Positions 1 through 43,847 of a stretch of 43,847 nucleotides of DNA are shown piece after piece. Each line of letters starts with the position of its first letter. Positions within the stretch are counted from its first letter, which is position 1. Origin of the DNA: Nanobdellota archaeon (GTDB taxonomy: Archaea; Aenigmatarchaeota; Aenigmatarchaeia; QMZP01). The notes below the pieces were generated by a model that worked only from the letters and a program-made list of their open reading frames with translations, was not told the origin of the DNA and searched no databases. The translations under genes were made by a program, and so were the position numbers. Location: positions 1 to 43,847 of the forward strand of contig JAHIRU010000009.1 in the NCBI GenBank assembly GCA_018818465.1, read 5' to 3'.

Positions 1-66
1 CCATCTTCTCTTCACCATATCTTCGGGAAGAAAATCCCGAGTACCTTTAGGGCGCTTAAACGACAT
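1..66 (-). CDS. hisS: histidyl-tRNA synthetase, first 22 codons only (gene runs off the left edge)
   Basis: Reverse complement of 1-66 reads MSFKRPKGTRDFLPEDMVKRRW. KGTRDFLPE(D/E)M is the conserved N-terminal string of class II HisRS. The ATG (66..64) lies 1 nt after the stop of the upstream LOG-like gene. Confidence 0.6.
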   Translation of the reverse strand, partial: MSFKRPKGTRDFLPEDMVKRRW

Positions 67-67
67 A

Positions 68-619
68 TTACTCTCCTTTATTATTTACACTTTCTTCTAT
101 TTGAATTGTTTTTAATGCAATATTTATTGCTTCTTCAGGTGTGTCTACTCCCAAGATTCGAGCAGTCTTTTTATCATCAATATAACCAGATTCTATGATT
201 TTGTCATACCACTCATTCAAACCTTTTAACACAATTAAAAGTTTTTTGAATCTGTATGCCATACAAAATTCTGCTAGCGTACCAGCTCCTCCAGGAATTA
301 CTATAATAGCATCAGAACTAAGCATGCCGGATGAAATAAAACTCCCTTTATCAATGTTGGTCACTATTTCCACATCAAGATATCTATTTCCAGATCCACG
401 AACATTTCCAGGAGTTCCTACAACAAGCCCATTATTTTCTTTTGCTCCTTTTGAACAAGCCTCCATTGTTCCATCAAATCCTCCTGTAATAAGAACAGCC
501 TTATTTTCTGCTATCAGTTTTCCTAACTTTTCTGCCAAATTTTCTAAAATTATTGCCTTTTTAGGACAATCGCTATATTCTGATTTTTCTGGTCCTATAA
601 CACCTATTTGTATTCTCAT
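68..619 (-). CDS. LOG / TIGR00725-like Rossmann-fold protein (SLOG superfamily)
   Basis: 183-aa ORF with ITGGFDGTMEACSKGA and VIPGGAGTLAEF (PGGxGTxxE) motifs. GGAGGT lies upstream of the ATG. ATGA start/stop overlap with the upstream gene. Confidence 0.75.
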   Translation of the reverse strand: MRIQIGVIGPEKSEYSDCPKKAIILENLAEKLGKLIAENKAVLITGGFDGTMEACSKGAKENNGLVVGTPGNVRGSGNRYLDVEIVTNIDKGSFISSGMLSSDAIIVIPGGAGTLAEFCMAYRFKKLLIVLKGLNEWYDKIIESGYIDDKKTARILGVDTPEEAINIALKTIQIEESVNNKGE

Positions 620-1332
620 TTGATACCTCCAAATTCTTTTATGAAACCTTCAGGATCATCATACAAAACATTAAACGGAGTAATATCTACTTCGTTAATA
701 GATTTCAATAAGCTGTCAATATTGTCTTTAGCATACTTTGAAACATATTTTTTGTAGCCGTTGTCTTCTCTGACTTTCTTTAGTAGCATCCTTGAAGAAA
801 ATATAGCAGGAAACCCTCTTTTATAATCAACTTTCTGAGGACAAATAACGTTTCTTATATTAGACACCGTGCTTCTTTCTTCTTGTCTGTACCCGCTTCT
901 GATATCTCCACTTATAATTAGACAAGCAGCATCACTCATAAATGAATTTGATTCTCTAATTACAAAATTTAATGTTTCACCACTAGCTATTACATCATCA
1001 ATCAAGATTCCATCAGATATGTCAATTTTTTTATCCATTTTGAAATCAACAAGATTACCTGATTTATACAATCTGTTTACGTTAATTATTTCATAATCGT
1101 TTTTTAGCCCAAGTCTAGACATAAGAGTGTATGCAATAACTCCTCCACTTCCCACAAGATAAAGTTTTTTATTTTTGGCATAGTCGTCCAAAAATAAAAA
1201 CAAGTCATCTGCTAGATCTTCACTGTCTATTATTTTCAGTCCGTTATATTTCTTGAGAGCAGATTTACATTTTCCTGGTATTTCGATACCGAAAGGTCTC
1301 GCTTCGTCTAATATGAACATTCTAGAATACAT
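616..1332 (-). CDS. type I phosphoribosyltransferase-domain protein, specificity unknown
   Basis: 238-aa ORF with the PRPP-binding loop GILIDDVIASGETL. 4-nt ATGA overlap with the LOG-like gene. Confidence 0.7.
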   Translation of the reverse strand: MYSRMFILDEARPFGIEIPGKCKSALKKYNGLKIIDSEDLADDLFLFLDDYAKNKKLYLVGSGGVIAYTLMSRLGLKNDYEIINVNRLYKSGNLVDFKMDKKIDISDGILIDDVIASGETLNFVIRESNSFMSDAACLIISGDIRSGYRQEERSTVSNIRNVICPQKVDYKRGFPAIFSSRMLLKKVREDNGYKKYVSKYAKDNIDSLLKSINEVDITPFNVLYDDPEGFIKEFGGIK

Positions 1333-1429
1333 ATCATCTCTGCTTGTGAACTAGTTCACCCTTTTCCATTTTCATCTCCTCCAAAACTGGACGACTTTGT
1401 TCTATTGTTTAAGTCGTCATCTTTTTTAG

Positions 1430-1502
1430 GGTCGGAGGCGGGATTTGAACCCACGTCAAGAGCTCCACAAGCTCCTATGCTAACCGCTACACTACACCGA
1501 CC
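1430..1502 (-). tRNA. tRNA-His (anticodon GUG) with encoded G-1
   Basis: Reverse complement GGTCGGTGTAGTGTAGCGGTTAGCATAGGAGCTTGTGGAGCTCTTGACGTGGGTTCAAATCCCGCCTCCGACC folds as a cloverleaf. D stem is GTGT/GCAT, anticodon stem GGAGC/GCTCT with loop TTGTGGA, T arm GTGGG-TTCAAAT-CCCGC. An extra 5' G pairs with C73, with one U-U mismatch in the acceptor stem. Confidence 0.9.
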
Positions 1503-1619
1503 ATACAAAAAAACAATTCCTTCTTCTAGATCAAAATCCATCAAAACTTCACCGTTCAAACCAAGCGATCGTCTTATGTCTGCAGGAATAGATATTCTGC
1601 CTTTAGAATCTATACGCAA
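1503..1619 (-). pseudogene. AbrB/SpoVT-type (VapB-like antitoxin) N-terminal domain fragment that runs straight into tRNA-His
   Basis: (TTG)RIDSKGRISIPADIRRSLGLNGEVLMDFDLEEGIVFLY matches the swapped-hairpin AbrB signature (dsKGRisIPaeiR). The frame then reads through the tRNA to a stop at 1356, so the C-terminal 48 aa of the track ORF are not credible. Confidence 0.4.
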
Positions 1620-1885
1620 TTTTCTGGTATTGGTGGAACTAAGAATTTGCCTTTTTTCATCTTTGATGAACTAAACCACCACTCATGTTAATCACTACTA
1701 TGCGTATATGTTATAACTATGCATTGTATATATAAAAAGCTTTTGTGGGACGTTAAAAATAAATTCGTTCATATTACACTTGTAGTGCGAAATCTAGAGA
1801 CTTAAATATTATTAAAATATTATTATATTTAGATTCTGAATATAAAATTTAAACCTAGAGTTTAAGAAAAGGAGGTGAAAGTTAA

Positions 1886-3757
1886 ATGAAACGAGTTCTG
1901 ACTATTTGTTTGGTTGCTCTATTGCTAGTAAGTAGTGCAATTGTTGCAATAAAAATAACAGATACGAGCGCAGACAAAACAAACATTGAAACAGCAGTAT
2001 CAGGCGCATTAATGAGATTTTTTAGTGGCGGAATGACTGGAGCAGCAGCTTTTAGTGATTCAATTGAGTGGGCAAATACAGATCCATATTTAGCAGACAT
2101 AGTTTTAGACGATGAAAATTTAGATGAACCACATCAACTTATCACATCAGGGACAATATATGTTAATTTGGGGGAGACCTATGTTTGTAATGGCCAAACA
2201 CTGTATGAGACTATAGTTGTATACACTGGCGGAAGACTTGAGATGACTGATTGTAAAATATTAAATGTGTCAACCGGTGTGGTATTCTATTCTGGCAGCA
2301 GCGGTTTCATCAGAGACAGTACCATAACCACCACAAGCAGTTATGGCGCAAATATTGACAGCTATAAAGCAGTCGATAACATAGAGATAACCAATAACAC
2401 ACTGAACGGCGGTGCATATTACGGAATTTGGATAGATGAGAGATCAGAAAACTGGAATATCAAGGACAATGAAATCCATGGACACAGCAGAGGTATAATG
2501 GCTACAAACAACTATTACGATGATGTGTCTCACACAATTGACAACAACTATATCCACGATAACACATACGGCGTAAAGCTTTATGGAATAGCTAGAGGAA
2601 GCTCACAGATACAAATTACTAACAACGAATTTGAAAACAACAACGCCTATGCCATCTACGCATACATATCATCAATACATGTAGCAGGAAACACATTCAC
2701 CACAAACGGCCATGCCTGTTTAGATTGGTGGACACACTGCAGCGCTATAGCAGATGTAGGATCAACGAGTGTTGATGGATGGTACAACGTAAAAAGATCT
2801 GTCATTGAAAAGAACATTTTTAACCAGCACACAACAGCAATCGAAGGCTATTTTGCAGATCCACTAGTTGAGAACAACCACTTTACAAGAGTTGCCGCAC
2901 CTGACGGAAGGAATGGCTGGAGCAATATGATATGGATAAGAGGTGGAACAGGATTTAAACCACCAACATATCAAGCAAAGTGGAATCTTGACTGTAATTT
3001 ATTCGAATCAGAAACAGTCGGTGAAGCCATTATCATGACCGGCGGAGGTTATGGCGAAAGTGGTTTGTGGGCAGATAACATCAAAACAATCGGATTTAGC
3101 ACAGCAGGCATAAGAACTTTCTTAGATAACCGAGTGTCTTATGTCACTGTAACAGACTGGGACATAGATGCTGCGACACCATTCAATTTCCACTTTTTAA
3201 CTAGAAACACGTATGACACAAACAACAATGGACTATGGGATGATGCGCCAGACACTGACGGTGAAGGAACATATGACTGGAATGGAAACGGCATAATCGA
3301 CGGAGGACAAACAGTAAATGCATTAACTGGCTGTGAGTTGCCTGGTTTCAAGAAGACCATACCAGCTACAATCGACATTGACCCAGACACACTGAACCTG
3401 AAGAGCAATGGTAAATGGATTACCGCTTACACAGAACTGCCATTGGGTTTTGATGTAAGTGAAATCATTATACCTACAATTGAGTTGTTTGCAGACAAGA
3501 GAGAAAACGGAACCAGCTGCACCTTGTACGTGGACCCAGACGCACCATCAAATGTTGGCGATTACGACTCAGACGAAATACCTGATCTGATGGTAAAGTT
3601 CGACAGACAAGAATTAATAGCTTGCTTGGATGAAATGGACTTTGATGGGGAAACAGGAATAGACGAGATAATTGAATTGGTAGTAACAGGTGATCTTACA
3701 TCTGGAATTGAATTTGAAGGCAGCGATTGGATTAGAGTGATAAAAAAAGGCAATTAG
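1886..3757 (+). CDS. secreted right-handed parallel beta-helix (PbH1/NosD-like) protein with acidic Ca-binding-like stretch and Ig-like C-terminal domain
   Basis: AAGGAGGTG SD 8 nt upstream. N-terminal signal/anchor LTICLVALLLVSSAIVAI. Repeated xNNxIxxNxxyGIxL turns (ITNNTLNGGAYYGIWI, IKDNEIHGHSRGIMA, NNYIHDNTYGVKLY, ITNNEFENNNAYAIYA). DTNNNGLWDDAPDTDGEGTYDWNGNGIIDG. C-terminal LNLKSNGKWITAY...DLMVKFDR...TGDLTSGIEFEGSDWIRV. Confidence 0.8.
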   Translation: MKRVLTICLVALLLVSSAIVAIKITDTSADKTNIETAVSGALMRFFSGGMTGAAAFSDSIEWANTDPYLADIVLDDENLDEPHQLITSGTIYVNLGETYVCNGQTLYETIVVYTGGRLEMTDCKILNVSTGVVFYSGSSGFIRDSTITTTSSYGANIDSYKAVDNIEITNNTLNGGAYYGIWIDERSENWNIKDNEIHGHSRGIMATNNYYDDVSHTIDNNYIHDNTYGVKLYGIARGSSQIQITNNEFENNNAYAIYAYISSIHVAGNTFTTNGHACLDWWTHCSAIADVGSTSVDGWYNVKRSVIEKNIFNQHTTAIEGYFADPLVENNHFTRVAAPDGRNGWSNMIWIRGGTGFKPPTYQAKWNLDCNLFESETVGEAIIMTGGGYGESGLWADNIKTIGFSTAGIRTFLDNRVSYVTVTDWDIDAATPFNFHFLTRNTYDTNNNGLWDDAPDTDGEGTYDWNGNGIIDGGQTVNALTGCELPGFKKTIPATIDIDPDTLNLKSNGKWITAYTELPLGFDVSEIIIPTIELFADKRENGTSCTLYVDPDAPSNVGDYDSDEIPDLMVKFDRQELIACLDEMDFDGETGIDEIIELVVTGDLTSGIEFEGSDWIRVIKKGN

Positions 3758-3765
3758 TAATAATT

Positions 3766-3800
3766 AAGCTGGATTAAACTCCAGCTTCTTTTTTATTTTT
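3766..3800 (+). terminator. hairpin plus T-tract between convergent genes
   Basis: AAGCTGGA (3766-3773) / TCCAGCTT (3780-3787) form a perfect 8-bp stem with a 6-nt loop, followed by CTTTTTTATTTTT. Confidence 0.65.
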
Positions 3801-3811
3801 CGGACAGTATA

Positions 3812-4258
3812 CTATAAAGACTTTAAAGGCTCTGATAAATCCCCCAAAGGATCGTATTTCTCTTCAAATAACTCGGGTATCTCTTTTTCCAGCTCATCTA
3901 ATTTATCTTCGTTTGAGGTCATACGATATCCTCTTTTAATGTTTTTATGTATTATTGATCCTTCATCTGTCTCAAATCTCAAAAACATTATTTCATTTTC
4001 AAGAACAATTTCCTTTTCTACATAAGGAGCAAATAGATTTGGGATATCTTGACCTTGTATAGAACCATATTTTGGTGAACCGCCTTTTTCGTAGTATTCG
4101 AATGTATCTAGTTCAAAAATATAATGTGATAAATTTTTTGCAATGAAATTAGAAGATAAATAACCATCTGGTATACACGAAATTCTTTCTGTTAATATCA
4201 TAAGTGTTTTAAGAGCATCCCTTGTAGCATAACCTCGACTTCCAATATCGTTTTTCAT
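3812..4258 (-). CDS. hypothetical protein
   Basis: Long ORF. The track start at 4288 is TTG; the first ATG (MKNDIGS...) is at 4258. No recognisable motif. Confidence 0.55.
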   Translation of the reverse strand: MKNDIGSRGYATRDALKTLMILTERISCIPDGYLSSNFIAKNLSHYIFELDTFEYYEKGGSPKYGSIQGQDIPNLFAPYVEKEIVLENEIMFLRFETDEGSIIHKNIKRGYRMTSNEDKLDELEKEIPELFEEKYDPLGDLSEPLKSL

Positions 4259-4314
4259 ATAAATCAATTTAAGTTTGTTGAAAAACAATAAAAGCTTGTG
4301 GGATGAGAATAAGC

Positions 4315-4830
4315 TTATTTGCTTCCTTCTTTCTCCTCATCGTCTCCGCCATGTTCTCTTACCATATCTTCATAATCCTTTTTGCCCTTTTCGACAATTC
4401 CTTTTACATCTTCTCCGAGGAATTTGAGAAGAGTTCTATCCCCTGAAAAATAAAAATCATCCATTTCATGAAGAGATTGTTTATAAGAAAATGTATGCTG
4501 TGCCGCATATTCAGTAGGTTCTACAGGATCAAATCCAAATTTTTTCATTTCTTCAACTATTTTTGGAAAAAAATCATAACCCATTATTTTATTTATATTG
4601 CCCTGACTTGCTTCTGTTATACTACAAATTTCTATTTCACCCCCAAGCAATATGTTTTTGTAAGCTGTATAACAATATTGTTTGAACTCTTCTGGTGATA
4701 TTTTTTTGGGGAAGTAGAAATCAAAGCCGTCACCGGTTCCATCAGGTGACATGTATCCTATAGAATATCTAAATTTCTCTTTTTCTTTACATCTTGGACA
4801 TACGTTCTCATCTCTTTTCATATTATTCAT
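4315..4830 (-). CDS. hypothetical protein with N-terminal CxxC and acidic tail
   Basis: 171-aa ORF with typical K/E/I-rich composition and no recognisable family. Confidence 0.55.
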   Translation of the reverse strand: MNNMKRDENVCPRCKEKEKFRYSIGYMSPDGTGDGFDFYFPKKISPEEFKQYCYTAYKNILLGGEIEICSITEASQGNINKIMGYDFFPKIVEEMKKFGFDPVEPTEYAAQHTFSYKQSLHEMDDFYFSGDRTLLKFLGEDVKGIVEKGKKDYEDMVREHGGDDEEKEGSK

Positions 4831-4923
4831 ACTATCAGTTTAGAATAAGAAGGAAGGTTTTTAAGGTTTTATGGGACGTTTAAAGATTTATATACCAAAT
4901 ACAATATTTATTTGTGAATATTT

Positions 4924-5130
4924 ATGAGCGAATTAAAAACAGAAGGCAGGCATGAAGCAGCTTGGATAACCATATCCACTGATGAGTATGAAACAATGAA
5001 GGCAACAATTGAAGCTTTTTCAGATCCTGAAGTTATGGAACAGTTAGTGAAGAGTGAGGAAGACATAAAGGCTGGCAGAACCAAGAGGTGGAATGAGTTT
5101 GTGAAGGAATTTAAGAAGGAAAAGCGCTGA
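4924..5130 (+). CDS. Phd/YefM-like antitoxin, short (C-terminal half well conserved)
   Basis: ISTDEYETMKATIEAFSDPEVMEQLVKSEEDIKAGR matches the Phd/YefM-type pattern (is.eeyesl.etleilsdpelme.l..seedikaGr). Only about 15 aa precede it. Confidence 0.6.
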   Translation: MSELKTEGRHEAAWITISTDEYETMKATIEAFSDPEVMEQLVKSEEDIKAGRTKRWNEFVKEFKKEKR

Positions 5131-5149
5131 TTCTTGTTATATTTTCAAT

Positions 5150-5407
5150 TTACATTTCATCTTTATGTTTAAAACCAACTATTTCCACTAATTTTTGATC
5201 ATCATTTATTTTGTACCAGACTCTCCATCTTTTCTCAAATCTTATTTCCCATATACCTATGAGCGGTCTTTTCAAGGGCTTGCCATAAATTTTCGGTTCA
5301 TCCTCTAATTTCTTTATTCTTTTGTCCAGTCTTTCTATTAGAAACGGTTCCAATTTTTTGAATATTTCTTTCTGAGCAGTTTCTGTGATATCAATCCTAT
5401 AAACCAT
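5150..5407 (-). CDS. RelE/ParE-family toxin
   Basis: 85 aa: YRIDITETAQKEIFKKL...IKKLEDEPKIYGKPLKRPLIGIWEIRFEKRWRVWYKIND..KLVEIVGFKHKDE, the typical RelE/ParE layout. Confidence 0.75.
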   Translation of the reverse strand: MVYRIDITETAQKEIFKKLEPFLIERLDKRIKKLEDEPKIYGKPLKRPLIGIWEIRFEKRWRVWYKINDDQKLVEIVGFKHKDEM

Positions 5408-5458
5408 AAAAATATTTGTATAGAATTAATATAAATCATCCAAAAAGCTTTTACTATA

Positions 5459-5698
5459 TTAAGCTCCTGTCTTTTCCTTCTCACCCAACAACTTTGCTAG
5501 TATTATTGTAACAATCACCACTATAATAGTCACTACAAATGCTGCGATTGTTAGACCTAGAGGACCTTCAGCACTTCCATAAAGAGGCTTCAGCCATTCT
5601 GATATTGCATCCTTCCAAACAAGAGCTGCAACAAATCCAAAAGCCGCCACCATCAGAGTTAGCGTCTGTTTTTTAATCTCTTCTATGAGTTTAACCAT
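5459..5698 (-). CDS. small two-TM membrane protein
   Basis: 79 aa with two hydrophobic helices (LTLMVAAFGFVAALVW; LGLTIAAFVVTIIVVIVTIILA). GGAGG lies upstream. Confidence 0.6.
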   Translation of the reverse strand: MVKLIEEIKKQTLTLMVAAFGFVAALVWKDAISEWLKPLYGSAEGPLGLTIAAFVVTIIVVIVTIILAKLLGEKEKTGA

Positions 5699-5776
5699 AA
5701 TAAAACCTCCGTTGTTAAGAATTGTTTTTGCAGTTAAAAAACATCTATTTAAAAAATTTAGTGTTTAAGTAGTGTT

Positions 5777-7243
5777 ATGCCATCACAAATACCACAAGAA
5801 GAAATTGATTCTATTTACGATACAATAAAGTCTGTTAAAGGGTATTCACTAAATGAGGCAACAAGATATCTTGAAAAAGATCCTATTGGATATCTATCAT
5901 CAGAAGCTATACATAGTTATGTTCTTTATTATCTCACTGAATATGCAACTACTTTAGGAGAGTTGGGAGAAATACCTTTATCTGTTGCAGAAGAAATTCA
6001 AGGAATTACAAGAAAGGATGTTCCCTTTAAAGCTGCAGATGATTATGAGGCAAAAATAGGCCATGATATGAGAGGCGTTGTAAAAGCTTTTCAAGATGTT
6101 CTTGGAAATGAAGCTAAATCTTTTGTTTATCCCGGATTTACAACCTATGATCCATTAAACACAGCGCAAAGTCTTGCTCTTCGTGATTTTGGTAGAGAAT
6201 TGATTATACCTAAAACAAAAGAATATGTTTACAATTTAATGGAAAAGGTAGAAGATCATATAGATACAGTTATGATGGGAAGGACTCATAAACAACATGC
6301 TACTGTCACAACAGTTGCTCATTGGGCATATGAAATCATTGGTGGAATAATACCTGCACTCAGGAATTATGATCATGCAATAAGTGAACTTAGAGGTAAA
6401 GCATCAGGTTTCGTTGGAAACAACGCAGCAAGAAAATTACTTTTTGATACTGATCCTGAAAAAATAGATAAATTATTTTTTGAAAAAATTGGGTTAGAAA
6501 GAGACGATATGACAGGTCAAACAGTACATCACTATTATTATCAGAATTATTTGCAGCAATTGAGTGGAATATGTGCCGGTATTGCAAAATTCGCTGAAGA
6601 TCTTAGAAACTACCAACAAACAGAAGTTGGAGAGATGGCAGAAAAAGCACTATCAAACCAAGTTGGTTCTTCCACAGGTGCGCACAAACTTAATCCAATA
6701 AAATCTGAACAAATGGCTGGTATGAGAATAAGACAAATGAAAGCATATCTTTTCGCCGCTTTTGATGATTATATTACAGATTTTCAGAGAGATCTTAGAG
6801 ATTCTGCTAATAAAAGAATTTGTTTCCATGGCATGGGAAACATGGCTTATGGTACAATAAAAATAGCTAGTAGAGTTGCAAAAAACATGACAATAAGAAA
6901 AGAAAAAATGCTTCAAAACATTGGTTTGACTGGTGGCCTCATAATAGCAGAACCGTTACAAAATGCTTTACAGAGGTATATAGGTTTTAATTCTGAAAAA
7001 TATGGTTTTATAGATGCTCATGAACATGTAAGAGAAATTTCAAGAAGTATCATAGACAGTGGTGAAGGATCTTTCCTAGATGCTATAAGAGAAGACGAAT
7101 TAATTACTAAGTGTTTAAATAGTTTAGATGATGAAAAACGTGAATTAATTCTTGTGCCTGAAAAATATATCGGTGATAGTATAGAAGCTGTTGAACGTAA
7201 AAAACAGGAGTGGACTGAGGAATTAGAAAAACTAACTGCTTAA
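5777..7243 (+). CDS. fumarate-lyase superfamily protein, adenylosuccinate-lyase-like but with divergent signatures
   Basis: Three family blocks are recognisable: PGFTTYDPLNTA (cf. G.TS.D..DT), GRTHKQHATVTT (cf. GRTHGQ.A.P.T), GSSTGAHKLNP (cf. GSSAMPHKRNP). Confidence 0.65.
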   Translation: MPSQIPQEEIDSIYDTIKSVKGYSLNEATRYLEKDPIGYLSSEAIHSYVLYYLTEYATTLGELGEIPLSVAEEIQGITRKDVPFKAADDYEAKIGHDMRGVVKAFQDVLGNEAKSFVYPGFTTYDPLNTAQSLALRDFGRELIIPKTKEYVYNLMEKVEDHIDTVMMGRTHKQHATVTTVAHWAYEIIGGIIPALRNYDHAISELRGKASGFVGNNAARKLLFDTDPEKIDKLFFEKIGLERDDMTGQTVHHYYYQNYLQQLSGICAGIAKFAEDLRNYQQTEVGEMAEKALSNQVGSSTGAHKLNPIKSEQMAGMRIRQMKAYLFAAFDDYITDFQRDLRDSANKRICFHGMGNMAYGTIKIASRVAKNMTIRKEKMLQNIGLTGGLIIAEPLQNALQRYIGFNSEKYGFIDAHEHVREISRSIIDSGEGSFLDAIREDELITKCLNSLDDEKRELILVPEKYIGDSIEAVERKKQEWTEELEKLTA

Positions 7244-7278
7244 TCCCAAATAAATACCATCTAAAACAATAACTATAT

Positions 7279-7836
7279 ATGAAGAACCTTTTTGACAGCG
7301 ACTTCAGCCAGACTCTTTATTGGCAGGTTATAGCCATCATAGGTGGGCTTTTTGCTGGAAGCTTGCTGGCTATATATACCAACCAAATATTATTGATTCC
7401 TGGCATCTTTATTATACTTCCTGGTTTTTTAGACATGCGTGGGAACATAGGCGGTTCGCTGACATCCAGATTAAGCTCTGGACTTCTTGTAGGAGTCATA
7501 AGTCCTAGAAAAATGTGGAAAAGCCGGATTGTGAGAGGAAATACGCTGGCTTCTTTTTTTTCGGCTGTAATAATATCCCTCATATTGGGATTAACAGCTT
7601 TTTTTGTCAACTATGTCATCTTTGGTGTAGTTTTTTTCAATATAATTTTTATAGCATTATTTGCTGTTATAATTGCAAACGTAATAGAAATACCTTTAGC
7701 TATATTTCTGACTTTTCATTTTTTCAAAAAGGGGGTTAATCCAGACAATGTAATGGGGCCTATTGTTGCAATGACAGGAGATGTTGTCAGCATCTTCTCT
7801 CTGCTGATATCAATATTGATTTTGACGATAATATGA
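7279..7836 (+). CDS. MgtE-type divalent-cation transporter membrane domain protein (half-size)
   Basis: 185 aa, polytopic, with PGFLDMRGNIGGSLTSRLSSGL (MgtE TM-domain motif P...d..GN.G.q...r). Confidence 0.7.
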   Translation: MKNLFDSDFSQTLYWQVIAIIGGLFAGSLLAIYTNQILLIPGIFIILPGFLDMRGNIGGSLTSRLSSGLLVGVISPRKMWKSRIVRGNTLASFFSAVIISLILGLTAFFVNYVIFGVVFFNIIFIALFAVIIANVIEIPLAIFLTFHFFKKGVNPDNVMGPIVAMTGDVVSIFSLLISILILTII

Positions 7837-8663
7837 GCAAAAAAAATCAGGCTAAGAGTAGTTCTGTAAAAAAAGTTACTGTAAAGAATATAACCAAAAC
7901 CGCAAATAATAGACCACATACATACATGGAAAACATACCAAAAACGTTTGTAGAATTGCAAAAAAAAGAGAAAGAACTTAAAAAAATGAACATAACCAAA
8001 AAACAAATGAAAAAAGAAGAAGACAAAATGGCTTACGGAATTCATCATAAATATCTTTCACTGAAACGAAAGCCATTCTACACGAAAGAATATGACAATC
8101 CTAAAACAAATGTCTCAAGAGTTATAATAAACGAGAGCTTAAAGATACTGATTCTTGTTGCGCTTATCGGATCCTTTGGTGGAATATTTTTGGAAAGTAT
8201 AAAGGGAAACTTCATTTCAATACTGCCTTTGATAATAATATTGCCCAGTCTTAATGGCATGATTGGCAATCACAGCGCAGTCTTTTCTTCCAGGTTTTCT
8301 ACAATGCTTCACAAAGGCATATTGATGCATAAATGGTGGTCTGATCCAAGAGTAAAAAAACTTATCCTACAGATATTCATATTGTCTTTAGTGAGCGCTA
8401 CTATAATATCATTCTCTTCACTTCTAATATCTGCTTTAATGGGCTTCGCCTTGAATTCAAGCATTGTAATAAAAATATTCACAATTTGCATAATAGACAC
8501 TGTTATAATTATTTTAATAGTATCACTTATATCGATTATAATCGGCATAAAAGTGCATAAAAAACACGAAGATCCAGACAATTTCCTGATACCAATAACA
8601 ACTACAGTAGCTGATTTCAGCAACATTATGATACTGTTCTTGCTGATATTGTTGCTGTTCTAA
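7833..8663 (+). CDS. second MgtE-type membrane domain protein with about 65-aa Lys-rich N-terminal extension
   Basis: ATGA overlap with the previous gene. LPSLNGMIGNHSAVFSSRFSTML motif. A later in-frame ATG could be the real start. Confidence 0.65.
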   Translation: MSKKNQAKSSSVKKVTVKNITKTANNRPHTYMENIPKTFVELQKKEKELKKMNITKKQMKKEEDKMAYGIHHKYLSLKRKPFYTKEYDNPKTNVSRVIINESLKILILVALIGSFGGIFLESIKGNFISILPLIIILPSLNGMIGNHSAVFSSRFSTMLHKGILMHKWWSDPRVKKLILQIFILSLVSATIISFSSLLISALMGFALNSSIVIKIFTICIIDTVIIILIVSLISIIIGIKVHKKHEDPDNFLIPITTTVADFSNIMILFLLILLLF

Positions 8664-9586
8664 AACTTACCTTCTTCAATAACAACTTTACCATCAACAG
8701 AAATAGTTGGTTTATAGAAAACGTTATCTATATGAACACTGTTTTGCACCTTGCCGCCGAGCGATTTGTTCGTCCCGAATGCTATATGAGCTGTTCCCAG
8801 AACCTTTTCATCCTCAAATGTAAGCCCGACTATTTTGGCTTTGGGATTTGTTCCTATGCCCAATTCTGCAAGATTGGTTCCTTTATCAACGCTGGTTAAT
8901 AGTTTCCAAAGATCTTTGTTTTCACAATCAACCATCTCCCCACCTTCAACATATATCTTAAAAGGCTTCTTAACCAAACCCATGCAAGTTGCATCAATAA
9001 CTATCTTGCCTTCTGACTTCTTTTCCAAAGGGGCAAAAGCAACCTCTCCATCCGGAAGGTTTAGAAGCTTTCCTGATTCGTGCGCTATGCCACAACAGTT
9101 ATGAAACTTTCTTTCTTTACTTTTTTTTCCTCTGAAAAGCGTGATGTCTGTTCCTAGGCGCGTTTCTACATGAAACTTGTTTCCTTGGAGCTTTTCAATG
9201 AGCTCATCATTCGTCTTTTTCAGTGTGATGTAATCCAATGGTATTGCACGTAGGAAAGTGTCCTTTGTTATGCCAGGCATTGTCACAATCCGCGCACCCT
9301 GCTTGAGTGTAGATTGTATAGCGTTTGTGTGTGTTAAAGAGAACGTTGTAGGCGCAACAATTACATTAAAACCGCTCAAAATCTTTTCACGGACAGAATC
9401 AGATGGCTCTTCCCCAGCTCTTGTTGTTTTTGGCATCAAAAGAAGCTCACAACTAGAAATCTCTTTACCGACATCGAAAAGTGTTTTAGCTATCTCCTCT
9501 TTATCCTTGTCATAAATAATTAGCGCTTTCTCATTTTTCTTGAAAGCGAGACATTCTTTCCAGACTATTTGCGCAGTTTTATACAT
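8660..9586 (-). CDS. M29-type (AmpS/PepS-like) aminopeptidase
   Basis: 308 aa with LPDGEVAFAP, ELGIGTNPKA and DEKVLGTAHIAFG blocks typical of thermophilic metalloaminopeptidase family M29. Confidence 0.75.
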   Translation of the reverse strand: MYKTAQIVWKECLAFKKNEKALIIYDKDKEEIAKTLFDVGKEISSCELLLMPKTTRAGEEPSDSVREKILSGFNVIVAPTTFSLTHTNAIQSTLKQGARIVTMPGITKDTFLRAIPLDYITLKKTNDELIEKLQGNKFHVETRLGTDITLFRGKKSKERKFHNCCGIAHESGKLLNLPDGEVAFAPLEKKSEGKIVIDATCMGLVKKPFKIYVEGGEMVDCENKDLWKLLTSVDKGTNLAELGIGTNPKAKIVGLTFEDEKVLGTAHIAFGTNKSLGGKVQNSVHIDNVFYKPTISVDGKVVIEEGKF

Positions 9587-9609
9587 AATATAGAATTGTT
9601 TTGGAGATT

Positions 9610-10233
9610 TTAATGTCTCCTGTTTTTTGCAGCGATTCTAATTCTTTGGAAAGCTGTTATATTGGTTAAAACAGCCAGCAAAACAAGCATGTATGTCAAT
9701 AGCATTGGATCGTATATTGCTAAAAGAATACCAACGAAAAGAAGCATTAGCCTCTCTGCACGTTCAAGAAGACCGCCTTTTAGTTCTTTTTCTACAAGAC
9801 CCTTTTCCTTAGCAGCTGCTTTTACATATGTTGTCATCAATCCGCCGAAGAAATACAAAAATATTAGAGCAGATACTGGAACAATAATGTTAGTCATGGG
9901 TATAGCAAATGCAGGCAGAGATGCAAACAACAAACCGAATATTATGATAGCTTCTACATACCTGTCTACAACCGTGTCCAAATAAGCTCCAAACACAGAT
10001 ACTCTTCCAGTTACTCTGGCAACAGAGCCATCAATAAGATCTATGAAAGCTGAAAATATGAACAATAACGCAGCTATAAGGAAGCTTTCTTGCATCAAGA
10101 ACCAGACTGCAACAAGCGCCGGTATTAATGATATAATTGTCCATGTGTTAGGCGAAAGACGAAATTTGCTGAAGATTATGCCTATTTTGATTGAAAATCC
10201 GCCAAACTTCTGTCGGTTTTTGTAGAAGGCCAT
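9610..10233 (-). CDS. CDP-alcohol phosphatidyltransferase (candidate archaetidylinositol-phosphate synthase)
   Basis: DLIDGSVARVTGRVSVFGAYLDTVVDRYVE fits D(x2)DG(x2)AR(x8)G(x3)D(x3)D. Polytopic membrane protein. Confidence 0.85.
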   Translation of the reverse strand: MAFYKNRQKFGGFSIKIGIIFSKFRLSPNTWTIISLIPALVAVWFLMQESFLIAALLFIFSAFIDLIDGSVARVTGRVSVFGAYLDTVVDRYVEAIIIFGLLFASLPAFAIPMTNIIVPVSALIFLYFFGGLMTTYVKAAAKEKGLVEKELKGGLLERAERLMLLFVGILLAIYDPMLLTYMLVLLAVLTNITAFQRIRIAAKNRRH

Positions 10234-10341
10234 GATAAAGAATTAGAATAGTAATTTAAATGATTTCAAGGCAACTGATAGCTTTATAAACCCTTTTATG
10301 TAATAACTGTTACTGAGTAATAGTTACAGGAGAGTAATATT

Positions 10342-10497
10342 ATGAGCATAACAATAAACACTGAATACAGAAAACCTGATTTTCTTAGAAACATTAATTT
10401 CGATTTTAGTGATGAACTTAAAGAAGAAATTGCTTACAATCATGAGCAAAACGAAAAAGCCGTTAAAGATCTTTTGAAAATGCCTTATCAGAAATAA
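10342..10497 (+). CDS. possible 51-aa small protein (below the ORF-track cutoff)
   Basis: ATG preceded by ACAGGAGAG. Encodes MSITINTEYRKPDFLRNINFDFSDELKEEIAYNHEQNEKAVKDLLKMPYQK with genome-typical composition and fills an otherwise empty intergenic gap. Confidence 0.35.
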   Translation: MSITINTEYRKPDFLRNINFDFSDELKEEIAYNHEQNEKAVKDLLKMPYQK

Positions 10498-10510
10498 CAT
10501 AATTAATTCA

Positions 10511-11227
10511 TCATAGCATTTCTGCCAAATTATAGTCATGCTTGCCTTTTGCCAAACTGTATGCGTTTGCATAATCTAAATCTGGCACAAGCCCGGCAAT
10601 CTCATCAGGCGTCAGATTTCCTTTGTAAATGCCTGTTTCCGCCTTTTCTTCATTCCCTGGTATGTTATGAAAAATTGTTTCGTTGCACGCACCGCATAAA
10701 TAAAAAACAAGCCTAGATGCATGATTATTCTCATTAAAGCCGTTTGAAGCTGCAAGCACACTCAAGTCATAGAACTGGCAGTCATGATTTTTCGGCAAAA
10801 CAAGCCCACTTTTTTTCTCTTCAAAATATCCGGATATTATGCTTCTCATGTCATCGAATGCTATCGGCATTCCCTTTATCTCATCCTCATTAAAAAGGAA
10901 TAGTTTTTGTTCTTTATTGACTTCTAATGGATTTGGATGAAAATGCACAAGATCTATATTTTCATCTGCATAATAGACTACTCGAAGAGGACCCACTGAG
11001 TTTTTAGCTCGAATATCCTTGTAAAAAAGAGGATTCACGTCCAATCTGATCTCTTCCTTTGTTTCCCTTAATATCGCATTGTAAGGAGCTTCTTCATGGT
11101 GAACCTTTCCCCCAGGCAATTCAAAAAGATCTGAAAATTCGTCATCTTCATTATGCGGCCTCTGGGTTAGGAGTATCTTGTCACTTCTGGGAATTATTAT
11201 CCTCACAGCTTCTTTTTTTCCTGACAT
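10511..11227 (-). CDS. NUDIX hydrolase with about 100-aa C-terminal extension
   Basis: Nudix box GGKVHHEEAPYNAILRETKEEIRLDV (Gx5Ex7REUxEExGU). Confidence 0.85.
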   Translation of the reverse strand: MSGKKEAVRIIIPRSDKILLTQRPHNEDDEFSDLFELPGGKVHHEEAPYNAILRETKEEIRLDVNPLFYKDIRAKNSVGPLRVVYYADENIDLVHFHPNPLEVNKEQKLFLFNEDEIKGMPIAFDDMRSIISGYFEEKKSGLVLPKNHDCQFYDLSVLAASNGFNENNHASRLVFYLCGACNETIFHNIPGNEEKAETGIYKGNLTPDEIAGLVPDLDYANAYSLAKGKHDYNLAEML

Positions 11228-11326
11228 TAAATATTTATTGAGCTGTGCAGTTATAGTCTTGATCCATACAGAAACTATGCGACCTTGTTTAGAATATAGC
11301 TAATATTCATTGAATATAGAAACTAT

Positions 11327-11893
11327 CTATCCCATCAAACCTAACAGATTTTCTTTACTAATCGCTCCTAATGTAGCATCCATGTTGTCAATCATGTGCA
11401 GAATAATAGCTTCTATAGTTCTTGGCGGTGTTGGGCCGTTCTCGCCGAAATGCGCAGCAACGCAATGCAATACTGGTTCTGGAAAACCGCGTGCGTAGAG
11501 TTCTGCTGTGCCGAGCATTGTGTGGTCAAGCATAAGTTCAGTTGGTTCCCAGTTACCTTTTGCATCACGCTGGAATGTCCATAATTTGCCTACATCATGC
11601 ACCAAAGCAGAAGCAATAAGCACATCCATATCGATATCGTGTTTGTAAGTTTTCTTCAGGTTTTCTGCGACATCTATGCAGTTCTTTACAACAGAATAGG
11701 TGTGTTCAATAAGACCGCCTGTCTTTACATGATGCCAATTAACAGAGCCAGGTGAATCTTCAAACTTCACTGGTTTTATCTTAATGCCTTTGTGCGCAAG
11801 AGCAGGATGCTCTAGAACTTCAACTACCTTTTTCTTAAGTTCTTTATCTGTAATCCTGTCTGCAAATTTCAACAGGTCTTTCATTGAAGTCAT
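11327..11893 (-). CDS. HD-domain phosphohydrolase (YhaM-like HD module)
   Basis: GGLIEHTYSV...ASALVHDVGK...VAAHFGENGPTPPRTIEAIILHMIDNMDA. Confidence 0.8.
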   Translation of the reverse strand: MTSMKDLLKFADRITDKELKKKVVEVLEHPALAHKGIKIKPVKFEDSPGSVNWHHVKTGGLIEHTYSVVKNCIDVAENLKKTYKHDIDMDVLIASALVHDVGKLWTFQRDAKGNWEPTELMLDHTMLGTAELYARGFPEPVLHCVAAHFGENGPTPPRTIEAIILHMIDNMDATLGAISKENLLGLMG

Positions 11894-11927
11894 GTATAAG
11901 AAATAGCGTCATTGGTTTAAAAATGTG

Positions 11928-14789
11928 TTATTTCATCATTTCAAACCCGAAAGCAATCTTTTTGCCTTCAAACTCCAGATCGCCTTTTTTGTGTTTGACA
12001 TCGCCTATTGTTGCTTCTTTTGCGCCGACGCCTTGAAGAAGCTCTTGCTTTCTCTGATTTAGCATTTTTTCAGTATCTGTATCTGACTTGAAGAAAACAT
12101 GAATCTTGTCTGAAACATGAAGCTTGTTCTGCTTTCTATGGACCTGTACGTTTCTTACAAGCTCCCTTATCATTGCATCTTCCATTAAAACCTCACCCAA
12201 GCAAAGAGTACCAACACTAAATTCCAAACCTTTTTCAGGCAGTTTGTTGACGAATTCTACATTCTTAACATTAGCCATGAATTTAACTACATTTTCGAGT
12301 GATTTTATTGATTCATCTATTTCTTTTTTCTTTGATTTAATGTATAGCGTGGAAACAGGCCAGCGAAGCTTTATTTTCTTTTCCTGTCTTGCGGCTGCTG
12401 AAGCTTCTACAAGGCTTTTGACAATTTCCATTGCTTCTTCTATTTTCTCCTTAGGCCTGTTGGCTTTAGGCCAGTCTTCCATATGCACAGATTCTTTGTC
12501 CTTGAAAAGGTCTTTGTAAATCTCTTCTGTAATATAAGGAATTATTGGAGCCAGCAAAATTGTTAGCTCTTTCAGAACGTTCTGCAGTATCCATTCAGCT
12601 GCCTGCCTATCATTGCCATTGTAATCAATTGATACACGGTCACGAATTATCTTTATGTACCAGCGAGAGAAGTCATTCAGAAGAAAGTCTTCGGTCTCTT
12701 TAACAAAACTATGCAGATTCATTTTTTTTGCATCTTCTGTTTTCTCAAGAAGAGTGTTCAATCTGCTCAATATCCACTTATCTTCTGGATTGAGTTTGGA
12801 TGGTTTTTCTTTTACTGGTTTTGTATAGGTTTTTACAAACATGTAGATGTTCCAAAGAACATTGAGTGTTCTGTGCTTTTCTTTAACCTCTTCCCATTGG
12901 AAGTAGAAATTGCTCCACGGAGCAAAACCAAGCAAATAGAAACGCATAACATCTCTTCCATATTTTTCTATTACATCGTTTGGAGAAACTATGTTGCCTA
13001 TTGACTTGGACATCTTTGCTCCTTTTGCATCCATTATCATTCCATGCAAAAGAATGCTCTGGTAAGGTGCTCTGTCAAAAGTGAAGTAGCTTGCAAGAAG
13101 CTGAGAATTCCACCAGCCCCTGAATTGGTCTGGTCCTTCTATCTGAAGGTCTGTTGGCCACATCTCATCAAAGAGTTTTTTGTTTTTTGGATAATCTAGA
13201 GATGCCCAGCTACTCACACCAGCATCGAACCAGACATCAAGCACGTCTGGTACTCGTTTCATTTTGGATTTGCATTTAGGACAGTCCAAAAAAACAGCAT
13301 CTATTTCTGGTTTATGCAAATCGATATTATTTTTGACATTGCTTTTTTCTTTCAATTCTTCAAACGAGCCAAGGACTTCAATGTGACTGCATGAACTACA
13401 TTCCCATATAGGTAACGGTGTACCCCAGTACCTCTGCCTTGATATAGGCCAGTCGCCGATATTGTCCAGCCAATCAGCAAATCTTTGGCCGGCCCATTTG
13501 GGATTCCAGTTAACCTTGCTGTTTTCTTTGAACAGTTGCTTCTTTATGGATTTCACTTTGAAAAACCATTGAGGAACATTAATGAATAGCAGAGGAGTCT
13601 TGCATCTCCAGCATATTGGATATTCGTGTGAAACATCTTCCGTGGCAACTAACATTCCTTTTTCTCGAAGCTTCTCAACAATTATCCAGTCTGCATCTTT
13701 TGCGTATTTGCCTGCAAGCCACTTTCCTGCTTCTGGTGTGAATGTGCCGTCTATTTTTACAGGAGAAATAACTGGCAATTTCTTTTCCTTTCCTACGACA
13801 AAATCCTCTGTACCATGGCCTGGTGCAGTGTGTACAAGGCCTGTACCAGCTTCTAAGTTAACATATCGAGCTGAAAGAACAACTCTGTGAGCATTCTCTA
13901 AGTTCTGTAGTGCAGGAACTAGATCCTTTAATGGATGATCGTACATCATATTTTCAAGTGTTTTTCCTTTTACCTTCTTTTTTATTTTGTAGTTGCCTGT
14001 CTCAACTTGTTCTGTCATTATTTTGTCTGCAAGTTCTGCAGCTACAATTAATGTTTCTCCACCTACTTCGACAAAAGCGTAATCATAATCAGGATGCACC
14101 ATAACACCTGTGTTTGCAGGCAGTGTCCAAGGCGTTGTTGTCCATATTACAAGATAGGTTTTTTCTCTTCCTTTTACAGGAAATTTAAGATAAACAGATT
14201 TTTCAAAGATTGTTTTGTGCTCTATTTCGTTAAAAGAGACAACTGTTTCACAACGAGAGCATGTGTGTACAGGATAAGAACCCTTATACAAAAAACCCTT
14301 TTCATATGCCTTTTTGAAAGTGAACCAAGCACCTTCTATGTATTCGTTTTTCAGTGTCAGGTACGGATTCTTCCAATCCATCCACACACCAGTGTTTGCA
14401 AACTCCTGGCTCATAGTGTTAATATACTTAGTGGCGAATTCTCTGCATTTTTTAACAAATTTATCTACACCGTATTCCTCTATATCCTTTTTATTCTTAA
14501 AGCCAAGCAGCTTCTCTACTTTTGTTTCAATTGGCGTGCCGTGTGTGTCAAAACCAGGCTGGTCCCATACATTGAACCCCTGCATTCTCCAGAAGCGTAT
14601 GTAAGCATCTTTCAGAATCTTGTTGAAGGCTGTTCCTATGTGAATGTTTCCACTAGCATAAGGAGGACCGTCTATAAAGTAGAATCGCTTCGCTTTGTTG
14701 CGATTGGCCTTTGTTTTCTCGTAAATCTTCTCACGATTCCAAAAATCAGTTACAGCTTTTTCTAACTCTTGTGGATTATATGGTATCAT
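11928..14789 (-). CDS. ileS: isoleucyl-tRNA synthetase
   Basis: PPYASGNIHIGTAFNK (HIGH), GAKMSKSIGN (KMSKS), WPISRQRYWGTPLPIW. The ATG at 14789 is preceded by GAGGT; the track start at 14807 is TTG. Confidence 0.93.
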   Translation of the reverse strand: MIPYNPQELEKAVTDFWNREKIYEKTKANRNKAKRFYFIDGPPYASGNIHIGTAFNKILKDAYIRFWRMQGFNVWDQPGFDTHGTPIETKVEKLLGFKNKKDIEEYGVDKFVKKCREFATKYINTMSQEFANTGVWMDWKNPYLTLKNEYIEGAWFTFKKAYEKGFLYKGSYPVHTCSRCETVVSFNEIEHKTIFEKSVYLKFPVKGREKTYLVIWTTTPWTLPANTGVMVHPDYDYAFVEVGGETLIVAAELADKIMTEQVETGNYKIKKKVKGKTLENMMYDHPLKDLVPALQNLENAHRVVLSARYVNLEAGTGLVHTAPGHGTEDFVVGKEKKLPVISPVKIDGTFTPEAGKWLAGKYAKDADWIIVEKLREKGMLVATEDVSHEYPICWRCKTPLLFINVPQWFFKVKSIKKQLFKENSKVNWNPKWAGQRFADWLDNIGDWPISRQRYWGTPLPIWECSSCSHIEVLGSFEELKEKSNVKNNIDLHKPEIDAVFLDCPKCKSKMKRVPDVLDVWFDAGVSSWASLDYPKNKKLFDEMWPTDLQIEGPDQFRGWWNSQLLASYFTFDRAPYQSILLHGMIMDAKGAKMSKSIGNIVSPNDVIEKYGRDVMRFYLLGFAPWSNFYFQWEEVKEKHRTLNVLWNIYMFVKTYTKPVKEKPSKLNPEDKWILSRLNTLLEKTEDAKKMNLHSFVKETEDFLLNDFSRWYIKIIRDRVSIDYNGNDRQAAEWILQNVLKELTILLAPIIPYITEEIYKDLFKDKESVHMEDWPKANRPKEKIEEAMEIVKSLVEASAAARQEKKIKLRWPVSTLYIKSKKKEIDESIKSLENVVKFMANVKNVEFVNKLPEKGLEFSVGTLCLGEVLMEDAMIRELVRNVQVHRKQNKLHVSDKIHVFFKSDTDTEKMLNQRKQELLQGVGAKEATIGDVKHKKGDLEFEGKKIAFGFEMMK

Positions 14790-14846
14790 ATTTACCTCTA
14801 TTAACAATTATAATATATAATAAGCTATTTCTTGATAAAAAAGAGT

Positions 14847-16178
14847 TTATTCTTCATAGCACCTAAGGCATAAGTTTTTTCTGTCAATATTTCCATTGCT
14901 AGTTTCTTCTATTGATTTCACCCATTCATCTAAAGTCGGAAATCCCACAGAATCAACTTTCAAAAATTTAGCCAGTTCCTCGTCTGTTTTATATCTATTG
15001 GCAGGCAGGACATCGTCAGGCTGGTCTTTGTAATCATAAAGGCAAAAATGTGTGTTTCTCGGCGTCCCGAATCTGAGATGTATCTCATCAGGATTCGCTT
15101 TTTTCAGTAAATCTATGAGATTATGTATGACTGTTCCTCTTCGCAGGGAATCGTCCCATATATACATTTTCTTTCCTTCTATCCTAAAATCAACTGTTGA
15201 AACTTTTCCAAATGCAACTCCCTTTCTTTTGTTTTTTGGAGTGTCGTAGCTTCTAAAATAATATGGATATTTTATCAATGTGCTTTTGTATGGAACGTCG
15301 AATGCTTCGGCCGCACCTTCTCCGTATGATTTTCCAGAATCTTCAATCGATGTTGCTACATCTATTCTAAGACCGTTTTCTATGTCTCGTTTTGCAACCT
15401 TTTTTGCCGCTGCTTCTCTGACAGCTCCAACTGAAACTCCGTCCACATAAGAATCCACCCAACTGTAATATCCCCACAAAAACGAGCATACGTCAATTTT
15501 TTTGGTTGGCATTCTTTTCACAGTATGTATGCCGTAATTGTCAATTCTTACAATCTGACCCGGTTCGAAATCTCCGTCATAAGTCATTCCAATCTTTCTG
15601 AAAGCTCTCGACTCGGAAATCGCAGCAAATCCTCTTTTTCCTCTACCATATGAAAGGGGTTTTGTAGCTTTTGGGCATCTTGCTGCATATAACTCACCAT
15701 CACCTGTTAATATTCCCAAGGTGAAACAACCATCGATAAGGTCCGACATTTTTTGCACACCGTCTGGAAAATCATCTCCCAAAGAAATCAAATGTGCTGC
15801 TAACTCGGCGTCGTTTTTGCCGAATAAAGGAACTCTTAGCTGTTTTTTAATTTCTTCCATGTTTCCTATATAACCGTCAAATGTCAATGAAAATTGTCCA
15901 AGAGGAGAATCTTCAAAATAAAGTGGTTGATGATCTCTATGTTTGCTAACATTGCCTATACCAGAATACGCCTCTACTGATTTTGGTATTTCAAGATCCC
16001 TAACAGGGCCATTCGCAGTGTATCTTATTATGTTTCTTTCATCATCATACAAATCCGGATTATATGCACATATTCCAGCATGCTCTTGTCCTGTGTGATT
16101 TATTTGAAAAATAGCCTCTTTCAGATGTGGTATGCAATTCTCTCCGTCATGATTATGATTTAAAACAACTATTCCCAT
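14847..16178 (-). CDS. amidophosphoribosyltransferase (PurF) homologue with degenerate glutaminase site
   Basis: Collinear with PurF: HTGQEHAGI, VCSFLWGYYSWVDSYVDG, IEDSGKSY, GKKMYIWDDSLRRGT (PRPP loop), and Cys in ..VCS.., ..FCLY.., ..CLRC.. at Fe-S ligand positions. The N-terminus is M-G-I-V (ATG 16178 with AGGGTGG upstream), not M-C-G. Confidence 0.8.
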   Translation of the reverse strand: MGIVVLNHNHDGENCIPHLKEAIFQINHTGQEHAGICAYNPDLYDDERNIIRYTANGPVRDLEIPKSVEAYSGIGNVSKHRDHQPLYFEDSPLGQFSLTFDGYIGNMEEIKKQLRVPLFGKNDAELAAHLISLGDDFPDGVQKMSDLIDGCFTLGILTGDGELYAARCPKATKPLSYGRGKRGFAAISESRAFRKIGMTYDGDFEPGQIVRIDNYGIHTVKRMPTKKIDVCSFLWGYYSWVDSYVDGVSVGAVREAAAKKVAKRDIENGLRIDVATSIEDSGKSYGEGAAEAFDVPYKSTLIKYPYYFRSYDTPKNKRKGVAFGKVSTVDFRIEGKKMYIWDDSLRRGTVIHNLIDLLKKANPDEIHLRFGTPRNTHFCLYDYKDQPDDVLPANRYKTDEELAKFLKVDSVGFPTLDEWVKSIEETSNGNIDRKNLCLRCYEE

Positions 16179-16247
16179 AAAACCCACCCTTACTCTTTAG
16201 TCCTCAACTTTTAAATTATTAATAAAAACAAACTACAAGTGTAATGT

Positions 16248-17219
16248 ATGTTGTCTTTAGGCATCGAATCAACTGCGCACTCGTTTAGTGTGGGAATTGT
16301 TGACGAAAAAGGCAGAGTTCTTGCTAATGTTATTGACAGCTACAAAGCTCCGGAAGGATGGGGTATTGAGCCAGCTAAGGCTGCGCAGCATCATAGAGAG
16401 GTTGCTGATAAAGTTCTAGAGAAAGCGCTTTCTGATGCCAAAAAGATGATGAAAGATATCGATATTATTTCATTTTCACAAGGACCTGGACTTGCGCCGT
16501 GCCTGCATGCTGGGTTCGACATTGCGAAACGAATTGCGAAAAGTAACAAGAAACCACTCTACGGAGTCAATCATTGCGTTGCTCATATAGAAATAGGTCG
16601 GGTGTCCACTAAAGCAAAGGATCCTGTTACGCTTTATGTCAGCGGCGGGAATACGCAGATACTTGCATTTGTTGATGGACGCTATCGCTGCTTTGGTGAA
16701 TCAATGGACATCGGCATAGGCAATGCTCTAGATAAATTTGGCAGAGCGCTGGGTATTGGTTTCCCTGCTGGTCCTAGGATAGAAAAAGAAGCCGTTGGTG
16801 GCAAATATATTGAATTGCCTTATGTTGTCAAAGGCATGGATCTATCCTTTTCAGGAATTGTTACAGATGCCATAAGGAAAAAAGAAAAAGGTGCTTCATT
16901 GAAAGATGTTTCCTTTTCTTTGCAAGAAACGCTTTTCTCAATGCTTACAGAGGTTACTGAGAGAGCAGTAGCTCATACTGGAAAAGAAGAGGTGCTTCTT
17001 ACAGGCGGTGTTGCTGCAAACAAGCGACTTCAAGAGATGCTGGCTATTATGTGCAAAGAACGCGGAGCAAAGTTCTATGTTGTGCCACACGATTTGGCTG
17101 GTGATAACGGTTCAATGATTGCTTGGACTGGTGTTCTTATGCATAAAAACAAGCAAAAAACTAAAGAGGAACTTCTGCCTAGACAAAGGACTGATGAAAT
17201 TGATGTTAGTTGGTTGTGA
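16248..17219 (+). CDS. kae1: tRNA N6-adenosine threonylcarbamoyltransferase Kae1 (stand-alone, no Bud32 fusion)
   Basis: MLSLGIESTAHSFSVGIVD..., GVNHCVAHIE metal-binding motif, LTGGVAANKRL, GDNGSMIAW. Confidence 0.92.
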   Translation: MLSLGIESTAHSFSVGIVDEKGRVLANVIDSYKAPEGWGIEPAKAAQHHREVADKVLEKALSDAKKMMKDIDIISFSQGPGLAPCLHAGFDIAKRIAKSNKKPLYGVNHCVAHIEIGRVSTKAKDPVTLYVSGGNTQILAFVDGRYRCFGESMDIGIGNALDKFGRALGIGFPAGPRIEKEAVGGKYIELPYVVKGMDLSFSGIVTDAIRKKEKGASLKDVSFSLQETLFSMLTEVTERAVAHTGKEEVLLTGGVAANKRLQEMLAIMCKERGAKFYVVPHDLAGDNGSMIAWTGVLMHKNKQKTKEELLPRQRTDEIDVSWL

Positions 17220-17226
17220 TATAGAA

Positions 17227-17625
17227 TCAACTTATCTTCTTGTTTATCAAACCTCTTAATTTTTGGATTATTTCCTTAAAGGTTGGTTCGTTTCTGAACA
17301 GAAACGATGGTTCAATAAATAATCCTTCATAGCTTATACGGTTTCTTAATATCCTCAAATCATTTAAGAAAGAGGTTTCATATGCATCGAATTCTGAATA
17401 TTTTTCTTTGATATAATCAATCAAATCCTTATGGCTCAATGTTTTATACCCGTCTGCTAAAAGCGCAGCTGTTGCGAGCTCTTTGATCATTTCATAATAA
17501 TCCACAACAATTAATGCAGCCATTTTTTCTTTATTTTCTGTTCTAATCCTCTCCTCAATTAATGATACCATTTTTAGGATACTTTTTACCCTTTCCTTGT
17601 TTGGACTAATTTTTATCAAATCCAC
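17227..17625 (-). CDS. HEPN-domain protein
   Basis: 132 aa, all-helical, with ...ELATAALLADGY... and LRILRNRISYEG (HEPN R-x4-6-H/Y region). Lies 1 nt downstream of the MNT gene. Confidence 0.65.
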   Translation of the reverse strand: MDLIKISPNKERVKSILKMVSLIEERIRTENKEKMAALIVVDYYEMIKELATAALLADGYKTLSHKDLIDYIKEKYSEFDAYETSFLNDLRILRNRISYEGLFIEPSFLFRNEPTFKEIIQKLRGLINKKIS

Positions 17626-17626
17626 T

Positions 17627-18151
17627 CTAAAACACCTTTAAATAACCTTTCAGTACAATACCGTTTGAAATATTATTTTTAAGCTCTTCGCTTAGCTTAG
17701 AAAAATCTTCTTTAAAGAACAAAGTTATTTCCCTATTCAACATTTTTTCATATTTGGCAAAATTGAGTTTTTTTTCCTTGGCCTGAACAAAAAGATCTAT
17801 ATCACTTTCTTCTATGTCCTCTCCTTTCGAGGCTGAGCCAAAAAGGATTATGCAGTTTGGTGTGCATGAATCATAAACATAAGCAAGAAGACCACCGGAA
17901 TAAAGCCTTTCAATCAGGTTTAATTTTTTATATACTCTGAATAGCTCGTTGTCCCTGTTGGCTCTGAATGTTGGATAAATACTTTTTTTCTCCCTCAAAA
18001 CGAAACCCTCTTTCACAAGCGCTTTCAAGTGATTAATTATTGAAGGTTGTGCTATTTTGGTTCTCCTGGAAAGCTCTCTCATCTGAAAATCCTTTCTAGG
18101 AAAGTCAAAAAATTCCTGCAAAATCCTGTAACTGCTATATTTTTGTAGCAT
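17627..18151 (-). CDS. winged-helix + minimal nucleotidyltransferase (MNT) protein
   Basis: N-terminal wHTH (MRELSRRTKIAQPSIINHLKALVKEGFV) followed by ILFGSASKGEDIEESDIDLFV (GSx10-12 D-x-D NTase motif). Confidence 0.75.
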   Translation of the reverse strand: MLQKYSSYRILQEFFDFPRKDFQMRELSRRTKIAQPSIINHLKALVKEGFVLREKKSIYPTFRANRDNELFRVYKKLNLIERLYSGGLLAYVYDSCTPNCIILFGSASKGEDIEESDIDLFVQAKEKKLNFAKYEKMLNREITLFFKEDFSKLSEELKNNISNGIVLKGYLKVF

Positions 18152-18220
18152 ATGCTATAATATTGTAGCAGGTTATATAAAAATGTTTCGGTATCTTATA
18201 GAGGACTGATGAAGTCGATG

Positions 18221-18574
18221 TTAAGTGGATTTAGGTTTTCTTTCTTTGATTCTATTTTCAAACAGTGTGTGAACAATTGTGCAGGAAATGAGATAAGAAA
18301 TTATAGGAACTGTAATAACATAGGCTACTGTTTGTAGTAAGAGAATATCATAATACGGATATCCCGGCAGCATGATCAAAAATGGTAAATCTCTGAAAGC
18401 AGTTGGCAGATATAAAATAAACGATATCATAGTCCAATGAGGACTACAGTCGATTCCCACTATTTCTGGACAAGTTACAAATAAGTTAAAATATGGTACA
18501 GGTATAAATAATAAAATTATAACAAAAAACAACAATTTCTTACTTGTTGGTTTCAAAAATCCTTTTATATTCAT
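18221..18574 (-). CDS. hypothetical polytopic membrane protein
   Basis: 117 aa with 3-4 hydrophobic segments. Confidence 0.5.
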   Translation of the reverse strand: MNIKGFLKPTSKKLLFFVIILLFIPVPYFNLFVTCPEIVGIDCSPHWTMISFILYLPTAFRDLPFLIMLPGYPYYDILLLQTVAYVITVPIISYLISCTIVHTLFENRIKERKPKST

Positions 18575-18614
18575 ACTGATTATATTTAGTTTTTATATAA
18601 TATATGAGTGTTCA

Positions 18615-19610
18615 CTAAAGCTCCAGATCTATTCTCAATTCTGTCAATGAAAGGATGTATATGCCCACTTTCTTGAAGTGATGAACCAGTTCCTTTGCTT
18701 CGTCTGTTTTCAGCTCATTGAAGAGCTCTTTGATGAGTTTCGTTCCTTTTTCATCCTCTTCGTATATTTCCTGTGCAAGATTTTTGTTGAATTTATAGAA
18801 GAGCTTGTAAATACGATCAAGCTGATCATTCTGCACTTTGAAAAGCGTTTTTATCGCTTTGGAGTGCTTTTCTTCCATATCAAGGATATGCCTTGCTATT
18901 TTCTTGAATTCATCCCCTACCATTTCTAGAATTAAAATAGAACTGTATATTGTTGGTGTTTTTCTATAGATTTCATATCCTTTTTTGTTTAGAACCCTTA
19001 AACAAAAATCCTCGAACCTGTCAAGATTCGTATCTATTATGTGTATTGCTTTCAGGTCTTCCTTGTTGCCATCAAGACCGTTAGCTATGTTCTCAGACTC
19101 TGTTTTTAAAAGAAGGAAAATTCTTCTCAATGCACTATCAAATTCTTTGTAAGATGTTTCACTCAGATCTTTCACTAAACAATAATTTCCTTTCTGCTCT
19201 ATTATATCAACTCCTACAAGCCTATTAACGCATGCACTTATGGTTTCTATAGGACTCATAACCTCTATATCGCTTTCTGATTTCATGTAATTCAATGTAT
19301 TGTAGGTGAATGGTGTATAGAGCTTTTTATGACCAGGTTCGATTCCTGTTATCATAATTTCGTCATAGCCTGCTCTGTAAGCAGAAGAAATGAATCTCCA
19401 TATTGCAATGGATTTGTTTAGGTTTGATATATCAATAGTTGTTCTTGATACATTTGAACCGCCATCTGTTGACACTAGAAGTGATTTTTCCTGTTCTGAT
19501 ACATCTATTTCACTGCCTGGTTGTATTCCATACCTTTGCACCCATTTGCTTGGCAATGTGATAGTAAGTGTGTTGTGCCCCTGCTTGATAACTCTCCTTT
19601 TCATAATCAT
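18615..19610 (-). CDS. archaeal PhoU-like regulator with N-terminal AbrB/SpoVT domain
   Basis: RRVIKQGHNTLTITLPSKWVQRYGIQPGSEIDV (AbrB-type) followed by about 200 aa of helical PhoU-like repeats. Confidence 0.65.
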   Translation of the reverse strand: MIMKRRVIKQGHNTLTITLPSKWVQRYGIQPGSEIDVSEQEKSLLVSTDGGSNVSRTTIDISNLNKSIAIWRFISSAYRAGYDEIMITGIEPGHKKLYTPFTYNTLNYMKSESDIEVMSPIETISACVNRLVGVDIIEQKGNYCLVKDLSETSYKEFDSALRRIFLLLKTESENIANGLDGNKEDLKAIHIIDTNLDRFEDFCLRVLNKKGYEIYRKTPTIYSSILILEMVGDEFKKIARHILDMEEKHSKAIKTLFKVQNDQLDRIYKLFYKFNKNLAQEIYEEDEKGTKLIKELFNELKTDEAKELVHHFKKVGIYILSLTELRIDLEL

Positions 19611-19760
19611 CCTTTTAGTAGTTAAACTATATTTGTTATTTAATCAATACATTAAAGGTTTATAAATATATACGCTATTGAAAAATATATTCTATATTGT
19701 GAATATATATAATATATATTGAAAAGTATTCTGTTAATAAAATAAAAGAAAAATAAAAAA

Positions 19761-20189
19761 TTAGATCTTGTAAACCCTGTCTCCAGGCCTTACCTTTGCT
19801 TTTACTTTCATGCCAATATCGTCGCCTTTTTTTGCTGTTTTGATATCCTTTCTTTCGATCTGCATTGAGATTACTGTCTGCTTGAAAGATGTTGTTGCAC
19901 CTTCTATCATTATCTTGTCTCCTATTTTCAAACTGTTATTCAGTTCTATAACAGCAACAGACAAATTTCCAAAGAAATGAGCTACTTTTCCGACAATTTT
20001 TTTATTAACACTCTTTGTTATGACTTTCTTTTTAACAACTCGTTTTTTAACAGTCCGCTTTTTAGGTGCAGCTTTCTTCTTGATCGTTTTTCTTTTAACC
20101 ATCTGTCCTTTAGGAGCGATTTTCTTTTTAACAGGTTTCTTAGCAACTCTCCTTTTAGCAGGTTTTTTCCTAACAATTTTTTTAACCAT
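19761..20189 (-). CDS. Lys-rich (histone-H1-like) tail fused to an EF-Tu-domain-2-like beta-barrel
   Basis: The first 65 aa are KKPAKRRVAKKPVKKK-type repeats. The C-terminus VGKVAHFFGNLSVAVIELNNSLKIGDKIMIEGATTSFKQTVISMQIERKDIKTAKKGDDIGMKVKAKVRPGDRVYK matches the small translation-elongation-factor-like barrel family. Confidence 0.65.
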   Translation of the reverse strand: MVKKIVRKKPAKRRVAKKPVKKKIAPKGQMVKRKTIKKKAAPKKRTVKKRVVKKKVITKSVNKKIVGKVAHFFGNLSVAVIELNNSLKIGDKIMIEGATTSFKQTVISMQIERKDIKTAKKGDDIGMKVKAKVRPGDRVYKI

Positions 20190-20251
20190 AAAAATACCCT
20201 ATTAAATTTTGGATGTGTGGCTTTTAAAGTTTTGGAAATCCAATTTAATAT

Positions 20252-21283
20252 ATGGGTGTTTCACTTTCTGAGTTGATTAGTGGTAGAGAGATAGAAATAG
20301 AGGATTTTAGAGGCAAAACCATCTTCATGGACGCATCCAATGTTATGTATCAATTTCTTTCCAGCATCCGAGACAGGTTCACAGGTGAACCCTTAAGGGA
20401 TTCTCATGGCAATGTTACATCGCATCTTTCTGGCATATTTTACCGTACATCCAAGATGATGGAGAGCGGTATAAATGTTGTTTATGTTTTTGATGGCGAG
20501 CCACCGAAGTTTAAGAAGAAAACTATAGAAAATAGGGTAAAAATACGCCAAGAAGCCCAAGAAAAGTGGAAAGAGGCTCTAGAAGAAGGCGACGCAGAGA
20601 AGATAAGAAAATATTCACAGGCTGCAATAAGGCTGACGCCTGAGATGATAGAAGAGGCAAAAACCCTCTTGTCAGTCATGGGCGTAGCGTGGATGCAGGC
20701 GCCCTCTGAGGCTGAAGCTCAGGCTAGTTATCTTGTTAAAGAGGCTAGGGGTTGGGCTGTGGGCTCACAAGACTGGGATTCCCTACTTTTTGGCGCTCCT
20801 CGCCTAGCCAAAAACCTCACAATCACCGGCAGAAGAAAGGTTCCTAGAAAAGAGAAGTATATTACAGTCAAACCTGAGCTAATTGAACTTGATTCTGCAC
20901 TCAAAAATCTAGGAATTAGCAGAGACCAATTAATCATTCTTGGCATGCTAGTTGGTACAGATTATACGCCTGGTGGAATAAAAGGCATCGGACCAAAAAC
21001 TGCATTAAAAATTGTAAAGGAGCATAAAACACTTTCTAGTGTCCTGAAGAACGTTGAGTGGAATTTCGATATAGAACCTGAGACAGTTTTTGAGTTCTTC
21101 AAAAATCCACCTACAGAGAAGAAGGAACCAAAAGCATCAAAATTCGATAAATTCGCACTTGAAGAGTTCCTCATGAAGAAGCACGACTTTTCAGAAGAGC
21201 GCGTCAGAAGAACGATAGAGAAGTTTACTAAAACTCATGACAGCAAGAAACAGTCAAGTTTGGGGAAGTTTCTGAAGCAATAA
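20252..21283 (+). CDS. fen: flap endonuclease 1
   Basis: MGVSLSELI..., FMDASNVMYQFL, SHLSGIFYRT, VYVFDGEPP, GSQDWDSLLFG, GTDYTPGGIKGIGPKTA, C-terminal PIP box QSSLGKFL. Confidence 0.95.
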   Translation: MGVSLSELISGREIEIEDFRGKTIFMDASNVMYQFLSSIRDRFTGEPLRDSHGNVTSHLSGIFYRTSKMMESGINVVYVFDGEPPKFKKKTIENRVKIRQEAQEKWKEALEEGDAEKIRKYSQAAIRLTPEMIEEAKTLLSVMGVAWMQAPSEAEAQASYLVKEARGWAVGSQDWDSLLFGAPRLAKNLTITGRRKVPRKEKYITVKPELIELDSALKNLGISRDQLIILGMLVGTDYTPGGIKGIGPKTALKIVKEHKTLSSVLKNVEWNFDIEPETVFEFFKNPPTEKKEPKASKFDKFALEEFLMKKHDFSEERVRRTIEKFTKTHDSKKQSSLGKFLKQ

Positions 21284-21307
21284 AAAGCTGTTATTCCTAA
21301 TTACTTT

Positions 21308-21556
21308 ATGGCAAGATTAGAGGGAATAGAAAGATATCCTCCAAAAGAGGGAGGTTTTAAAAATAGAGAATCGTATACAGTAGAATTTCCTGATAATACT
21401 AAATTCGGAATATACAAAAATAGGCATATACGTGTTGTTTTGGATTCTTATGAAGAAAATATTAAGCTTTATGATAACTATGCAAATTTAATAACAGGCG
21501 ACGCAGAAGAATTTGCTATTAACCTTAACAATCGTTCTGGATCTTTCAATCTCTAA
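21308..21556 (+). CDS. hypothetical protein
   Basis: 82-aa ORF with no recognisable motif. Confidence 0.45.
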   Translation: MARLEGIERYPPKEGGFKNRESYTVEFPDNTKFGIYKNRHIRVVLDSYEENIKLYDNYANLITGDAEEFAINLNNRSGSFNL

Positions 21557-21598
21557 TTTCGAATCACTTATTTAACAAAATCAATATAATTATAAATT

Positions 21599-21877
21599 AT
21601 GGTAGATTCGCCAATTCTAATCATATTTCAGATGGTATCTGCAGCTCTTTCAGGAGTTTTAGGCACGATAACGACACTTTTCTCATTGTTTGGTGATTTG
21701 GGGGAGTCACTTGGTTTCATAAGCGGTTTTGGTTTAACTGGGTTTATTGTTGCTGTAATAGTACTGGCAATAGTGCTGTTTTTCCTTTTCAAATTTGTAT
21801 TAAAATCAATGAAAATGGTTATAGTACTGTTTATAATAGGAATAATACTCTTTGCTCTGCTGTTCATGCAGTTATAG
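21599..21877 (+). CDS. small membrane protein (three hydrophobic segments)
   Basis: 92 aa, strongly hydrophobic. Confidence 0.5.
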   Translation: MVDSPILIIFQMVSAALSGVLGTITTLFSLFGDLGESLGFISGFGLTGFIVAVIVLAIVLFFLFKFVLKSMKMVIVLFIIGIILFALLFMQL

Positions 21878-21887
21878 CAAAGAGCAT

Positions 21888-22322
21888 CTACTTCTTCTTT
21901 TTTTCATCAGTTGCTGGAGCAATATAATCAGCGCCAGGTTTTACACGAGGCAAGTTTAATGGCAGTGGCAACTGAAGTTCTTCTGCTATCATTGAAGCTT
22001 TTAGCAAACATTTTGAAAACAGAGCATTGAACACATCTACAGCGATATCCTGAGATAATACTTTGGCGTTTTTCCAATGTTCTAGAATTTCTTTCTGCTT
22101 TTCATGCATGAAAAGCATATCGCCACCAAGCTTTATCTCTCCTGCTGAATCATAACTTGTGTTGAATTCAAAACCTATTTTAAGCACTTTCTTATCCAAA
22201 GGCTTTAGATCTGTTTCTTCTATGGATATTATTCTTGGAGACGAGTTTATCTTTATCTCTCCTGCTTTAACGTCATTCTTTTTTGCTTCTATAAAATTCA
22301 AAGAAATACCGATTATAGGCAT
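21888..22322 (-). CDS. hypothetical protein
   Basis: 144-aa ORF with GGAGG upstream. No confident family assignment. Confidence 0.55.
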   Translation of the reverse strand: MPIIGISLNFIEAKKNDVKAGEIKINSSPRIISIEETDLKPLDKKVLKIGFEFNTSYDSAGEIKLGGDMLFMHEKQKEILEHWKNAKVLSQDIAVDVFNALFSKCLLKASMIAEELQLPLPLNLPRVKPGADYIAPATDEKKKK

Positions 22323-22455
22323 ATAATACCTCCTAATTTATTATTCTATCTCAATTGAATAGACTTTATATTTAAATAGTTTATTAGCATGTCTACTGGT
22401 TAAGAATATATTAGTTAACTACTATTATTATACTACTATTATAAAGGTTGATAAT

Positions 22456-22992
22456 ATGAAGAAAGTTCTTGTTCCTATTATTGAAGGTTTTGAAGAAGCT
22501 GAGATGACTTGTACTGTTGATGTTCTTAGAAGAGCTGGATTGGATGTAATAACAGCAGGAATTCCAGCTACAATAATAAAAGGAATGCATGAAATGACTT
22601 TTATGGCAGACAGGAGAATGGAAGAGCTCAATATAGATAAATTCGATGCGCTTGTGCTAGTTGGAGGTAATCCAGGATACATCAATCTTGGCAAATCTAA
22701 AAGCGTTATTGAAACTATAAAAAAATTCAATTCTGAAAAAAAGCTTATAGCAGCTATCTGCGCCTCTCCTTCTGTATTAGCAAAAGCAGGCATATTAGAG
22801 AACAAGAAAGCAACAATATATCCAGGCATGGAAAGAGAGATACCAAGACCGAGAGACGGAAGAGTTATAGTTGATGGAAACATTGTAACTTCCCAAGGTG
22901 TTGGAACAGCTATAGAGTTTGCACTTAAAATTGTAGAGATTCTAGCAGGAAAACAAAAATCAGACGATCTTAAAAGGAGTTTAGTATGTTAA
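22456..22992 (+). CDS. DJ-1/PfpI/ThiJ-family protein
   Basis: KKVLVPIIEGFEEAEMTCTVDVLRRAG..., nucleophile elbow IAAICASPSVLAKAG, VTSQGVGTAIEFAL. Confidence 0.88.
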   Translation: MKKVLVPIIEGFEEAEMTCTVDVLRRAGLDVITAGIPATIIKGMHEMTFMADRRMEELNIDKFDALVLVGGNPGYINLGKSKSVIETIKKFNSEKKLIAAICASPSVLAKAGILENKKATIYPGMEREIPRPRDGRVIVDGNIVTSQGVGTAIEFALKIVEILAGKQKSDDLKRSLVC

Positions 22993-23201
22993 CAGAGATG
23001 GATTTAAAGATTTTGAATATTTTGAAGATTAGGCATTTAATTACAAAAAGCGAGCTTATCATGCAGCTTAATAGAGAAGGAATAAACGGTAACCTAGCTA
23101 ATATAGAAAAATTAACAGACATGGGTTATGTTGAACGTGTCGAGTCCTTAGGAACATGTTTAGTTATAACACAGAAGGGTATGCGAATTCTTGAAGAATG
23201 A
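22986..23201 (+). CDS. small winged-helix DNA-binding protein
   Basis: 71 aa; LKILNILKIRHLITKSELIMQL...LTDMGYVERV has an HTH-plus-wing layout. Overlaps the DJ-1 gene by 7 nt. Confidence 0.5.
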   Translation: MLTEMDLKILNILKIRHLITKSELIMQLNREGINGNLANIEKLTDMGYVERVESLGTCLVITQKGMRILEE

Positions 23202-23249
23202 GCGTGGAATGAATATTTTATAAATACATTATGTCAATTCATATAATAT

Positions 23250-23541
23250 AGCCCTGTAGTGTAGTGGTCAAACATTTTTTGTAAAACAAAAAATGGACTA
23301 AGCATTTCGGGTTTTGGATTTCCTCCAAAACTCTGAGTCCTTTTGGACTGTGAAAGAAAATACCCGGAGACCCCGGTTCGAACCTAATCCCTTTTACGGG
23401 AGCTAACGCTTCCTCAAAGGTCTTGTCTCTAATAACATGGGACAAGAGACATCTCTCATTCAATGTAATGGGAGATGAGATCTAAGGTTTACCCCAAAAC
23501 GAGCAAGTGAAAGGTGATTAGCGAAACTCCGGGCGGGGCTA
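23250..23541 (+). tRNA. tRNA-Gln (anticodon UUG) interrupted by three introns
   Basis: Exons are 23250-23271 (AGCCCTG TA GTGT AGTGGTCAA), 23302-23317 (GCAT T TCGGG TTTTGG), 23362-23382 (A CCCGG AGAC CCCGG TTCGAA) and 23528-23541 (T CCGGG CGGGGCT A). They join to a 73-nt cloverleaf with 7-bp acceptor stem AGCCCTG/CGGGGCT, discriminator A and T-loop TTCGAAT. Introns are about 30, 44 and 145 nt. A TTTATAAATA box lies about 30 nt upstream. Confidence 0.85.
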
Positions 23542-23626
23542 TAATTTTTAATTCCTAGAAATAGAATTTCAGGGGAATAAATTTAGAATTAATTGAAAAA
23601 CCTTAAAAACTATAATTGAAAATATC

Positions 23627-23664
23627 GGAACCAGCATTGTATAATATATTTTGATGCAGGTTCC
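23627..23664 (-). terminator. hairpin plus T-tract after the surface operon
   Basis: GGAACCAGCAT (23627-23637) pairs with ATGCAGGTTCC (23654-23664) with one mismatch. On the minus strand it is followed by GATATTTTC. Confidence 0.45.
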
Positions 23665-23981
23665 TATTCCCAGACTTCTTCAAGTTCTGAACCGATTTTT
23701 CTCATTTTAGCTATCTTGTCTTTTGCTTTGCTGATCTTTTCTTCAACTCTCATTCTCTTAGCATCCAGATTTGTTTCTCTAGCAACAAGCTGTGATATTT
23801 TGTCTCTTAATTTCAACTGGTTGTCTTGCACTATTTTTATGTCCTCTTTCATTGTGCTAAGCGATGCAGTAAGAGTCTTTTTTTCCATATTCAATTTGTT
23901 TAGTTCTCCTTTCAGATCAGAAAATATCTTTGATGGACTGGATTTATCTCTTTCTCCAGCAGTTTTTGCCTTAGTTACCAT
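23664..23981 (-). CDS. small coiled-coil protein, last gene of the surface operon
   Basis: 105 aa with heptad-rich K/E/L sequence. The start abuts the stop of the upstream gene (23982). Confidence 0.6.
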   Translation of the reverse strand: MVTKAKTAGERDKSSPSKIFSDLKGELNKLNMEKKTLTASLSTMKEDIKIVQDNQLKLRDKISQLVARETNLDAKRMRVEEKISKAKDKIAKMRKIGSELEEVWE

Positions 23982-25610
23982 CTAGTCACCACCTCTTAAC
24001 TTCTTATTTATTCTTTGTTTCGATTTCCAATAAATATGTTCTGTTATTAAACCATCTTTTTTGGCCTTTTCAAGATCTCTGAGTATTCTTTGAAGCTTTC
24101 TTTTGTCAGCTTCTGTTAATTTAGGCTTTAAAACTTTTTCCCTAAGATCTTTCACTTCCTCGTGTATCAGAGCTCTCTTTTCTGTTGTTACCTTCTTGAG
24201 CTCCTTCTTTTTGTGCCTATAATATAATATAGCTACAATGGTTAATAAAATAATTACTATTATTATGAAAATTAATGTCCACCACCAAGGAATAGGCTCA
24301 AATTCGTACCACTCTCTGACATTAACTATTACATCTTCCGATAGCTGCTTGTCGTCATACTTTCCAAATATCATAAAGCCAAACACGCCTGCTTTTGTCG
24401 GAGTTATGTTGAATGCATAGTTTACTCTCTCAAAAGCTGGAATGTTTATTTCTAGTTCTTTTGGTTCAAGATTCCAGTCTTCTGGAACAACCAAAGAAAG
24501 CGTTACATTCTTGTCTCTGAACAAGCTGTTCTCAACCATTACGTATATTGTGCTTTCATGATCTCTTCTCAATTCAGGTATCTCTACATCAACTATTTTT
24601 ATTATAGCTCCTTTTGGCCAATCAACTATTTCTAGATTTACTAGTTCTCTTTCAGTATCCTGATCAGAATCAACATGAATAAAGAGCCTATAAACCTTTT
24701 TTTCTGCATCATCAGGTATTTTGAATTTTATTATAAAGGTTTCTTCTTCTCCAGGGGTAATATCTGTTTCTACTGGATCAACAGTGTACCAGTTTATGTC
24801 AATCCCGTCTAATGTGACATAGACATCAGTTAATGCACCGTCACCAATGTTCTTCACTTTTACATATTCGTATTCAATTCCGCCCTGCTCTATTGTCATG
24901 GATTTTGGGTATTCTGTTATATTTATTTGGCCTCTGACTGATGGCGTACCTCCTCCGCCACCTCCGCCAGTACCGCTTCCAGTGCCTGCTGGCGGATTGT
25001 CCCAGTACAGTGTGTCCAGCATGCCGGGAGGCGTGACATTGAACAGCGCTCCGCTTGCCGCTTCGTCAGATGTGTTTACATAGTACCACATCGTGGTTTT
25101 TGCTGTTATGGATGCATCAAAAAAATTAACACCATATACTCCTGCTATCGGATAATTATATGTCATTTGAAGGGCATTCCATGTGGGGGTTGTTCTCCAA
25201 TAAAATGTAGCATTGAGCGTAGTGTTGCTCTGCTCTGCATCAAAAACATAAACCCAAAAATTCACGCTCTCTCCTGGAGCTGGATTGTTTTTATCTCTAT
25301 CTATATATGAACCAAGAAGAGGAACCCATTCTTTATAATAAGGGTTTTTATTGGCTGTAGTAGACGTGTTTGGCGCCCAAAACCCCCAATAGATAGTATA
25401 ATTATTGTCATTCGCACTGGACACAACTGATTGGCCTGCTGTAAATTCTGCATTGTAATCACCGTCTGTTACATTACCGCCTCCAGAACCCTGAACATCT
25501 GGATACAATATGAATTCACTATCAGACATTTCTGTTGCGCAGATTGTTTGTACTAAAAGAACGAGCGATAAAAAAAATATCAGAATCAGCTGTAAAGAAG
25601 CAGCTTTCAT
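23982..25610 (-). CDS. type I membrane-anchored surface protein with two CARDB/NEW3-like Ig domains and a Lys-rich cytoplasmic tail
   Basis: Signal peptide LQLILIFFLSLVLLVQTICA, Gly linker GTGSGTGGGGGGGTPS, two ...V.NxG...L.nV.v.l..P.dW...P-type modules, TM WWWTLIFIIIVIILLTIVAILYY. 3-nt gap to the giant gene. Confidence 0.75.
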   Translation of the reverse strand: MKAASLQLILIFFLSLVLLVQTICATEMSDSEFILYPDVQGSGGGNVTDGDYNAEFTAGQSVVSSANDNNYTIYWGFWAPNTSTTANKNPYYKEWVPLLGSYIDRDKNNPAPGESVNFWVYVFDAEQSNTTLNATFYWRTTPTWNALQMTYNYPIAGVYGVNFFDASITAKTTMWYYVNTSDEAASGALFNVTPPGMLDTLYWDNPPAGTGSGTGGGGGGGTPSVRGQINITEYPKSMTIEQGGIEYEYVKVKNIGDGALTDVYVTLDGIDINWYTVDPVETDITPGEEETFIIKFKIPDDAEKKVYRLFIHVDSDQDTERELVNLEIVDWPKGAIIKIVDVEIPELRRDHESTIYVMVENSLFRDKNVTLSLVVPEDWNLEPKELEINIPAFERVNYAFNITPTKAGVFGFMIFGKYDDKQLSEDVIVNVREWYEFEPIPWWWTLIFIIIVIILLTIVAILYYRHKKKELKKVTTEKRALIHEEVKDLREKVLKPKLTEADKRKLQRILRDLEKAKKDGLITEHIYWKSKQRINKKLRGGD

Positions 25611-25613
25611 TAT

Positions 25614-28600
25614 TTACCTCCCATACCTATACCAGAATCTGTAAGTTGTCGTTCCAACTGGTGGATTAACTGAACCAAAATCAACAGTCGCTTTCTGTGC
25701 ATCAACAGTAGGGATTGCTATTGGCAGACTGTTTATTGTCAGCTTGAATACATCACCAGTTGCTGATAATGGCCTGTTGGAAAGACCAAGCTTGTTTCCT
25801 ATGCCAACATAATACTGAGGTGATATTCCACCTATATAATTGCTAACTATTTTTGTCACGTTTGAAAATGCATAGCTTGTGTTATATGCTGTTGTTGTTG
25901 CGGTTACATCAACGGTTATTACCTCAAATATCCATCTTCCATCTGCGTCTAAACCGCTTATATTCACGTCTCCTGTTGTCTGGTCTATTCCCGATATTAC
26001 AGTCACTGTAATATCTCTTGGAACGTCTGGCTGATTTGCTATTACTGGATATAATGTTTCGTCTGCAAAACTTCGTTGTGTTATTAATTTGTCATCATCT
26101 GCCGCTGAAACCCTGTCATAAGTAGCTATTGTCGTGAATCCGCCTCTTATTCTTGTATCACTGCTCATTGTAAGGTTACCAGTCATAGTGTCGCCTGTTT
26201 CATTAACCCAACTATCTGCTACGCCTGCGTAACTTCCGCCTGATGAGCCTGTTTCAACAGTTCCATTAGACCAAATAACAACATCACCACTAGCAACAGA
26301 GTAATTGGCATCAACATTAATTGTTCCATTGCTGTATGCATAGAATCTATTATTCACGATTTCTAAATTATCAAATATACCACTTATACCTCTGAATATA
26401 TCACTGTATATTTTGCCCCACCATACGCTATCTGAGCCTATCCAGTAAGTTTTGTTCGCATCAAGGCTGGTCATATTATCGCCAGTAGTGTTAACGAATG
26501 TGTCTACTACTCCAGCATAACTTCCGCCAGACGAACCTGTTTCAATTGTGCCGTTACTCCATATGACAACGTCACCACCAAACACAGAGAAGTTTCCGCC
26601 CATGCTGATTGAACCGTTAGCATACAGCCACAACACATCGGATATGTTCAGTGAACCTGTCATTGTATCGCCTGTTGTGTTTACCCAATTATCAGCTACA
26701 CCAGTGTAACTGGATGATGATCCAGTTTCTATAGTGCCGTTGGACCATATGACTACGTCACCGCCTGATGCAGTAACATTGCCGACAGTCATTGTATCGA
26801 ATATGGCATTAACTGCGCGGATAGCGTCTGTCAGAATCTTTCCCCACCAAACACTGTCTGAACCAATCCAATACGTTTTGTTTGCATCAAGGCTTGTCAT
26901 ATTGTCGCCTGTAGTGTTAACGAATGTGTCTGTTAGTCCACCGTAAATTGTATCACTATCAACTACCTCAACTGTGCCATTGGACCATATGACTACGCCA
27001 GTTGGAACTGAATAGTTGCCATCAACATTAATCGATCCGTTAGGGTACAGGTATATCTTGCCTGAGATGTTGAGTTCCCCGGTCATATAATCGCCTGTCT
27101 CATTTACCCAATCATCTGCTACGCCACTGTAAATGGTATCAGCGTCTGTACCACATACAATATTACCACCTGCAACTGTTTCCAAACTACAGCCTTTGTA
27201 CAATATTAATTGGATACCTCCTGTGTCGTTAACAAAGAAATCACCGCTAACATTGAGCCCGTTATTAACTAATAAAGCACCGCCTGTGATATTCAAATCA
27301 CCAGTCATTGCGTCACCCGATGCATTAACGTAAGTATCACCAGTGGTTATGAATCCTGGCACACTGCTAATGTTGCCCCAAGCAAGTCTTGTCAAGAACC
27401 CGTTTATCCAGTTGCCATTCATTGTAAGGTTGCCTGTCATTGTGTCACCAGTAACATTTACCCAGTCATCAGCTACGCCGCCATAGCTGGCAGTTGCACC
27501 TGTTTCAATTGTGCCGTTACTCCATATGACAAAGTCTGTACCAACTGTAAAGTTGCCTGTTGTTTTTAGGTTAGCAGATACATTCAGGTCACCAGTCATT
27601 ATGTCACCTGTAGCATTTACTAGCAACCAATGTCTCAGAGTTATGTTTAATATGCCATCTTCTAAAGTTCCATTTAAGAACTGTTCGTCTGTTAACCATT
27701 CAGTTATCCTATAAAGTGTATTCAATCCTATTTCTGTTGTATAGCCTGCAGGCATTAGACCTCCTTGATCATTTGTGGCATATCTTGTAGCTGCATCATG
27801 ATCGTCTTGGTTTGCAAAATGCCAGCATATGTTTGTGATTGGATCGCATCCATTTAAATCTGTTAAAGTCCTATGCGAACCTATCAATGAAGCTATAATC
27901 CAAGCATCAACCGTGGCATCATAAGCATAAATCAATGATTCATCTTTCACGAAAACTGTCCAGCCTGATTGAGCTGACCTCATATCCCAGTCACCAGAAC
28001 TATTATATTCTGTTATATTGTTCTCATGTCCAGCCCATGCTCCTGTTGCTCCGCTTGATTGTGATTGTTCTGAGCTTATGCTCATGAATGAGGTGTCGTT
28101 GAACATTGTTTCGAATGTTTTATGTGCATTCAGATCTAACGCAATGTCAATTATCTGAAACTCGCGTATGGTTCCGCCGAAGAAATGTGTTGATGCAGAT
28201 GATTTCCCTCCACCTAAAAGTAATTTATCGTTTTTACCAGTATATCCTATTCCTCCATCCCCGCTATGGGCGTTCATTCCAACTTCTGTTCCAAGAGAGT
28301 CACTATGTTCTGCTGTGCCTACTAATGTTCCATTCAAATACATTGTAAAGTTGTTGTATTGGTCATTTGTGGATGTTTCACAAATTTCATTTCGGTCAGT
28401 GTCATCGCAACGGAAGACTGTTGTCACGACATAGTTGTCATGATTGGCTTCTATCGGTATTGTAAACCATTTACCACTGAATCCGTTGCTTATTGCCCAT
28501 GCTCCGCAAGTTATATTGCTGTTCTCTATATAGCAGTCCCATCCATTAACGGTTCCGCCTTCTGATGCAATGAATTGCCTTGTTGTTATGTCTGCTGATG

Positions 28601-31600
28601 TGTTGAACACTATTATATGAGTCCTGTTTCCGTATTCGCCTTCGCCCCAGTTTGATTCATAATAAGGCATGTTTTTTAGGTTGAAAGCATCATCTGTTCC
28701 GTCAAAATAAGTTCCATAGCCGTCTATCGAGGAAGCCAATGCAGGAAGTCCTACATATGTCGTGCTTCCAGAGCCTACATGCCTTGCATTGGTTGTTGAA
28801 TCCCATGAAAAGTATGAACCAGTTGGCGGAACTGCTGTAAAGTTCATGTGATAAACAAGACCGTAATTCTTTTTCCATGTGTTTTGTGCTGATGAAATAT
28901 CATACTGTGCACTTGCACCCGAGTAACCATAGTATGCGTAAATTGTTGTGTTTGCTGTGCTGTCAAGCAGGTCTAATTTTATCCAGAAAACCCCTGCAGG
29001 TATGCTTGAGTCATATAATTCCAGTTCTCCTGTTGTTATTTTTGTCTGACCGTCACTTTTTGTGAAGACAATGTCTGTGCCGTTAGCAAGTGCGTTTGTG
29101 AATACAGGGCTTCCTGGTGGGAAAGCAATCCTTATAGCATAATTACTCTCGTTTTTATATACATAAGTGCTGTCAATCTCTATTGGAACTCTATATGGCC
29201 ATCTCTGATCATACCAACTAGTCTGGCCAGCTATTATATATCTGTCTCCTACGCTTGGAGTGCCTGGTGGAGCGTTTAAATCCTTGTCCAATATAGGAAG
29301 CTTCCATGTACCGTTCAGTTGTGATGCTATTGCAGAACCAAGATATTCAAAAGCTCTTTCTGCATTTTCACTTAGCGTTGGGAAGAAATTTGCAGCATCT
29401 TTTAAGGTGACGTTTGATGCTGACAAGTTGCCTGTTATGTTGCCTAAAACAAGAAGGTTTTCATTAATTGTAACTGTATCGAATGTGGCTGTCACGCTTC
29501 TTACAATATCAGTCCATATCTTGCCAAACCATTCAGTTTGGTTGCCTAGCCAGTAGGTTTTGTTTGCGTTGACTGTTATGTTGCCTCTTAGGTCATCACC
29601 AGTTTCGTTGAGCCAATCGTCAGCAACGCCCGAATAAGATGATGATGAACCTGTTTCAACAGTTCCGTTAGACCATATCACAACGCCAGTTGGTACAGAG
29701 TAATTTCCATCAACATTGATTGTTCCGTTAGGGTACAAGTAAATATGTGCAGAAATGTTAAGTTCTCCTGTCATGTAGTCGCCAGTTGTGTTAACATAAC
29801 TATCTGTTGCACCGCCATAAATAGTATCGCTGTCAGTTGTTTCAACTGTGCCGTTAGACCATATGACAACAGTAGTCGGCACTGACAAATTACCGTCCAT
29901 TAAAATTGTTCCGTTTGGATACAGGTATATTTTATTGGATATATTGAGTTCTCCAGTCATTGTATCGCCTGTTTCATTGACCCAATCATCAGCTACGCCG
30001 CCGTAAACAGTATCGCTGTCAATTACTTCCACTGTGCCGTTAGACCAAATAACAAAGTCTGTACCAACTGTAAAGTTACCTGTTGTTTTTAGGTTAGCAG
30101 ATACATTCAGGTCACCAGTCATCACATCTCCTGATACATTAACGTAAGTATCACCAGTTGTGACAAATCCTGGTACACTGCTAATGTTGCCCCAAGCAAG
30201 TCTTGTCAAGAATCCGTTTATCCAGTTACCATTCATTGTAAGGTTACCTGTCATTGTGTCACCAGATTCATTTACCCAACTATCTGCTACGCCGCCGTAT
30301 ACGGTGTCACTGTCAATTACTTCCACAGTACCGTTAGACCAGATAACTACGCCAGTTGGGACAGACAAATTGCCATCCAAGTTGATTGTCCCGTTTGGAT
30401 ATAGGTATATTTTGCCTGATATATTGAGTTCACCTGTCATATAATCTCCGGTTTCGTTGACCCAACTGTCTGCTATGCCAGTGTAAATTGTATCATTATC
30501 AGCTACACAATGCAGTTCATCATTATCAAATCCTCTTACATAGTAACCCTCTGAACAATTAGCTGGGAAAGATGTTACATTACCCCAGGTTAAAGTTCCT
30601 ACAAAATAGTCAGCATATATATTTTTCCATTCTGCTGTAGGGCTACCTATGTCAAAAGTGCTTGTCAATTCTGGAAGAAATGTACCATTAAGATATTGGT
30701 TAGTTACAGTTGCATTTATGAAATCTCCTATTACTGTGAGATTGCCTTGTATTATTAAATCTCCAGTCATTGTGTCGCCTGTTATGTTGACCCAATCATC
30801 AGCTACGCCACCATAAATTGTGTCGCTATCCACAACTTCAACAGTACCATTGGACCAAATAACTACGCCAGTTGGGACAGACAAATTGCCATCCAAGTTG
30901 ATTGTCCCGTTTGGATATAGGTATATTTTGCCTGATATATTGAGTTCACCTGTCATATAATCTCCGGTTTCGTTAATCCAATCATCAGCTACTCCACCGT
31001 ATATTGTGTCACTATCAATTACTTCCACTGTACCGTTAGACCAGATAACAACATCACCGCCTGATGCAGTAACATTGCCAACTGTCATTGTATCGAATAT
31101 AGCATTGACTGCACGGATAGTGTCTGTCAGTATCTTGCCCCACCAAACACTGTCTGAACCAATCCAGTAAGTTGCATTAGCATCTAGGCTTGTCATGTTG
31201 TCGCCTGTAGTGTTAACGAATGTATCTGTTAGTCCACCGTAAATTGTGTCGCTGTCAATAACTTCTACTGTGCCGTTAGACCATATGACAACTCCGCTAG
31301 GAACAGAATAGTTGCCGTCAACGTTGATTGTTCCATTTGGATAAAGATAGATCTTCCCAGATATGTTAAGCTCGCCTGTCATGTAGTCTCCTGTTTCGTT
31401 AACCCAGTTATCTGCTACACCGCTATATGTTGTTCCTGCAGCTGTTTCAACTGTTCCGTTAGACCAGATGACAACATCACCGCTGAATACCGAGAAGTTA
31501 CCACCCATGCTGATTGAACCGTTAGCATAGAGCCATAATGCATCGCTGATGTTCAGTGAACCAGTCATTGTGTCGCCTGTTGTGTTGACCCAATTATCCG

Positions 31601-33170
31601 CTACGCCACCGTAAATAGTGTCATTATCAGCTACACAATGCAGTTCATCATTATCAAATCCTCTTACATAGTAACCCTCTGAACAATTGACTGGGAAGCT
31701 TGTTATATTACCCCATGTTAAAGCTCCTACAAAATAGTCAGCATATATATTTTTCCATTCTGCTGTAGGGCTACCTATGTCAAAAGTGCTTGTCAATTCT
31801 GGAAGAAATGTACCATTAAGATATTGGTTAGCTACAGTTGCATTTATGTAATCTCCTATTACTGTGAGATTGCCTTGTATTATTAAATCTCCTGTCATTG
31901 TGTCGCCTGTTATGTTAACCCAATCATCAGCTACGCCACCATATATTGTGTCACTATCCACTACCTCAACTGTGCCGTTAGACCATATAACTACGCCAGT
32001 TGGTACTCTGTAATCACCATCAACAAGGATTGTACCGTTCGGATACAAGTAAATCTTACTTGATATGTTCAACTCACCGGTCATGGTATCACCAGTTATA
32101 TTGACCCAACTATCAACTACGCCTCCATAAATTGTGTCACTATCAGTTGTTTCAATTGTGCCGTTGGACCAGATAACCACAGTTGTAGGTACAGATATGT
32201 TGCCGTCAACATTAATCGAACCGTTAGGGTATAGGTAAATATTGCCAGAAATATTCAATTCTCCAGTCATATAATCTCCGGTTTCATTGACCCAGTCATC
32301 AGCTATGCCACCATAAGAACTAGTAGCATCTGTTTCAACTGTTCCGTTACTCCATATCACAACTGCACCACCAAACACTGAGAAGTTGCCACCCATGCTG
32401 ATTGAACCGTTAGCATACAGCCACAACGCATCGGATATGTTTAATGAACCAGTCATTGTATCGCCTGTTGTGTTTATCCAGTTATCAGCTACACCACCAT
32501 AGAACTGAGTTGTTTCAATTGTGCCGTTGGACCAAATAACAGTGTCACCGCTAGGGATTGTAACATTGCCAACTCCTATGGAATCGAATAAGCCACTAAC
32601 ACCTCTGAAAATGTCGCTGTAAATTTTGCCGAACCACTCTGTTTCATTGCCTAGCCAGTATGTCTTGTTAGCATTGACAGTTAGGTTGCCTGCTAGATCA
32701 TCACCAGCGACTGCAACAAAATAACTGGAGTCTTTTCCGTCAAGCAAATCGGTGTTGTTCGTATAGAACGAATAAGCAGATGTTGTTACTCTTCTTCTTG
32801 GTGTCATTTCAGAATTGTCATTAACTTGTATGCTTAACCAATAATTTTGAGTAAAGTTTAAATCAATTGTTGTGTTGGTTCCCAAAACAATATGCCATAC
32901 ACCGTTTGTTACAGAAACGTTTAGATGGCCTTCATCCCAAATGTCTGTTCCCCCGGTTTCAGCTGTGTATATTCTGAATGTAAAATTATGTGTTCCGTTT
33001 ATTGTGTTACCTGATGTAGAATTAACAAGCCTGCCTTGCTGTGTTATGTAAGCTGGTACAGCAGATACAATTACAGGAACAATTAAGAATGACAAAAAAA
33101 CTGAAACGATAAAAATTCTTCTAAAAGAATCCTTTAAAGAATTCATGAATATTATATAGTTACCTAACAT
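25614..33170 (-). CDS. giant (2518 aa) repetitive secreted/surface protein with tail-fibre-like repeat arrays flanking a DUF2341/LamG-like core
   Basis: N-terminal anchor/signal IFIVSVFLSFLIVPVIVSA. 17 copies of VVIWSNGT(V/I)E and about 23 copies of (T/S)GDxMTGxLN. Central WPYRVPIEID...GTDIVFT...ELELYD...VFWIKL...TIYAYYGY (DUF2341-like) followed by a ConA/LamG-like block (about 29201-28130). Dense N-x-S/T sequons. An alternative ATG is at 33146. Confidence 0.9.
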   Translation of the reverse strand: MLGNYIIFMNSLKDSFRRIFIVSVFLSFLIVPVIVSAVPAYITQQGRLVNSTSGNTINGTHNFTFRIYTAETGGTDIWDEGHLNVSVTNGVWHIVLGTNTTIDLNFTQNYWLSIQVNDNSEMTPRRRVTTSAYSFYTNNTDLLDGKDSSYFVAVAGDDLAGNLTVNANKTYWLGNETEWFGKIYSDIFRGVSGLFDSIGVGNVTIPSGDTVIWSNGTIETTQFYGGVADNWINTTGDTMTGSLNISDALWLYANGSISMGGNFSVFGGAVVIWSNGTVETDATSSYGGIADDWVNETGDYMTGELNISGNIYLYPNGSINVDGNISVPTTVVIWSNGTIETTDSDTIYGGVVDSWVNITGDTMTGELNISSKIYLYPNGTILVDGDYRVPTGVVIWSNGTVEVVDSDTIYGGVADDWVNITGDTMTGDLIIQGNLTVIGDYINATVANQYLNGTFLPELTSTFDIGSPTAEWKNIYADYFVGALTWGNITSFPVNCSEGYYVRGFDNDELHCVADNDTIYGGVADNWVNTTGDTMTGSLNISDALWLYANGSISMGGNFSVFSGDVVIWSNGTVETAAGTTYSGVADNWVNETGDYMTGELNISGKIYLYPNGTINVDGNYSVPSGVVIWSNGTVEVIDSDTIYGGLTDTFVNTTGDNMTSLDANATYWIGSDSVWWGKILTDTIRAVNAIFDTMTVGNVTASGGDVVIWSNGTVEVIDSDTIYGGVADDWINETGDYMTGELNISGKIYLYPNGTINLDGNLSVPTGVVIWSNGTVEVVDSDTIYGGVADDWVNITGDTMTGDLIIQGNLTVIGDFINATVTNQYLNGTFLPELTSTFDIGSPTAEWKNIYADYFVGTLTWGNVTSFPANCSEGYYVRGFDNDELHCVADNDTIYTGIADSWVNETGDYMTGELNISGKIYLYPNGTINLDGNLSVPTGVVIWSNGTVEVIDSDTVYGGVADSWVNESGDTMTGNLTMNGNWINGFLTRLAWGNISSVPGFVTTGDTYVNVSGDVMTGDLNVSANLKTTGNFTVGTDFVIWSNGTVEVIDSDTVYGGVADDWVNETGDTMTGELNISNKIYLYPNGTILMDGNLSVPTTVVIWSNGTVETTDSDTIYGGATDSYVNTTGDYMTGELNISAHIYLYPNGTINVDGNYSVPTGVVIWSNGTVETGSSSSYSGVADDWLNETGDDLRGNITVNANKTYWLGNQTEWFGKIWTDIVRSVTATFDTVTINENLLVLGNITGNLSASNVTLKDAANFFPTLSENAERAFEYLGSAIASQLNGTWKLPILDKDLNAPPGTPSVGDRYIIAGQTSWYDQRWPYRVPIEIDSTYVYKNESNYAIRIAFPPGSPVFTNALANGTDIVFTKSDGQTKITTGELELYDSSIPAGVFWIKLDLLDSTANTTIYAYYGYSGASAQYDISSAQNTWKKNYGLVYHMNFTAVPPTGSYFSWDSTTNARHVGSGSTTYVGLPALASSIDGYGTYFDGTDDAFNLKNMPYYESNWGEGEYGNRTHIIVFNTSADITTRQFIASEGGTVNGWDCYIENSNITCGAWAISNGFSGKWFTIPIEANHDNYVVTTVFRCDDTDRNEICETSTNDQYNNFTMYLNGTLVGTAEHSDSLGTEVGMNAHSGDGGIGYTGKNDKLLLGGGKSSASTHFFGGTIREFQIIDIALDLNAHKTFETMFNDTSFMSISSEQSQSSGATGAWAGHENNITEYNSSGDWDMRSAQSGWTVFVKDESLIYAYDATVDAWIIASLIGSHRTLTDLNGCDPITNICWHFANQDDHDAATRYATNDQGGLMPAGYTTEIGLNTLYRITEWLTDEQFLNGTLEDGILNITLRHWLLVNATGDIMTGDLNVSANLKTTGNFTVGTDFVIWSNGTIETGATASYGGVADDWVNVTGDTMTGNLTMNGNWINGFLTRLAWGNISSVPGFITTGDTYVNASGDAMTGDLNITGGALLVNNGLNVSGDFFVNDTGGIQLILYKGCSLETVAGGNIVCGTDADTIYSGVADDWVNETGDYMTGELNISGKIYLYPNGSINVDGNYSVPTGVVIWSNGTVEVVDSDTIYGGLTDTFVNTTGDNMTSLDANKTYWIGSDSVWWGKILTDAIRAVNAIFDTMTVGNVTASGGDVVIWSNGTIETGSSSSYTGVADNWVNTTGDTMTGSLNISDVLWLYANGSISMGGNFSVFGGDVVIWSNGTIETGSSGGSYAGVVDTFVNTTGDNMTSLDANKTYWIGSDSVWWGKIYSDIFRGISGIFDNLEIVNNRFYAYSNGTINVDANYSVASGDVVIWSNGTVETGSSGGSYAGVADSWVNETGDTMTGNLTMSSDTRIRGGFTTIATYDRVSAADDDKLITQRSFADETLYPVIANQPDVPRDITVTVISGIDQTTGDVNISGLDADGRWIFEVITVDVTATTTAYNTSYAFSNVTKIVSNYIGGISPQYYVGIGNKLGLSNRPLSATGDVFKLTINSLPIAIPTVDAQKATVDFGSVNPPVGTTTYRFWYRYGR
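30345..30974. repeat. exact 114-nt direct repeat inside the giant gene
   Basis: 30345-30458 and 30861-30974 are identical (aactacgccagttgggacagacaaattgcc...ataatctccggtttcgtt), offset 516 nt = 172 codons. Confidence 0.9.
30493..31963. repeat. about 340-nt near-identical direct repeat inside the giant gene
   Basis: 30493-about 30835 and 31621-about 31963 differ at only a handful of positions, offset 1128 nt = 376 codons. A further about 193-nt pair (26759-26951 vs 31055-31247) is roughly 90% identical. Confidence 0.85.
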
Positions 33171-33238
33171 ATAAAATTTAGTTAACTTAGTGACAACTAA
33201 CCAATTATTTTATTACTCTGTAACTTCAAAATAAAGTT

Positions 33239-34948
33239 ATGAATGCAAATAAAAAATTACAAAGCGAAGTTTTGAAACTTTTACAAAAGCATGTTTCAAA
33301 AAAACAAGCAGAAGAACTTTTAGAAAAACCGCCAGAAGAAATTGGTGCAGATTTGGCTTTGCCTTGCTTCGCTTTTGCAAAAAAATACAGAAAAAACCCT
33401 GCAGAAATAGCAAAAGATATTGCATCAAAACTAAATCCTTCTGGTTTAATCAGAGAAGTAAGACCTGTTGGCCCTTATGTAAATTTTTATGCAGATTCTG
33501 AAAAAATCGCTTCCATGGTATTGAAGGATGTACTGAAAGAAAGGAACGCTTACGGGAAATCGAAAACAGGAAAAGGAAAGAGGTTGATGGTAGAATACGT
33601 ACAGACAAATCCCTACAAAGCCTTTCACATAGGACACGTCAGAAACATAGCACTTGGAGAATCTTTATGCCGTGTTTTAGAATCAACTGGAAATAAAATT
33701 ATAAGAGCGAATTACCAGGGCGATATAGGTCCGCATGTAGCAAAAGCTCTTTGGGGGTTGATAAACATCTACAATTCAAAACCACCTAAAGACGTCGACA
33801 AGGGTTTGTGGATAGGAGAAGTTTATAGAGAATCAAATGAAAAGGCATCTCTAAACCAAAAAGTTGCTGAGGAAATTGATGAAATAAATAAAAAACTTTA
33901 TGATGGTGACAAGAAATTATTACCACTTTGGAAAAAAGGAAAAAAATGGAGTCTTGATTATTTTGATAAAATTTACAAAGACTTTGGCGCAAACTTTGAC
34001 AGGCTTTATATGGAATCTGAGGTTGAAAAACCTGGCAGAAAGATAGTTAAAGAATTGCATAAAAAAGGCATAGCAGAAATAAGCGAAGGCGCTATGATAG
34101 TAGACCTGAAAAAATACAATTTACCAGTCTTTCTTGTTTTAAGAAGAGATGGCATAGCACTCTATTCAACAAAGGATCTAGCACTGGCTGAGATGCAGGA
34201 AAAGGAATACCATCCAGACAAAATAATACACGTTGTTGGATCTGAGCAGAAGCTTCATTTCCAGCAACTGATAAAAACTATTGGAATTTACAACAAAAAA
34301 CTTGCTGACAAGGAATACCATCTTTCCTATGAACTAGTTATTCTTCCTTCAGGCAAGATGAAATCTCGTGAAGGAAAAGTCATATTGTATGGCGATCTCA
34401 AAAGAAAAATGTACGCTCTTGCTTTGAAAGCTACGAAGGAAAAGAACCCTTCTTTGCCTGTTGCGCAGCACAAAAAAATAGCCGAGCAGGTTGCATTAGG
34501 TGCAATAAAATATAATATGATTATGCAATCGCCTGAAAAGGTTATAGTTTTTGATTGGAACCAAGCATTGGATTTCCAGGGAAACAGCGCACCATACGTT
34601 CAGTATACGCATGCAAGGGCTTGCTCTATTTTAAAAAAGGCTAAAGTAAAAACAATTAAAGATTTTGATCCATCCCTTTTAGTAGACAAAAAGGAAATAA
34701 AACTCATAAAAACGATATCAGAATTTCCACAGGTCGTTGAAAACGCCGCAAAAGATTACAGACCTCATTATATTGCCAGCTATGTTCACAATCTCGCATC
34801 CATATTTAATGAATTCTATCAAACTCTACCGGTTTTAAAAGCAGACAAGAATACAGCGGCAGCAAGGCTAGCTTTGGTAAAAGCAACACAAATAACATTG
34901 AAGAACGCTTTGCAATTGCTTGGCATTGAAGCTCCTGAAAAGATGTAG
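33239..34948 (+). CDS. argS: arginyl-tRNA synthetase
   Basis: NPYKAFHIGHVRN (HIGH), SGKMKSREGKV (KMSK-like), GAIKYNM, APYVQYTHARACSIL. Confidence 0.93.
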   Translation: MNANKKLQSEVLKLLQKHVSKKQAEELLEKPPEEIGADLALPCFAFAKKYRKNPAEIAKDIASKLNPSGLIREVRPVGPYVNFYADSEKIASMVLKDVLKERNAYGKSKTGKGKRLMVEYVQTNPYKAFHIGHVRNIALGESLCRVLESTGNKIIRANYQGDIGPHVAKALWGLINIYNSKPPKDVDKGLWIGEVYRESNEKASLNQKVAEEIDEINKKLYDGDKKLLPLWKKGKKWSLDYFDKIYKDFGANFDRLYMESEVEKPGRKIVKELHKKGIAEISEGAMIVDLKKYNLPVFLVLRRDGIALYSTKDLALAEMQEKEYHPDKIIHVVGSEQKLHFQQLIKTIGIYNKKLADKEYHLSYELVILPSGKMKSREGKVILYGDLKRKMYALALKATKEKNPSLPVAQHKKIAEQVALGAIKYNMIMQSPEKVIVFDWNQALDFQGNSAPYVQYTHARACSILKKAKVKTIKDFDPSLLVDKKEIKLIKTISEFPQVVENAAKDYRPHYIASYVHNLASIFNEFYQTLPVLKADKNTAAARLALVKATQITLKNALQLLGIEAPEKM

Positions 34949-35251
34949 CTATTTTTTAGTGTACTTCTTGAACCATTTCAGTATAGTCCAGCGAGAAACC
35001 TTAACATCATAACGATGTTTCATTTCATGCTGCACTTCAGAAAGAGACAGGCCTTTACCATAAAGGTTGACGCCTTTCATAATTGTATCCTTTTTGAATC
35101 GCATCCTAAGGAAATTGTCATTGGGTGTATACTTACGATTGCATTTTTTGCATAGTCTTAGATGTCTTTTTGTTGCTTCATTGTATCTGTAGCCACGCCA
35201 TACTGTACGCGTGCTACTGCAGTAAGGACACTTGTCAATTTTGTCTACCAT
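34949..35251 (-). CDS. solo InsA-like Zn-ribbon + HTH protein (IS1-type transposase N-terminal module)
   Basis: CPYCSS...x20...CKKCNRKYT zinc ribbon followed by the HTH GLSLSEVQHEMKHRYDVKVSRWTILKWFKKY. No catalytic transposase ORF follows. Its stop codon is back-to-back with the argS stop (TAGCTA). Confidence 0.6.
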   Translation of the reverse strand: MVDKIDKCPYCSSTRTVWRGYRYNEATKRHLRLCKKCNRKYTPNDNFLRMRFKKDTIMKGVNLYGKGLSLSEVQHEMKHRYDVKVSRWTILKWFKKYTKK

Positions 35252-35569
35252 GTTAATATTTAACTAATAGGGATATAAATAACTTTTTATCCCTTATAAT
35301 TGACAATTATAAAGGAACCGTCCGAATAAGTGCGATAACTTGTTGGACGGTTTAAGTAAACTCTAGTGAGTTTTTAACTCAACCATTGTTGAGCAAGTAA
35401 AAGAAACAATATGTATGGAGCAGGGTGTGCTCCAATATAAGAAAGAAGTCTTTTACCTCCCGAAGTTTATTTAATTCAATATTAATCCCCATTCCTTGAT
35501 GAGGCATATGCTGATAAGACCTTGAAATAACTTTTAAATGTTTGCCACTTTGTTCACTCTTAATGCAGT

Positions 35570-35613
35570 TAATAGAACCCGACACTTGATAAACTAAGCT
35601 AATAGAACCCGAC
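35570..35613. repeat. two copies of a 14-nt direct repeat, 30-nt period
   Basis: TAATAGAACCCGAC at 35570-35583 and 35600-35613. Confidence 0.8.
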
Positions 35614-36129
35614 GTTTACTATGTAAATCATCGGACAGGTACCTCCTGAAAATAGGAATTAGTAAATTTATTCACATAAGAAGTACATAAATATTAATTG
35701 TTTTTAGAAAAACCAGCAGCCCTAGTCACAGACAGTTTCATAACTAAATGTACAATCGCCTAGCTAGGCGTAAGAATACTGCAAGCAGATTCCCTATGTT
35801 ATTAGTTTTTGTTAGAAATGTCTATTTATTGACCAGGGCGCTGGAGTACCAATCAAAAACAGACATCATTGATTGATGTCCGAGCGAGGCCAAAAAAACC
35901 ATTTCAATTTCCATTCCTAACAAATAGCTCTGTTTGTTAAGAAAAGAGATCAGAAACGGTAACTGATGTAATTTCCATATATATTGAGCATAAAATTCAA
36001 AATTAAAAAAAACCACCACCTTGACTTTTTATTTTAAGGAGGTGTTTAAAAAATCTCAAACATGTTTCAGTAAATTATATATCTCTACATATCTCATTTG
36101 CTTGTCAAGGTGGTGTCAATCCGAATCTG

Positions 36130-36187
36130 CAAAAAATAAGTAGCCGTTTCATCCAGAATGGAAAGCTTGTTTTTTCGAAACGGCTAC
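36130..36187 (-). terminator. strong hairpin plus T-tract about 350 nt downstream of the ATPase stop
   Basis: GTAGCCGTTTC (36140-36150) / GAAACGGCTAC (36177-36187) form a perfect 11-bp stem. On the minus strand it is followed by TTATTTTTTG. Confidence 0.6.
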
Positions 36188-36538
36188 ACAAAAGTGTTAC
36201 TCGATCCTCAGGTCGGTCGGGTAAATTGAATAAAACTGATGTGCCCCTGTGTGGAGCATTACGTTGTGAACGATGACGAATTGTTTCGCCGAGTGACTGT
36301 GCCTTAGACAGGCAATACACAACTGCATGATAAAAAACAAATACTACTTTATCAAAAGTTGTCTTTGTTGACCTTTCTCGATCATTTTAATTTCCATAGC
36401 TTATGCTAATGGAAATAATTTCGATATAGATATAGAATAGCATGAAACTAACCCATTGAAACGGGTAACATAACTAAACATGATTATTATTTGTTTGATC
36501 AATTATTTAAAAGTTGTTTGTTTTTAAGAATTTTGGAT

Positions 36539-38890
36539 TTATTTCACGTCAAACTCTACCTTATCAAATTTGCAGTTCTCTTGGAAGTCTCCGATTGTTG
36601 CTACAAAAATTGCCAGACCTGGCTTTCTCAAAGAACGTTTTGCAGCCTGTTGAATTATTATGTTTTTTAATGTTTCATTTGCACAGACAAAGTGCTTGTT
36701 TTCTTTTAATTTTTCATATATTTGATTTCTGTCTGTATAATCAATAAGAGCTACTGGCAGTATCTCATCATCTTTGTTTATCTCTAAGATATCTATCTTG
36801 CGAGTAGCCTTCCAACCTACAAGAGAAAACAACTCAAGCAATTCTGTTATATCCATCTCTACACTGCCTTCATATCTTTGAAATTTGCCGTGAAAAACCT
36901 TTTCTCCCCTATCTGTTAAAAAGTAATAATGAAGTTTGTTCTTGCCGCTTTTTCCTCTAGCTGTTTGAACAAGACCCATGTCTAACAGTGCACCAATCTT
37001 ATCATTGAAAACAGTACCGGATACTCTAATAGCTTTGTATATCTGTGAAGCAAATACTCCATGGCCATTACCAACAACGTCTATAATCTTCCAACCATGA
37101 TCATCTAATTTTTCTATAGGAACGTTTATTACAGTTTCTCCATCTTCCCAATGCTGGTTCTCCTTTTTAGGAGATTTCTTTTCAATTAGTTTCCTTTCGA
37201 ATTCCTTTATTTCCTGAACAACATCATTTTCTTCTATTGGTTCAACAATTTCTTCTTTTATCGGTTTGACATCCTCTTTTTCCTTGATGCCGTTCAAATC
37301 TTCCATCATTTTTTGAGCTGTTTTTTGGAATTCTTTTGCAAGATCCTTTAATTTAGAATCATTAATTGTCTTCTTTGCAGGTTCTGCGTTCTCTATTGCT
37401 TCGTTTTTTCCAACAATATTATCTTCTTTTTCTTCAACATTATCTGCAGTTTCTTCTGCTGATTCATCTGCACTCTTTTCCTGAGGTTCGACCATTTTAT
37501 CATATGTCTTCATGAATTCTGAAACCTTTTCATCTGAAATAACTGTTTTATCTATTTTTACTTCATCGAAACCCATTAAGAATGGTCTCGGGAATTCGAA
37601 GTTTCTGCACAACATAAAACCATGCCCTACAGGAATTCTTCTAAGGTAAACACCCTCTTCCTCATAGTCGAGCCCTAGCATGTGTGATGCATCCAAGATA
37701 TCAGAAGAACCCTTTGTATCAAGACCCAAATTCATGTATATGTGCGTAGATGTGTTACCCAATGCCGGATAAGAAACCAATGATGGGTGCTGATCTGTAT
37801 AAATTATACCAAGTCCCAGTTCTCTGATTTCTCTGAATATAAGATCCATCACAGTTTCTGAACCCATTTTGTTAGCCTTATCACGGTTCAGAACATGGTG
37901 CGCTTCCTCTAAAATTATTACTCCTCTTAATTTCTCTCTCTGATCACTAACCAAAAGCCAGTCTCTTAACCACTGCATTATAATTTCTATGAAAAATGTC
38001 TTGTCGCTGGTGTCTAAAGCATCTAGTTCTAAAATTGTAATTCTACCTTTCCTCAAAAAATCAGAAGGTTTTGTACCAACATCGCAATTGAATACATCTC
38101 CAATTTCCTTGAAACACAAAGATTCCAATGGTCTAATAGCTGTTGATACCCAGTTCTTTTCTCTCATCGGTAGCTTAAGATCTCCGTATTCCTCTATCCA
38201 TCCTTTAATGTCTCTTAATCTTGGTTTTTCTTTTTCATCAAATACACCATCAAAAGACTTAAGAATTATGTGTCTACCACCACCCATTAACCAATAAGCG
38301 TGATCGAACACAGCTGCGAATTCCTTCATCCATTGTGTCATTGAAATGCCGTCAGGCGGTCTTAGTGGGTTGAATTTTAAAGGAGACGCGTTTCTACCAA
38401 CAGTATAAATATCAATTTTATCCTTCAGTTTTGTTTTTAACAGATTTCTATAATTTCTTTTTGAGAAATCAAATATCAAAATCGGAATATCCTCTTTTGC
38501 TAATTCAAATACCATTTTATTCGCAAGATTTGTTTTACCATAACCTGAAGAACCGAATATACCCATGTGCATTAAAAGCCTTTCTTTTTCAAACTTGAAT
38601 GGATACATCTTTTTCTTGCCATAAAGAACACTGCCAAGATTTAACTGGCCTTTAGCAACTGCTTCTTTTTCAGGCGGTTCCATAAGAATACTATCTCTAA
38701 GCTCGTTTTCAGTGAAAACAGCTGCCTTAGCTACATCAATAAGCCCGAAGATTCTTTCTCTTGTATCTTCATCCCCAAGCAAGTATGCTCTGCTGAGTCT
38801 TTCGGCTGTACTTCTACCTAGGATTGGAATAAGTTTCTTAACTTCGCTAGTAAATATTTTTTCTTTTGTTTCTATCATGTTAATCACCAT
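36539..38890 (-). CDS. HerA/FtsK-superfamily (DUF87-like) ATPase fused to a low-complexity linker, a winged helix and an unassigned about 110-aa C-terminal domain
   Basis: Walker A GIFGSSGYGKT (aa 111-121 of the track ORF), Walker B GVIILEEAHH (aa 324-333), IYTDQHPS, LRRIPVGHGFM. An acidic/Lys linker covers aa about 465-585. wHTH GVFASQIYKAIRVSGTVFNDKIGALLDMGLVQ. The ATG at 38890 overlaps the upstream TGA (TGATG). Confidence 0.8.
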   Translation of the reverse strand: MVINMIETKEKIFTSEVKKLIPILGRSTAERLSRAYLLGDEDTRERIFGLIDVAKAAVFTENELRDSILMEPPEKEAVAKGQLNLGSVLYGKKKMYPFKFEKERLLMHMGIFGSSGYGKTNLANKMVFELAKEDIPILIFDFSKRNYRNLLKTKLKDKIDIYTVGRNASPLKFNPLRPPDGISMTQWMKEFAAVFDHAYWLMGGGRHIILKSFDGVFDEKEKPRLRDIKGWIEEYGDLKLPMREKNWVSTAIRPLESLCFKEIGDVFNCDVGTKPSDFLRKGRITILELDALDTSDKTFFIEIIMQWLRDWLLVSDQREKLRGVIILEEAHHVLNRDKANKMGSETVMDLIFREIRELGLGIIYTDQHPSLVSYPALGNTSTHIYMNLGLDTKGSSDILDASHMLGLDYEEEGVYLRRIPVGHGFMLCRNFEFPRPFLMGFDEVKIDKTVISDEKVSEFMKTYDKMVEPQEKSADESAEETADNVEEKEDNIVGKNEAIENAEPAKKTINDSKLKDLAKEFQKTAQKMMEDLNGIKEKEDVKPIKEEIVEPIEENDVVQEIKEFERKLIEKKSPKKENQHWEDGETVINVPIEKLDDHGWKIIDVVGNGHGVFASQIYKAIRVSGTVFNDKIGALLDMGLVQTARGKSGKNKLHYYFLTDRGEKVFHGKFQRYEGSVEMDITELLELFSLVGWKATRKIDILEINKDDEILPVALIDYTDRNQIYEKLKENKHFVCANETLKNIIIQQAAKRSLRKPGLAIFVATIGDFQENCKFDKVEFDVK

Positions 38891-39108
38891 CAATCTTCAA
38901 ACTCGGAGTCATCTCTAGGATTTCCTAACCCGGCTTCCGGAAAAGCATCTAATAAATCGTTTTCAGAACTCCGTCTATAATGATATATTTTAAGATCATT
39001 ACCTACTATCAAATATTTTCCTATATACCTTTCATTTTCATCAACAACAAAACCGTTTTCGTATGGAATTTGTTTTGTTGATTCGTTTGGTTTTAAACTT
39101 AGTTTCAT
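38890..39108 (-). CDS. hypothetical 72-aa protein with acidic C-terminus (operon gene 3)
   Basis: ORF placed with a 1-nt gap after the upstream stop, and its stop overlaps the ATPase start. Confidence 0.55.
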   Translation of the reverse strand: MKLSLKPNESTKQIPYENGFVVDENERYIGKYLIVGNDLKIYHYRRSSENDLLDAFPEAGLGNPRDDSEFED

Positions 39109-39109
39109 A

Positions 39110-39691
39110 CTAATCTTCCTTCCCAGTATTTGATTTTATGTCTTTGAAAAGATCTGCAAGTTTTTGCTCATTTTGGAACTGTTCAAGCAATTCTTTCAGT
39201 TCTGTTCTCAGATCAAACATATCTCTCCACAATTGAATAACTTCTTTCCTTTTTTCCTTTCTTAAAACAGAAATATCCAGTTTTATGCTTCTTTGTTCGT
39301 CAATATTCATTGCTTTTCCAAGCATGCCATTTCTTTCTTTAATATCTTCGTTTATCTCGCTAATCATGTCATTATGAATATCAGTACGATCTTTCATCGT
39401 ATTTTGAGTTTCCTCAACCCTTTCTTTCAAAAATTTAACTCTATCAAAAAGACTGCCAACTATTTGTGGGCTGATTATTCTAAGCTTCTCTATGTCTTCG
39501 TCCTCAAGACGAGGCATTGCTTGAACCCTTTTGACTATAACCTTTTCAACTCTTTCACGAGTTTCTTTGTCAATGTCATCCCAAGATGTGGCTGTATCCA
39601 AGAATTCATGTTTACGACCATCAAACTCAGTTTTATAGATGTCGTCTATCTCTTCTGCATCAAAGTAGCGTCTTTTTTCAATTTTAGCCAT
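39110..39691 (-). CDS. hypothetical 193-aa coiled-coil protein (operon gene 2)
   Basis: The ATG at 39691 is preceded by AGGTGA (the track start 39700 is GTG). The C-terminal 110 aa are heptad-like K/E/L/I-rich, with no TM segment. Confidence 0.6.
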   Translation of the reverse strand: MAKIEKRRYFDAEEIDDIYKTEFDGRKHEFLDTATSWDDIDKETRERVEKVIVKRVQAMPRLEDEDIEKLRIISPQIVGSLFDRVKFLKERVEETQNTMKDRTDIHNDMISEINEDIKERNGMLGKAMNIDEQRSIKLDISVLRKEKRKEVIQLWRDMFDLRTELKELLEQFQNEQKLADLFKDIKSNTGKED

Positions 39692-39700
39692 AACAATCAC

Positions 39701-39883
39701 CTAAGCTCTAAACTCCACTATTTCTTTGTTTTTATAAACTTTTTCGGTGTTAGGATCAAACACAAAAACTACATTTGTTGGATAATTGAAAATATCACCT
39801 ACAGGGTCACCTAATTTAATTTCTTTTCTTTCTTCTGAACCGTATGTTTCTCCAATAGGATTGCTGTAAATTGTTTCTTTCAT
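39701..39883 (-). CDS. hypothetical 60-aa protein (operon gene 1)
   Basis: The ATG at 39883 is preceded by GGAGAG at 5-nt spacing. The track TTG start at 39952 lies only 5 nt after a TTTATATA box, so it is probably upstream of the transcription start. Confidence 0.45.
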   Translation of the reverse strand: MKETIYSNPIGETYGSEERKEIKLGDPVGDIFNYPTNVVFVFDPNTEKVYKNKEIVEFRA

Positions 39884-39956
39884 GTTATCTCTCCAGACAT
39901 TTTGTCTTGCGTTGCTGTATTTAAACAGTTTGTTACTATTTACTAGTGACAAAGGG

Positions 39957-40100
39957 TATATAAAGCTTTCGGTCCCTCACGAGGGGATTATAACGAAAGA
40001 CAGCGTATTTCGTGTTCATATAGAGGTATTTTGTCTCACGCAAGACATCCATATTTTACGCGAGACAATGCTTTCTTGACGGGACAATATATAAGCTTTC
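39957..40100 (-). promoter_or_regulatory. duplicated TATA-like boxes flanking a repeat-rich segment upstream of the ATPase operon
   Basis: Minus-strand GAAAGCTTTATATA (39970..39957) and GAAAGCTTATATAT (40100..40087) lie 130 nt apart. Between them are TGTCTCGCG / TGTCTTGCG / TGTCTTTCG repeats, the palindrome TGTCTTGCGTGAGACA, and nested hairpins CTTTCG..CGAAAG and CCCTC..GAGGG. Confidence 0.45.
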
Positions 40101-40149
40101 TCTTTGTCAAAATTTGCTGTATGTATCCCTTTAAGGAGATAGAGAGAAC

Positions 40150-40172
40150 AAAAAAACGGGATTAGGATTCCC
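40150..40172 (-). terminator. weak hairpin plus T7 tract after the small membrane ORF
   Basis: Minus strand GGGAATCCTAATCCC G TTTTTTT lies immediately after the TGA at 40179-40181. The stem is only 4 bp. Confidence 0.35.
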
Positions 40173-40178
40173 ATTTAT

Positions 40179-40346
40179 TCATGTTATCTCCTTCCAATAT
40201 TTACCATCTGAAATATGAAGAATTGGTATTATTACAATATAACATATTATTCCTCCTATCACGAGAATTATAAACCAAATAATGACAATTAAAGAAAAAT
40301 GAAGGATACCAAAAAAACGTTCTATCATTTCTTTTATTGTTTTCAT
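40179..40346 (-). CDS. unannotated 55-aa membrane protein (below the ORF-track cutoff)
   Basis: AAGGAG lies 8 nt upstream of the ATG. Encodes MKTIKEMIERFFGILHFSLIVIIWFIILVIGGIICYIVIIPILHISDGKYWKEIT with a long, probably double-pass hydrophobic core, followed by a T7 tract. Confidence 0.55.
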   Translation of the reverse strand: MKTIKEMIERFFGILHFSLIVIIWFIILVIGGIICYIVIIPILHISDGKYWKEIT

Positions 40347-40634
40347 TACTCTTTCTCCTTAATCCAGAGTCTGGCCCTGTAAAAAAATTGATGAGGTGAA
40401 ATAAAAAATTAAGGCTATTATAGCCAACATAAATTCTAAAAAATTCTTCATTGTATTCTCCGTTTCCTATGCCTAGTGTTGAAAATAGGCAAGTTTTGAT
40501 AAGTAATAACACTCCCCGAAACCTTTTACCGCATGGAGAATAGCTATACTATATAATTAGTCTATAAATATTTAACGCTCTCTTTCTGCTTTGATGAACA
40601 TAAACCTTATAAGGACACATGTCCATATATAAAT

Positions 40635-40850
40635 ATGGGAAAAACAAAGGCACCAAATAAGAAAATTGTGAAAAAAATAAAGAAAATTTTAGCTGATAAT
40701 CCACAAGGGCTTTGGATAAGAGAAATTGCTAGAAGAAGTGGTATTAGTAAATCATGCATCCACGTATATTTGAATGAATATATGGACAATGATGTAAAAG
40801 AGATTGTCTCTATTCCGGGTCTAGTTAAATTGTATAAATTAAAAAAATGA
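40635..40850 (+). CDS. small winged-helix/HTH DNA-binding protein
   Basis: 71 aa: Lys-rich N-terminus, then LWIREIARRSGISKSCIHVYLNEYM (HTH). 4 nt upstream of the LAGLIDADG gene. Confidence 0.6.
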   Translation: MGKTKAPNKKIVKKIKKILADNPQGLWIREIARRSGISKSCIHVYLNEYMDNDVKEIVSIPGLVKLYKLKK

Positions 40851-40854
40851 TATT

Positions 40855-41910
40855 ATGGATAAAAAATCTATTAAATCAATAGTAACTTTTGATGAATTAG
40901 TTGATAAATTTCCCAGAATTAAACAGAAAAGTAAAAACTTGGCTGAAAAGCTTTTACCTTTATATCCGTCTCCAGAACTAGCTCAAATAGTAGCAGCTTT
41001 AATGACAGATGGGCATATTGATTGGTATACATCTGATGGTAGACCAAGAACAAGAAAAATAATTCTATATTCAAGCAATAAAGATGAATGTGATTGGTTT
41101 ATTAAAACATGTAAAGATCTTTTCGGTTTGGAAGGTAAAACCATACCATATAAACCAAAATATGGTCAATATAAACTTCAACCCTACAAAGCTGTTATAA
41201 ATAGTGCTGTAATTGCTAGAATCTTAATTTTGGCTGGTGTACCTGCAGGAGATAAAACAAAAATAGGTTATATTGTTCCAGAATGGGTTATAAGTGGTGA
41301 TAATAAAATAAAAAAGAGTTTTTTAATGACATTATTTACTTTTGATGGCTGTAAACCATATAAAAGAAGAACTACATGGACTATAGAATATTCTACGGTA
41401 ACTTCTCAAAAGACTTTGAATAGAACACTCTTGTTTTTCAAACAATTAAAACAATTATTGAAAGAGTTTCAAATCTATATGAATCATATACCAACTGAAC
41501 ATTTGAGAAACAATAAAAAAATAATGGTCATATCATCAATTTCTTCAAGAGAATCAATTGTAAATTTCTATAGATTTTTAGGTTATGATAATCCAGAAAA
41601 ACAAAAAAGACTTGAAGAAGCTGTAAAATATATATCTGATATAGTAAGATTGGAAAATAAAGATACTTCTAAAATTTTAGAAAAATTCAAAAATATACAC
41701 GGAACTGATAAAAAAACAATATATTTTATAAACAAAACATTAAACACTAATTACACTTATAGGCAATTTGAACATTTTAGAAGATGTGAAATAGAAGTTC
41801 CACTTAAATTGTTTGTTTTAGCAAGTAAAAACATAGATATGAAACCAAAACTTCTGGAATGGATGGATTTTTTAGTGAAAAAATTCAACGTTCCCTCTTC
41901 CCAAAAATAA
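40855..41910 (+). CDS. free-standing double-motif LAGLIDADG-family protein
   Basis: Motif 1 is LAQIVAALMTDGHIDW and motif 2 is KKSFLMTLFTFDGCKPY, about 105 aa apart, each retaining the Asp. An extra helical C-terminal region of about 120 aa follows. Confidence 0.6.
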   Translation: MDKKSIKSIVTFDELVDKFPRIKQKSKNLAEKLLPLYPSPELAQIVAALMTDGHIDWYTSDGRPRTRKIILYSSNKDECDWFIKTCKDLFGLEGKTIPYKPKYGQYKLQPYKAVINSAVIARILILAGVPAGDKTKIGYIVPEWVISGDNKIKKSFLMTLFTFDGCKPYKRRTTWTIEYSTVTSQKTLNRTLLFFKQLKQLLKEFQIYMNHIPTEHLRNNKKIMVISSISSRESIVNFYRFLGYDNPEKQKRLEEAVKYISDIVRLENKDTSKILEKFKNIHGTDKKTIYFINKTLNTNYTYRQFEHFRRCEIEVPLKLFVLASKNIDMKPKLLEWMDFLVKKFNVPSSQK

Positions 41911-43000
41911 ATTCTTCCACCATATCTTTTGCTACATTATCAGGGTATTGTATCGGTGGGTGTTTCATCATGAATGCTGATATGCTTATTAACCTTCCAC
42001 CAATTCCTCTATCTAATGCCAATTTTGTACATCTTATTGTATCAATCGCGCATCCTGCACTATTTGGCGAGTCTTCTACACTCAACTTTAAATCTATTTT
42101 AACTGGTGTTCCTCCGAATTTTTTTCCTTCCATTCTAATAAAACAAATCTTATTATCTTTCTGCCATGGAACATAATCGCTTGGTCCGATATGAATATTA
42201 TCTGGATGAAGTGGTGTTGGCAACTGTGATTGAACAGAAGATGTTTTGCTTATCTTCTTGCTCTTCAATCTTTGTCTTTCTATCATATTTAGGAAATCAC
42301 AATTTCCGCCAATATTTAATTGATATGTTTTATCAAGCTCCACACCCCTGTCAATGAAAAGTTTTGTAAGAGTTCTATGAACAATAGTCGCCCCTATTTG
42401 AGCCTTATAATCATCGCCAGTAATAGGCAGTCCCTTATCTTCAAACTTTTTTGCCCATGCATCATCTGAAGCAATGAATACAGGCATGCAATTGACAAAA
42501 GCGCAGCCAGCATCCAGTGCGCATTGAGCATAATATCTTACAGCTTCTTCAGAGCCTACAGGCAAGTAATTGACAAGAATTTCTGCGCCTGATTTTTTCA
42601 ATTCACTGGTTATATCAACAGGATTTTTATCCGACACAACAAAGGTCTGGTGTTCAGGGAATTCCTTCATATGATCAGCAACACCATCAAGAACAGGCGC
42701 CATTTTAACTTCTACGCCCATGTTAGGAACATTTTTATGAAATATTATTGTATTGTTAGGCTTCTCGAATATAGCTTCAGAAAGATCCTTTCCAACCTTG
42801 CGTGCATCAACATCAAATGCAGCCACAGGCTTTATATGCGATATTTTATATCCGCCTATAACATTATGCATTAATCCAGGAACAACTTCATCATTAGAAT
42901 TAACATCCTTGTAATAAAATAATCCTTGAATAAGCGAACTGCAACAATTTCCTACGCCTGCTATAGCAATTTTTATTTCTTTTTCCAAATTAAACACCAT
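41885..43000 (-). CDS. myo-inositol-1-phosphate synthase (archaeal short type)
   Basis: IKIAIAGVGNCCSSLIQGLFYYK, GDDYKAQIGATIVHRTL, NIGGNCDFLN, SKKISKTSSV. Confidence 0.88.
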   Translation of the reverse strand: MVFNLEKEIKIAIAGVGNCCSSLIQGLFYYKDVNSNDEVVPGLMHNVIGGYKISHIKPVAAFDVDARKVGKDLSEAIFEKPNNTIIFHKNVPNMGVEVKMAPVLDGVADHMKEFPEHQTFVVSDKNPVDITSELKKSGAEILVNYLPVGSEEAVRYYAQCALDAGCAFVNCMPVFIASDDAWAKKFEDKGLPITGDDYKAQIGATIVHRTLTKLFIDRGVELDKTYQLNIGGNCDFLNMIERQRLKSKKISKTSSVQSQLPTPLHPDNIHIGPSDYVPWQKDNKICFIRMEGKKFGGTPVKIDLKLSVEDSPNSAGCAIDTIRCTKLALDRGIGGRLISISAFMMKHPPIQYPDNVAKDMVEEFIFGKRER

Positions 43001-43090
43001 TGTTTTATATCTGTAAAATAATTGGTGCCGGAAGTTTAAATAGTTTACAGTTGTAAAACATTATATACGTATCCCTTTAAAGTGATATAT

Positions 43091-43122
43091 ATAAACAAAA
43101 AAGGAATCGGAAAACCGATCCC
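43091..43122 (-). terminator. hairpin plus T-tract
   Basis: Minus strand GGGATCGG TTTT CCGATTCC (one mismatch) followed by TTTTTTGTTTAT, about 25 nt after the stop at 43148. Confidence 0.55.
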
Positions 43123-43147
43123 TGGAACTTCCTTGTTTTGTAAAATC

Positions 43148-43495
43148 CTAACTTCCAACGAGACCTTCTGCACGAGAAATCAAATCCTGATCGGATTGAT
43201 TCTCTTCGGCCTCATTGTTTTGGGTTTTTTCTCGCGGAACTGACATATCCGCAATATCCCAGAACATCAAACCCATTAAACACAATGCCATAAAAAGCAA
43301 AGTGCTCACAGGATCAAGTTCCACGAAAATGCGAACTACAATTCCTGATGCCACGATGAAAAGAAACATAAACCTTCGTGGCATACTTCTCCAAAAATAG
43401 ATCAGCACTAGATTAAATAGCGCTGCTCCTATTATTGAAGTTAAAAAAAAGAAACCCTCCTGGGAATCAAATAAAGAAATGATGTAATCAATCAT
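43148..43495 (-). CDS. small polytopic membrane protein with acidic C-terminal tail
   Basis: The internal ATG at 43495 is preceded by CAAGGAGGTG at 5-nt spacing. The track start at 43645 would overlap the upstream ORF. Confidence 0.6.
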   Translation of the reverse strand: MIDYIISLFDSQEGFFFLTSIIGAALFNLVLIYFWRSMPRRFMFLFIVASGIVVRIFVELDPVSTLLFMALCLMGLMFWDIADMSVPREKTQNNEAEENQSDQDLISRAEGLVGS

Positions 43496-43571
43496 GATCA
43501 CACCTCCTTGATTTTGATCCCGGTTAGCCAAAAATATGGCGGGCATAAGCCACGCCATAAAAATCCCAAAT

Positions 43572-43847
43572 TTAACACCAATCAAATCGTTTGAGTTCAT
43601 CTGGGTTGATGATATTATTTTTCTTAATATCAAACACCAGATCACCCTTTATAACAATTTGATTGGATTCAACTTCGGATATCTCAGCTTTTAGGCCGAC
43701 ATTTTTGTCAAGTCTAATTAAAAGAATACTGAGATAATCCCTCACCCCTTTTTCAAAATCAATTTTGGAAGAATATTTACTTTCTCCCTTTAATTTAATG
43801 ACGACTTTATTCGTGTCGCCATTAACTTCAATACAACTTTCACTCAC
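43572..43847 (-). CDS. hypothetical protein, C-terminal 91 aa (open at the right edge)
   Basis: The ORF runs to the window edge. No recognisable motif. Confidence 0.4.
   Translation of the reverse strand: MSESCIEVNGDTNKVVIKLKGESKYSSKIDFEKGVRDYLSILLIRLDKNVGLKAEISEVESNQIVIKGDLVFDIKKNNIINPDELKRFDWC

Follow-up and report, generated by a model that had tools for sequence, protein, structure and literature searches.

The region at 23250-23541 on the forward strand of the window (the whole 43,847-nt stretch of DNA analyzed here, which is contig C36 of its assembly) is confirmed, on the evidence of sequence comparisons, as a tRNA-Gln(UUG) gene whose three introns are predicted to be spliced by proteins. 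Very probably it is a working gene relying on protein-only splicing at all three sites, with introns that differ in history and probably also in role. The 44-nt intron at the canonical 37/38 position would be an old one, conserved across the order; the 30-nt intron in the D-loop would be a plain hairpin; and the 145-nt intron in the T-loop would be a recent composite of repeats, acquired at the genus level, rather than a dedicated RNA gene. It is the 44-nt canonical intron, and not the 145-nt T-loop one, whose sequence bears the marks of a functional RNA.

The sequence and coordinates of the gene match their earlier description exactly. Joining the four exons gives a 73-nt product, AGCCCTGTAGTGTAGTGGTCAAGCATTTCGGGTTTTGGACCCGGAGACCCCGGTTCGAATCCGGGCGGGGCTA, ending in discriminator A73, which ARAGORN recognizes as a canonical tRNA-Gln(UUG) cloverleaf with all stems and invariant bases intact. 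It has an A1-U72 pair, a variable region of 4 nt, and TTCGAAT as its T-loop; the CCA end is not encoded in the gene. This agrees with the original prediction that a canonical cloverleaf is restored once three segments, in the D-loop, at 37/38, and at 59/60, are removed. The exons and their immediate surroundings are as follows.

23216..23226, + strand: TATA-like box TTTTATAAATA, ~24-34 nt upstream of tRNA position 1 (read from the sequence); its position suggests that it may act as a promoter
23250..23271, + strand: exon 1, with the 5' strands of the acceptor and D-stems and the D-loop (tRNA nt 1-21); near-identical to the Gln(CUG) paralog at C24:25269-25290
23302..23317, + strand: exon 2, with the 3' strand of the D-stem, the 5' strand of the anticodon stem, and loop nt 32-37 (sequence and ARAGORN)
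23311-23313 (as listed), + strand: anticodon UUG within exon 2, read as T34, T35, and G36
23362..23382, + strand: exon 3, nt 38-59, with the 3' strand of the anticodon stem, the 4-nt variable region, the 5' strand of the T-stem, and TTCGAA of the T-loop (sequence and ARAGORN)
23528..23541, + strand: exon 4, nt 60-73, with T60, the 3' strands of the T-stem and acceptor stem, and discriminator A73 (sequence and ARAGORN)
23545..23549, + strand: run of five T residues, a likely transcription stop (read from the sequence)

ARAGORN, originally proposed as a check, misses the unspliced locus, also with its intron option, and accepts the spliced product as tRNA-Gln(UUG). The raw locus has no Rfam/Infernal match at gathering score, the tRNA model reaching only 14.8 bits, and at E values up to 10 over 23150-23650 there are only chance-level matches (drum, GlsR9, anti-hemB). 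The whole 292-nt precursor is strongly structured, with a minimum free energy of -109.8 kcal/mol (z = -7.25 against shuffled sequences). A 74-aa minus-strand ORF at 23239-23463 overlaps the tRNA gene; it is unsupported and was taken as a chance occurrence. Two-intron "Tyr/Ile" solutions were placed first for this locus by a tRNA census that prefers the fewest introns, and were rejected as spurious because the paralog and orthologs fix the exon boundaries.

The junctions were scored for bulge-helix-bulge (BHB) motifs with our own script, which looks for a central helix H of 4 bp, flanked on either side by a 3-nt bulge, and for outer helices h and h'.

23272-23301, + strand: intron 1, 30 nt, site 21/22; H = 4 (GGTC/GACT), h = 0, h' = 10
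23318-23361, + strand: intron 2, 44 nt, site 37/38; H = 4 (U32-U35 with GAAA 23356-23359), h = 7 (anticodon stem), h' = 4 (TTTC/GAAA)
23383-23527, + strand: intron 3, 145 nt, site 59/60; H = 4 (TTCG/CGAA, 23377-23380 with 23522-23525), h = 5 (T-stem), h' = 6 (CTAATC/GATTAG, 23384-23389 with 23516-23521)

All three junctions have the 4-bp helix and 3-nt bulges with symmetric cut positions, in the strict hBHBh' form for introns 2 and 3 and in the relaxed HBh' form for intron 1. Among all (p,q) site pairs genome-wide, H = 4 is combined with h and h' both of at least 4 in 1.2e-5, and with h' of at least 4 in 5e-4, so that chance does not account for three of them lying precisely where excision restores the cloverleaf. 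Such scoring had been put forward earlier as a check, and with these motifs, and a paralog and orthologs that share the introns, the original reading of the locus as a tRNA-Gln(UUG) gene interrupted in the D-loop, at 37/38, and at 59/60 stands. Two of the hairpins pointed out at that time are also real, CATTTTTTG/CAAAAAATG in intron 1 and the CTAATC/GATTAG helix closing intron 3. A third proposed pairing, of intron CCAAAA with the anticodon-loop TTTTGG, does exist, but the BHB helix of intron 2 is a different one; the two are alternative and mutually exclusive.

In splicing endonucleases of the epsilon2 type, alphaN, alpha, and betaC units are combined in a single polypeptide of ~390-400 aa. 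A profile search found one PF01974 gene in the genome, EndA, at the start of its contig (C24:1-918). It is cut by the contig end, and its missing N-terminus overlaps C80:1902-2135. The 305 aa present align to residues 110-387 of the ARMAN-2 EndA (4FZ2), the best PDB match, with E = 1e-83, and in this alignment the catalytic Tyr-His-Lys triad and the ASL lysine are conserved (FRIY, WIHSKH, VKKTF, GIYK; residue numbers after PMC6379350). Nearly all of the 40 relatives searched, in six families, have an ortholog whose open frame is 391-455 aa long. The type of endonuclease had been another point to be checked; a 4FZ2-like enzyme that keeps the triad and the ASL lysine is predicted to be of the broad-specificity epsilon2 type. 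The ARMAN-2 enzyme itself cuts both strict and relaxed motifs in vitro, including those of a 59/60 intron (PMC3239211). RtcB, Nop5, and L7Ae are also encoded in the genome.

In the pathway proposed here, the locus would be transcribed as a precursor of ~292 nt. L7Ae, Nop5, and fibrillarin would 2'-O-methylate the wobble U34 of this same precursor, guided by intron 2, after which it would presumably refold into the BHB form and be spliced, with the epsilon2-type EndA cutting the three BHB motifs and RtcB joining the four exons into the 73-nt tRNA. Intron 3 would need only to be removed, without having to function. We infer the order of splicing, as well as the intron mobility considered below.

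Intron 2 is organized as follows.

23324..23332, + strand: antisense (candidate guide) stretch TCCAAAACT, pairing with tRNA nt 30-37 and the first intron base
23333..23356, + strand: K-turn module, with a D'-like CTGA (23333-23336), a GTCC/GGAC stem with TTTT loop (23337-23348), a TGT bulge (23349-23351), and the GA of a C'-like box
23350-23356, + strand: C'-like box GTGAAAG, degenerate in this genome

The sequence of CTGA, stem, 3-nt bulge, and GA is a K-turn signature, in the order D'-stem-C'. The antisense stretch forms nine contiguous pairs, and the fifth base upstream of the D'-like box (N+5) pairs with U34. Nearest-neighbor modeling of the anticodon arm gives -21.1 kcal/mol when it is paired with the guide, vs. 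-10.0 for the BHB form, and the minimum free energy fold of the whole precursor contains the guide duplex. Intron 2 was found in every Gln(UUG) ortholog retrieved (15 genomes, from families f1, f2, and f4), with the same layout throughout: a stretch antisense to nt 30-37, (C/U)UGA, a hairpin, a 3-nt bulge, and GA. The sequence of the K-turn stem differs in at least eight of them with pairing maintained, many of the changes being compensatory. In this genome CUGA is opposite GUGAAAG, giving a C.A mismatch in the non-canonical stem, and three orthologs have near-canonical C' boxes (ATGATGG, GATGATA, and AATGATAGG); the box is closer to consensus in G022, G024, and G016.

The position of the guide relative to the D'-like box is likewise constant, with N+5 at U34 in all 15 orthologs. 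Eleven of these were retrieved with a pattern that fixes the spacing between guide and box, so their register is not independent evidence; the other four (G009, G016, G022, and G024) were found by BLAST with exon 1, free of any pattern constraint, and keep it. The same layout, again with N+5 on nt 34, occurs in tRNA-Glu(UUC), tRNA-Met(CAU), and tRNA-Leu(UAA) of this genome and in tRNA-Trp(CCA) of G010. In tRNA-Lys(UUU) N+5 falls on C32 instead of nt 34. Guide and target covary (U32:A vs. C32:G; U33:A vs. C33:G in G009 and G016; G071 has an A.C mismatch at nt 32), and the BHB helix H of intron 2 covaries with nt 32 and 33 as well, so that selection acts on both conformers. In S. acidocaldarius tRNA-Gln(UUG), Um34 has been measured; ac4Cm34 is found in tRNA-Gln(CUG) of other archaea, and archaeal tRNAs known to have Nm34 are tRNA-Gln, Met, Trp, and Leu (PMC7668247). 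Intron 2 is thus probably a minimal, one-K-turn, cis-acting guide of box C/D-like type for Um34, through which U34 of the precursor would be methylated.

Compared with a box C/D RNA, intron 2 has one K-turn and an antisense stretch, but not the two box pairs (C/D and C'/D'). No second box pair was found in its 44 nt, with no RUGAUGA near the 5' end and no CUGA near the 3' end. Archaeal half-mers reportedly methylate poorly in vitro. A lone K-turn lacking a terminal C/D pair could instead be structural, with bound L7Ae chaperoning the folding of the precursor, or else timing or aiding BHB formation and splicing, and the antisense stretch masking the anticodon loop. The spacing between the GA of the K-turn and the BHB helix, only 0-3 nt, so that the two abut or overlap, would suit such a role, as would the A.C mismatches adjoining the target nucleotide in G002, G075, and G033 and the failure to find fibrillarin in this 83%-complete assembly. 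A chaperone would not, however, need N+5 to fall on nt 34 in five tRNA species with differing guides, nor does a masking role sit easily with the covariation of guide and target, the near-canonical C' boxes of several orthologs, or the known Nm34 of archaeal tRNA-Gln, Met, Trp, and Leu; fibrillarin, moreover, is present in 25 of 25 relatives searched, the congener included. A purely structural K-turn is considered unlikely on this balance, and the guide reading of intron 2 is preferred.

Introns of the same site, length, and ends as intron 1 are found in the Gln(CUG) genes of this genome and its congener and in the Gln(UUG) genes of G006, G013, G056, G071, G086, and G009; in the Gln(CUG) copy of this genome (C24) the hairpin sequence of the 30-nt intron differs from that of intron 1. 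All of these homologs have H = 4 and h = 0, mostly with a long h', and the relaxed HBh' form was seen in all nine examined. H covaries among them (GGTC/GACT, GGTC/GGCT, GGCC/GGCT). The D-loop intron is absent from the Gln(UUG) genes of the congener and of G002, G066, G022, G024, G075, and G033, and this patchy occurrence among Gln genes implies that it has been gained, lost, or exchanged between paralogs. As part of the overall explanation, which we hold with considerable confidence, intron 1 is a plain hairpin intron held only by the relaxed HBh' geometry. With no h helix, its cleavage would depend on the broad specificity that is assumed for the epsilon2 enzyme of this lineage. Neither intron 1 nor intron 3 was found to contain a second K-turn or C/D boxes.

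Intron 3 is built from two kinds of repeated sequence.

23390..23421, + strand: conserved hairpin motif CCCTTTT-AC-GGGAGC-TAAC-GCTTCC-TC-AAAGG (covariance model R1, 59.8 bits here)
23423..23482, + strand: nested 60-nt double-hairpin repeat (TTGTCTC...GAGACATCTCTCAT...ATGGGAGATGAGATC), inserted at GGTC^TAAGG

The congener has an orthologous intron 3 at the same site and with the same ends, without the 60 nt of 23423-23482 and with a different insert of ~50 nt in the loop of the GGGAGC/GCTTCC hairpin. Without its insert, intron 3 is a backbone of ~85 nt, also present at 59/60 in the tRNA-Leu genes of C95, C17, and C74 (in C95 with compensatory changes in the hairpin) and as a free copy directly after the EndA stop codon (C24:913-1040). 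Related backbones occur at 37/38 in Cys and Pro tRNA genes and at 59/60 in Thr and Ile ones. Near-identical introns thus interrupt tRNA genes of differing identity, and not always at one position, the pattern by which transposed introns of the Thermoproteales type are recognized. On a wider scale, R1 has matches in 31 of the order's 41 genomes, with 1-11 copies each; in the relatives these are located in T-loop and D-loop tRNA introns, in a 16S rRNA insertion (within GGATTAGAT^ACCC), in 23S rRNA, and in intergenic DNA. The R1 motif corresponds to no Rfam family, and the motif-bearing loci of three relatives gave tRNA matches only.

The 60-nt repeat has at least 10 copies in this genome and further ones in other genera. 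Most are between genes, with several inside tRNA introns or backbone copies, including one in reverse orientation within the T-loop intron of tRNA-Ile (C10) and one in the C24 backbone copy, again at GGTC^TAAGG. No transposase linked to the repeat was identified. Free-standing copies of the intron-like repeats have no convincing flanking BHB motif and are therefore probably not spliced. As for the Gln(UUG) genes, those of this genus and of G066 have a T-loop intron of the backbone type, but that of G013, which belongs to the same genus as G066, does not; those of G022, G024, G016, and G003 have unrelated T-loop introns.

It had been suggested originally that a structured T-loop intron of this size could host a functional RNA. 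The intron is indeed structured and large, but its 145 nt are accounted for by a 60-nt dispersed repeat nested in an ordinary intron family of ~85 nt. A dedicated RNA, such as an sRNA released on splicing, would fit the strongly structured precursor, and the GGGAGC/GCTTCC hairpin is nearly invariant in the 31 of 41 genomes, suggesting that something recognizes it. Against this, intron 3 has no Rfam match and no C/D or H/ACA boxes; 60 of its 145 nt are a repeat dispersed in either orientation and missing from the intron of the congener, which has a different insert elsewhere; the intron is absent from the Gln(UUG) genes of most other genera; and its backbone is common to unrelated tRNAs and to intergenic copies. 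A functional-RNA host is accordingly judged quite improbable, and intron 3 is much more readily seen as a recently acquired composite of repeats. That it is also a member of an ORF-less family of BHB mini-introns that is mobile at present, with the GGGAGC/GCTTCC hairpin recognized by some insertion machinery, is a more speculative proposal, possible but rather doubtful at this point. Candidate routes for such mobility would be reverse splicing by EndA and RtcB followed by copying into DNA, or transposition at the DNA level.

The rest of the genome provides a context for this gene. The assembly amounts to 873 kb in 99 contigs, with 36% GC and 83% completeness. In it, ARAGORN and Infernal report only ~14 complete tRNA genes together with many truncated matches that end in the T-loop. 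A BHB-aware census with inspection by eye (semi-manual, with solutions ranked by fewest introns) gave 11 uninterrupted tRNA genes and ~30 interrupted ones. Some 19 have a 59/60 intron, of 20 to 145 nt. With so few uninterrupted genes and so many T-loop introns, a Gln gene with three introns is typical of this genome. As side observations, the FEN1 encoded in the window shares 62% identity with the FEN1 of a Candidatus Aenigmatarchaeota archaeon MAG, on which the placement in this phylum is based, and a search for related loci with the neighboring 542-aa ORF found nothing.

The sole other tRNA-Gln gene is Gln(CUG), at C24:25269-25372, with near-identical exons and only the D-loop intron. A second intact tRNA-Gln(UUG) gene, named in the original prediction as something that would speak against it, was not found in the 83%-complete assembly by ARAGORN, Infernal, or the BHB-aware census. 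In the congener, the Gln(UUG) ortholog is interrupted by introns 2 and 3, positioned as they are here, and its exons are intact. That the locus is instead a decaying pseudogene full of insertions, its Gln CAA codons being read by another tRNA, is extremely improbable, for while three insertions make it four times the mature length and a second gene could be missing from an incomplete assembly, its cloverleaf stems and invariant bases are intact once spliced, a BHB motif bounds every insertion, the congener retains the same interrupted gene with its exons undamaged, most tRNA genes of the genome are similarly interrupted, and no other Gln(UUG) gene was found.

One practical consequence is that standard tRNA finders miss tRNA-Gln(UUG) and most other tRNA genes of this genome, so that annotations of such DPANN genomes wrongly suggest missing tRNAs. 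More generally, these 292 nt may bring together three stages of archaeal intron biology: an old intron seemingly kept for a job in wobble-base methylation, a plain hairpin intron common to paralogs, and a recently gained intron made of dispersed repeats. If the guide function is real, the tRNA-Trp paradigm would extend to U34 tRNAs with a minimal one-K-turn design, and the persistence of these introns in very small genomes would be explained. If the T-loop family is mobile, it would offer a concrete sequence handle on the spread of protein-spliced introns. The Gln(UUG) gene would then have caught archaeal intron gain in progress, a view based on the presence of the intron in this genus and in one of two genomes of the G013 genus and its absence elsewhere, and the same elements would seed introns in the D-, T-, and anticodon loops of tRNAs and in 16S and 23S rRNA.

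Multiple introns had originally been discussed in terms of the Thermoproteales and a few other archaea. The lineage is not Thermoproteales-like, being DPANN (Aenigmatarchaeota), and the closest precedent is ARMAN-2 (Candidatus Micrarchaeum acidiphilum; Fujishima et al. 2011, PMC3239211; Hirata et al. 2012, PMC3488258). Also a DPANN archaeon, ARMAN-2 has a three-unit epsilon2 EndA, interruptions in most of its tRNA genes, T-loop introns at 59/60, and both strict and relaxed BHB motifs. It differs in phylum, and in that its 59/60 example is 13 nt long, whereas the T-loop introns here, of 20 to 145 nt, can be grouped into sequence families. By 2018 the epsilon2 type had been reported from Micrarchaeota only (PMC5829648). 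As they are summarized in PMC4090602 (Sugahara et al. 2008; Fujishima et al. 2010), the Thermoproteales resemble this genome in having up to three BHB introns per tRNA gene, and the "large-scale intron transposition" described there is similar in that the presence or absence of introns varies between close relatives. They differ in having an (alpha-beta)2 endonuclease; a further difference, as far as that account goes, is that here free copies of the intron backbones are also present between genes, that the backbones occur in rRNA genes too, and that they carry nested dispersed repeats.

For intron 2, the closest precedents are the euryarchaeal pre-tRNA-Trp intron and the C/D-like RNA suggested in the tRNA-Met intron of Nanoarchaeum equitans (Randau 2012, PMC3491384). 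Shared with these precedents are the location at 37/38, a stretch antisense to the anticodon loop with N+5 on nt 34, and a guide pairing that excludes the BHB fold and is excluded by it. The Trp intron, as summarized in PMC4090602 (Clouet d'Orval et al. 2001; Singh et al. 2004), is an entire sRNA, having C, D', C', and D boxes together with two guides (for C34 and U39), whereas the candidate here has one K-turn and one guide in 44 nt, in tRNA-Gln(UUG), with U34 as its predicted target. The same 2014 review called the intron-encoded guide in tRNA-Trp a "unique example" (PMC4090602). The 60-nt element, finally, is comparable to REP/MITE-like palindromic repeats in being a short double hairpin with at least 10 copies, in either orientation and mostly intergenic, and differs in that no transposase was identified for it and that several copies are in tRNA introns or backbone copies. 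Relative to all of these precedents, the differences here are the phylum, the putative guide with a single K-turn and U34 of tRNA-Gln as its target, and the apparent link between intron backbones and free copies, rRNA insertions, and nested repeats.

A motif of about 30 nt, CCTTT-loop-AAAGGTT(T/C)AATCCAAAA, is dispersed over many contigs of the studied genome (G000), with at least 20 copies and GGAGC often coming next. Most copies are immediately 3' of stop codons or 5' of start codons, and the same motif makes up the front of tRNA introns, both at 37/38 (Cys, Pro) and at 59/60 (Thr, Ile).

Example copies of the motif in G000
C70:5688
C71:23853, minus strand
C93:6098
C52:2566, minus strand
C8:18

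The GGGAGC/GCTTCC hairpin cassette, found in the backbone of the 145-nt T-loop intron of tRNA-Gln(UUG), is inserted in relatives into 16S rRNA, inside GGATTAGAT^ACCC, and into 23S rRNA. These insertions suggest that the same intron family includes small rRNA introns lacking an ORF. The cassette is also contained in every unit of a tandem array that immediately follows an intact tRNA gene in another relative.

Hairpin cassettes in relatives
L020 (G035:C23), rRNA insertion
L009 (G014:C69), rRNA insertion
L025 (G003:C17:9350-9750), tandem array of ~71-nt units, partly reading N

The T-loop intron backbone also exists as a free-standing copy, which starts within the stop codon of the gene for the splicing endonuclease, EndA, of the epsilon2 type, and in which the nested 60-nt repeat occupies the site that it has in the tRNA-Gln intron.

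EndA locus in G000
C24:1-918, epsilon2 EndA gene
C24:913-1040, free-standing backbone copy

Nearly all of 40 relatives, spanning six families, encode a full-length epsilon2 EndA; a 2018 paper placed it in Micrarchaeota only (PMC5829648). In one relative, G002 (88% complete, 6 contigs), no epsilon2 orthologue was found, EndA being represented only by a short alpha-type match. This genome has no copies of the intron hairpin modelled as R1, and the canonical intron is the sole one in its tRNA-Gln(UUG), making it a possible natural control for how enzyme type is linked to non-canonical introns.

A gene for an initiator-type tRNA-Met(CAU) that lies outside the window has five BHB-like introns, all of which must be removed before the tRNA is restored:
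C83:4296-4498, plus strand, tRNA-Met(CAU)
The introns are 32, 30, 29, 17, and 20 nt long and interrupt the D-loop, the anticodon stem, the 37/38 site, a site close to 43/44, and the 59/60 site. The spliced product, 75 nt long, has A1-U72 as well as the GGG/CCC anticodon stem. In the literature covered, the maximum given for an archaeal tRNA gene is three introns (PMC3239211).

Four other tRNA genes in G000 have 37/38 introns of the same type as the putative guide intron of tRNA-Gln, with a guide, YUGA, a hairpin, and NNNGA. In three of them N+5, the fifth base upstream of the D'-like box, falls on nt 34.

Guide-type 37/38 introns in G000
C17:2830-3060, minus strand, tRNA-Glu(UUC), N+5 on nt 34
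C84:2594-2743, plus strand, tRNA-Met(CAU), N+5 on nt 34
C95:~170-420, minus strand, tRNA-Leu(UAA), N+5 on nt 34
C9:~6900-7204, minus strand, tRNA-Lys(UUU), N+5 on C32

Position 33 of tRNAs is near-universally U. In tRNA-Gln(UUG) of five relatives (loci L049, L044, L046, L051, and L053, in G002, G075, G033, G009, and G016) it is C, giving the anticodon loop CCUUGG, and this base fits the BHB helix as C33:G.

The anticodon AAG (A34) is unusual in archaea. In G000 it occurs in a tRNA-Leu gene whose sequence is nearly identical to that of Leu(UAG) on C17:
C74:9643-9810, plus strand, tRNA-Leu(AAG)
A tRNA-Leu(AAG) was also described in the ARMAN-2 paper (PMC3239211).

Follow-up and report, generated by a model that had tools for sequence, protein, structure and literature searches.

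What is a 2518-residue, highly repetitive protein for in a DPANN archaeon that is itself probably host-dependent? Little is known of how DPANN archaea recognise their hosts and hold on to them, and the candidates for this role are mostly described as just "large LamG proteins". In the window, i.e., the whole stretch of 43,847 nucleotides analysed here, a sequence-only reading had picked out a very long reading frame at 25614-33170; this ORF, named P0001, proved intact, lies on the minus strand, and has two possible start codons, M1 (33170) and M9 (33146). We regard it as fairly probable that P0001 is a chromosomally encoded, Sec-exported, N-glycosylated surface attachment fibre, composed of a cellular stalk and a virus-type fibre. 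Its parts are listed in Table 1.

Table 1. Features of P0001 and of two neighbouring genes.
Feature	Residues	Nucleotides (strand)	Remarks
Signal peptide (Sec-type) or N-terminal anchor	1-37	33060..33170 (-)	sole hydrophobic segment
Base domain	38-140	32751..33059 (-)	directly after signal peptide; conserved in relatives
Shaft 1	141-1283	29322..32750 (-)	62-aa units plus 80-, 110-, 44- and 54-aa variant modules
First 110-aa Cys-containing module	417-526	31593..31922 (-)	motif scan; within shaft 1
Second 110-aa Cys-containing module	793-902	30465..30794 (-)	93% aa identity to first copy
DUF2793 N-terminal half (...PILDKDLNAPPGTPSVGDRYIIAG)	1284-1317	29220..29321 (-)	Pfam profile positions 15-40
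DUF2793 insert: DUF2341 + LamG/ConA-like block	1318-1702	28065..29219 (-)	~385 aa
DUF2341 within insert	1363-1424	28899-29084 (-)	Pfam, borderline
LamG/ConA-like block within insert	~1430-1700	28071-28883 (-)	homologue and PDB profile matches
DUF2793 C-terminal half (GATGAWAGHENNITEY...DAWI)	1703-1760	27891..28064 (-)	Pfam 42.9 bits, 4.6e-11
Conserved linker (SHRTLTDL...ATRYATNDQGGLMPAG...)	1761-1849	27624..27890 (-)	common to P0002, P0039, P0009
Shaft 2	1850-2334	26169..27623 (-)	repeat family of shaft 1
Tip, C-terminal all-beta domain (~175 aa)	2335-2518	25617..26168 (-)	unannotated virus-associated family
P0013, 542 aa		23982..25610 (-)	signal peptide, CARDB/NEW3-like domains, one C-proximal TM helix, charged cytoplasmic tail
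P0014, 105 aa		23664..23981 (-)	cytoplasmic coiled-coil protein; abuts P0013

Hydropathy places the only hydrophobic segment of P0001 at residues 15-44, which bears out the N-terminal signal or anchor seen earlier. The secreted relatives P0015, P0002, P0078, P0029, P0094 and P0113 likewise have a single N-terminal hydrophobic segment, and P0039 and P0009 (the latter on a virus contig) have neither such a segment nor a signal peptide. Cleavage would fall after VSA; the mature N-terminus, (V/F)PAYITQQG, aligns with P0015 immediately past the ISA site of that protein. The N-x-S/T sequons, previously noted as many, number 141 against 43.6 ± 5.7 (maximum 67) in 2000 shuffles, a 3.2-fold enrichment, and their density per 100 aa is 7.3 in shaft 1 and 7.0 in shaft 2, dropping to 2.5 in the core and to 1.6 in the tip. 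The protein contains 12 cysteines in total, and as a whole it had no match in the PDB (phmmer). Among the hallmarks of S-layer glycoproteins, the signal peptide and the many sequons are present in P0001; a C-terminal TM anchor, a PGF-CTERM/archaeosortase signal or another retention signal was not found by hydropathy and inspection of the whole protein, which ends in ...TTTYRFWYRYGR, so that release from the cell is possible.

The base domain also stands behind signal peptides in other secreted proteins of archaea and bacteria. Over the first 380 aa, the mean column identity between P0001 and P0015 is ~76%, and P0015 has base and repeats as in P0001, but a different centre and end; to P0002 the base domain is 40% identical. 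Further homologues come from one Woesearchaeota MAG and from five secreted proteins of bacteria; in all five, the signal peptide immediately precedes the domain. The base domain has no Pfam match, and none in 50,697 phage records (tblastn). P0113, a secreted protein of 700 aa, pairs a base domain of the P0001 type with a tip of the P0001 type, and the same pairing is found in P0094, again a short signal-peptide protein.

Both shafts are built from one family of 62-aa repeats, the unit of which reads, in shaft 1, WVNxTGDxMTGELNISxKIYLYPNGTINVDGNxSVPxGVVIWSNGTVExxDSDTIYGGVADD. The earlier count of about 23 (T/S)GDxMTGxLN copies holds, with 20 strict motifs ([TS]GDx[ML][TR]G...) and three degenerate ones (TGDNMTS), and there are 22 anchors of the form [WFY][VIL]Nx[TS]GD. 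The 17 copies claimed for VVIWSNGT(V/I)E...DSDTIYGG stand for the first part of this motif only: IWSNGT is found 17 times, in 14 cases as an exact V[VI]IWSNGT[VI]E, but DSDT[IV]YGG only nine times. The two Cys-containing modules are there as described, with CSEGYYVRGFDNDELHCV at residues 496 and 872. An assembly artefact does not account for the repeats, since the DNA copies are only 64-92% identical, dS between copies is saturated, and Tandem Repeats Finder reports none; with dN at 0.02-0.2, purifying selection acts on the repeats.

The phage-like appearance of the shaft sequence, however, did not extend beyond the motif. The sequence-only reading had taken the GDxMTG-type repeats as characteristic of phage tail fibres, yet three 62-aa units gave no match in 50,697 phage records (tblastn), and against the PHROG tail-fibre profiles the repeats had weak matches of 2e-5 to 1e-3; the likeness to phage is thus one at motif level. 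Monomer models of the shaft have a pLDDT of 35-69, and the autocorrelation of the shaft sequence peaks at 62, with sub-peaks at 20 and 41. We do not claim a beta-helix for the shaft, the basis for which would be these sub-peaks and a weak Bactofilin match (5e-4, below threshold).

The link to tailed viruses lies instead in the outer half of the molecule, beginning with the knob between the two shafts. DUF2793 (PF10983) is found in P0001 with 42.9 bits (E 4.6e-11; gathering threshold 27 bits), although not as the contiguous domain of ~87 aa that would be expected: profile positions 15-40 fall on residues 1292-1317 and positions 38-84 on residues 1706-1753. When the halves were spliced into a 99-aa pseudo-domain, this aligned unbroken over the junction with 100 phage records (40-46% identity, E down to 5e-14). 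The knob is a phage tail-fibre DUF2793 domain interrupted by a DUF2341 and LamG-like insert, an arrangement that is new. Phage tail fibres have DUF2793 at their N-terminus, where it attaches the fibre to the particle (PMC5026251; bioRxiv 10.1101/150227).

The insert itself had been recognised earlier as DUF2341 with a ConA-like block; what that reading missed is that the lectin block is an insertion within DUF2793. WPYRVPIEID, placed before at about 29201, starts at residue 1325 (~nt 29198). DUF2341 (PF10102) scores 23.0 bits on the whole of P0001, just under the gathering threshold of 23.4, and 26.0 bits on the excised core, and is above threshold in the homologues P0039 (39.6 bits), P0009 (31.5) and P0002 (26.2). 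LamG (PF13385, PF02210) gave no direct Pfam match at threshold in P0001. The assignment of this block comes from P0009, in which the homologous position matches Laminin_G_3 at 6e-17, and from the profiles of the block family, which in the PDB matched only chains of the ConA/LamG fold, and these weakly (4qvs_A, 2e-7; the pentraxin 3flp_A, 0.0075). A model of the central block (residues 1186-1905, from a six-sequence alignment) had a mean pLDDT of 36.9.

At the far end of the protein, the C-terminal domain of about 180 aa that had been set apart as distinct is confirmed as such, with the last 184 aa having homologues of their own. We found 284 representative matches at E<=1e-3, 41 of them at <=1e-10, covering query residues ~10-181, and in 138 of the best 150 of these 284 the domain lies at the extreme C-terminus. 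Stand-alone forms are encoded directly after the major capsid (major head protein) gene of tailed viruses. To judge from these homologues, the tip belongs to an unannotated virus-associated family, which is new and which the earlier reading overlooked. Its monomer model has a pLDDT of 72-96, and the best fold matches (BFVD, E down to 6e-8) are uncharacterised Caudovirales proteins of ~200-270 aa. In the PDB, Foldseek gave only weak jelly-roll-type matches (IBDV VP2, nucleoplasmin and PirA, E ~1e-3 to 1e-4), and hence no solved counterpart.

Among 50,697 deposited phage genomes the tip family turned up in a single one, yet dozens of contigs from uncultured viruses carry it. These contig loci were obtained with single-protein queries and not with alignment-derived ones: the family alignment A2 had no match in viral contigs, and alignment A3 gave no more than five loci in metagenome contigs. 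The N-terminal module of P0019 recurs in ten virus contigs in which only the N-terminal part of this protein was matched, so that the C-terminal parts apparently differ and the tip would be exchangeable. Conserved C-termini with variable N-termini would also fit a different role, and the tip could be an anchoring or assembly domain; in T4 Hoc, it is the C-terminus that binds the capsid.

The proposed kinship with tailed-virus fibre proteins is thus upheld by DUF2793, by the C-terminal domain common to virus proteins and by colinearity with P0039. This protein of 866 aa without a signal peptide is colinear with P0001 over residues 1289-1822 (37% identity, 8e-79) and again over 2326-2501 (36%, 1e-16). 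P0039 may be of viral origin, as suggested only by the absent signal peptide and by an N-terminus shared with P0034; it gave no pattern match in viral contigs, and the contigs of P0002 and P0006 had no PHROG matches. Domains of the S-layer or PKD type, whose presence had been named beforehand as speaking against the attachment reading, were not recovered among the modules of P0001.

P0013, the next gene, starts 3 nt past the stop codon of P0001, with a GGAGG motif inside the last codons of P0001. Presence of these genes was sampled in two relatives, the genome of P0015 and the contig L003. A P0013 homologue lies directly upstream of P0015, and a CARDB-like neighbour is thus found in two genomes; no P0014 homologue was seen beside P0015, and membership of P0014 in the P0001 system is uncertain. 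On L003, which carries a tip 85% identical to that of P0001, the genes that follow show no relation to P0013 or P0014, so that the partnership is not universal. The idea that both are obligatory partners is weakened by L003, and for P0013 partly rescued by the neighbour of P0015.

On this basis, a plausible layout of P0001 from the cell outwards would begin with the base domain behind the signal peptide, continue through shaft 1 (~1,100 aa of 62-aa repeats) to the knob, in which a DUF2793 tail-fibre adaptor carries the inserted DUF2341 and LamG-type lectin-like module, and through shaft 2 (~480 aa) end in the tip, a 175-aa beta-sandwich equivalent to the exchangeable domain at the C-terminus of many fibre-like virus proteins. 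The glycosylated shafts would serve as spacers, the sequon-poor globular parts, namely the LamG insert and the tip, would bind glycans or proteins of another cell, most likely the host of this DPANN archaeon, and P0013, the neighbouring CARDB-like membrane protein, may be the anchor or a partner. Export, cleavage, glycosylation, oligomeric state, orientation, ligand and the role in host attachment are all predicted here. Host attachment has also been predicted for the LamG-bearing surface proteins of DPANN archaea (PMC10266531). Much more tentatively, the archaeon may have fused a complete tailed-virus fibre to a Sec-exported stalk and so grip its host with viral receptor-binding hardware.

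Other explanations share part of this evidence. Given its large size, its signal peptide and the extreme density of its sequons, P0001 might be a structural part of the envelope, an S-layer-type or sheath glycoprotein whose repeats form a lattice or coat, and no adhesin. We consider this unlikely, as the base-shaft-knob-shaft-tip architecture is colinear with the fibre-like P0039, which has no signal peptide; moreover, payloads are exchanged among relatives, as the differing centre and end of P0015 demonstrate, which would be unusual for a lattice protein, and P0001 has no C-terminal anchor. That P0001 is instead a virion protein encoded by a provirus, whether integrated or recently degraded, and thus a true virus tail fibre, seems very improbable to us, even though DUF2793, the nested core and the tip of the outer half are all common to virus-contig proteins. 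P0001 has a signal peptide where P0039 and P0009 have none, and its N-terminal half has no phage match. Its neighbours are housekeeping genes (ArgRS, a class I aminoacyl-tRNA synthetase, Kae1 and FEN1), a tRNA also flanks it, and the Pfam scan, which covered 16 ORFs of the window, showed no gene for a capsid, portal or terminase protein.

A small but appreciable chance goes to a fibre for targets other than a host, such as biofilm polysaccharide, mineral surfaces or kin cells, or to a decoy or shield that engages viruses through the same binding modules. The base-plus-tip pairing in the short proteins P0094 and P0113, the base domain standing alone in secreted proteins of bacterial MAGs, and the binding modules common to viruses are all consistent with such a function. 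Nothing directly opposes it, but it is less specific, and the published view of LamG proteins in DPANN archaea leans towards host contact (PMC10266531). Attachment to a host is the reading that we prefer, and P0001 becomes a dissected candidate for it, with two sequon-poor modules, the LamG insert and the tip, that can be expressed for binding tests. Neither the tip family (~175 aa, found at the ends of fibres and immediately behind the major capsid gene) nor the domain-in-domain form of DUF2793 is in any annotation library. P0001 also shows that the surface fibres of cells and the fibres of tailed viruses take their modules from a common pool. If the virus-fibre hypothesis is true, the tip would provide a first way into the function of a widespread domain family of tailed viruses that has no annotation.

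That DPANN archaea have giant surface proteins with LamG is not new. Like the LamG/PKD surface proteins and SPEARE-type proteins of this group (PMC10266531), P0001 takes up 7.6 kb of a small genome, is predicted to be Sec-exported and probably glycosylated, and has a putative LamG-type module. It is much smaller than the SPEARE proteins (2.5 kaa vs about 9 kaa), however, and differs from those of Nanohaloarchaeota in that Pfam finds only DUF2793 and DUF2341, and so no VirB4/TraG-like ATPase domain, and in the lack of a membrane-spanning C-terminal part or TM helices. Its shaft is a private 62-aa repeat rather than Ig/FN3 arrays, and its outer half is virus-fibre-like. The MJ1470-type DUF2341 proteins linked to archaeal type IV pili (PMC4858521) and the large exoproteins of Patescibacteria (PMC11809585) have, as P0001 apparently does, DUF2341 beside a ConA/LamG-like module in a large extracellular protein of an ultrasmall or archaeal cell; unlike the pilus-linked proteins, P0001 has no class III (pilin-type) signal peptide and no nearby pilus genes, and its DUF2341 is nested within DUF2793.

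With the DUF2793 tail fibres, i.e., Rcc00171 of RcGTA and gp49 and gp59 of the Pseudomonas phages DMS3 and JBD26, P0001 has a sequence family in common (40-46% identity when spliced), as well as the order of domain, variable shaft and C-terminal module. The phage DUF2793 is N-terminal in a virion protein of the tail module, whereas that of P0001 is interrupted by the ~385-aa DUF2341-LamG insert and lies midway along a protein that has a signal peptide, at a housekeeping locus. The C-terminal 175 aa, finally, are homologous to the capsid-adjacent QXN68005.1 of the Microcystis phage Mwe-Yong1112-1 (36% identity, E 1e-4 directly, and stronger via intermediates). The capsid-adjacent viral proteins have ~180-230 aa and are encoded in head-gene modules, whereas the domain in P0001 caps a cellular protein of 2,518 aa.

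The giant ORF of the window is one uninterrupted frame, and the motifs that the sequence-only reading claimed for its product, P0001, were recovered on recounting: the roughly 23 (T/S)GDxMTG copies comprise 20 strict [TS]GDxMTG-type copies and three degenerate TGDNMTS copies, IWSNGT occurs 17 times, and the Cys-containing module CSEGYYVRGFDNDELHCV is found in two copies (the protein has 12 Cys). The N-terminal signal or anchor likewise stands, being the sole hydrophobic segment found by hydropathy over the whole protein (residues 15-44), and the "dozens" of N-x-S/T sequons amount to 141, 3.2-fold over composition (2000 shuffles: 43.6 +/- 5.7, maximum 67). Per 100 aa, the shafts carry 7.0-7.3 sequons, the core 2.5 and the C-terminal domain 1.6, a pattern that would fit glycan-coated spacers and two bare globular modules. 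There are two possible starts, M1 at 33170 and M9 at 33146 (region 33140-33180 of the window), and 23-30 nt ahead of the second of these ATGs (M9) there is a TATA-like TTTTATAT, at a position that would fit a leaderless transcript from M9.

Coordinates of the giant ORF, the parts of P0001 and a viral homologue
Feature	Position	Remark
Giant ORF P0001, uninterrupted, 2518 codons	25614-33170	minus strand
Signal peptide	residues 1-37	
Base domain	residues 38-140	
Shaft 1	residues 141-1283	
44-aa module, copy 1	residues 965-1008; nt 30147-30278	motif LAWGNISSVPGF(V/I)TTGDT
Knob	residues 1284-1760	
Conserved linker	residues 1761-1849	
Shaft 2	residues 1850-2334	
44-aa module, copy 2	residues 1903-1946; nt 27333-27464	motif LAWGNISSVPGF(V/I)TTGDT
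C-terminal domain (tip)	residues 2335-2518	
P0009, 2300 aa, nested DUF2793[DUF2341-LamG] knob	L056 8013-14915 (JGI 3300022874 contig)	tailed-virus contig

Cutting P0001 at its W-V-N-x-T-G-D anchors gives a canonical repeat of 62 aa and variant modules of 80, 110, 44 and 54 aa, which recur in both halves of the protein. Repeat copies are 64-92% identical in DNA, and Tandem Repeats Finder reported no repeat in this DNA; the nine exact 62-aa units share 70% amino-acid identity on average (maximum 95%), half of the identical residues between units have different codons, and NG86 gives dN of 0.02-0.2 and dS of about 2 or saturated, with a median dN/dS of 0.10. Neither an artefact nor a recent expansion, the repeats are old and under selection. 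Because the autocorrelation peak at 62 residues is accompanied by weak sub-peaks at 20 and 41, the unit may be composed of three turns or segments, about 20 aa in length, that each start [WY]xN[GE]T, although this is suggestive only. The motif of the 44-aa module may resemble xxWxNIxxxPxGFADG, which is presumably widespread among the secreted "tail fiber domain-containing" proteins of bacteria that have a P0001-type N-terminal domain.

In the knob, Pfam places DUF2793 at residues 1706-1753, covering only profile positions 38-84 (42.9 bits), and on the excised core it matches positions 15-40 to residues 1292-1317. For a splice test, residues 1284-1315 were fused to 1702-1768, and the resulting 99-aa query was searched in 50,697 phage records. 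It matched 100 of them, each in one piece (identity 40-46%, E down to 5e-14), the best 20 of the 100 covering at least 80% of the query across the junction; in one of them query 2-85 is aligned with about 80 phage residues. Since the spliced halves match phage DUF2793 in one piece, about 385 aa are inserted into it, and the knob is a domain within a domain. The phage genes matched are often mislabelled "ribonuclease III", and the label still stands on DUF2793 tail-fibre genes in several deposited phage genomes (e.g., KP162168.1, OK283305.1, KY606587.1); Hynes et al. had recognised such genes as tail-fibre genes and flagged the annotation error (PMC5026251). Harvey et al. showed that DUF2793 proteins are part of the virion, and that their N-terminal attachment domain is conserved and their C-termini vary (bioRxiv 10.1101/150227).

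The insert would comprise DUF2341 (residues 1363-1424, Pfam) and a LamG/ConA-like block. DUF2341 is borderline in P0001 and clear in the homologues P0039, P0009 and P0002, and in P0009 a Laminin_G_3 domain (6e-17) occupies the same position as the block after DUF2341 in P0001, a correspondence that is positional, the BLAST alignment spanning only both flanks of that stretch. Family profiles searched against the PDB found only ConA/LamG-fold chains (4qvs_A at 2e-7, a pentraxin at 0.0075, lectins). Because the predicted structure of the block has a mean pLDDT of 36.9, it is sequence homology that points to a lectin fold.

The tip has no Pfam or PHROG family. Among 1.84 billion representatives it has 284 matches at E<=1e-3, and in 138 of the top 150 it ends at most 20 aa from the C-terminus, the proteins being 128-942 aa long and 38 of them at most 250 aa. 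In tailed-virus contigs, the genes of stand-alone members (180-230 aa) come directly behind that of the major head protein, within a Mu-like head module in L002 and with the same placement in L007 and L008; BLAST to three capsid proteins showed this placement in 11 of 41 loci, and PHROG in all ten that were sampled from the remaining loci. The sole cultured phage with the domain is the cyanophage Microcystis phage Mwe-Yong1112-1, in which the "hypothetical" QXN68005.1 (MZ436628.1 19540-20088) directly follows the annotated major capsid protein. Gene position suggests that these proteins are head decoration or head-fibre proteins. The loci of this capsid-adjacent 180-230-aa family are the uncultured tailed-virus contigs L002, L007-L046 and L068, and MZ436628.1.

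The AlphaFold2 tip model (32-sequence alignment) is an all-beta domain with pLDDT 72-96, for which Foldseek found no convincing solved counterpart, only weak jelly-roll-type matches; its best matches in BFVD (E 6e-8 to 1e-4, TM 0.45-0.56 on target) are Caudovirales proteins, uncharacterised and about 200-270 aa long. In longer proteins the tip acts like an end piece that can be exchanged: ten virus contigs carry the first 350 aa of the homologue P0019, the match being confined to that part. Residues 45-82 of the tip are matched in 14 separate stretches of the 7152-aa P0042 (representative library), and part of the domain can therefore be an internal repeat.

Knob and tip are common to P0001 and viruses. 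The P0009 gene lies just after terminase and portal genes, with a radical SAM gene further downstream, past a small ORF. P0039 (866 aa, without a signal peptide) is colinear with P0001 residues 1289-1822 (37%, 8e-79) and 2326-2501 (36%, 1e-16), and the outer half of P0001 therefore amounts to a compact fibre stretched out. P0002, the closest homologue of the P0001 knob, has a signal peptide and both base domain and knob; its contigs (L054/L055) carry many 30-90-aa ORFs and a 1014-aa protein, none with a PHROG match, and may belong to a virus, to some other mobile element or to a variable region of a DPANN genome. P0015 (1980 aa), from a "Nanoarchaeota" MAG, has signal peptide, base domain and 62-aa repeats in common with P0001: over the N-terminal 380 aa as aligned, identity is 68% and mean column identity 76%. 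In centre and end the two proteins differ.

The giant gene lies among housekeeping genes (ArgRS, a class I aminoacyl-tRNA synthetase, a PurF-like protein, Kae1/TsaD, FEN1, inositol-phosphate synthase), and a Pfam scan of 16 window ORFs found no virus hallmark genes. The gene for P0013, a 542-aa membrane protein that combines a signal peptide and CARDB/NEW3-like domains with a single TM helix and a charged tail, starts 3 nt past the giant-gene stop, and a gene for a 105-aa coiled-coil protein abuts it without a gap. A Shine-Dalgarno-like GGGAGGT (25608-25625), located within the final codons of the giant gene and 7 nt ahead of the P0013 ATG, indicates probable translational coupling. In the other genome, directly upstream of P0015, a P0013 homologue is encoded (CARDB-like domain 54% identical over 113 aa, E 1e-35) with a similar TM helix and tail; in L003 the tip is 85% identical to that of P0001, and the downstream genes are unrelated.

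The best-supported reading of P0001 is an exported, glycosylated attachment fibre, in which the LamG insert and tip would be putative binding modules and P0013 a possible anchor, with a DPANN host as the likeliest target. As to polarity, the chief uncertainty is that the tip, conserved at the C-terminus of proteins whose N-termini vary, could also serve for anchoring. The base domain occurs in a Woesearchaeota MAG and, directly behind a signal peptide, in Endomicrobiales, Pyrinomonadaceae and Phycisphaerales MAGs; a hydrophobic stretch at the N-terminus is present in 17 of the 150 proteins of the tip family, among them P0113, with a P0001-type base domain by BLAST (27% identity, 4e-4), and P0094, with an N-terminal motif similar to it by eye. 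The combination of base and tip thus recurs as a design for secreted cellular fibres. As for the dimensions of the attachment fibre, solenoid-like shafts would, on a rough estimate, span about 35-40 nm, and shafts packed like phage fibres could let it reach roughly 100 nm.

That DPANN have giant LamG surface proteins, presumed to act in host contact, is already established (PMC10266531), and DUF2341 has been linked to archaeal pilus adhesins and Patescibacteria exoproteins (PMC4858521, PMC11809585); new here are the split DUF2793, the virus-associated tip family and a clear chimera of stalk and virus fibre.

Follow-up and report, generated by a model that had tools for sequence, protein, structure and literature searches.

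A 1.3-kb stretch without long open reading frames in a Nanobdellota archaeon as a candidate minus-strand small-RNA locus with a predicted anti-Shine-Dalgarno loop

DPANN archaea cannot yet be cultivated by themselves, and their genomes leave very little DNA to spare. What might be encoded in a stretch of 1287 nt in which the longest open reading frame (ORF) comprises only 71 aa? The stretch considered here, positions 35252–36538 of a 43,847-nt window (the whole piece of Nanobdellota archaeon DNA that was analysed), lies between a gene for an InsA-like protein and a gene for a HerA-type ATPase and is referred to below as the gap. Nowhere else in the entire 872,921-nt assembly does a stretch lacking ORFs of at least 80 aa reach this length; such stretches (n = 734) have a median length of 57 nt and only three reach 1000 nt, one of them inside the 23S rRNA gene. 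An earlier note on this DNA had described some 1.3 kb holding nothing but three ORFs of 65–71 aa, and this description is borne out, with ORFs of 68, 65 and 71 aa that are all on the minus strand. The gap sequence is present as a single copy in the genome, and with a GC content of 33.4% versus 35.9% for the genome it is overall not GC-enriched.

All five hairpins named in the earlier note were found, and two stronger ones were identified in addition, with stems of 11 bp (36140–36187) and 12 bp (36014–36025 with 36104–36115). The folding signal is local and not uniform along the gap. Folding z-scores against shuffled sequences are −4 to −6 at 35260–35460, about −5 at 36300–36420, −3.5 for the minus strand of 36126–36538 (413 nt) and −2.8 for the segment designated block C, and are near 0 for 35420–35860. 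The features discussed below are compiled in Table 1.

Table 1. Features of the gap, in order of position in the window.
Feature	Positions	Strand	Remarks
Motif TTTATAATTGTCAATTATAAGGGATA, palindrome AGGGATA-N12-TATCCCT (35269–35294) and TATA box of the InsA-like gene	35269–35313		Motif conserved
Terminal hairpin AACCGTCC/GGACGGTT	35316–35352	minus	Named earlier; hairpin at this place in all four species, with differing sequences
ORF, 68 aa	35379–35585	minus	
Hairpin CTCAAC/GTTGAG	near 35380–35395		Named earlier
Hairpin GGAGCA/TGCTCC	35419–35435		Named earlier
Sole polymorphic site of the gap	35461		Ten strain-level contigs
Direct repeat AGTTAATAGAACCCGAC, 17 nt	35567–35613		Two copies 30 nt apart; repeat family D5
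Conserved island CCUAUUUUCAGGAGGUAC, Shine-Dalgarno-like	35639–35656	minus	18 nt; common to L058; complementary to the clamp loop
ORF, 65 aa	35822–36019	minus	
9-bp hairpin plus five T (GACATCA/TGATGTC)	35855–35882	minus	Terminator-like call; hairpin named earlier, at 35864–35882
Conserved island AAAUGGUUUUUUUGG	35890–35904	minus	15 nt; colinear with L058 amid unalignable DNA
Block C: 12-bp clamp, 78-nt loop, eight T (36005–36012)	36005–36115	minus	
Loop motif CACCUCCUUA	36035–36044	minus	Within the clamp loop; same as the 3'-terminal bases of the genome's own 16S rRNA
ORF, 71 aa	36105–36320	minus	
T1: 11–12-bp hairpin, then UUAUUUUUUG	36128–36188	minus	Terminator-like; perfect inverted repeat I14
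Block B: two small hairpins (36275–36290, 36243–36257)	36233–36307	minus	U-rich tail after the second
Hairpin 2, ATTTCCAT/ATGGAAAT, 8 + 3 bp	36390–36416	minus	Named earlier; kept in four species, stems differ
Block A, with predicted transcript start 36481 and possible 26-codon leaderless micro-ORF	36401–36481	minus	
Hairpin 1, ACCC/GGGU stem	36449–36467	minus	Stem kept in three species, loop variable
TATA-box-like TTTTAAATA	36504–36512	minus	27–35 nt past the ATPase stop codon

The gap does not correspond to a catalogued RNA. In the scan against Rfam that the earlier note had recommended, no family of Rfam 15 reached its gathering threshold in the gap, the best sub-threshold E-values being 3–10 in a search to E 10, and the homologous gaps of relatives gave nothing except one tRNA in genome G016. 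ARAGORN detected no tRNA in the gap, a regular expression for C/D box sRNAs (RUGAUGA/CUGA, both strands) had no match, and no Rfam snoRNA rose above noise; the RNase P and SRP RNAs are located elsewhere in the genome. DNA searches of 40 relatives and of 371 genomes of the class gave nothing beyond chance matches, none longer than 51 nt, and pattern scans of metagenome and genome collections for the motif of the clamp loop and for that of block A found nothing.

We therefore turn to the relatives in which the same place between the two genes could be found. The gap was compared across four species, namely this genome, those represented by contigs L058 and L059, and the sister species G001; a further contig, L060, is identical to L059 and adds no sequence. 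In G001 and on L059 argS is likewise followed by the InsA-like gene, the gap and the HerA-type ATPase gene, L058 keeps the ATPase, gap and InsA-like gene, and other genera have parts of this order. The ATPase and InsA-like genes are separated by 1273 nt on L058, by about 1020 nt on L059 and by 1559 nt in G001. The G001 gap occupies the same place as the gap described here and has in common with it the invariant TATA box, a form of hairpin 2, and the AGGGATA motif together with a terminal hairpin. On the other hand, its GC content is 40% as opposed to 33% here, it has no BLAST-level similarity to this gap, neither a clamp nor an anti-Shine-Dalgarno (anti-SD) loop is recognisable in it, and the InsA-like gene has the opposite orientation. 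The G001 gap is syntenic with this gap and partly homologous to it. Only three homologous gap sequences exist, too few for statistics on covariation, and the strain-level copies are too similar to one another for such an analysis.

Fourfold-degenerate codon sites, which are 73% identical between this genome and L058, served as the neutral reference. Block A is 85–95% and block C 85–97% identical to L058, whereas the sequence between these blocks is 40–55% identical or unalignable and the distal half of the gap is not conserved between species. On these alignments, short islands amounting to roughly 40% of the gap are far better conserved than fourfold sites, and the distal gap turned over faster than neutral sites. 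The 17-nt direct repeat in the distal half was not found in the relatives. Ten strain-level contigs, in all of which the gap has the same orientation, differ at one site in the 1287 nt of the gap and at 27 sites in 4368 coding nt (Fisher p = 0.011), and about 16 gap SNPs would be expected at the third-codon-position rate; because the SNPs of the flanking genes are clustered, the low count in the gap may stem from a local pattern of sweep or recombination and not from constraint. The contigs are from ERZ928008/ERR2191545, SRR6514271, SRR6514730 and GCA_018816045.1, the population being one of groundwater or sediment. The earlier note had offered one or more non-coding RNA genes as one explanation of the gap and had named two outcomes that would speak against it, namely frameshifted remnants of a gene and a lack of conservation in relatives. 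Both were looked for, and neither result refutes non-coding RNAs, which the evidence favours for the conserved islands and not for the rest of the gap.

Several features suggest that the minus strand, which runs in the direction of the ATPase gene, would be the transcribed one. Consensus folding gave −78.8 kcal/mol for the minus strand versus −62.3 kcal/mol for the plus strand, the three scanned terminator-like sites all belong to the minus strand, and only this strand is compatible with the G-U wobbles of L058 and L059. The numbers of covarying pairs reported by RNAalifold are similar on both strands, and some of the hairpins fold better on the plus strand. Under a stricter definition, hairpin-plus-T-run sites are not enriched over their density in the genome, and an array of terminators was dropped as evidence.

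The TATA-box-like sequence just past the ATPase stop codon is invariant in the alignment of all four species, and in three of them it lies 22–23 nt upstream of a conserved ATG. Throughout the genome the starts of TATA 8-mers peak at −32 to −27 before the start codons of 444 long ORFs, with TTTAAATA among the top 8-mers, so that the spacing between the box and the ATG fits the genome's own leaderless promoter geometry. Most mRNAs of this genome seem to be leaderless, since an SD-like site is present in only 68 of the same 444 ORFs. The hairpins that follow the box change in sequence between species in ways that retain pairing. In hairpin 1 of L058 a C-to-U change gives a G-U pair on the minus strand only. 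Between hairpin 2 and that of L058 there are two compensatory changes of both paired bases as well as two G-U wobbles, and its counterparts elsewhere are a fully different 7-bp stem in L059 and a stem of 8 bp in G001. Block B has 68–72% identity to L058, about the neutral level, one-sided changes that keep pairing, and a terminator-like call on the minus strand at its second hairpin; it is absent from L059. At the place of T1, L058 has a different 11-bp UUCG hairpin.

Block C is predicted to form a large loop closed by a long stem, the clamp. In L059 a direct stem search found a 13-bp clamp of entirely different sequence that encloses the same loop motif; a covariance model built from two clamp sequences was too narrow and missed it. 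Across these three sequences the clamp structure appears to be conserved through compensatory change. The 3' end of the 16S rRNA, encoded on contig C49, is GGATCACCTCCTTA, and ACCUCCUUAA is retained in the loops of all three species that have the clamp. The predicted mean unpaired probability of the loop motif is 0.68, 0.57 and 0.69 in the three species, so that, in these models, a CCUCC-type motif would be exposed in an unpaired loop as it is in anti-SD or anti-RBS loop sRNAs. The clamp is followed by eight T here and five T in L058, and in L059 by a merely T-rich tail (TTTATTG). A canonical TATA box 22 nt ahead of the clamp is found in L058 only, the conserved TATA box being the one further upstream. 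Read from the plus strand, the SD complementary to the loop motif has no usable ORF behind it (spacing 17 nt, 3 codons). Neither the clamp nor its partner island, described below, is recognisable in G001 or other genera, and around CCTCC in six other genera only weak 7-bp stems were found on either strand.

The SD-like island in the distal half of the gap contains CUAUUUUCAGGAGGU, which is complementary to the clamp loop and lies about 390 nt downstream of it in this genome. In each of the three species the island is the best RNAduplex partner of the loop, with −15.3, −18.3 and −18.2 kcal/mol, respectively; these energies were matched by 5, 2 and 56 of 300 shuffles in the same species order, the L059 duplex (56 of 300) not being significant alone. 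The flanks of the island differ among the species yet remain complementary to the loop, and the G-U wobbles are tolerated on the minus strand only. The ORFs behind the island comprise 10, 0 and 24 codons in the three species and are mutually unrelated, non-hydrophobic and unconserved, and a scan of the gap for small proteins by SD plus start codon found nothing conserved. A type I toxin-antitoxin locus was considered and rejected, there being no conserved small hydrophobic toxin ORF behind the island. The other short distal island, AAAUGGUUUUUUUGG, may be a termination signal. At the end of the gap the terminal hairpin is the hairpin part of a module that recurs between genes, after gene stops, in this genome.

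Taken together, we consider the chances slightly better than even that the gap is a small-RNA locus on the minus strand that includes an RNA with an anti-SD loop and the neighbouring site with which it pairs. Transcription of a first unit would start at 36481, and this unit would carry hairpins 1 and 2 and perhaps the 26-codon leaderless micro-ORF. The clamp RNA would follow further downstream, whether as part of that transcript or as a separate one, and would end in eight U. Its 12-bp stem would hold the loop open and so display CACCUCCUUA, a copy of the 16S tail that docks on SD sites. The remainder of the gap would be fast-evolving sequence that nevertheless keeps the SD-like island, which could form a duplex of 13–18 bp with the loop, and would close with the hairpin and motif module found elsewhere after gene ends. 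Pairing between the loop and the island might control the fate or translation of the neighbouring transcript, and the clamp RNA may pair with other strong SD sites too. A more specific version, in which a clamp-held mimic of the 16S tail and a dedicated, fast-evolving neighbouring transcript that has kept nothing but the SD-like island form a two-part RNA module acting as a switch or decoy that tunes SD-dependent translation, is put forward only tentatively and is doubtful at present.

A first alternative is that there are no separate RNA genes and that the ATPase operon ends in a long structured 3' untranslated region with terminators, beyond which come spacer that evolves fast and then the control region (promoter and operator) of the InsA-like gene, the islands being only terminators and protein-binding sites. 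Read-through is likely, as no clean T-run separates the ATPase stop codon from block A, several hairpin-plus-T-run elements face in the ATPase direction, hairpins, T-runs and a conserved motif are routine between genes of this genome, and the distal half is not conserved across species. We nonetheless regard this alternative as possible but unlikely. A length of 1.3 kb is more than twenty times the median gap of a streamlined genome, a TATA box with exact leaderless spacing is invariant in four species, and the identity of block C, far above the neutral level, goes well beyond what a terminator needs. Termination also leaves the loop motif and its conserved complementary partner unexplained.

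A second alternative is that the gap holds one or more genes for very small proteins, chiefly a leaderless ORF of 26–30 codons from 36481 in block A, with the hairpins serving as mRNA stabilisers or terminators. The AUG is placed as leaderless start codons are relative to the TATA box, and the candidate ORF has 26 codons here, 30 in L058 and 29 in L059. Coding-like traits of the block are three synonymous third-position changes, which are all the changes relative to L059 in the stretch VTRFNGL, and two independent indels of 3 nt each. However, the frame is lost after FNGL in L059, where the nucleotides conserved past codon 13 are in another frame, G001 lacks the ATG, both of the N-terminal changes relative to L058 are non-synonymous, and the ORF ends within hairpin 2, which covaries. 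Moreover, such an ORF would account for only 81 of the 1287 nt, and the ORFs behind the distal SD-like sites are, as described above, unconserved. Two other candidates, the minus-strand ORF of 71 aa and an ORF that spans block C on the plus strand, are broken in L058 by indels of 1, 2, 9 and 55 nt. A small-protein locus appears rather improbable.

The earlier note had also proposed a decayed mobile element. A decayed ordinary gene or mobile element linked to the InsA-like gene would agree with the description of the InsA-like protein as 'transposase-like' in some sources, with the inversion of its gene relative to G001 and with the rapid turnover of the distal part. Six-frame searches of the gap against Pfam and PHROGs were empty, and tblastn with the ORFs of seven syntenic loci and with all of the genome's own proteins gave chance hits only. 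No terminal-repeat or target-duplication signature was found at the gap, there are no further copies of it in the genome, and phage records, like the 371 genomes of the class, contained nothing matching it. A pseudogene or decayed insertion sequence was rejected on these grounds, and because the order of argS, InsA-like gene, gap and ATPase is conserved in the genus the gap is not considered a decayed mobile element. Its occurrence in four species between conserved flanks and its near-invariance within the species are likewise unlike neutral decay, and we hold this explanation to be very improbable.

Least probable of all is a DNA-level element. This could be a replication or partition site, which the earlier note had suggested for an integrated element, or a switch that inverts between the loop motif and the SD-like island, since these two form an inverted repeat (14 of 15 positions, arm starts about 390 nt apart). 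The ATPase beside the gap resembles HerA/FtsK and has a DNA-binding domain, but it is a family-wide syntenic gene. The only orc1/cdc6 gene (Cdc6_C match) is on another contig, C4, and the gap has no TTCCA-N-TGGAA ORB or mini-ORB dyad; an archaeal replication origin was rejected on these two grounds. All ten strain-level contigs have the same orientation, no recombinase was noticed in passing among the adjoining genes, and the arms differ by G-U-type changes that preserve RNA pairing but not DNA identity.

The predicted small-RNA locus can be compared with known systems of three kinds. In Methanosarcina mazei the intergenic sRNA154 (loop 2) and sRNA41 mask the ribosome-binding sites (RBS) of their targets with a loop complementary to the RBS (PMC5867862). 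The clamp RNA would be like them in presenting an anti-SD sequence in an unpaired loop, although it has no sequence or Rfam relation to them, its large loop is closed by a clamp of 12–13 bp, and its best predicted partner is a conserved site within the gap itself, where no conserved ORF follows. Bacterial sRNAs with C-rich or anti-SD seeds, such as RoxS/RsaE and CcsR/alpha-r14, are short RNAs ended by terminators, with CCUCC-type loops and compensatory changes in their stems; they often have several C-rich loops, and have known chaperones or regulons. The clamp RNA differs in being archaeal, in being confined to three close species and in having one motif, which equals 10 nt of the organism's own 16S tail. 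In the type I toxin-antitoxin systems tisB/istR-1 and zorO/orzO an adjacent sRNA pairs over about 14–20 nt near the ribosome-binding site of its target. Here too an sRNA would be encoded beside its pairing partner, but nothing like a conserved small hydrophobic ORF is found behind the SD-like island.

To our knowledge, and within the narrow range of literature searched, hardly any regulatory RNAs are known from DPANN archaea. If the small-RNA reading is correct, the gap would offer a compact and testable example of how SD-led genes, a minority in this mostly leaderless genome, are controlled by RNA. If no transcripts exist, it is merely an unusually long, structured spacer. The 'empty' DNA of such genomes may be readable as short constrained islands in rapidly turning spacer.

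The gene at the other end of the gap also merits a different label. The InsA-like protein has 100 aa and a small zinc-ribbon plus helix-turn-helix build similar to that of IS1 InsA, an inhibitor of transposition. Unlike IS1 InsA, it has no transposase partner and its gene has no IS ends. In 14 of 41 sampled genomes the gene is present once and in syntenic position, and the motif TCWMYTWWWAGGGATA is found in 11 of the 14 genomes with the gene and in two of the 27 without it. In this genome the motif occurs 14 times as opposed to about 0.1 expected by our estimate, and a reversed-pattern control occurs 0 times. Because it is single-copy and syntenic, lacks IS features, co-occurs with the AGGGATA motif and has the palindrome at its own promoter, the InsA-like gene behaves as a regulator. 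This 'transposase-like' neighbour is therefore re-labelled as probably a regulator, conserved and single-copy, that has an operator motif of its own, also a putative binding motif genome-wide, and not as an IS fragment.

The 1287-nt gap between the InsA-like gene and the HerA-type ATPase gene is best interpreted as a genus-level locus for small RNAs, in which short constrained elements lie within a fast-turning spacer. Read in this way, its elements are a promoter, hairpins, an anti-SD-displaying RNA (the clamp RNA), a complementary island and a terminal module. The assembly, of a small archaeal genome, comprises 872,921 nt in 99 contigs with a completeness of 83%, the window being one entire contig (C36), and the relatives used for comparison carry the source labels Aenigmatarchaeota or Nanoarchaeota. 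An assembly-wide scan bore out the claim of the earlier note that this stretch is ORF-less: its largest ORFs are 68, 65 and 71 aa, and it ranks first in length of 734 stretches without an ORF of at least 80 aa, which have a median of 57 nt and of which three reach at least 1 kb, one of them inside the 23S rRNA gene. All five hairpins named in that note were found in the gap, together with two stronger ones, and folding energies compared with dinucleotide shuffles were strongly negative only locally. The second-longest ORF-free stretch of the assembly (contig C5, 4664-5895, locus L005; 1232 nt, 31.9% GC) matches nothing in Rfam and shows no resemblance to the gap. The 23S rRNA match itself (contig C61, 374-4168, locus L006) spans 3795 nt against a 2987-position model, so that one or more insertions or introns, about 800 nt in total, probably interrupt the gene.

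Features of the gap, its surroundings and the ORF-poor stretches of other genera
Feature	Location	Strand	Observation
InsA-like gene	34949-35251	-	
DUF87/HerA-type ATPase gene	36539-38893	-	784 aa
Block A	~36441-36500		85-95% identity to L058
Block B	~36233-36307		68-72% identity to L058, near neutral
Block C	36009-36128		85-97% identity to L058
Sequence separating blocks			40-55% identity to L058
Distal part	35320-36007		unalignable with L058 save islands (15, 18 nt) and the InsA-like gene's promoter region
Locally strong folding (dinucleotide shuffles)	35260-35460		
Locally strong folding (dinucleotide shuffles)	36140-36260		
Locally strong folding (dinucleotide shuffles)	36300-36420		
Locally strong folding	36126-36538	-	413 nt, z = -3.5
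AGGGATA module copy	35288-35303	-	
AGGGATA module copy	40124-40139	-	
AGGGATA module copy	43070-43085	-	
ORF-poor stretch, G008			~0.7 kb
ORF-poor stretch, G016	L044 3282-5337		~2.0 kb
ORF-poor stretch, G017	L045 5032-7318		~2.3 kb
ORF-poor stretch, G009	L047 4686-9005		~4.3 kb

The gap matched nothing in Rfam, even at E values up to 10, and contained no tRNA detectable by ARAGORN and no C/D-box arrangements; RNase P RNA and SRP RNA are located outside it, on contigs C61 and C60, respectively. The RNase P RNA candidate (C61, 6587-7011) scores 57 bits against the Rfam threshold of 84 bits and covers 425 nt for a 288-position model; it is a form of RNase P RNA that has diverged or expanded. The frameshifted remnants of an ordinary gene that would have made the gap a plain pseudogene were searched for with negative outcome, since its six-frame translations matched no Pfam or PHROG family and tblastn with proteins from the syntenic loci of seven relatives and with the genome's own long ORFs gave chance matches only. 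The gap is single-copy in the genome, matches no phage record, and found nothing beyond chance matches of at most 51 nt in 371 genomes of the class. The sole orc1/cdc6 gene lies on contig C4, and no mini-ORB dyads occur in the gap. The locus matches no curated family.

Contigs L058 and L059 of two related species contain gaps of 1273 nt and about 1020 nt, respectively; in L058 the arrangement is the same and the ATPase is 84% identical at the protein level. Taking 4-fold sites (73% identity to L058) and third codon positions (70%) as the neutral yardstick, the gap is a mosaic (see table). Exact look-up of the InsA-like protein also recovered ten same-species contigs from other samples, which are 99.77-100% identical over the locus. 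Among these the gap has a single polymorphic site (35461), compared with 27 sites, 17 of them at third codon positions, in 4368 nt of flanking coding DNA (Fisher p = 0.011); at the rate seen for third codon positions, the gap should have about 16. Because the coding SNPs are clustered, a local sweep or recombination pattern could add to this contrast. The 2.3-kb block from 34393 to 36733, which runs from the end of argS through the InsA-like gene and the gap into the 3' end of the ATPase gene, has one SNP among the ten contigs and is bordered by SNP clusters at 34009-34392 and 36734-37210, a pattern that would fit either recombination tracts or a local sweep.

In the alignment, TTTTAAATA is kept in all four species 18-46 nt past the ATPase stop codon. 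When TATA-like 8-mers were mapped upstream of the genome's 444 long ORFs examined, they were most frequent at -32 to -27 from the start codon, corresponding to leaderless geometry, and TTTAAATA is among the commonest of them. In three of the four species a conserved ATGTTT stands 22-23 nt after the conserved TATA box, and on this basis a transcript start is predicted at 36481. Downstream of this start lie two hairpins, of which hairpin 1 has a kept stem and a variable loop. Hairpin 2, the ATTTCCAT/ATGGAAAT pair of the earlier note, differs from L058 by two double compensatory changes and two G-U wobbles, is replaced in L059 by a 7-bp stem of wholly different sequence, and has an 8-bp version in the sister species (G001). 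A leaderless micro-ORF could also begin at this position, with 26, 30 and 29 codons in the three species. In favour of coding are three third-position changes, all synonymous, and two indels of 3 nt; against it are the loss of frame past codon 13 in L059, the lack of an ATG in G001 and the non-synonymous nature of both N-terminal changes relative to L058.

The clamp is formed by a perfect 12-bp stem (36104-36115 with 36014-36025) around 78 nt, with eight T after it. L058 is nearly identical over this element, and the L059 counterpart is a 13-bp stem whose sequence is entirely different and which includes one G-U pair; it surrounds 45 nt and leads into a T-rich tail (TTTATTG). The clamps share the loop motif ACCUCCUUAA, predicted to be mostly unpaired (0.57-0.69); in this genome CACCUCCUUA is identical to the last bases of 16S rRNA (contig C49). 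Read on the plus strand the motif is a perfect SD, with no usable ORF after it (spacing 17 nt, ORF of three codons). A plus-strand ORF across block C was rejected, since indels of 1 and 2 nt disrupt it in L058.

The 18-nt island CCUAUUUUCAGGAGGUAC (35639-35656) is kept in L058 amid otherwise unalignable DNA and is complementary to the clamp loop well past the SD core, at 13 of 14 positions in this genome. An A-to-G change in the L058 loop keeps the pairing as a G-U wobble, and in L059 the flanks of loop and island are both unlike those of the other two species, yet still complementary, with about 18 pairs, one mismatch and one bulge. Downstream of the clamp, RNAduplex ranked the island first as pairing partner in all three species, with energies of -15.3 (this genome), -18.3 (L058) and -18.2 kcal/mol (L059) that were reached by 5, 2 and 56 of 300 shuffled targets, respectively. 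The island has no conserved ORF behind it. Just downstream of it, in the minus-strand sense, are two copies of a 17-nt direct repeat (AGTTAATAGAACCCGAC; 35567-35613) that lie 30 nt apart and were not found in relatives. Since loop and island form an inverted repeat at the DNA level, we considered that they might be the arms of an invertible switch; however, the orientation is the same in all ten strain contigs, the arms differ by changes of G-U type, and no recombinase was noticed among the genes adjoining the gap. We prefer, with moderate confidence, a mechanism in which the anti-SD loop of the candidate clamp RNA would pair with the neighbouring island and perhaps with further strong SD sites. 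Among described archaeal RNAs, those nearest to it are Methanosarcina mazei sRNA154 and sRNA41 with their anti-RBS loops (PMC5867862).

The minus strand is favoured for the locus by the promoter geometry, the T-runs after hairpins, the G-U wobbles in L058 and L059 and a consensus folding better by 16.5 kcal/mol. Against a firm assignment stand covariation counts that are alike on both strands and a number of hairpins whose fold is better on the plus strand.

The ATPase was found in 22 of 24 sampled genomes of the family and the InsA-like gene in 14 of 41, mostly near the ATPase. The G001 locus runs from the ATPase operon through an ORF-free gap of 1559 nt and the InsA-like gene to argS, the sole difference being inversion of the InsA-like gene with its promoter, so that the gene order at the gap edge is ancestral and not an insertion. 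The 1559-nt gap is the syntenic counterpart of the gap studied here, with the TATA box, hairpin 2 and terminal module common to both. The inverted segment corresponds to 34949-35313 in the window and 8690-9090 in the G001 locus L041; L058 and L059 are oriented as this genome, and most other genera as G001. In this genome the InsA-like stop codon lies directly against that of argS, with no spacer. ORF-poor DNA is also present downstream of the ATPase in other genera, with no detectable similarity among them. In G009, G016 and G017, from other genera of the family, it directly follows the homologous ATPase gene, with no Rfam match save one tRNA and no similarity to the gap; the G009 stretch is striking in a genome of about 1 Mb.

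In all four species the gap ends with a hairpin of differing sequence and then a conserved motif ending AGGGATA. This module, a GC hairpin, a T-run and the ~30-nt motif TT..AT.T.TCACTT-AAWAGGGATA, has 14-29 copies in the genome, usually just past a gene stop and about 60 nt ahead of the next start codon, which suggests that a putative minus-strand transcription unit ends at 35316-35352. Its 16-nt core TCWMYTWWWAGGGATA is present 14 times, where chance would give about 0.1. Over the promoter of the InsA-like gene the motif also forms the palindrome AGGGATA-N12-TATCCCT, and the 16-nt pattern is often directly beside this gene, being present in 11 of the 14 sampled genomes that have it and 2 of the 27 that do not, a comparison of related genomes and not a formal test. 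The 'solo InsA' probably binds DNA and regulates its own gene.

Follow-up and report, generated by a model that had tools for sequence, protein, structure and literature searches.

A conserved gene pair encoding a HerA/FtsK-superfamily ATPase with a winged helix and a degenerate nuclease domain in Aenigmatarchaeota-like DPANN archaea

The described systems closest to the locus analyzed here are built around P-loop ATPases of the HerA/FtsK superfamily. They include HerA itself (the archaeal HerA-NurA end-resection helicase, Sulfolobus solfataricus, 4d2i; DUF87/PF01935), the motors FtsK/SpoIIIE and Streptomyces TraB, in which a ring motor is followed by a flexible linker and a winged helix on the C-terminal side that possibly targets DNA sequences, the VirD4/TraG/TrwB, VirB4, and CedD proteins of transfer and uptake systems, and the HerA-type ATPases that work with effectors in defense (HerA-Sir2, HerA-DUF4297, DndFGH, TdpAB, and MADS). 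The window studied here is a 43,847-nucleotide stretch of contig JAHIRU010000009.1 from a Nanobdellota archaeon (Aenigmatarchaeota in the GTDB). A preliminary description of its sequence had proposed a four-gene operon around such an ATPase, with three partners, lying in an accessory island and representing a defense or mobile-element module. We found instead a chromosomal pair of genes, not described before, in Aenigmatarchaeota-like DPANN archaea; it is neither a four-gene system, nor a known defense system, nor currently mobile.

Locus layout and the conserved gene pair

The four minus-strand open reading frames of the preliminary description were all present in the translation (Table 1), and the first two junctions measured 9 nt and 1 nt, as it had stated. 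The length of the 60-aa ORF is counted from its ATG; a start at TTG 39952 would give 83 aa. The third junction, given as a TGATG overlap (-1 nt), holds if ATG 38890 is the start of the ATPase gene, but ATG 38878 is the likelier one. Because homologues begin at the position matching this second in-frame ATG (MIETKEK...) and GGTGA precedes it, the identical motif being found before the partner start, the true start is probably ATG 38878, giving a protein of 779 aa that begins 11 nt past the stop of the 72-aa ORF. Upstream, AAAGCTTTATATA, called BRE/TATA-like on the basis of the archaeal promoter consensus, is a candidate promoter for the whole gene string.

Table 1. Features of the locus (positions in the window; A2 is the alignment of the ATPase family)
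Feature	Position (nt)	Strand	Remarks
BRE/TATA-like motif AAAGCTTTATATA	39958..39971	-	Read from sequence; ~75 nt upstream of the 60-aa ORF ATG
60-aa orphan ORF	39701..39883	-	Upstream of the partner gene; lineage-specific; coding status unproven
Partner gene, 193 aa	39110..39691	-	Translation; recurs beside the ATPase gene
72-aa orphan ORF	38890..39108	-	Between partner and ATPase genes; lineage-specific, outside the conserved module
ATPase-wHTH-degenerate nuclease gene	36539..38890	-	783 aa from ATG 38890
N-terminal three-helix domain, aa 1-66	38693..38890	-	Helices H3-24, H26-38, H41-60 (model)
P-loop ATPase core, aa ~83-441	37568..38644	-	Invariant residues in A2; Foldseek folds
Walker A GSSGYGKT, aa 113-120	38531..38554	-	Invariant in A2
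Walker B ILEEAHH, E328-H332	37895..37909	-	Invariant in A2
Acidic/lysine-rich disordered linker, aa ~442-590	37121..37567	-	pLDDT <50
MarR/Lrp-type winged helix-turn-helix (wHTH), aa ~597-670	36881..37102	-	Profile and Foldseek
C-terminal alpha-beta-beta-beta-alpha-beta domain, aa ~682-780	36551..36847	-	pLDDT 85-94

Among these genes, the ATPase gene recurs with that of the 193-aa protein alone, and these two make up the conserved module. Of 83 related loci, 80 encode a homologue of the 193-aa protein upstream of the ATPase gene and on its strand. Among 72 loci, the partner gene overlapped or abutted the start of the ATPase gene in 59 (its stop overlapped that start in 45 and lay ≤30 nt away in 14 more); unrelated inserts occupied the junction in 11 of the 72, the window among them. 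Of the small ORFs whose conservation beside the ATPase gene the preliminary description had required, only the 193-aa one was conserved: neither the 60-aa nor the 72-aa ORF had a homologue among 84 related loci. Both were found only in metagenome-assembled genomes of the same species, the 60-aa ORF being a singleton cluster. At locus L001, unrelated genes of 184 and 228 aa stand in the place of the 60-aa ORF, and in L084, a contig with an 81%-identical ATPase, the 72-aa ORF is absent and the partner stop leads directly to the ATPase start.

Domain composition of the two proteins

Pfam, profile, and Foldseek comparisons bore out that the large protein joins an ATPase of the HerA/FtsK superfamily to a winged helix. 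Pfam DUF87 matched at 58.6 bits (cutoff of 23.2), and the structural matches comprised DndH-C (2e-11), SsoHerA (4e-11), VirB4 (5e-9), and TrwB (1e-5), as well as TdpA. The family has more than 780 homologues at 47 to 81% identity. The motifs GSSGYGKT (Walker A), VIILEEAH (Walker B), and LRRIPVGHGFM, listed in the preliminary description, are present in the translation and occupy columns that do not vary in A2, as do FREIRELG (R353 and R356) and DQHPS (Q367). Counterparts of Walker A and B, of the REIRE arginines, and of DQxPS are also invariant in the sister-family alignment (A7; see below). The core carries an all-alpha insertion (aa 184 to 262) between Walker A and B, and its most conserved stretch, aa 371 to 422, is one of low model confidence and shallow alignment. 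The N-terminal domain, with invariant columns from E16 to A56 in A2, is conserved in the chromosomal clade as well as in the sister family, where profile matches begin at profile position ~10.

The low-complexity linker, described earlier as 120 aa long, is a 131-aa stretch with 45% E/D/K that is disordered in the model; it is expanded in the window lineage and measures 20 to 40 aa in most homologues. Also as described, the protein has a winged helix followed by another domain, ~100 aa long, at the C terminus, both modeled with pLDDT around 85 to 94. For the winged helix, the family profile matched LrpA (1i1g, 5.5e-5) and MarR/HxlR/PadR-type structures, a PHROG transcriptional regulator matched at 2e-4, and Foldseek retrieved viral wHTH domains (TM 0.74 to 0.83); ATPase homologues bear precomputed HTH_27/MarR_2/HTH_24 matches.

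The C-terminal domain has the topology of PD-(D/E)xK nucleases (Cas4, Hjc, and AF1548 type). Profile alignment of the window clade (A6) with the sister family (A5) gave 72.5% probability (hhalign, E 3e-5, colinear); on this, and on colinear full-length profile matches, rests its homology to the PD-(D/E)xK domain of that family. In the sister family, H..E..D..ExETGKS is invariant and aligns to Cas4 (4r5q) at D...ExK, with AF1548, OkrAI, and Hjc matching too, although the sister motif reads ExE-TGK rather than ExK. In the window clade, by contrast, conservation is lost at the catalytic D/E/E(K) positions, and no conserved acidic residue appears in A6. The catalytic residues have been lost there, and the domain is predicted to be a dead nuclease.

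In the AlphaFold model of the partner, the N-terminal ~70 aa are disordered and residues 75 to 192 form a long antiparallel helical hairpin (pLDDT >90), with a conserved core in alignment A3 (IGxLFDRVxFLxERI...LDISVLRKEKRxE..xFWRD..ELRxEL). All of its 34 database homologues are unnamed, and the fold search returned generic coiled-coil hairpins alone, all at E > 0.07. ATPase partners of the FliJ/YscO/CT398 type offer an analogy, sharing a two-helix antiparallel hairpin, a similar length, and a gene located beside that of a ring ATPase; however, their fold matches are insignificant (E ≥ 0.08) and the sequences unrelated, and the resemblance may be that of any helical hairpin.

Genomic context, origin, and proposed function

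The window clade, mainly Aenigmatarchaeota and neighboring DPANN lineages, extends over 86 GTDB species, 31 of them labeled Aenigmatarchaeota, at 50 to 69% identity, and one member lies on a complete 1.05-Mb chromosome as a single gene copy. Its synteny involves housekeeping genes, those of Ino1, ArgRS, and the ribosomal proteins L7Ae/S28e/L24e, and a backbone that runs from inositol-1-P synthase through the pair to a Zn-ribbon gene and ArgRS is common to the window, L001, and L002; relatives sharing these flanks have ATPases 53 to 69% identical. In the window clade, the pair is probably a chromosomal locus passed on vertically and subject to very strong purifying selection. The term accessory island suits only the variable DNA flanking the pair, with a 351-aa and an HTH ORF on the upstream side and, downstream, 1.3 kb free of ORFs; the pair itself sits in conserved backbone.

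A much larger sister family has the same partner in front of an ATPase-wHTH protein whose nuclease motif is intact. There, 54 of 84 loci have an upstream gene in the partner position, mostly with a 4-nt overlap, and an HMM from the partner matched 52 of these 54 genes (hhalign, 91% and 85%). Orc1/Cdc6 (24 loci) and tyrosine integrase (23 loci), both Pfam confirmed, are found among the neighbors as genes of integrative elements, together with AbiE genes and runs of small ORFs. The mobile-element idea applies to these relatives; for the window copy it is not supported. The intermediate P0165 keeps VDVL...IEIETG, is adjoined by Cdc6 and integrase genes, and is basal to the chromosomal clade in a rough neighbor-joining tree (distance based, midpoint rooted, no outgroup). 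The window pair descends from, or has a common ancestor with, the sister family; judging by the lost catalytic residues and by this tree, the best reading of the direction would be from mobile element to chromosome.

To the reading that we favor we give an even chance: a DNA motor of mobile-element origin has been domesticated into a DNA-targeted translocase whose nuclease is dead, whose coiled-coil partner is obligate, and whose role lies in handling the chromosome. The partner gene (~190-aa product) would be translationally coupled to that of the ATPase (~670 to 780 aa). By likeness to HerA, FtsK, and TrwB, the ATPase would form a ring, probably a hexamer, that moves along or pumps double-stranded DNA on ATP hydrolysis, and the hairpin partner may be an adaptor or regulator that binds the motor in stoichiometric amounts. 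The linker-tethered winged helix could give DNA or site recognition, as in FtsK-gamma or TraB, and the dead nuclease domain may persist as a surface for DNA binding or assembly. The host would have retained the motor and dropped the cutting activity, which points away from restriction and toward chromosome handling, for example segregation, resolution, partition, or DNA uptake.

Antiviral or antiplasmid defense, with a HerA-type motor acting alongside an effector, would agree with the best structural and profile neighbors of the motor (DndH-C, TdpA, Sir2-HerA, and mad8), with the Mrr-like arrangement of an intact PD-(D/E)xK domain behind the wHTH in the sister family, and with the variable small genes that pile up at the partner/ATPase junction. 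We nevertheless hold it improbable, given that PADLOC recognized no known system (≤66 bits, ATPase domain only, and zero matches for the partner), that effector genes such as Sir2 or DUF4297 are not beside the pair, and that the nuclease motif is gone in the window clade. Moreover, defense islands are patchy and fast evolving, unlike this locus, which has stable synteny and housekeeping-level conservation across a phylum-level lineage and occurs once in the one complete chromosome. The same synteny and conservation speak against the window copy belonging to a mobile element that is active or was integrated recently, for instance as a DNA-processing, partition, or transfer module of a plasmid or virus. 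The variable DNA on either side, the Orc1/Cdc6, integrase, and AbiE neighbors of sister members, and one locus with TrbC/T4SS pilin would suit such an element; yet integrase and Cdc6 genes were missing within 5 kb at 82 clade loci (863 neighboring ORFs), as was the 119-aa element gene at these 82 loci. The backbone flanks are shared, no tRNA gene adjoins the locus (the sole tRNA of the window is at 1429 to 1501), IMG/VR had no match to the pair, and PLSDB and INPHARED contained nothing ≥25% identical to the window clade. We consider this explanation very improbable. The claim that the architecture matches none described did stand (Pfam, NCBIfam, PADLOC, PHROGs, PLSDB, INPHARED, and IMG/VR).

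Considering its wHTH, the ATPase might just as well be a regulator as a translocase. It would then regulate transcription or chromatin in an ATP-dependent manner, with the winged helix targeting promoters or specific sites and the ATPase remodeling or evicting DNA-bound proteins without long-range pumping. The MarR/Lrp type of the wHTH, the naming of several homologues as transcriptional regulators by JGI, the predicted lack of membrane anchor and nuclease activity, and a highly conserved chromosomal gene are in keeping with this, but we judge it unlikely, as the motor falls within the ring-translocase clade of HerA, VirB4, and TrwB and DNA processing better fits mobile relatives that join it to a nuclease beside replication initiators. 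A DNA-uptake or transfer motor of the Ced/Ted or coupling-protein kind, serving the episymbiotic lifestyle of DPANN archaea, is suggested by weak profile likeness to CedD, P-loop_TraG, and TrwB_AAD_bind, by a nuclease-intact relative whose 12.9-kb element also carries a TrbC/T4SS-pilin gene, and by an ATPase with C-terminal wHTH that recalls Streptomyces TraB. The scores are far under the cutoffs, though (CedD, 52.5 versus 600 bits; TraG, 16.7 versus 25.8), and pilin, VirB4, and membrane-channel genes are not conserved nearby. Transmembrane segments are absent (Kyte-Doolittle mean ≤0.94 in every 19-residue window of all four proteins), as the preliminary description had noted for the three small ones, and membrane partners, as it had also stated, are lacking among the neighbors; we regard such a role as improbable too.

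Comparison with known motor systems

With HerA, the window ATPase shares the P-loop core fold (profile E 2e-7), Walker A and B, the arginines, and the Q of DQxPS. It differs in its N-terminal domain, a three-helix bundle where HerA has the HAS beta-barrel, and in the added wHTH, PD-(D/E)xK-fold domain, and helical-hairpin partner; NurA, Mre11, and Rad50 genes are not near it, as had been noticed earlier. The defense ATPases (DndH-C, TdpA, Sir2-HerA, DUF4297-HerA, and mad8) are the nearest structural and PADLOC neighbors of the motor domain, but the likeness is limited to that domain, at low scores, and the window pair has neither their effectors and partners nor an active nuclease and lies in a chromosomal housekeeping context. 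FtsK_SpoIIIE gave no Pfam match, and the window ATPase has no N-terminal membrane anchor and carries an extra domain after the wHTH; the likeness to the gamma domain is one of layout. Finally, VirD4/TraG/TrwB, VirB4, and CedD share with the window ATPase an all-alpha insertion that separates Walker A from Walker B, and VirB4 and TrwB match it in Foldseek (the P-loop_TraG, TrwB_AAD_bind, and CedD profiles all falling below cutoffs), whereas the window pair has no transmembrane segments and no conserved T4SS or Ced neighbors.

Organization and conservation of the gene string

The translation of the window confirmed the four consecutive minus-strand ORFs that had been described from the sequence, in which 9 nt separate the first two and 1 nt the second and third, while the last junction contains a TGATG (see the table). 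The reading of this last junction as a 1-nt overlap held up less well. The homologues of the ATPase begin where the window has its second in-frame ATG, at 38878 (MIETKEK..., compared with MIDIKERL in the related locus L001; ATPase family alignment A2), and this ATG is preceded by GGTGA, the identical motif being found before the ATG of the 193-aa partner. Given both features, the sequence makes 38878 the more likely start of the ATPase, and an 11-nt spacer likelier than an overlap. Upstream, the position of a BRE/TATA-like motif appears compatible with a single transcript for the gene string and argues against an 83-aa, TTG-initiated version of the 60-aa ORF. An inverted repeat, CCCCTCGTGAGGG (39972-39990, minus strand), lies directly upstream of this motif; it may serve as an operator or terminate transcription of the unit upstream. 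The three smaller proteins were correctly described as lacking transmembrane segments, and the maximum of the 19-residue Kyte-Doolittle profile is 0.94 across all four.

Features of the gene string, the ATPase, and their surroundings (window positions in nt; protein positions marked aa)
Feature	Position	Strand	Basis or remark
60-aa ORF	39883-39701	-	ORF in window
193-aa partner ORF	39691-39110	-	ORF in window
72-aa ORF	39108-38890	-	ORF in window
ATPase ORF, 783 aa	38890-36539	-	ORF in window
BRE/TATA-like motif AAAGCTTTATATA	~75 nt upstream of 60-aa ORF	-	Sequence inspection
ATPase, three-helix N-domain	aa 3-60		AlphaFold model; then one beta-hairpin before P-loop
ATPase, P-loop core with all-alpha insertion	Insertion aa 184-262		AlphaFold model
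ATPase, disordered linker	aa 442-590		AlphaFold model
ATPase, winged helix	aa 597-670		AlphaFold model
ATPase, alpha-beta-beta-beta-alpha-beta... C-domain	aa 682-780		AlphaFold model, pLDDT 85-94
Inositol-1-phosphate synthase (Ino1)	41885-43000		Flanks pair in window
Zn-ribbon gene	34949-35251	-	Flanks pair in window
ArgRS	33239-34948		Flanks pair in window
Inserts at partner/ATPase junction	L006, L012, L036, L039, L048, L056, L068, L080, L083, L060, and window		Related loci with an insert

A tblastn search with the four proteins found a homologue of the 193-aa partner in 80 of 83 related loci, every time upstream of the ATPase and on the same strand, so that the two form a strictly coupled pair. 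The partner stop overlaps the start of the ATPase ORF in 45 of 72 loci, often by 4 nt, and lies within 30 nt of it in 14 more. No locus (0/83) had a homologue of the 60-aa or the 72-aa ORF, by tblastn or by phmmer at permissive thresholds; both are annotated solely in MAGs of the same species, which rules them out as conserved partners. In L084, a contig with an 81%-identical ATPase, the 72-aa ORF is absent and the partner stops 1 nt before the ATPase starts. Since the small ORFs are missing from the related loci, L084 included in the case of the 72-aa ORF, the conserved unit comprises two genes and not, as the preliminary description had it, four genes with three partners of the ATPase.

Eleven of the 72 loci, the window among them, carry an insert of more than 100 nt at the partner/ATPase junction. 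No relationship exists among the inserted genes, or between them and the 72-aa ORF of the window. They are small (69 to 247 aa; 3.2 kb of insert in L060), and the junction behaves as an insertion slot. A conserved third component was sought among them and rejected, the one similarity being a pair of Cys-rich small proteins common to L056 and L083.

None of the 34 homologues of the partner is named or has a Pfam domain, and the 60-, 193-, and 72-aa proteins had no match in Pfam, NCBIfam, PHROGs, or PADLOC. The partner was modeled, likewise from a shallow alignment, with a disordered N terminus (ca. 70 aa) followed by an antiparallel two-helix hairpin (75-126 and 130-192, pLDDT >90). Foldseek retrieved generic hairpins only (CT398/HP0958, YscO, Skp, and Vipp1; E ≥ 0.08), so that the predicted fold appears uninformative as to any specific relationship, and we have not built on the likeness to FliJ, YscO, or Vipp1, all generic coiled coils.

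Architecture of the ATPase and its relatives on integrative elements

The ATPase matched Pfam DUF87 (PF01935) over aa 85 to 303 with 58.6 bits (cut-off, 23.2). The motifs originally quoted are present in the translation, and the catalytic residues of this HerA/FtsK-superfamily motor are intact: alignment A2 shows no variation in Walker A GSSGYGKT, in ILEEAHH (which includes the Walker B EE), in R353/R356, or in DQHPS. The AlphaFold model was based on a shallow alignment of 14 sequences (mean pLDDT 67.7), and the region before the P-loop reached a pLDDT of 50 to 75. Foldseek searches with the modeled core retrieved DndH-C (2e-11), Sulfolobus solfataricus HerA (4e-11), VirB4 (5e-9), and TrwB (1e-5), as well as TdpA and Sir2-HerA, with no single subfamily standing out. 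Against 4d2i, 7es4, 4ag5, and 1gki the probability was 1.00, with target-normalised TM scores of 0.48 to 0.64. The core is thus predicted to share the ASCE fold with HerA, VirB4, and TrwB, placing it in the FtsK-HerA superfamily. The acidic/Lys-rich linker proved to contain a 131-aa stretch that is 45% E/D/K. The winged helix (wHTH) beyond it, also recognized earlier, is of the MarR/Lrp type by fold and profile similarity: the family profile matched LrpA (5.5e-5) and several MarR/HxlR structures, and ATPase homologues carry precomputed HTH_27, MarR_2, or HTH_24 annotations. Among viral models, Foldseek matched the ATPase to nothing but phage proteins resembling HerA and small wHTH proteins of the MarR type (TM 0.74 to 0.83 for the viral wHTH models). 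Sequence searches of the PDB, whether started from one sequence or from the family profile, retrieved remote HerA and wHTH matches only.

To the close relatives of the window pair, referred to here as the chromosomal clade, a larger sister family could be added. An exhaustive profile search (E ≤ 1e-30) yielded 411 clusters at the 50%-identity level, among which about a dozen top representatives, some of them fragments, scored above ca. 500 bits, and the next ones 375 to 217 bits at the same protein length. With at least 1,937 proteins the sister family is large, and it was found at more than 460 metagenome loci; few members are labeled, one of them as Lokiarchaeia. It has the same partner: a homologue lies immediately upstream on the same strand in 54 of 84 loci, and the partner HMM of the window clade matched 52 of these 54 genes (hhalign 91% and 85%). 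The precomputed label "DUF8104 (weak)" on sister partners was not reproduced by a Pfam search. An Orc1/Cdc6 gene occurs in 24 of the 84 loci (downstream on the same strand in 14) and a tyrosine integrase in 23, and individual loci contain AbiE or ThiF genes or small ORFs in long series. Additional domains were seen in P0216, P0266, P0296, and P0195: some members carry an N-terminal extension of ca. 300 aa that is not the partner (one with a weak KilA-N match), and one has a C-terminal DHH/DHHA1 (RecJ-like) fusion.

In the C-terminal domain of the sister family, H...E...D is invariant and ExE-TGKS nearly so. The profile of this domain aligned with Cas4 (4r5q, E 0.0028) precisely over the D...ExK motif, and less strongly with AF1548, OkrAI, and Hjc; single members have weak Pfam matches to Hjc, EcoO109I, and CoiA_nuc at the position matching Cas4. 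Together, motif and matches identify it as a PD-(D/E)xK nuclease domain. The C-domain of the window clade is colinear with it (hhalign 72.5%, E 3e-5), and in the model its secondary-structure order fits the alpha-beta-beta-beta-alpha-beta core of this fold. However, the only near-invariant residues in the window-clade alignment A6 are G22, W23, N73, Q77, and F105, none of them acidic. The catalytic D...(D/E)xK residues are not conserved in the window clade, and the predicted nuclease-fold domain, intact in the element-borne relatives, is degenerate in the highly conserved chromosomal clade.

The nuclease-intact relative that appears closest to the window clade, and intermediate in character, is P0165, which scored 590 bits against the window-clade profile, keeps VDVL...IEIETG, and falls at the base of the monophyletic window clade in a rough, distance-based NJ tree (midpoint-rooted, no outgroup). 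It is located on a 12.9-kb contig (L172) with Orc1/Cdc6, an integrase, and, elsewhere on the contig, its partner. A TrbC/T4SS-pilin gene on the same contig (L172:464-883, minus strand) hints that some carrier elements may be conjugative or Ced/Ted-like. A general link to conjugation was discarded, as no other locus has a homologue of the pilin.

Chromosomal setting and possible role of the pair

More than 780 database homologues of the ATPase were found; those listed are 47 to 81% identical over 660 to 790 aa, and nearly all lack a name or bear only that of "DUF87 domain-containing protein." When each GTDB species was represented by one genome, 86 species proved to have a relative. Among the 80 loci returned, 31 are labeled Aenigmatarchaeota and a few Nanoarchaeota, Woesearchaeota, Nanohalarchaeota, or Nanobdellati, the remainder being mostly "uncultured archaeon." The pair is conserved at 50 to 69% identity across Aenigmatarchaeota and related DPANN, and a complete 1.05-Mb chromosome (CP070801.1) carries one ATPase locus. 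Some window-clade genes are on short contigs with odd labels (Bathyarchaeota, Methanosarcinales, candidate division TA06 bacterium, and Thorarchaeota; L051, L066, L079, and P0022). With 53 to 66% identity to Aenigmatarchaeota proteins, mis-binning of DPANN contigs is a more probable explanation than transfer.

The window shares an Ino1 ... pair ... Zn-ribbon/ArgRS backbone with L001 (69% ATPase identity) and L002 (53%). L002 also has L7Ae/S28e/L24e and a PadR gene near the pair, and L7Ae and PadR homologues recur in L007. Clustering of all ORFs from 82 loci found the Zn-ribbon gene in 11 to 16 loci, Ino1 in 8, and ArgRS in 5; besides the pair, no gene cluster occurred in more than 11, which disposes of a large conserved multi-gene neighborhood. 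No blastp match to integrase, Cdc6, or the 119-aa protein p119, all typical of the sister family (25, 24, and 13 query sequences, respectively), was found among the 863 ORFs of the 82 chromosomal-clade loci, where an integrase and a replication initiator were never adjacent to the pair. IMG/VR contained no member of this clade, and PLSDB and INPHARED no close relatives (only <25% identity, in the ATPase domain alone). From the shared synteny, the absence of element genes, and the database results, the pair is part of the chromosomal backbone, with variable DNA confined to either side of it. The accessory island postulated initially thus applies to the flanking DNA and not to the pair itself.

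Several features of this flanking DNA deserve mention. The stretch between Ino1 and the 60-aa ORF (39953-41910) is unlike L001, where genes of 228 and 184 aa stand; it encodes a 71-aa HTH protein with sub-threshold matches to HTH_IclR/HTH_24, and it also contains a 351-aa ORF that had been taken for a LAGLIDADG gene and has no Pfam match at E ≤ 0.01. On the other side, the Zn-ribbon gene encodes a 100-aa Zn-ribbon and HTH protein (CPYC...CKKC) with an IS1 InsA-like look and no significant Pfam match. Of the 83 loci, 16 have it on one strand or the other at a distance of 0.3 to 3 kb downstream of the ATPase. Its TATA-like upstream sequence is conserved between the window and L084, and it could be a syntenic neighbor or a regulator of the pair. 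Farther away, a giant 2518-aa ORF (25614-33170, minus strand) and a 542-aa ORF (23982-25610, minus strand) with weak NPCBM_assoc/CARDB-type matches probably encode large surface proteins of the kind that DPANN genomes typically have. The gene at the syntenic position past ArgRS in L001 codes for a BNR/Sortilin-repeat protein.

Downstream of the ATPase there is a 1.3-kb ORF-free stretch (35252-36538, minus-strand orientation; 2476-3748 in L084). Compared with L084 it is mostly unconserved, with near-identical islands at ca. 36394-36498, 36240-36306, and 36008-36130. The second is GC-rich with three small hairpins (z -2.9), and the third has a 12-bp terminal stem, GACACCACCTTGAC...GTCAAGGTGGTG, around ca. 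85 nt, followed by a U-run (z -2.2). These islands are candidates for regulatory DNA or small RNAs. Searches gave no Rfam match, no copy in the other loci, and no blastn conservation past the closest relative, and a conserved non-coding stretch at this position is not general in the clade.

A defense system or a mobile-element module, as the preliminary description proposed, is disfavored for the window copy. Against defense speak the way the pair is conserved, its synteny with housekeeping genes, its dead nuclease, and the fact that PADLOC gave no match at the level of a system; current mobility is difficult to reconcile with a shared backbone and 82 loci devoid of integrase, Cdc6, and p119 homologues. 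Conserved across lineages, and with no descriptive name or description in the literature searched, the pair is a strong candidate for an uncharacterized cellular machine with a core function.

Our confidence is high for the identity and evolutionary picture of the pair, evenly balanced for its mechanism, and low for any specific cellular role, be it segregation or resolution, DNA import, or regulation. The motor would form a ring translocating dsDNA, by analogy with HerA, FtsK, TrwB, and VirB4, the tethered wHTH would target it, and the hairpin protein would act on it stoichiometrically, as an adaptor or a regulator. The chromosomal clade would be a domesticated derivative for chromosome handling. 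In its strongest form, which we consider unlikely, a DPANN lineage (Aenigmatarchaeota and neighbors) domesticated the motor of an Orc1/Cdc6-integrase element, silenced its nuclease, and now depends on it as an essential chromosome-handling machine; motor, DNA-recognition domain, and coiled-coil adaptor would all have been kept, for instance as a segregation or resolution motor or a DNA-import motor of these ultra-small symbionts. Aenigmatarchaeota and related DPANN are uncultivated and genome-reduced; to our knowledge their chromosome biology is almost unknown, and we know of no FtsK-like function described for ultra-small DPANN symbionts. The link to the sister family would clearly illustrate how a host can exapt the motor of a mobile element while the nuclease is lost, and both forms, nuclease-intact and nuclease-dead, are open to direct biochemistry with recombinant proteins.

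Comparison with known systems

Searches of Pfam, NCBIfam, PHROGs, and PADLOC with the four proteins gave DUF87 and weak ATPase-domain matches only. The ATPase-wHTH-PD-(D/E)xK architecture, a dedicated helical-hairpin partner, and the split between element-borne nuclease-intact and chromosomal nuclease-dead DPANN forms were not found in the libraries or literature searched. Through the link to the sister family, the partner and the ATPase-wHTH-nuclease are defined as a core module of archaeal integrative elements that had not been annotated before.

Canonical HerA has a HAS beta-barrel at the N terminus, where the window ATPase is modeled, with moderate confidence, with three helices, and its operon contains NurA (usually with Mre11/Rad50), whereas the recurring identified neighbors of the window clade are Zn-ribbon, Ino1, and ArgRS genes. 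Without HAS barrel and NurA, this is not a canonical HerA repair operon, as had been anticipated. The ATPase scored 30.7 bits against the anti-phage HerA model (NCBIfam HerA_antiphage, cut-off 800) and at most 45.5 bits (mad8) against the PADLOC models of HerA, mad8, and DndH, in the ATPase domain only; the other three proteins had no PADLOC match, and the sister family gave the same pattern. FtsK/SpoIIIE/TraB proteins have an N-terminal membrane domain, but the window ATPase has no membrane anchor, no FtsK_SpoIIIE match at E ≤ 1, and 12.1 bits against plasmid_TraB (cut-off 800), which separates it from this group. The scores were likewise below the cut-off for CedD (NCBIfam NF053655, 52.5 versus 600 bits), P-loop_TraG (16.7 versus 25.8), and the TrwB domain (16.2 versus 20.5), and, unlike the VirD4/TraG coupling proteins, which have a transmembrane anchor and T4SS neighbors, it has neither a transmembrane segment nor conserved T4SS genes nearby. 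The ATPase is thus neither a VirD4/TraG coupling protein nor CedD, it belongs to no PADLOC system, and the distinction drawn earlier from Ced/Ted and conjugative modules stands. Where it does belong is the DUF87/FtsK-HerA superfamily, of which it is a member by passing the cut-off and by its Walker A and B motifs.
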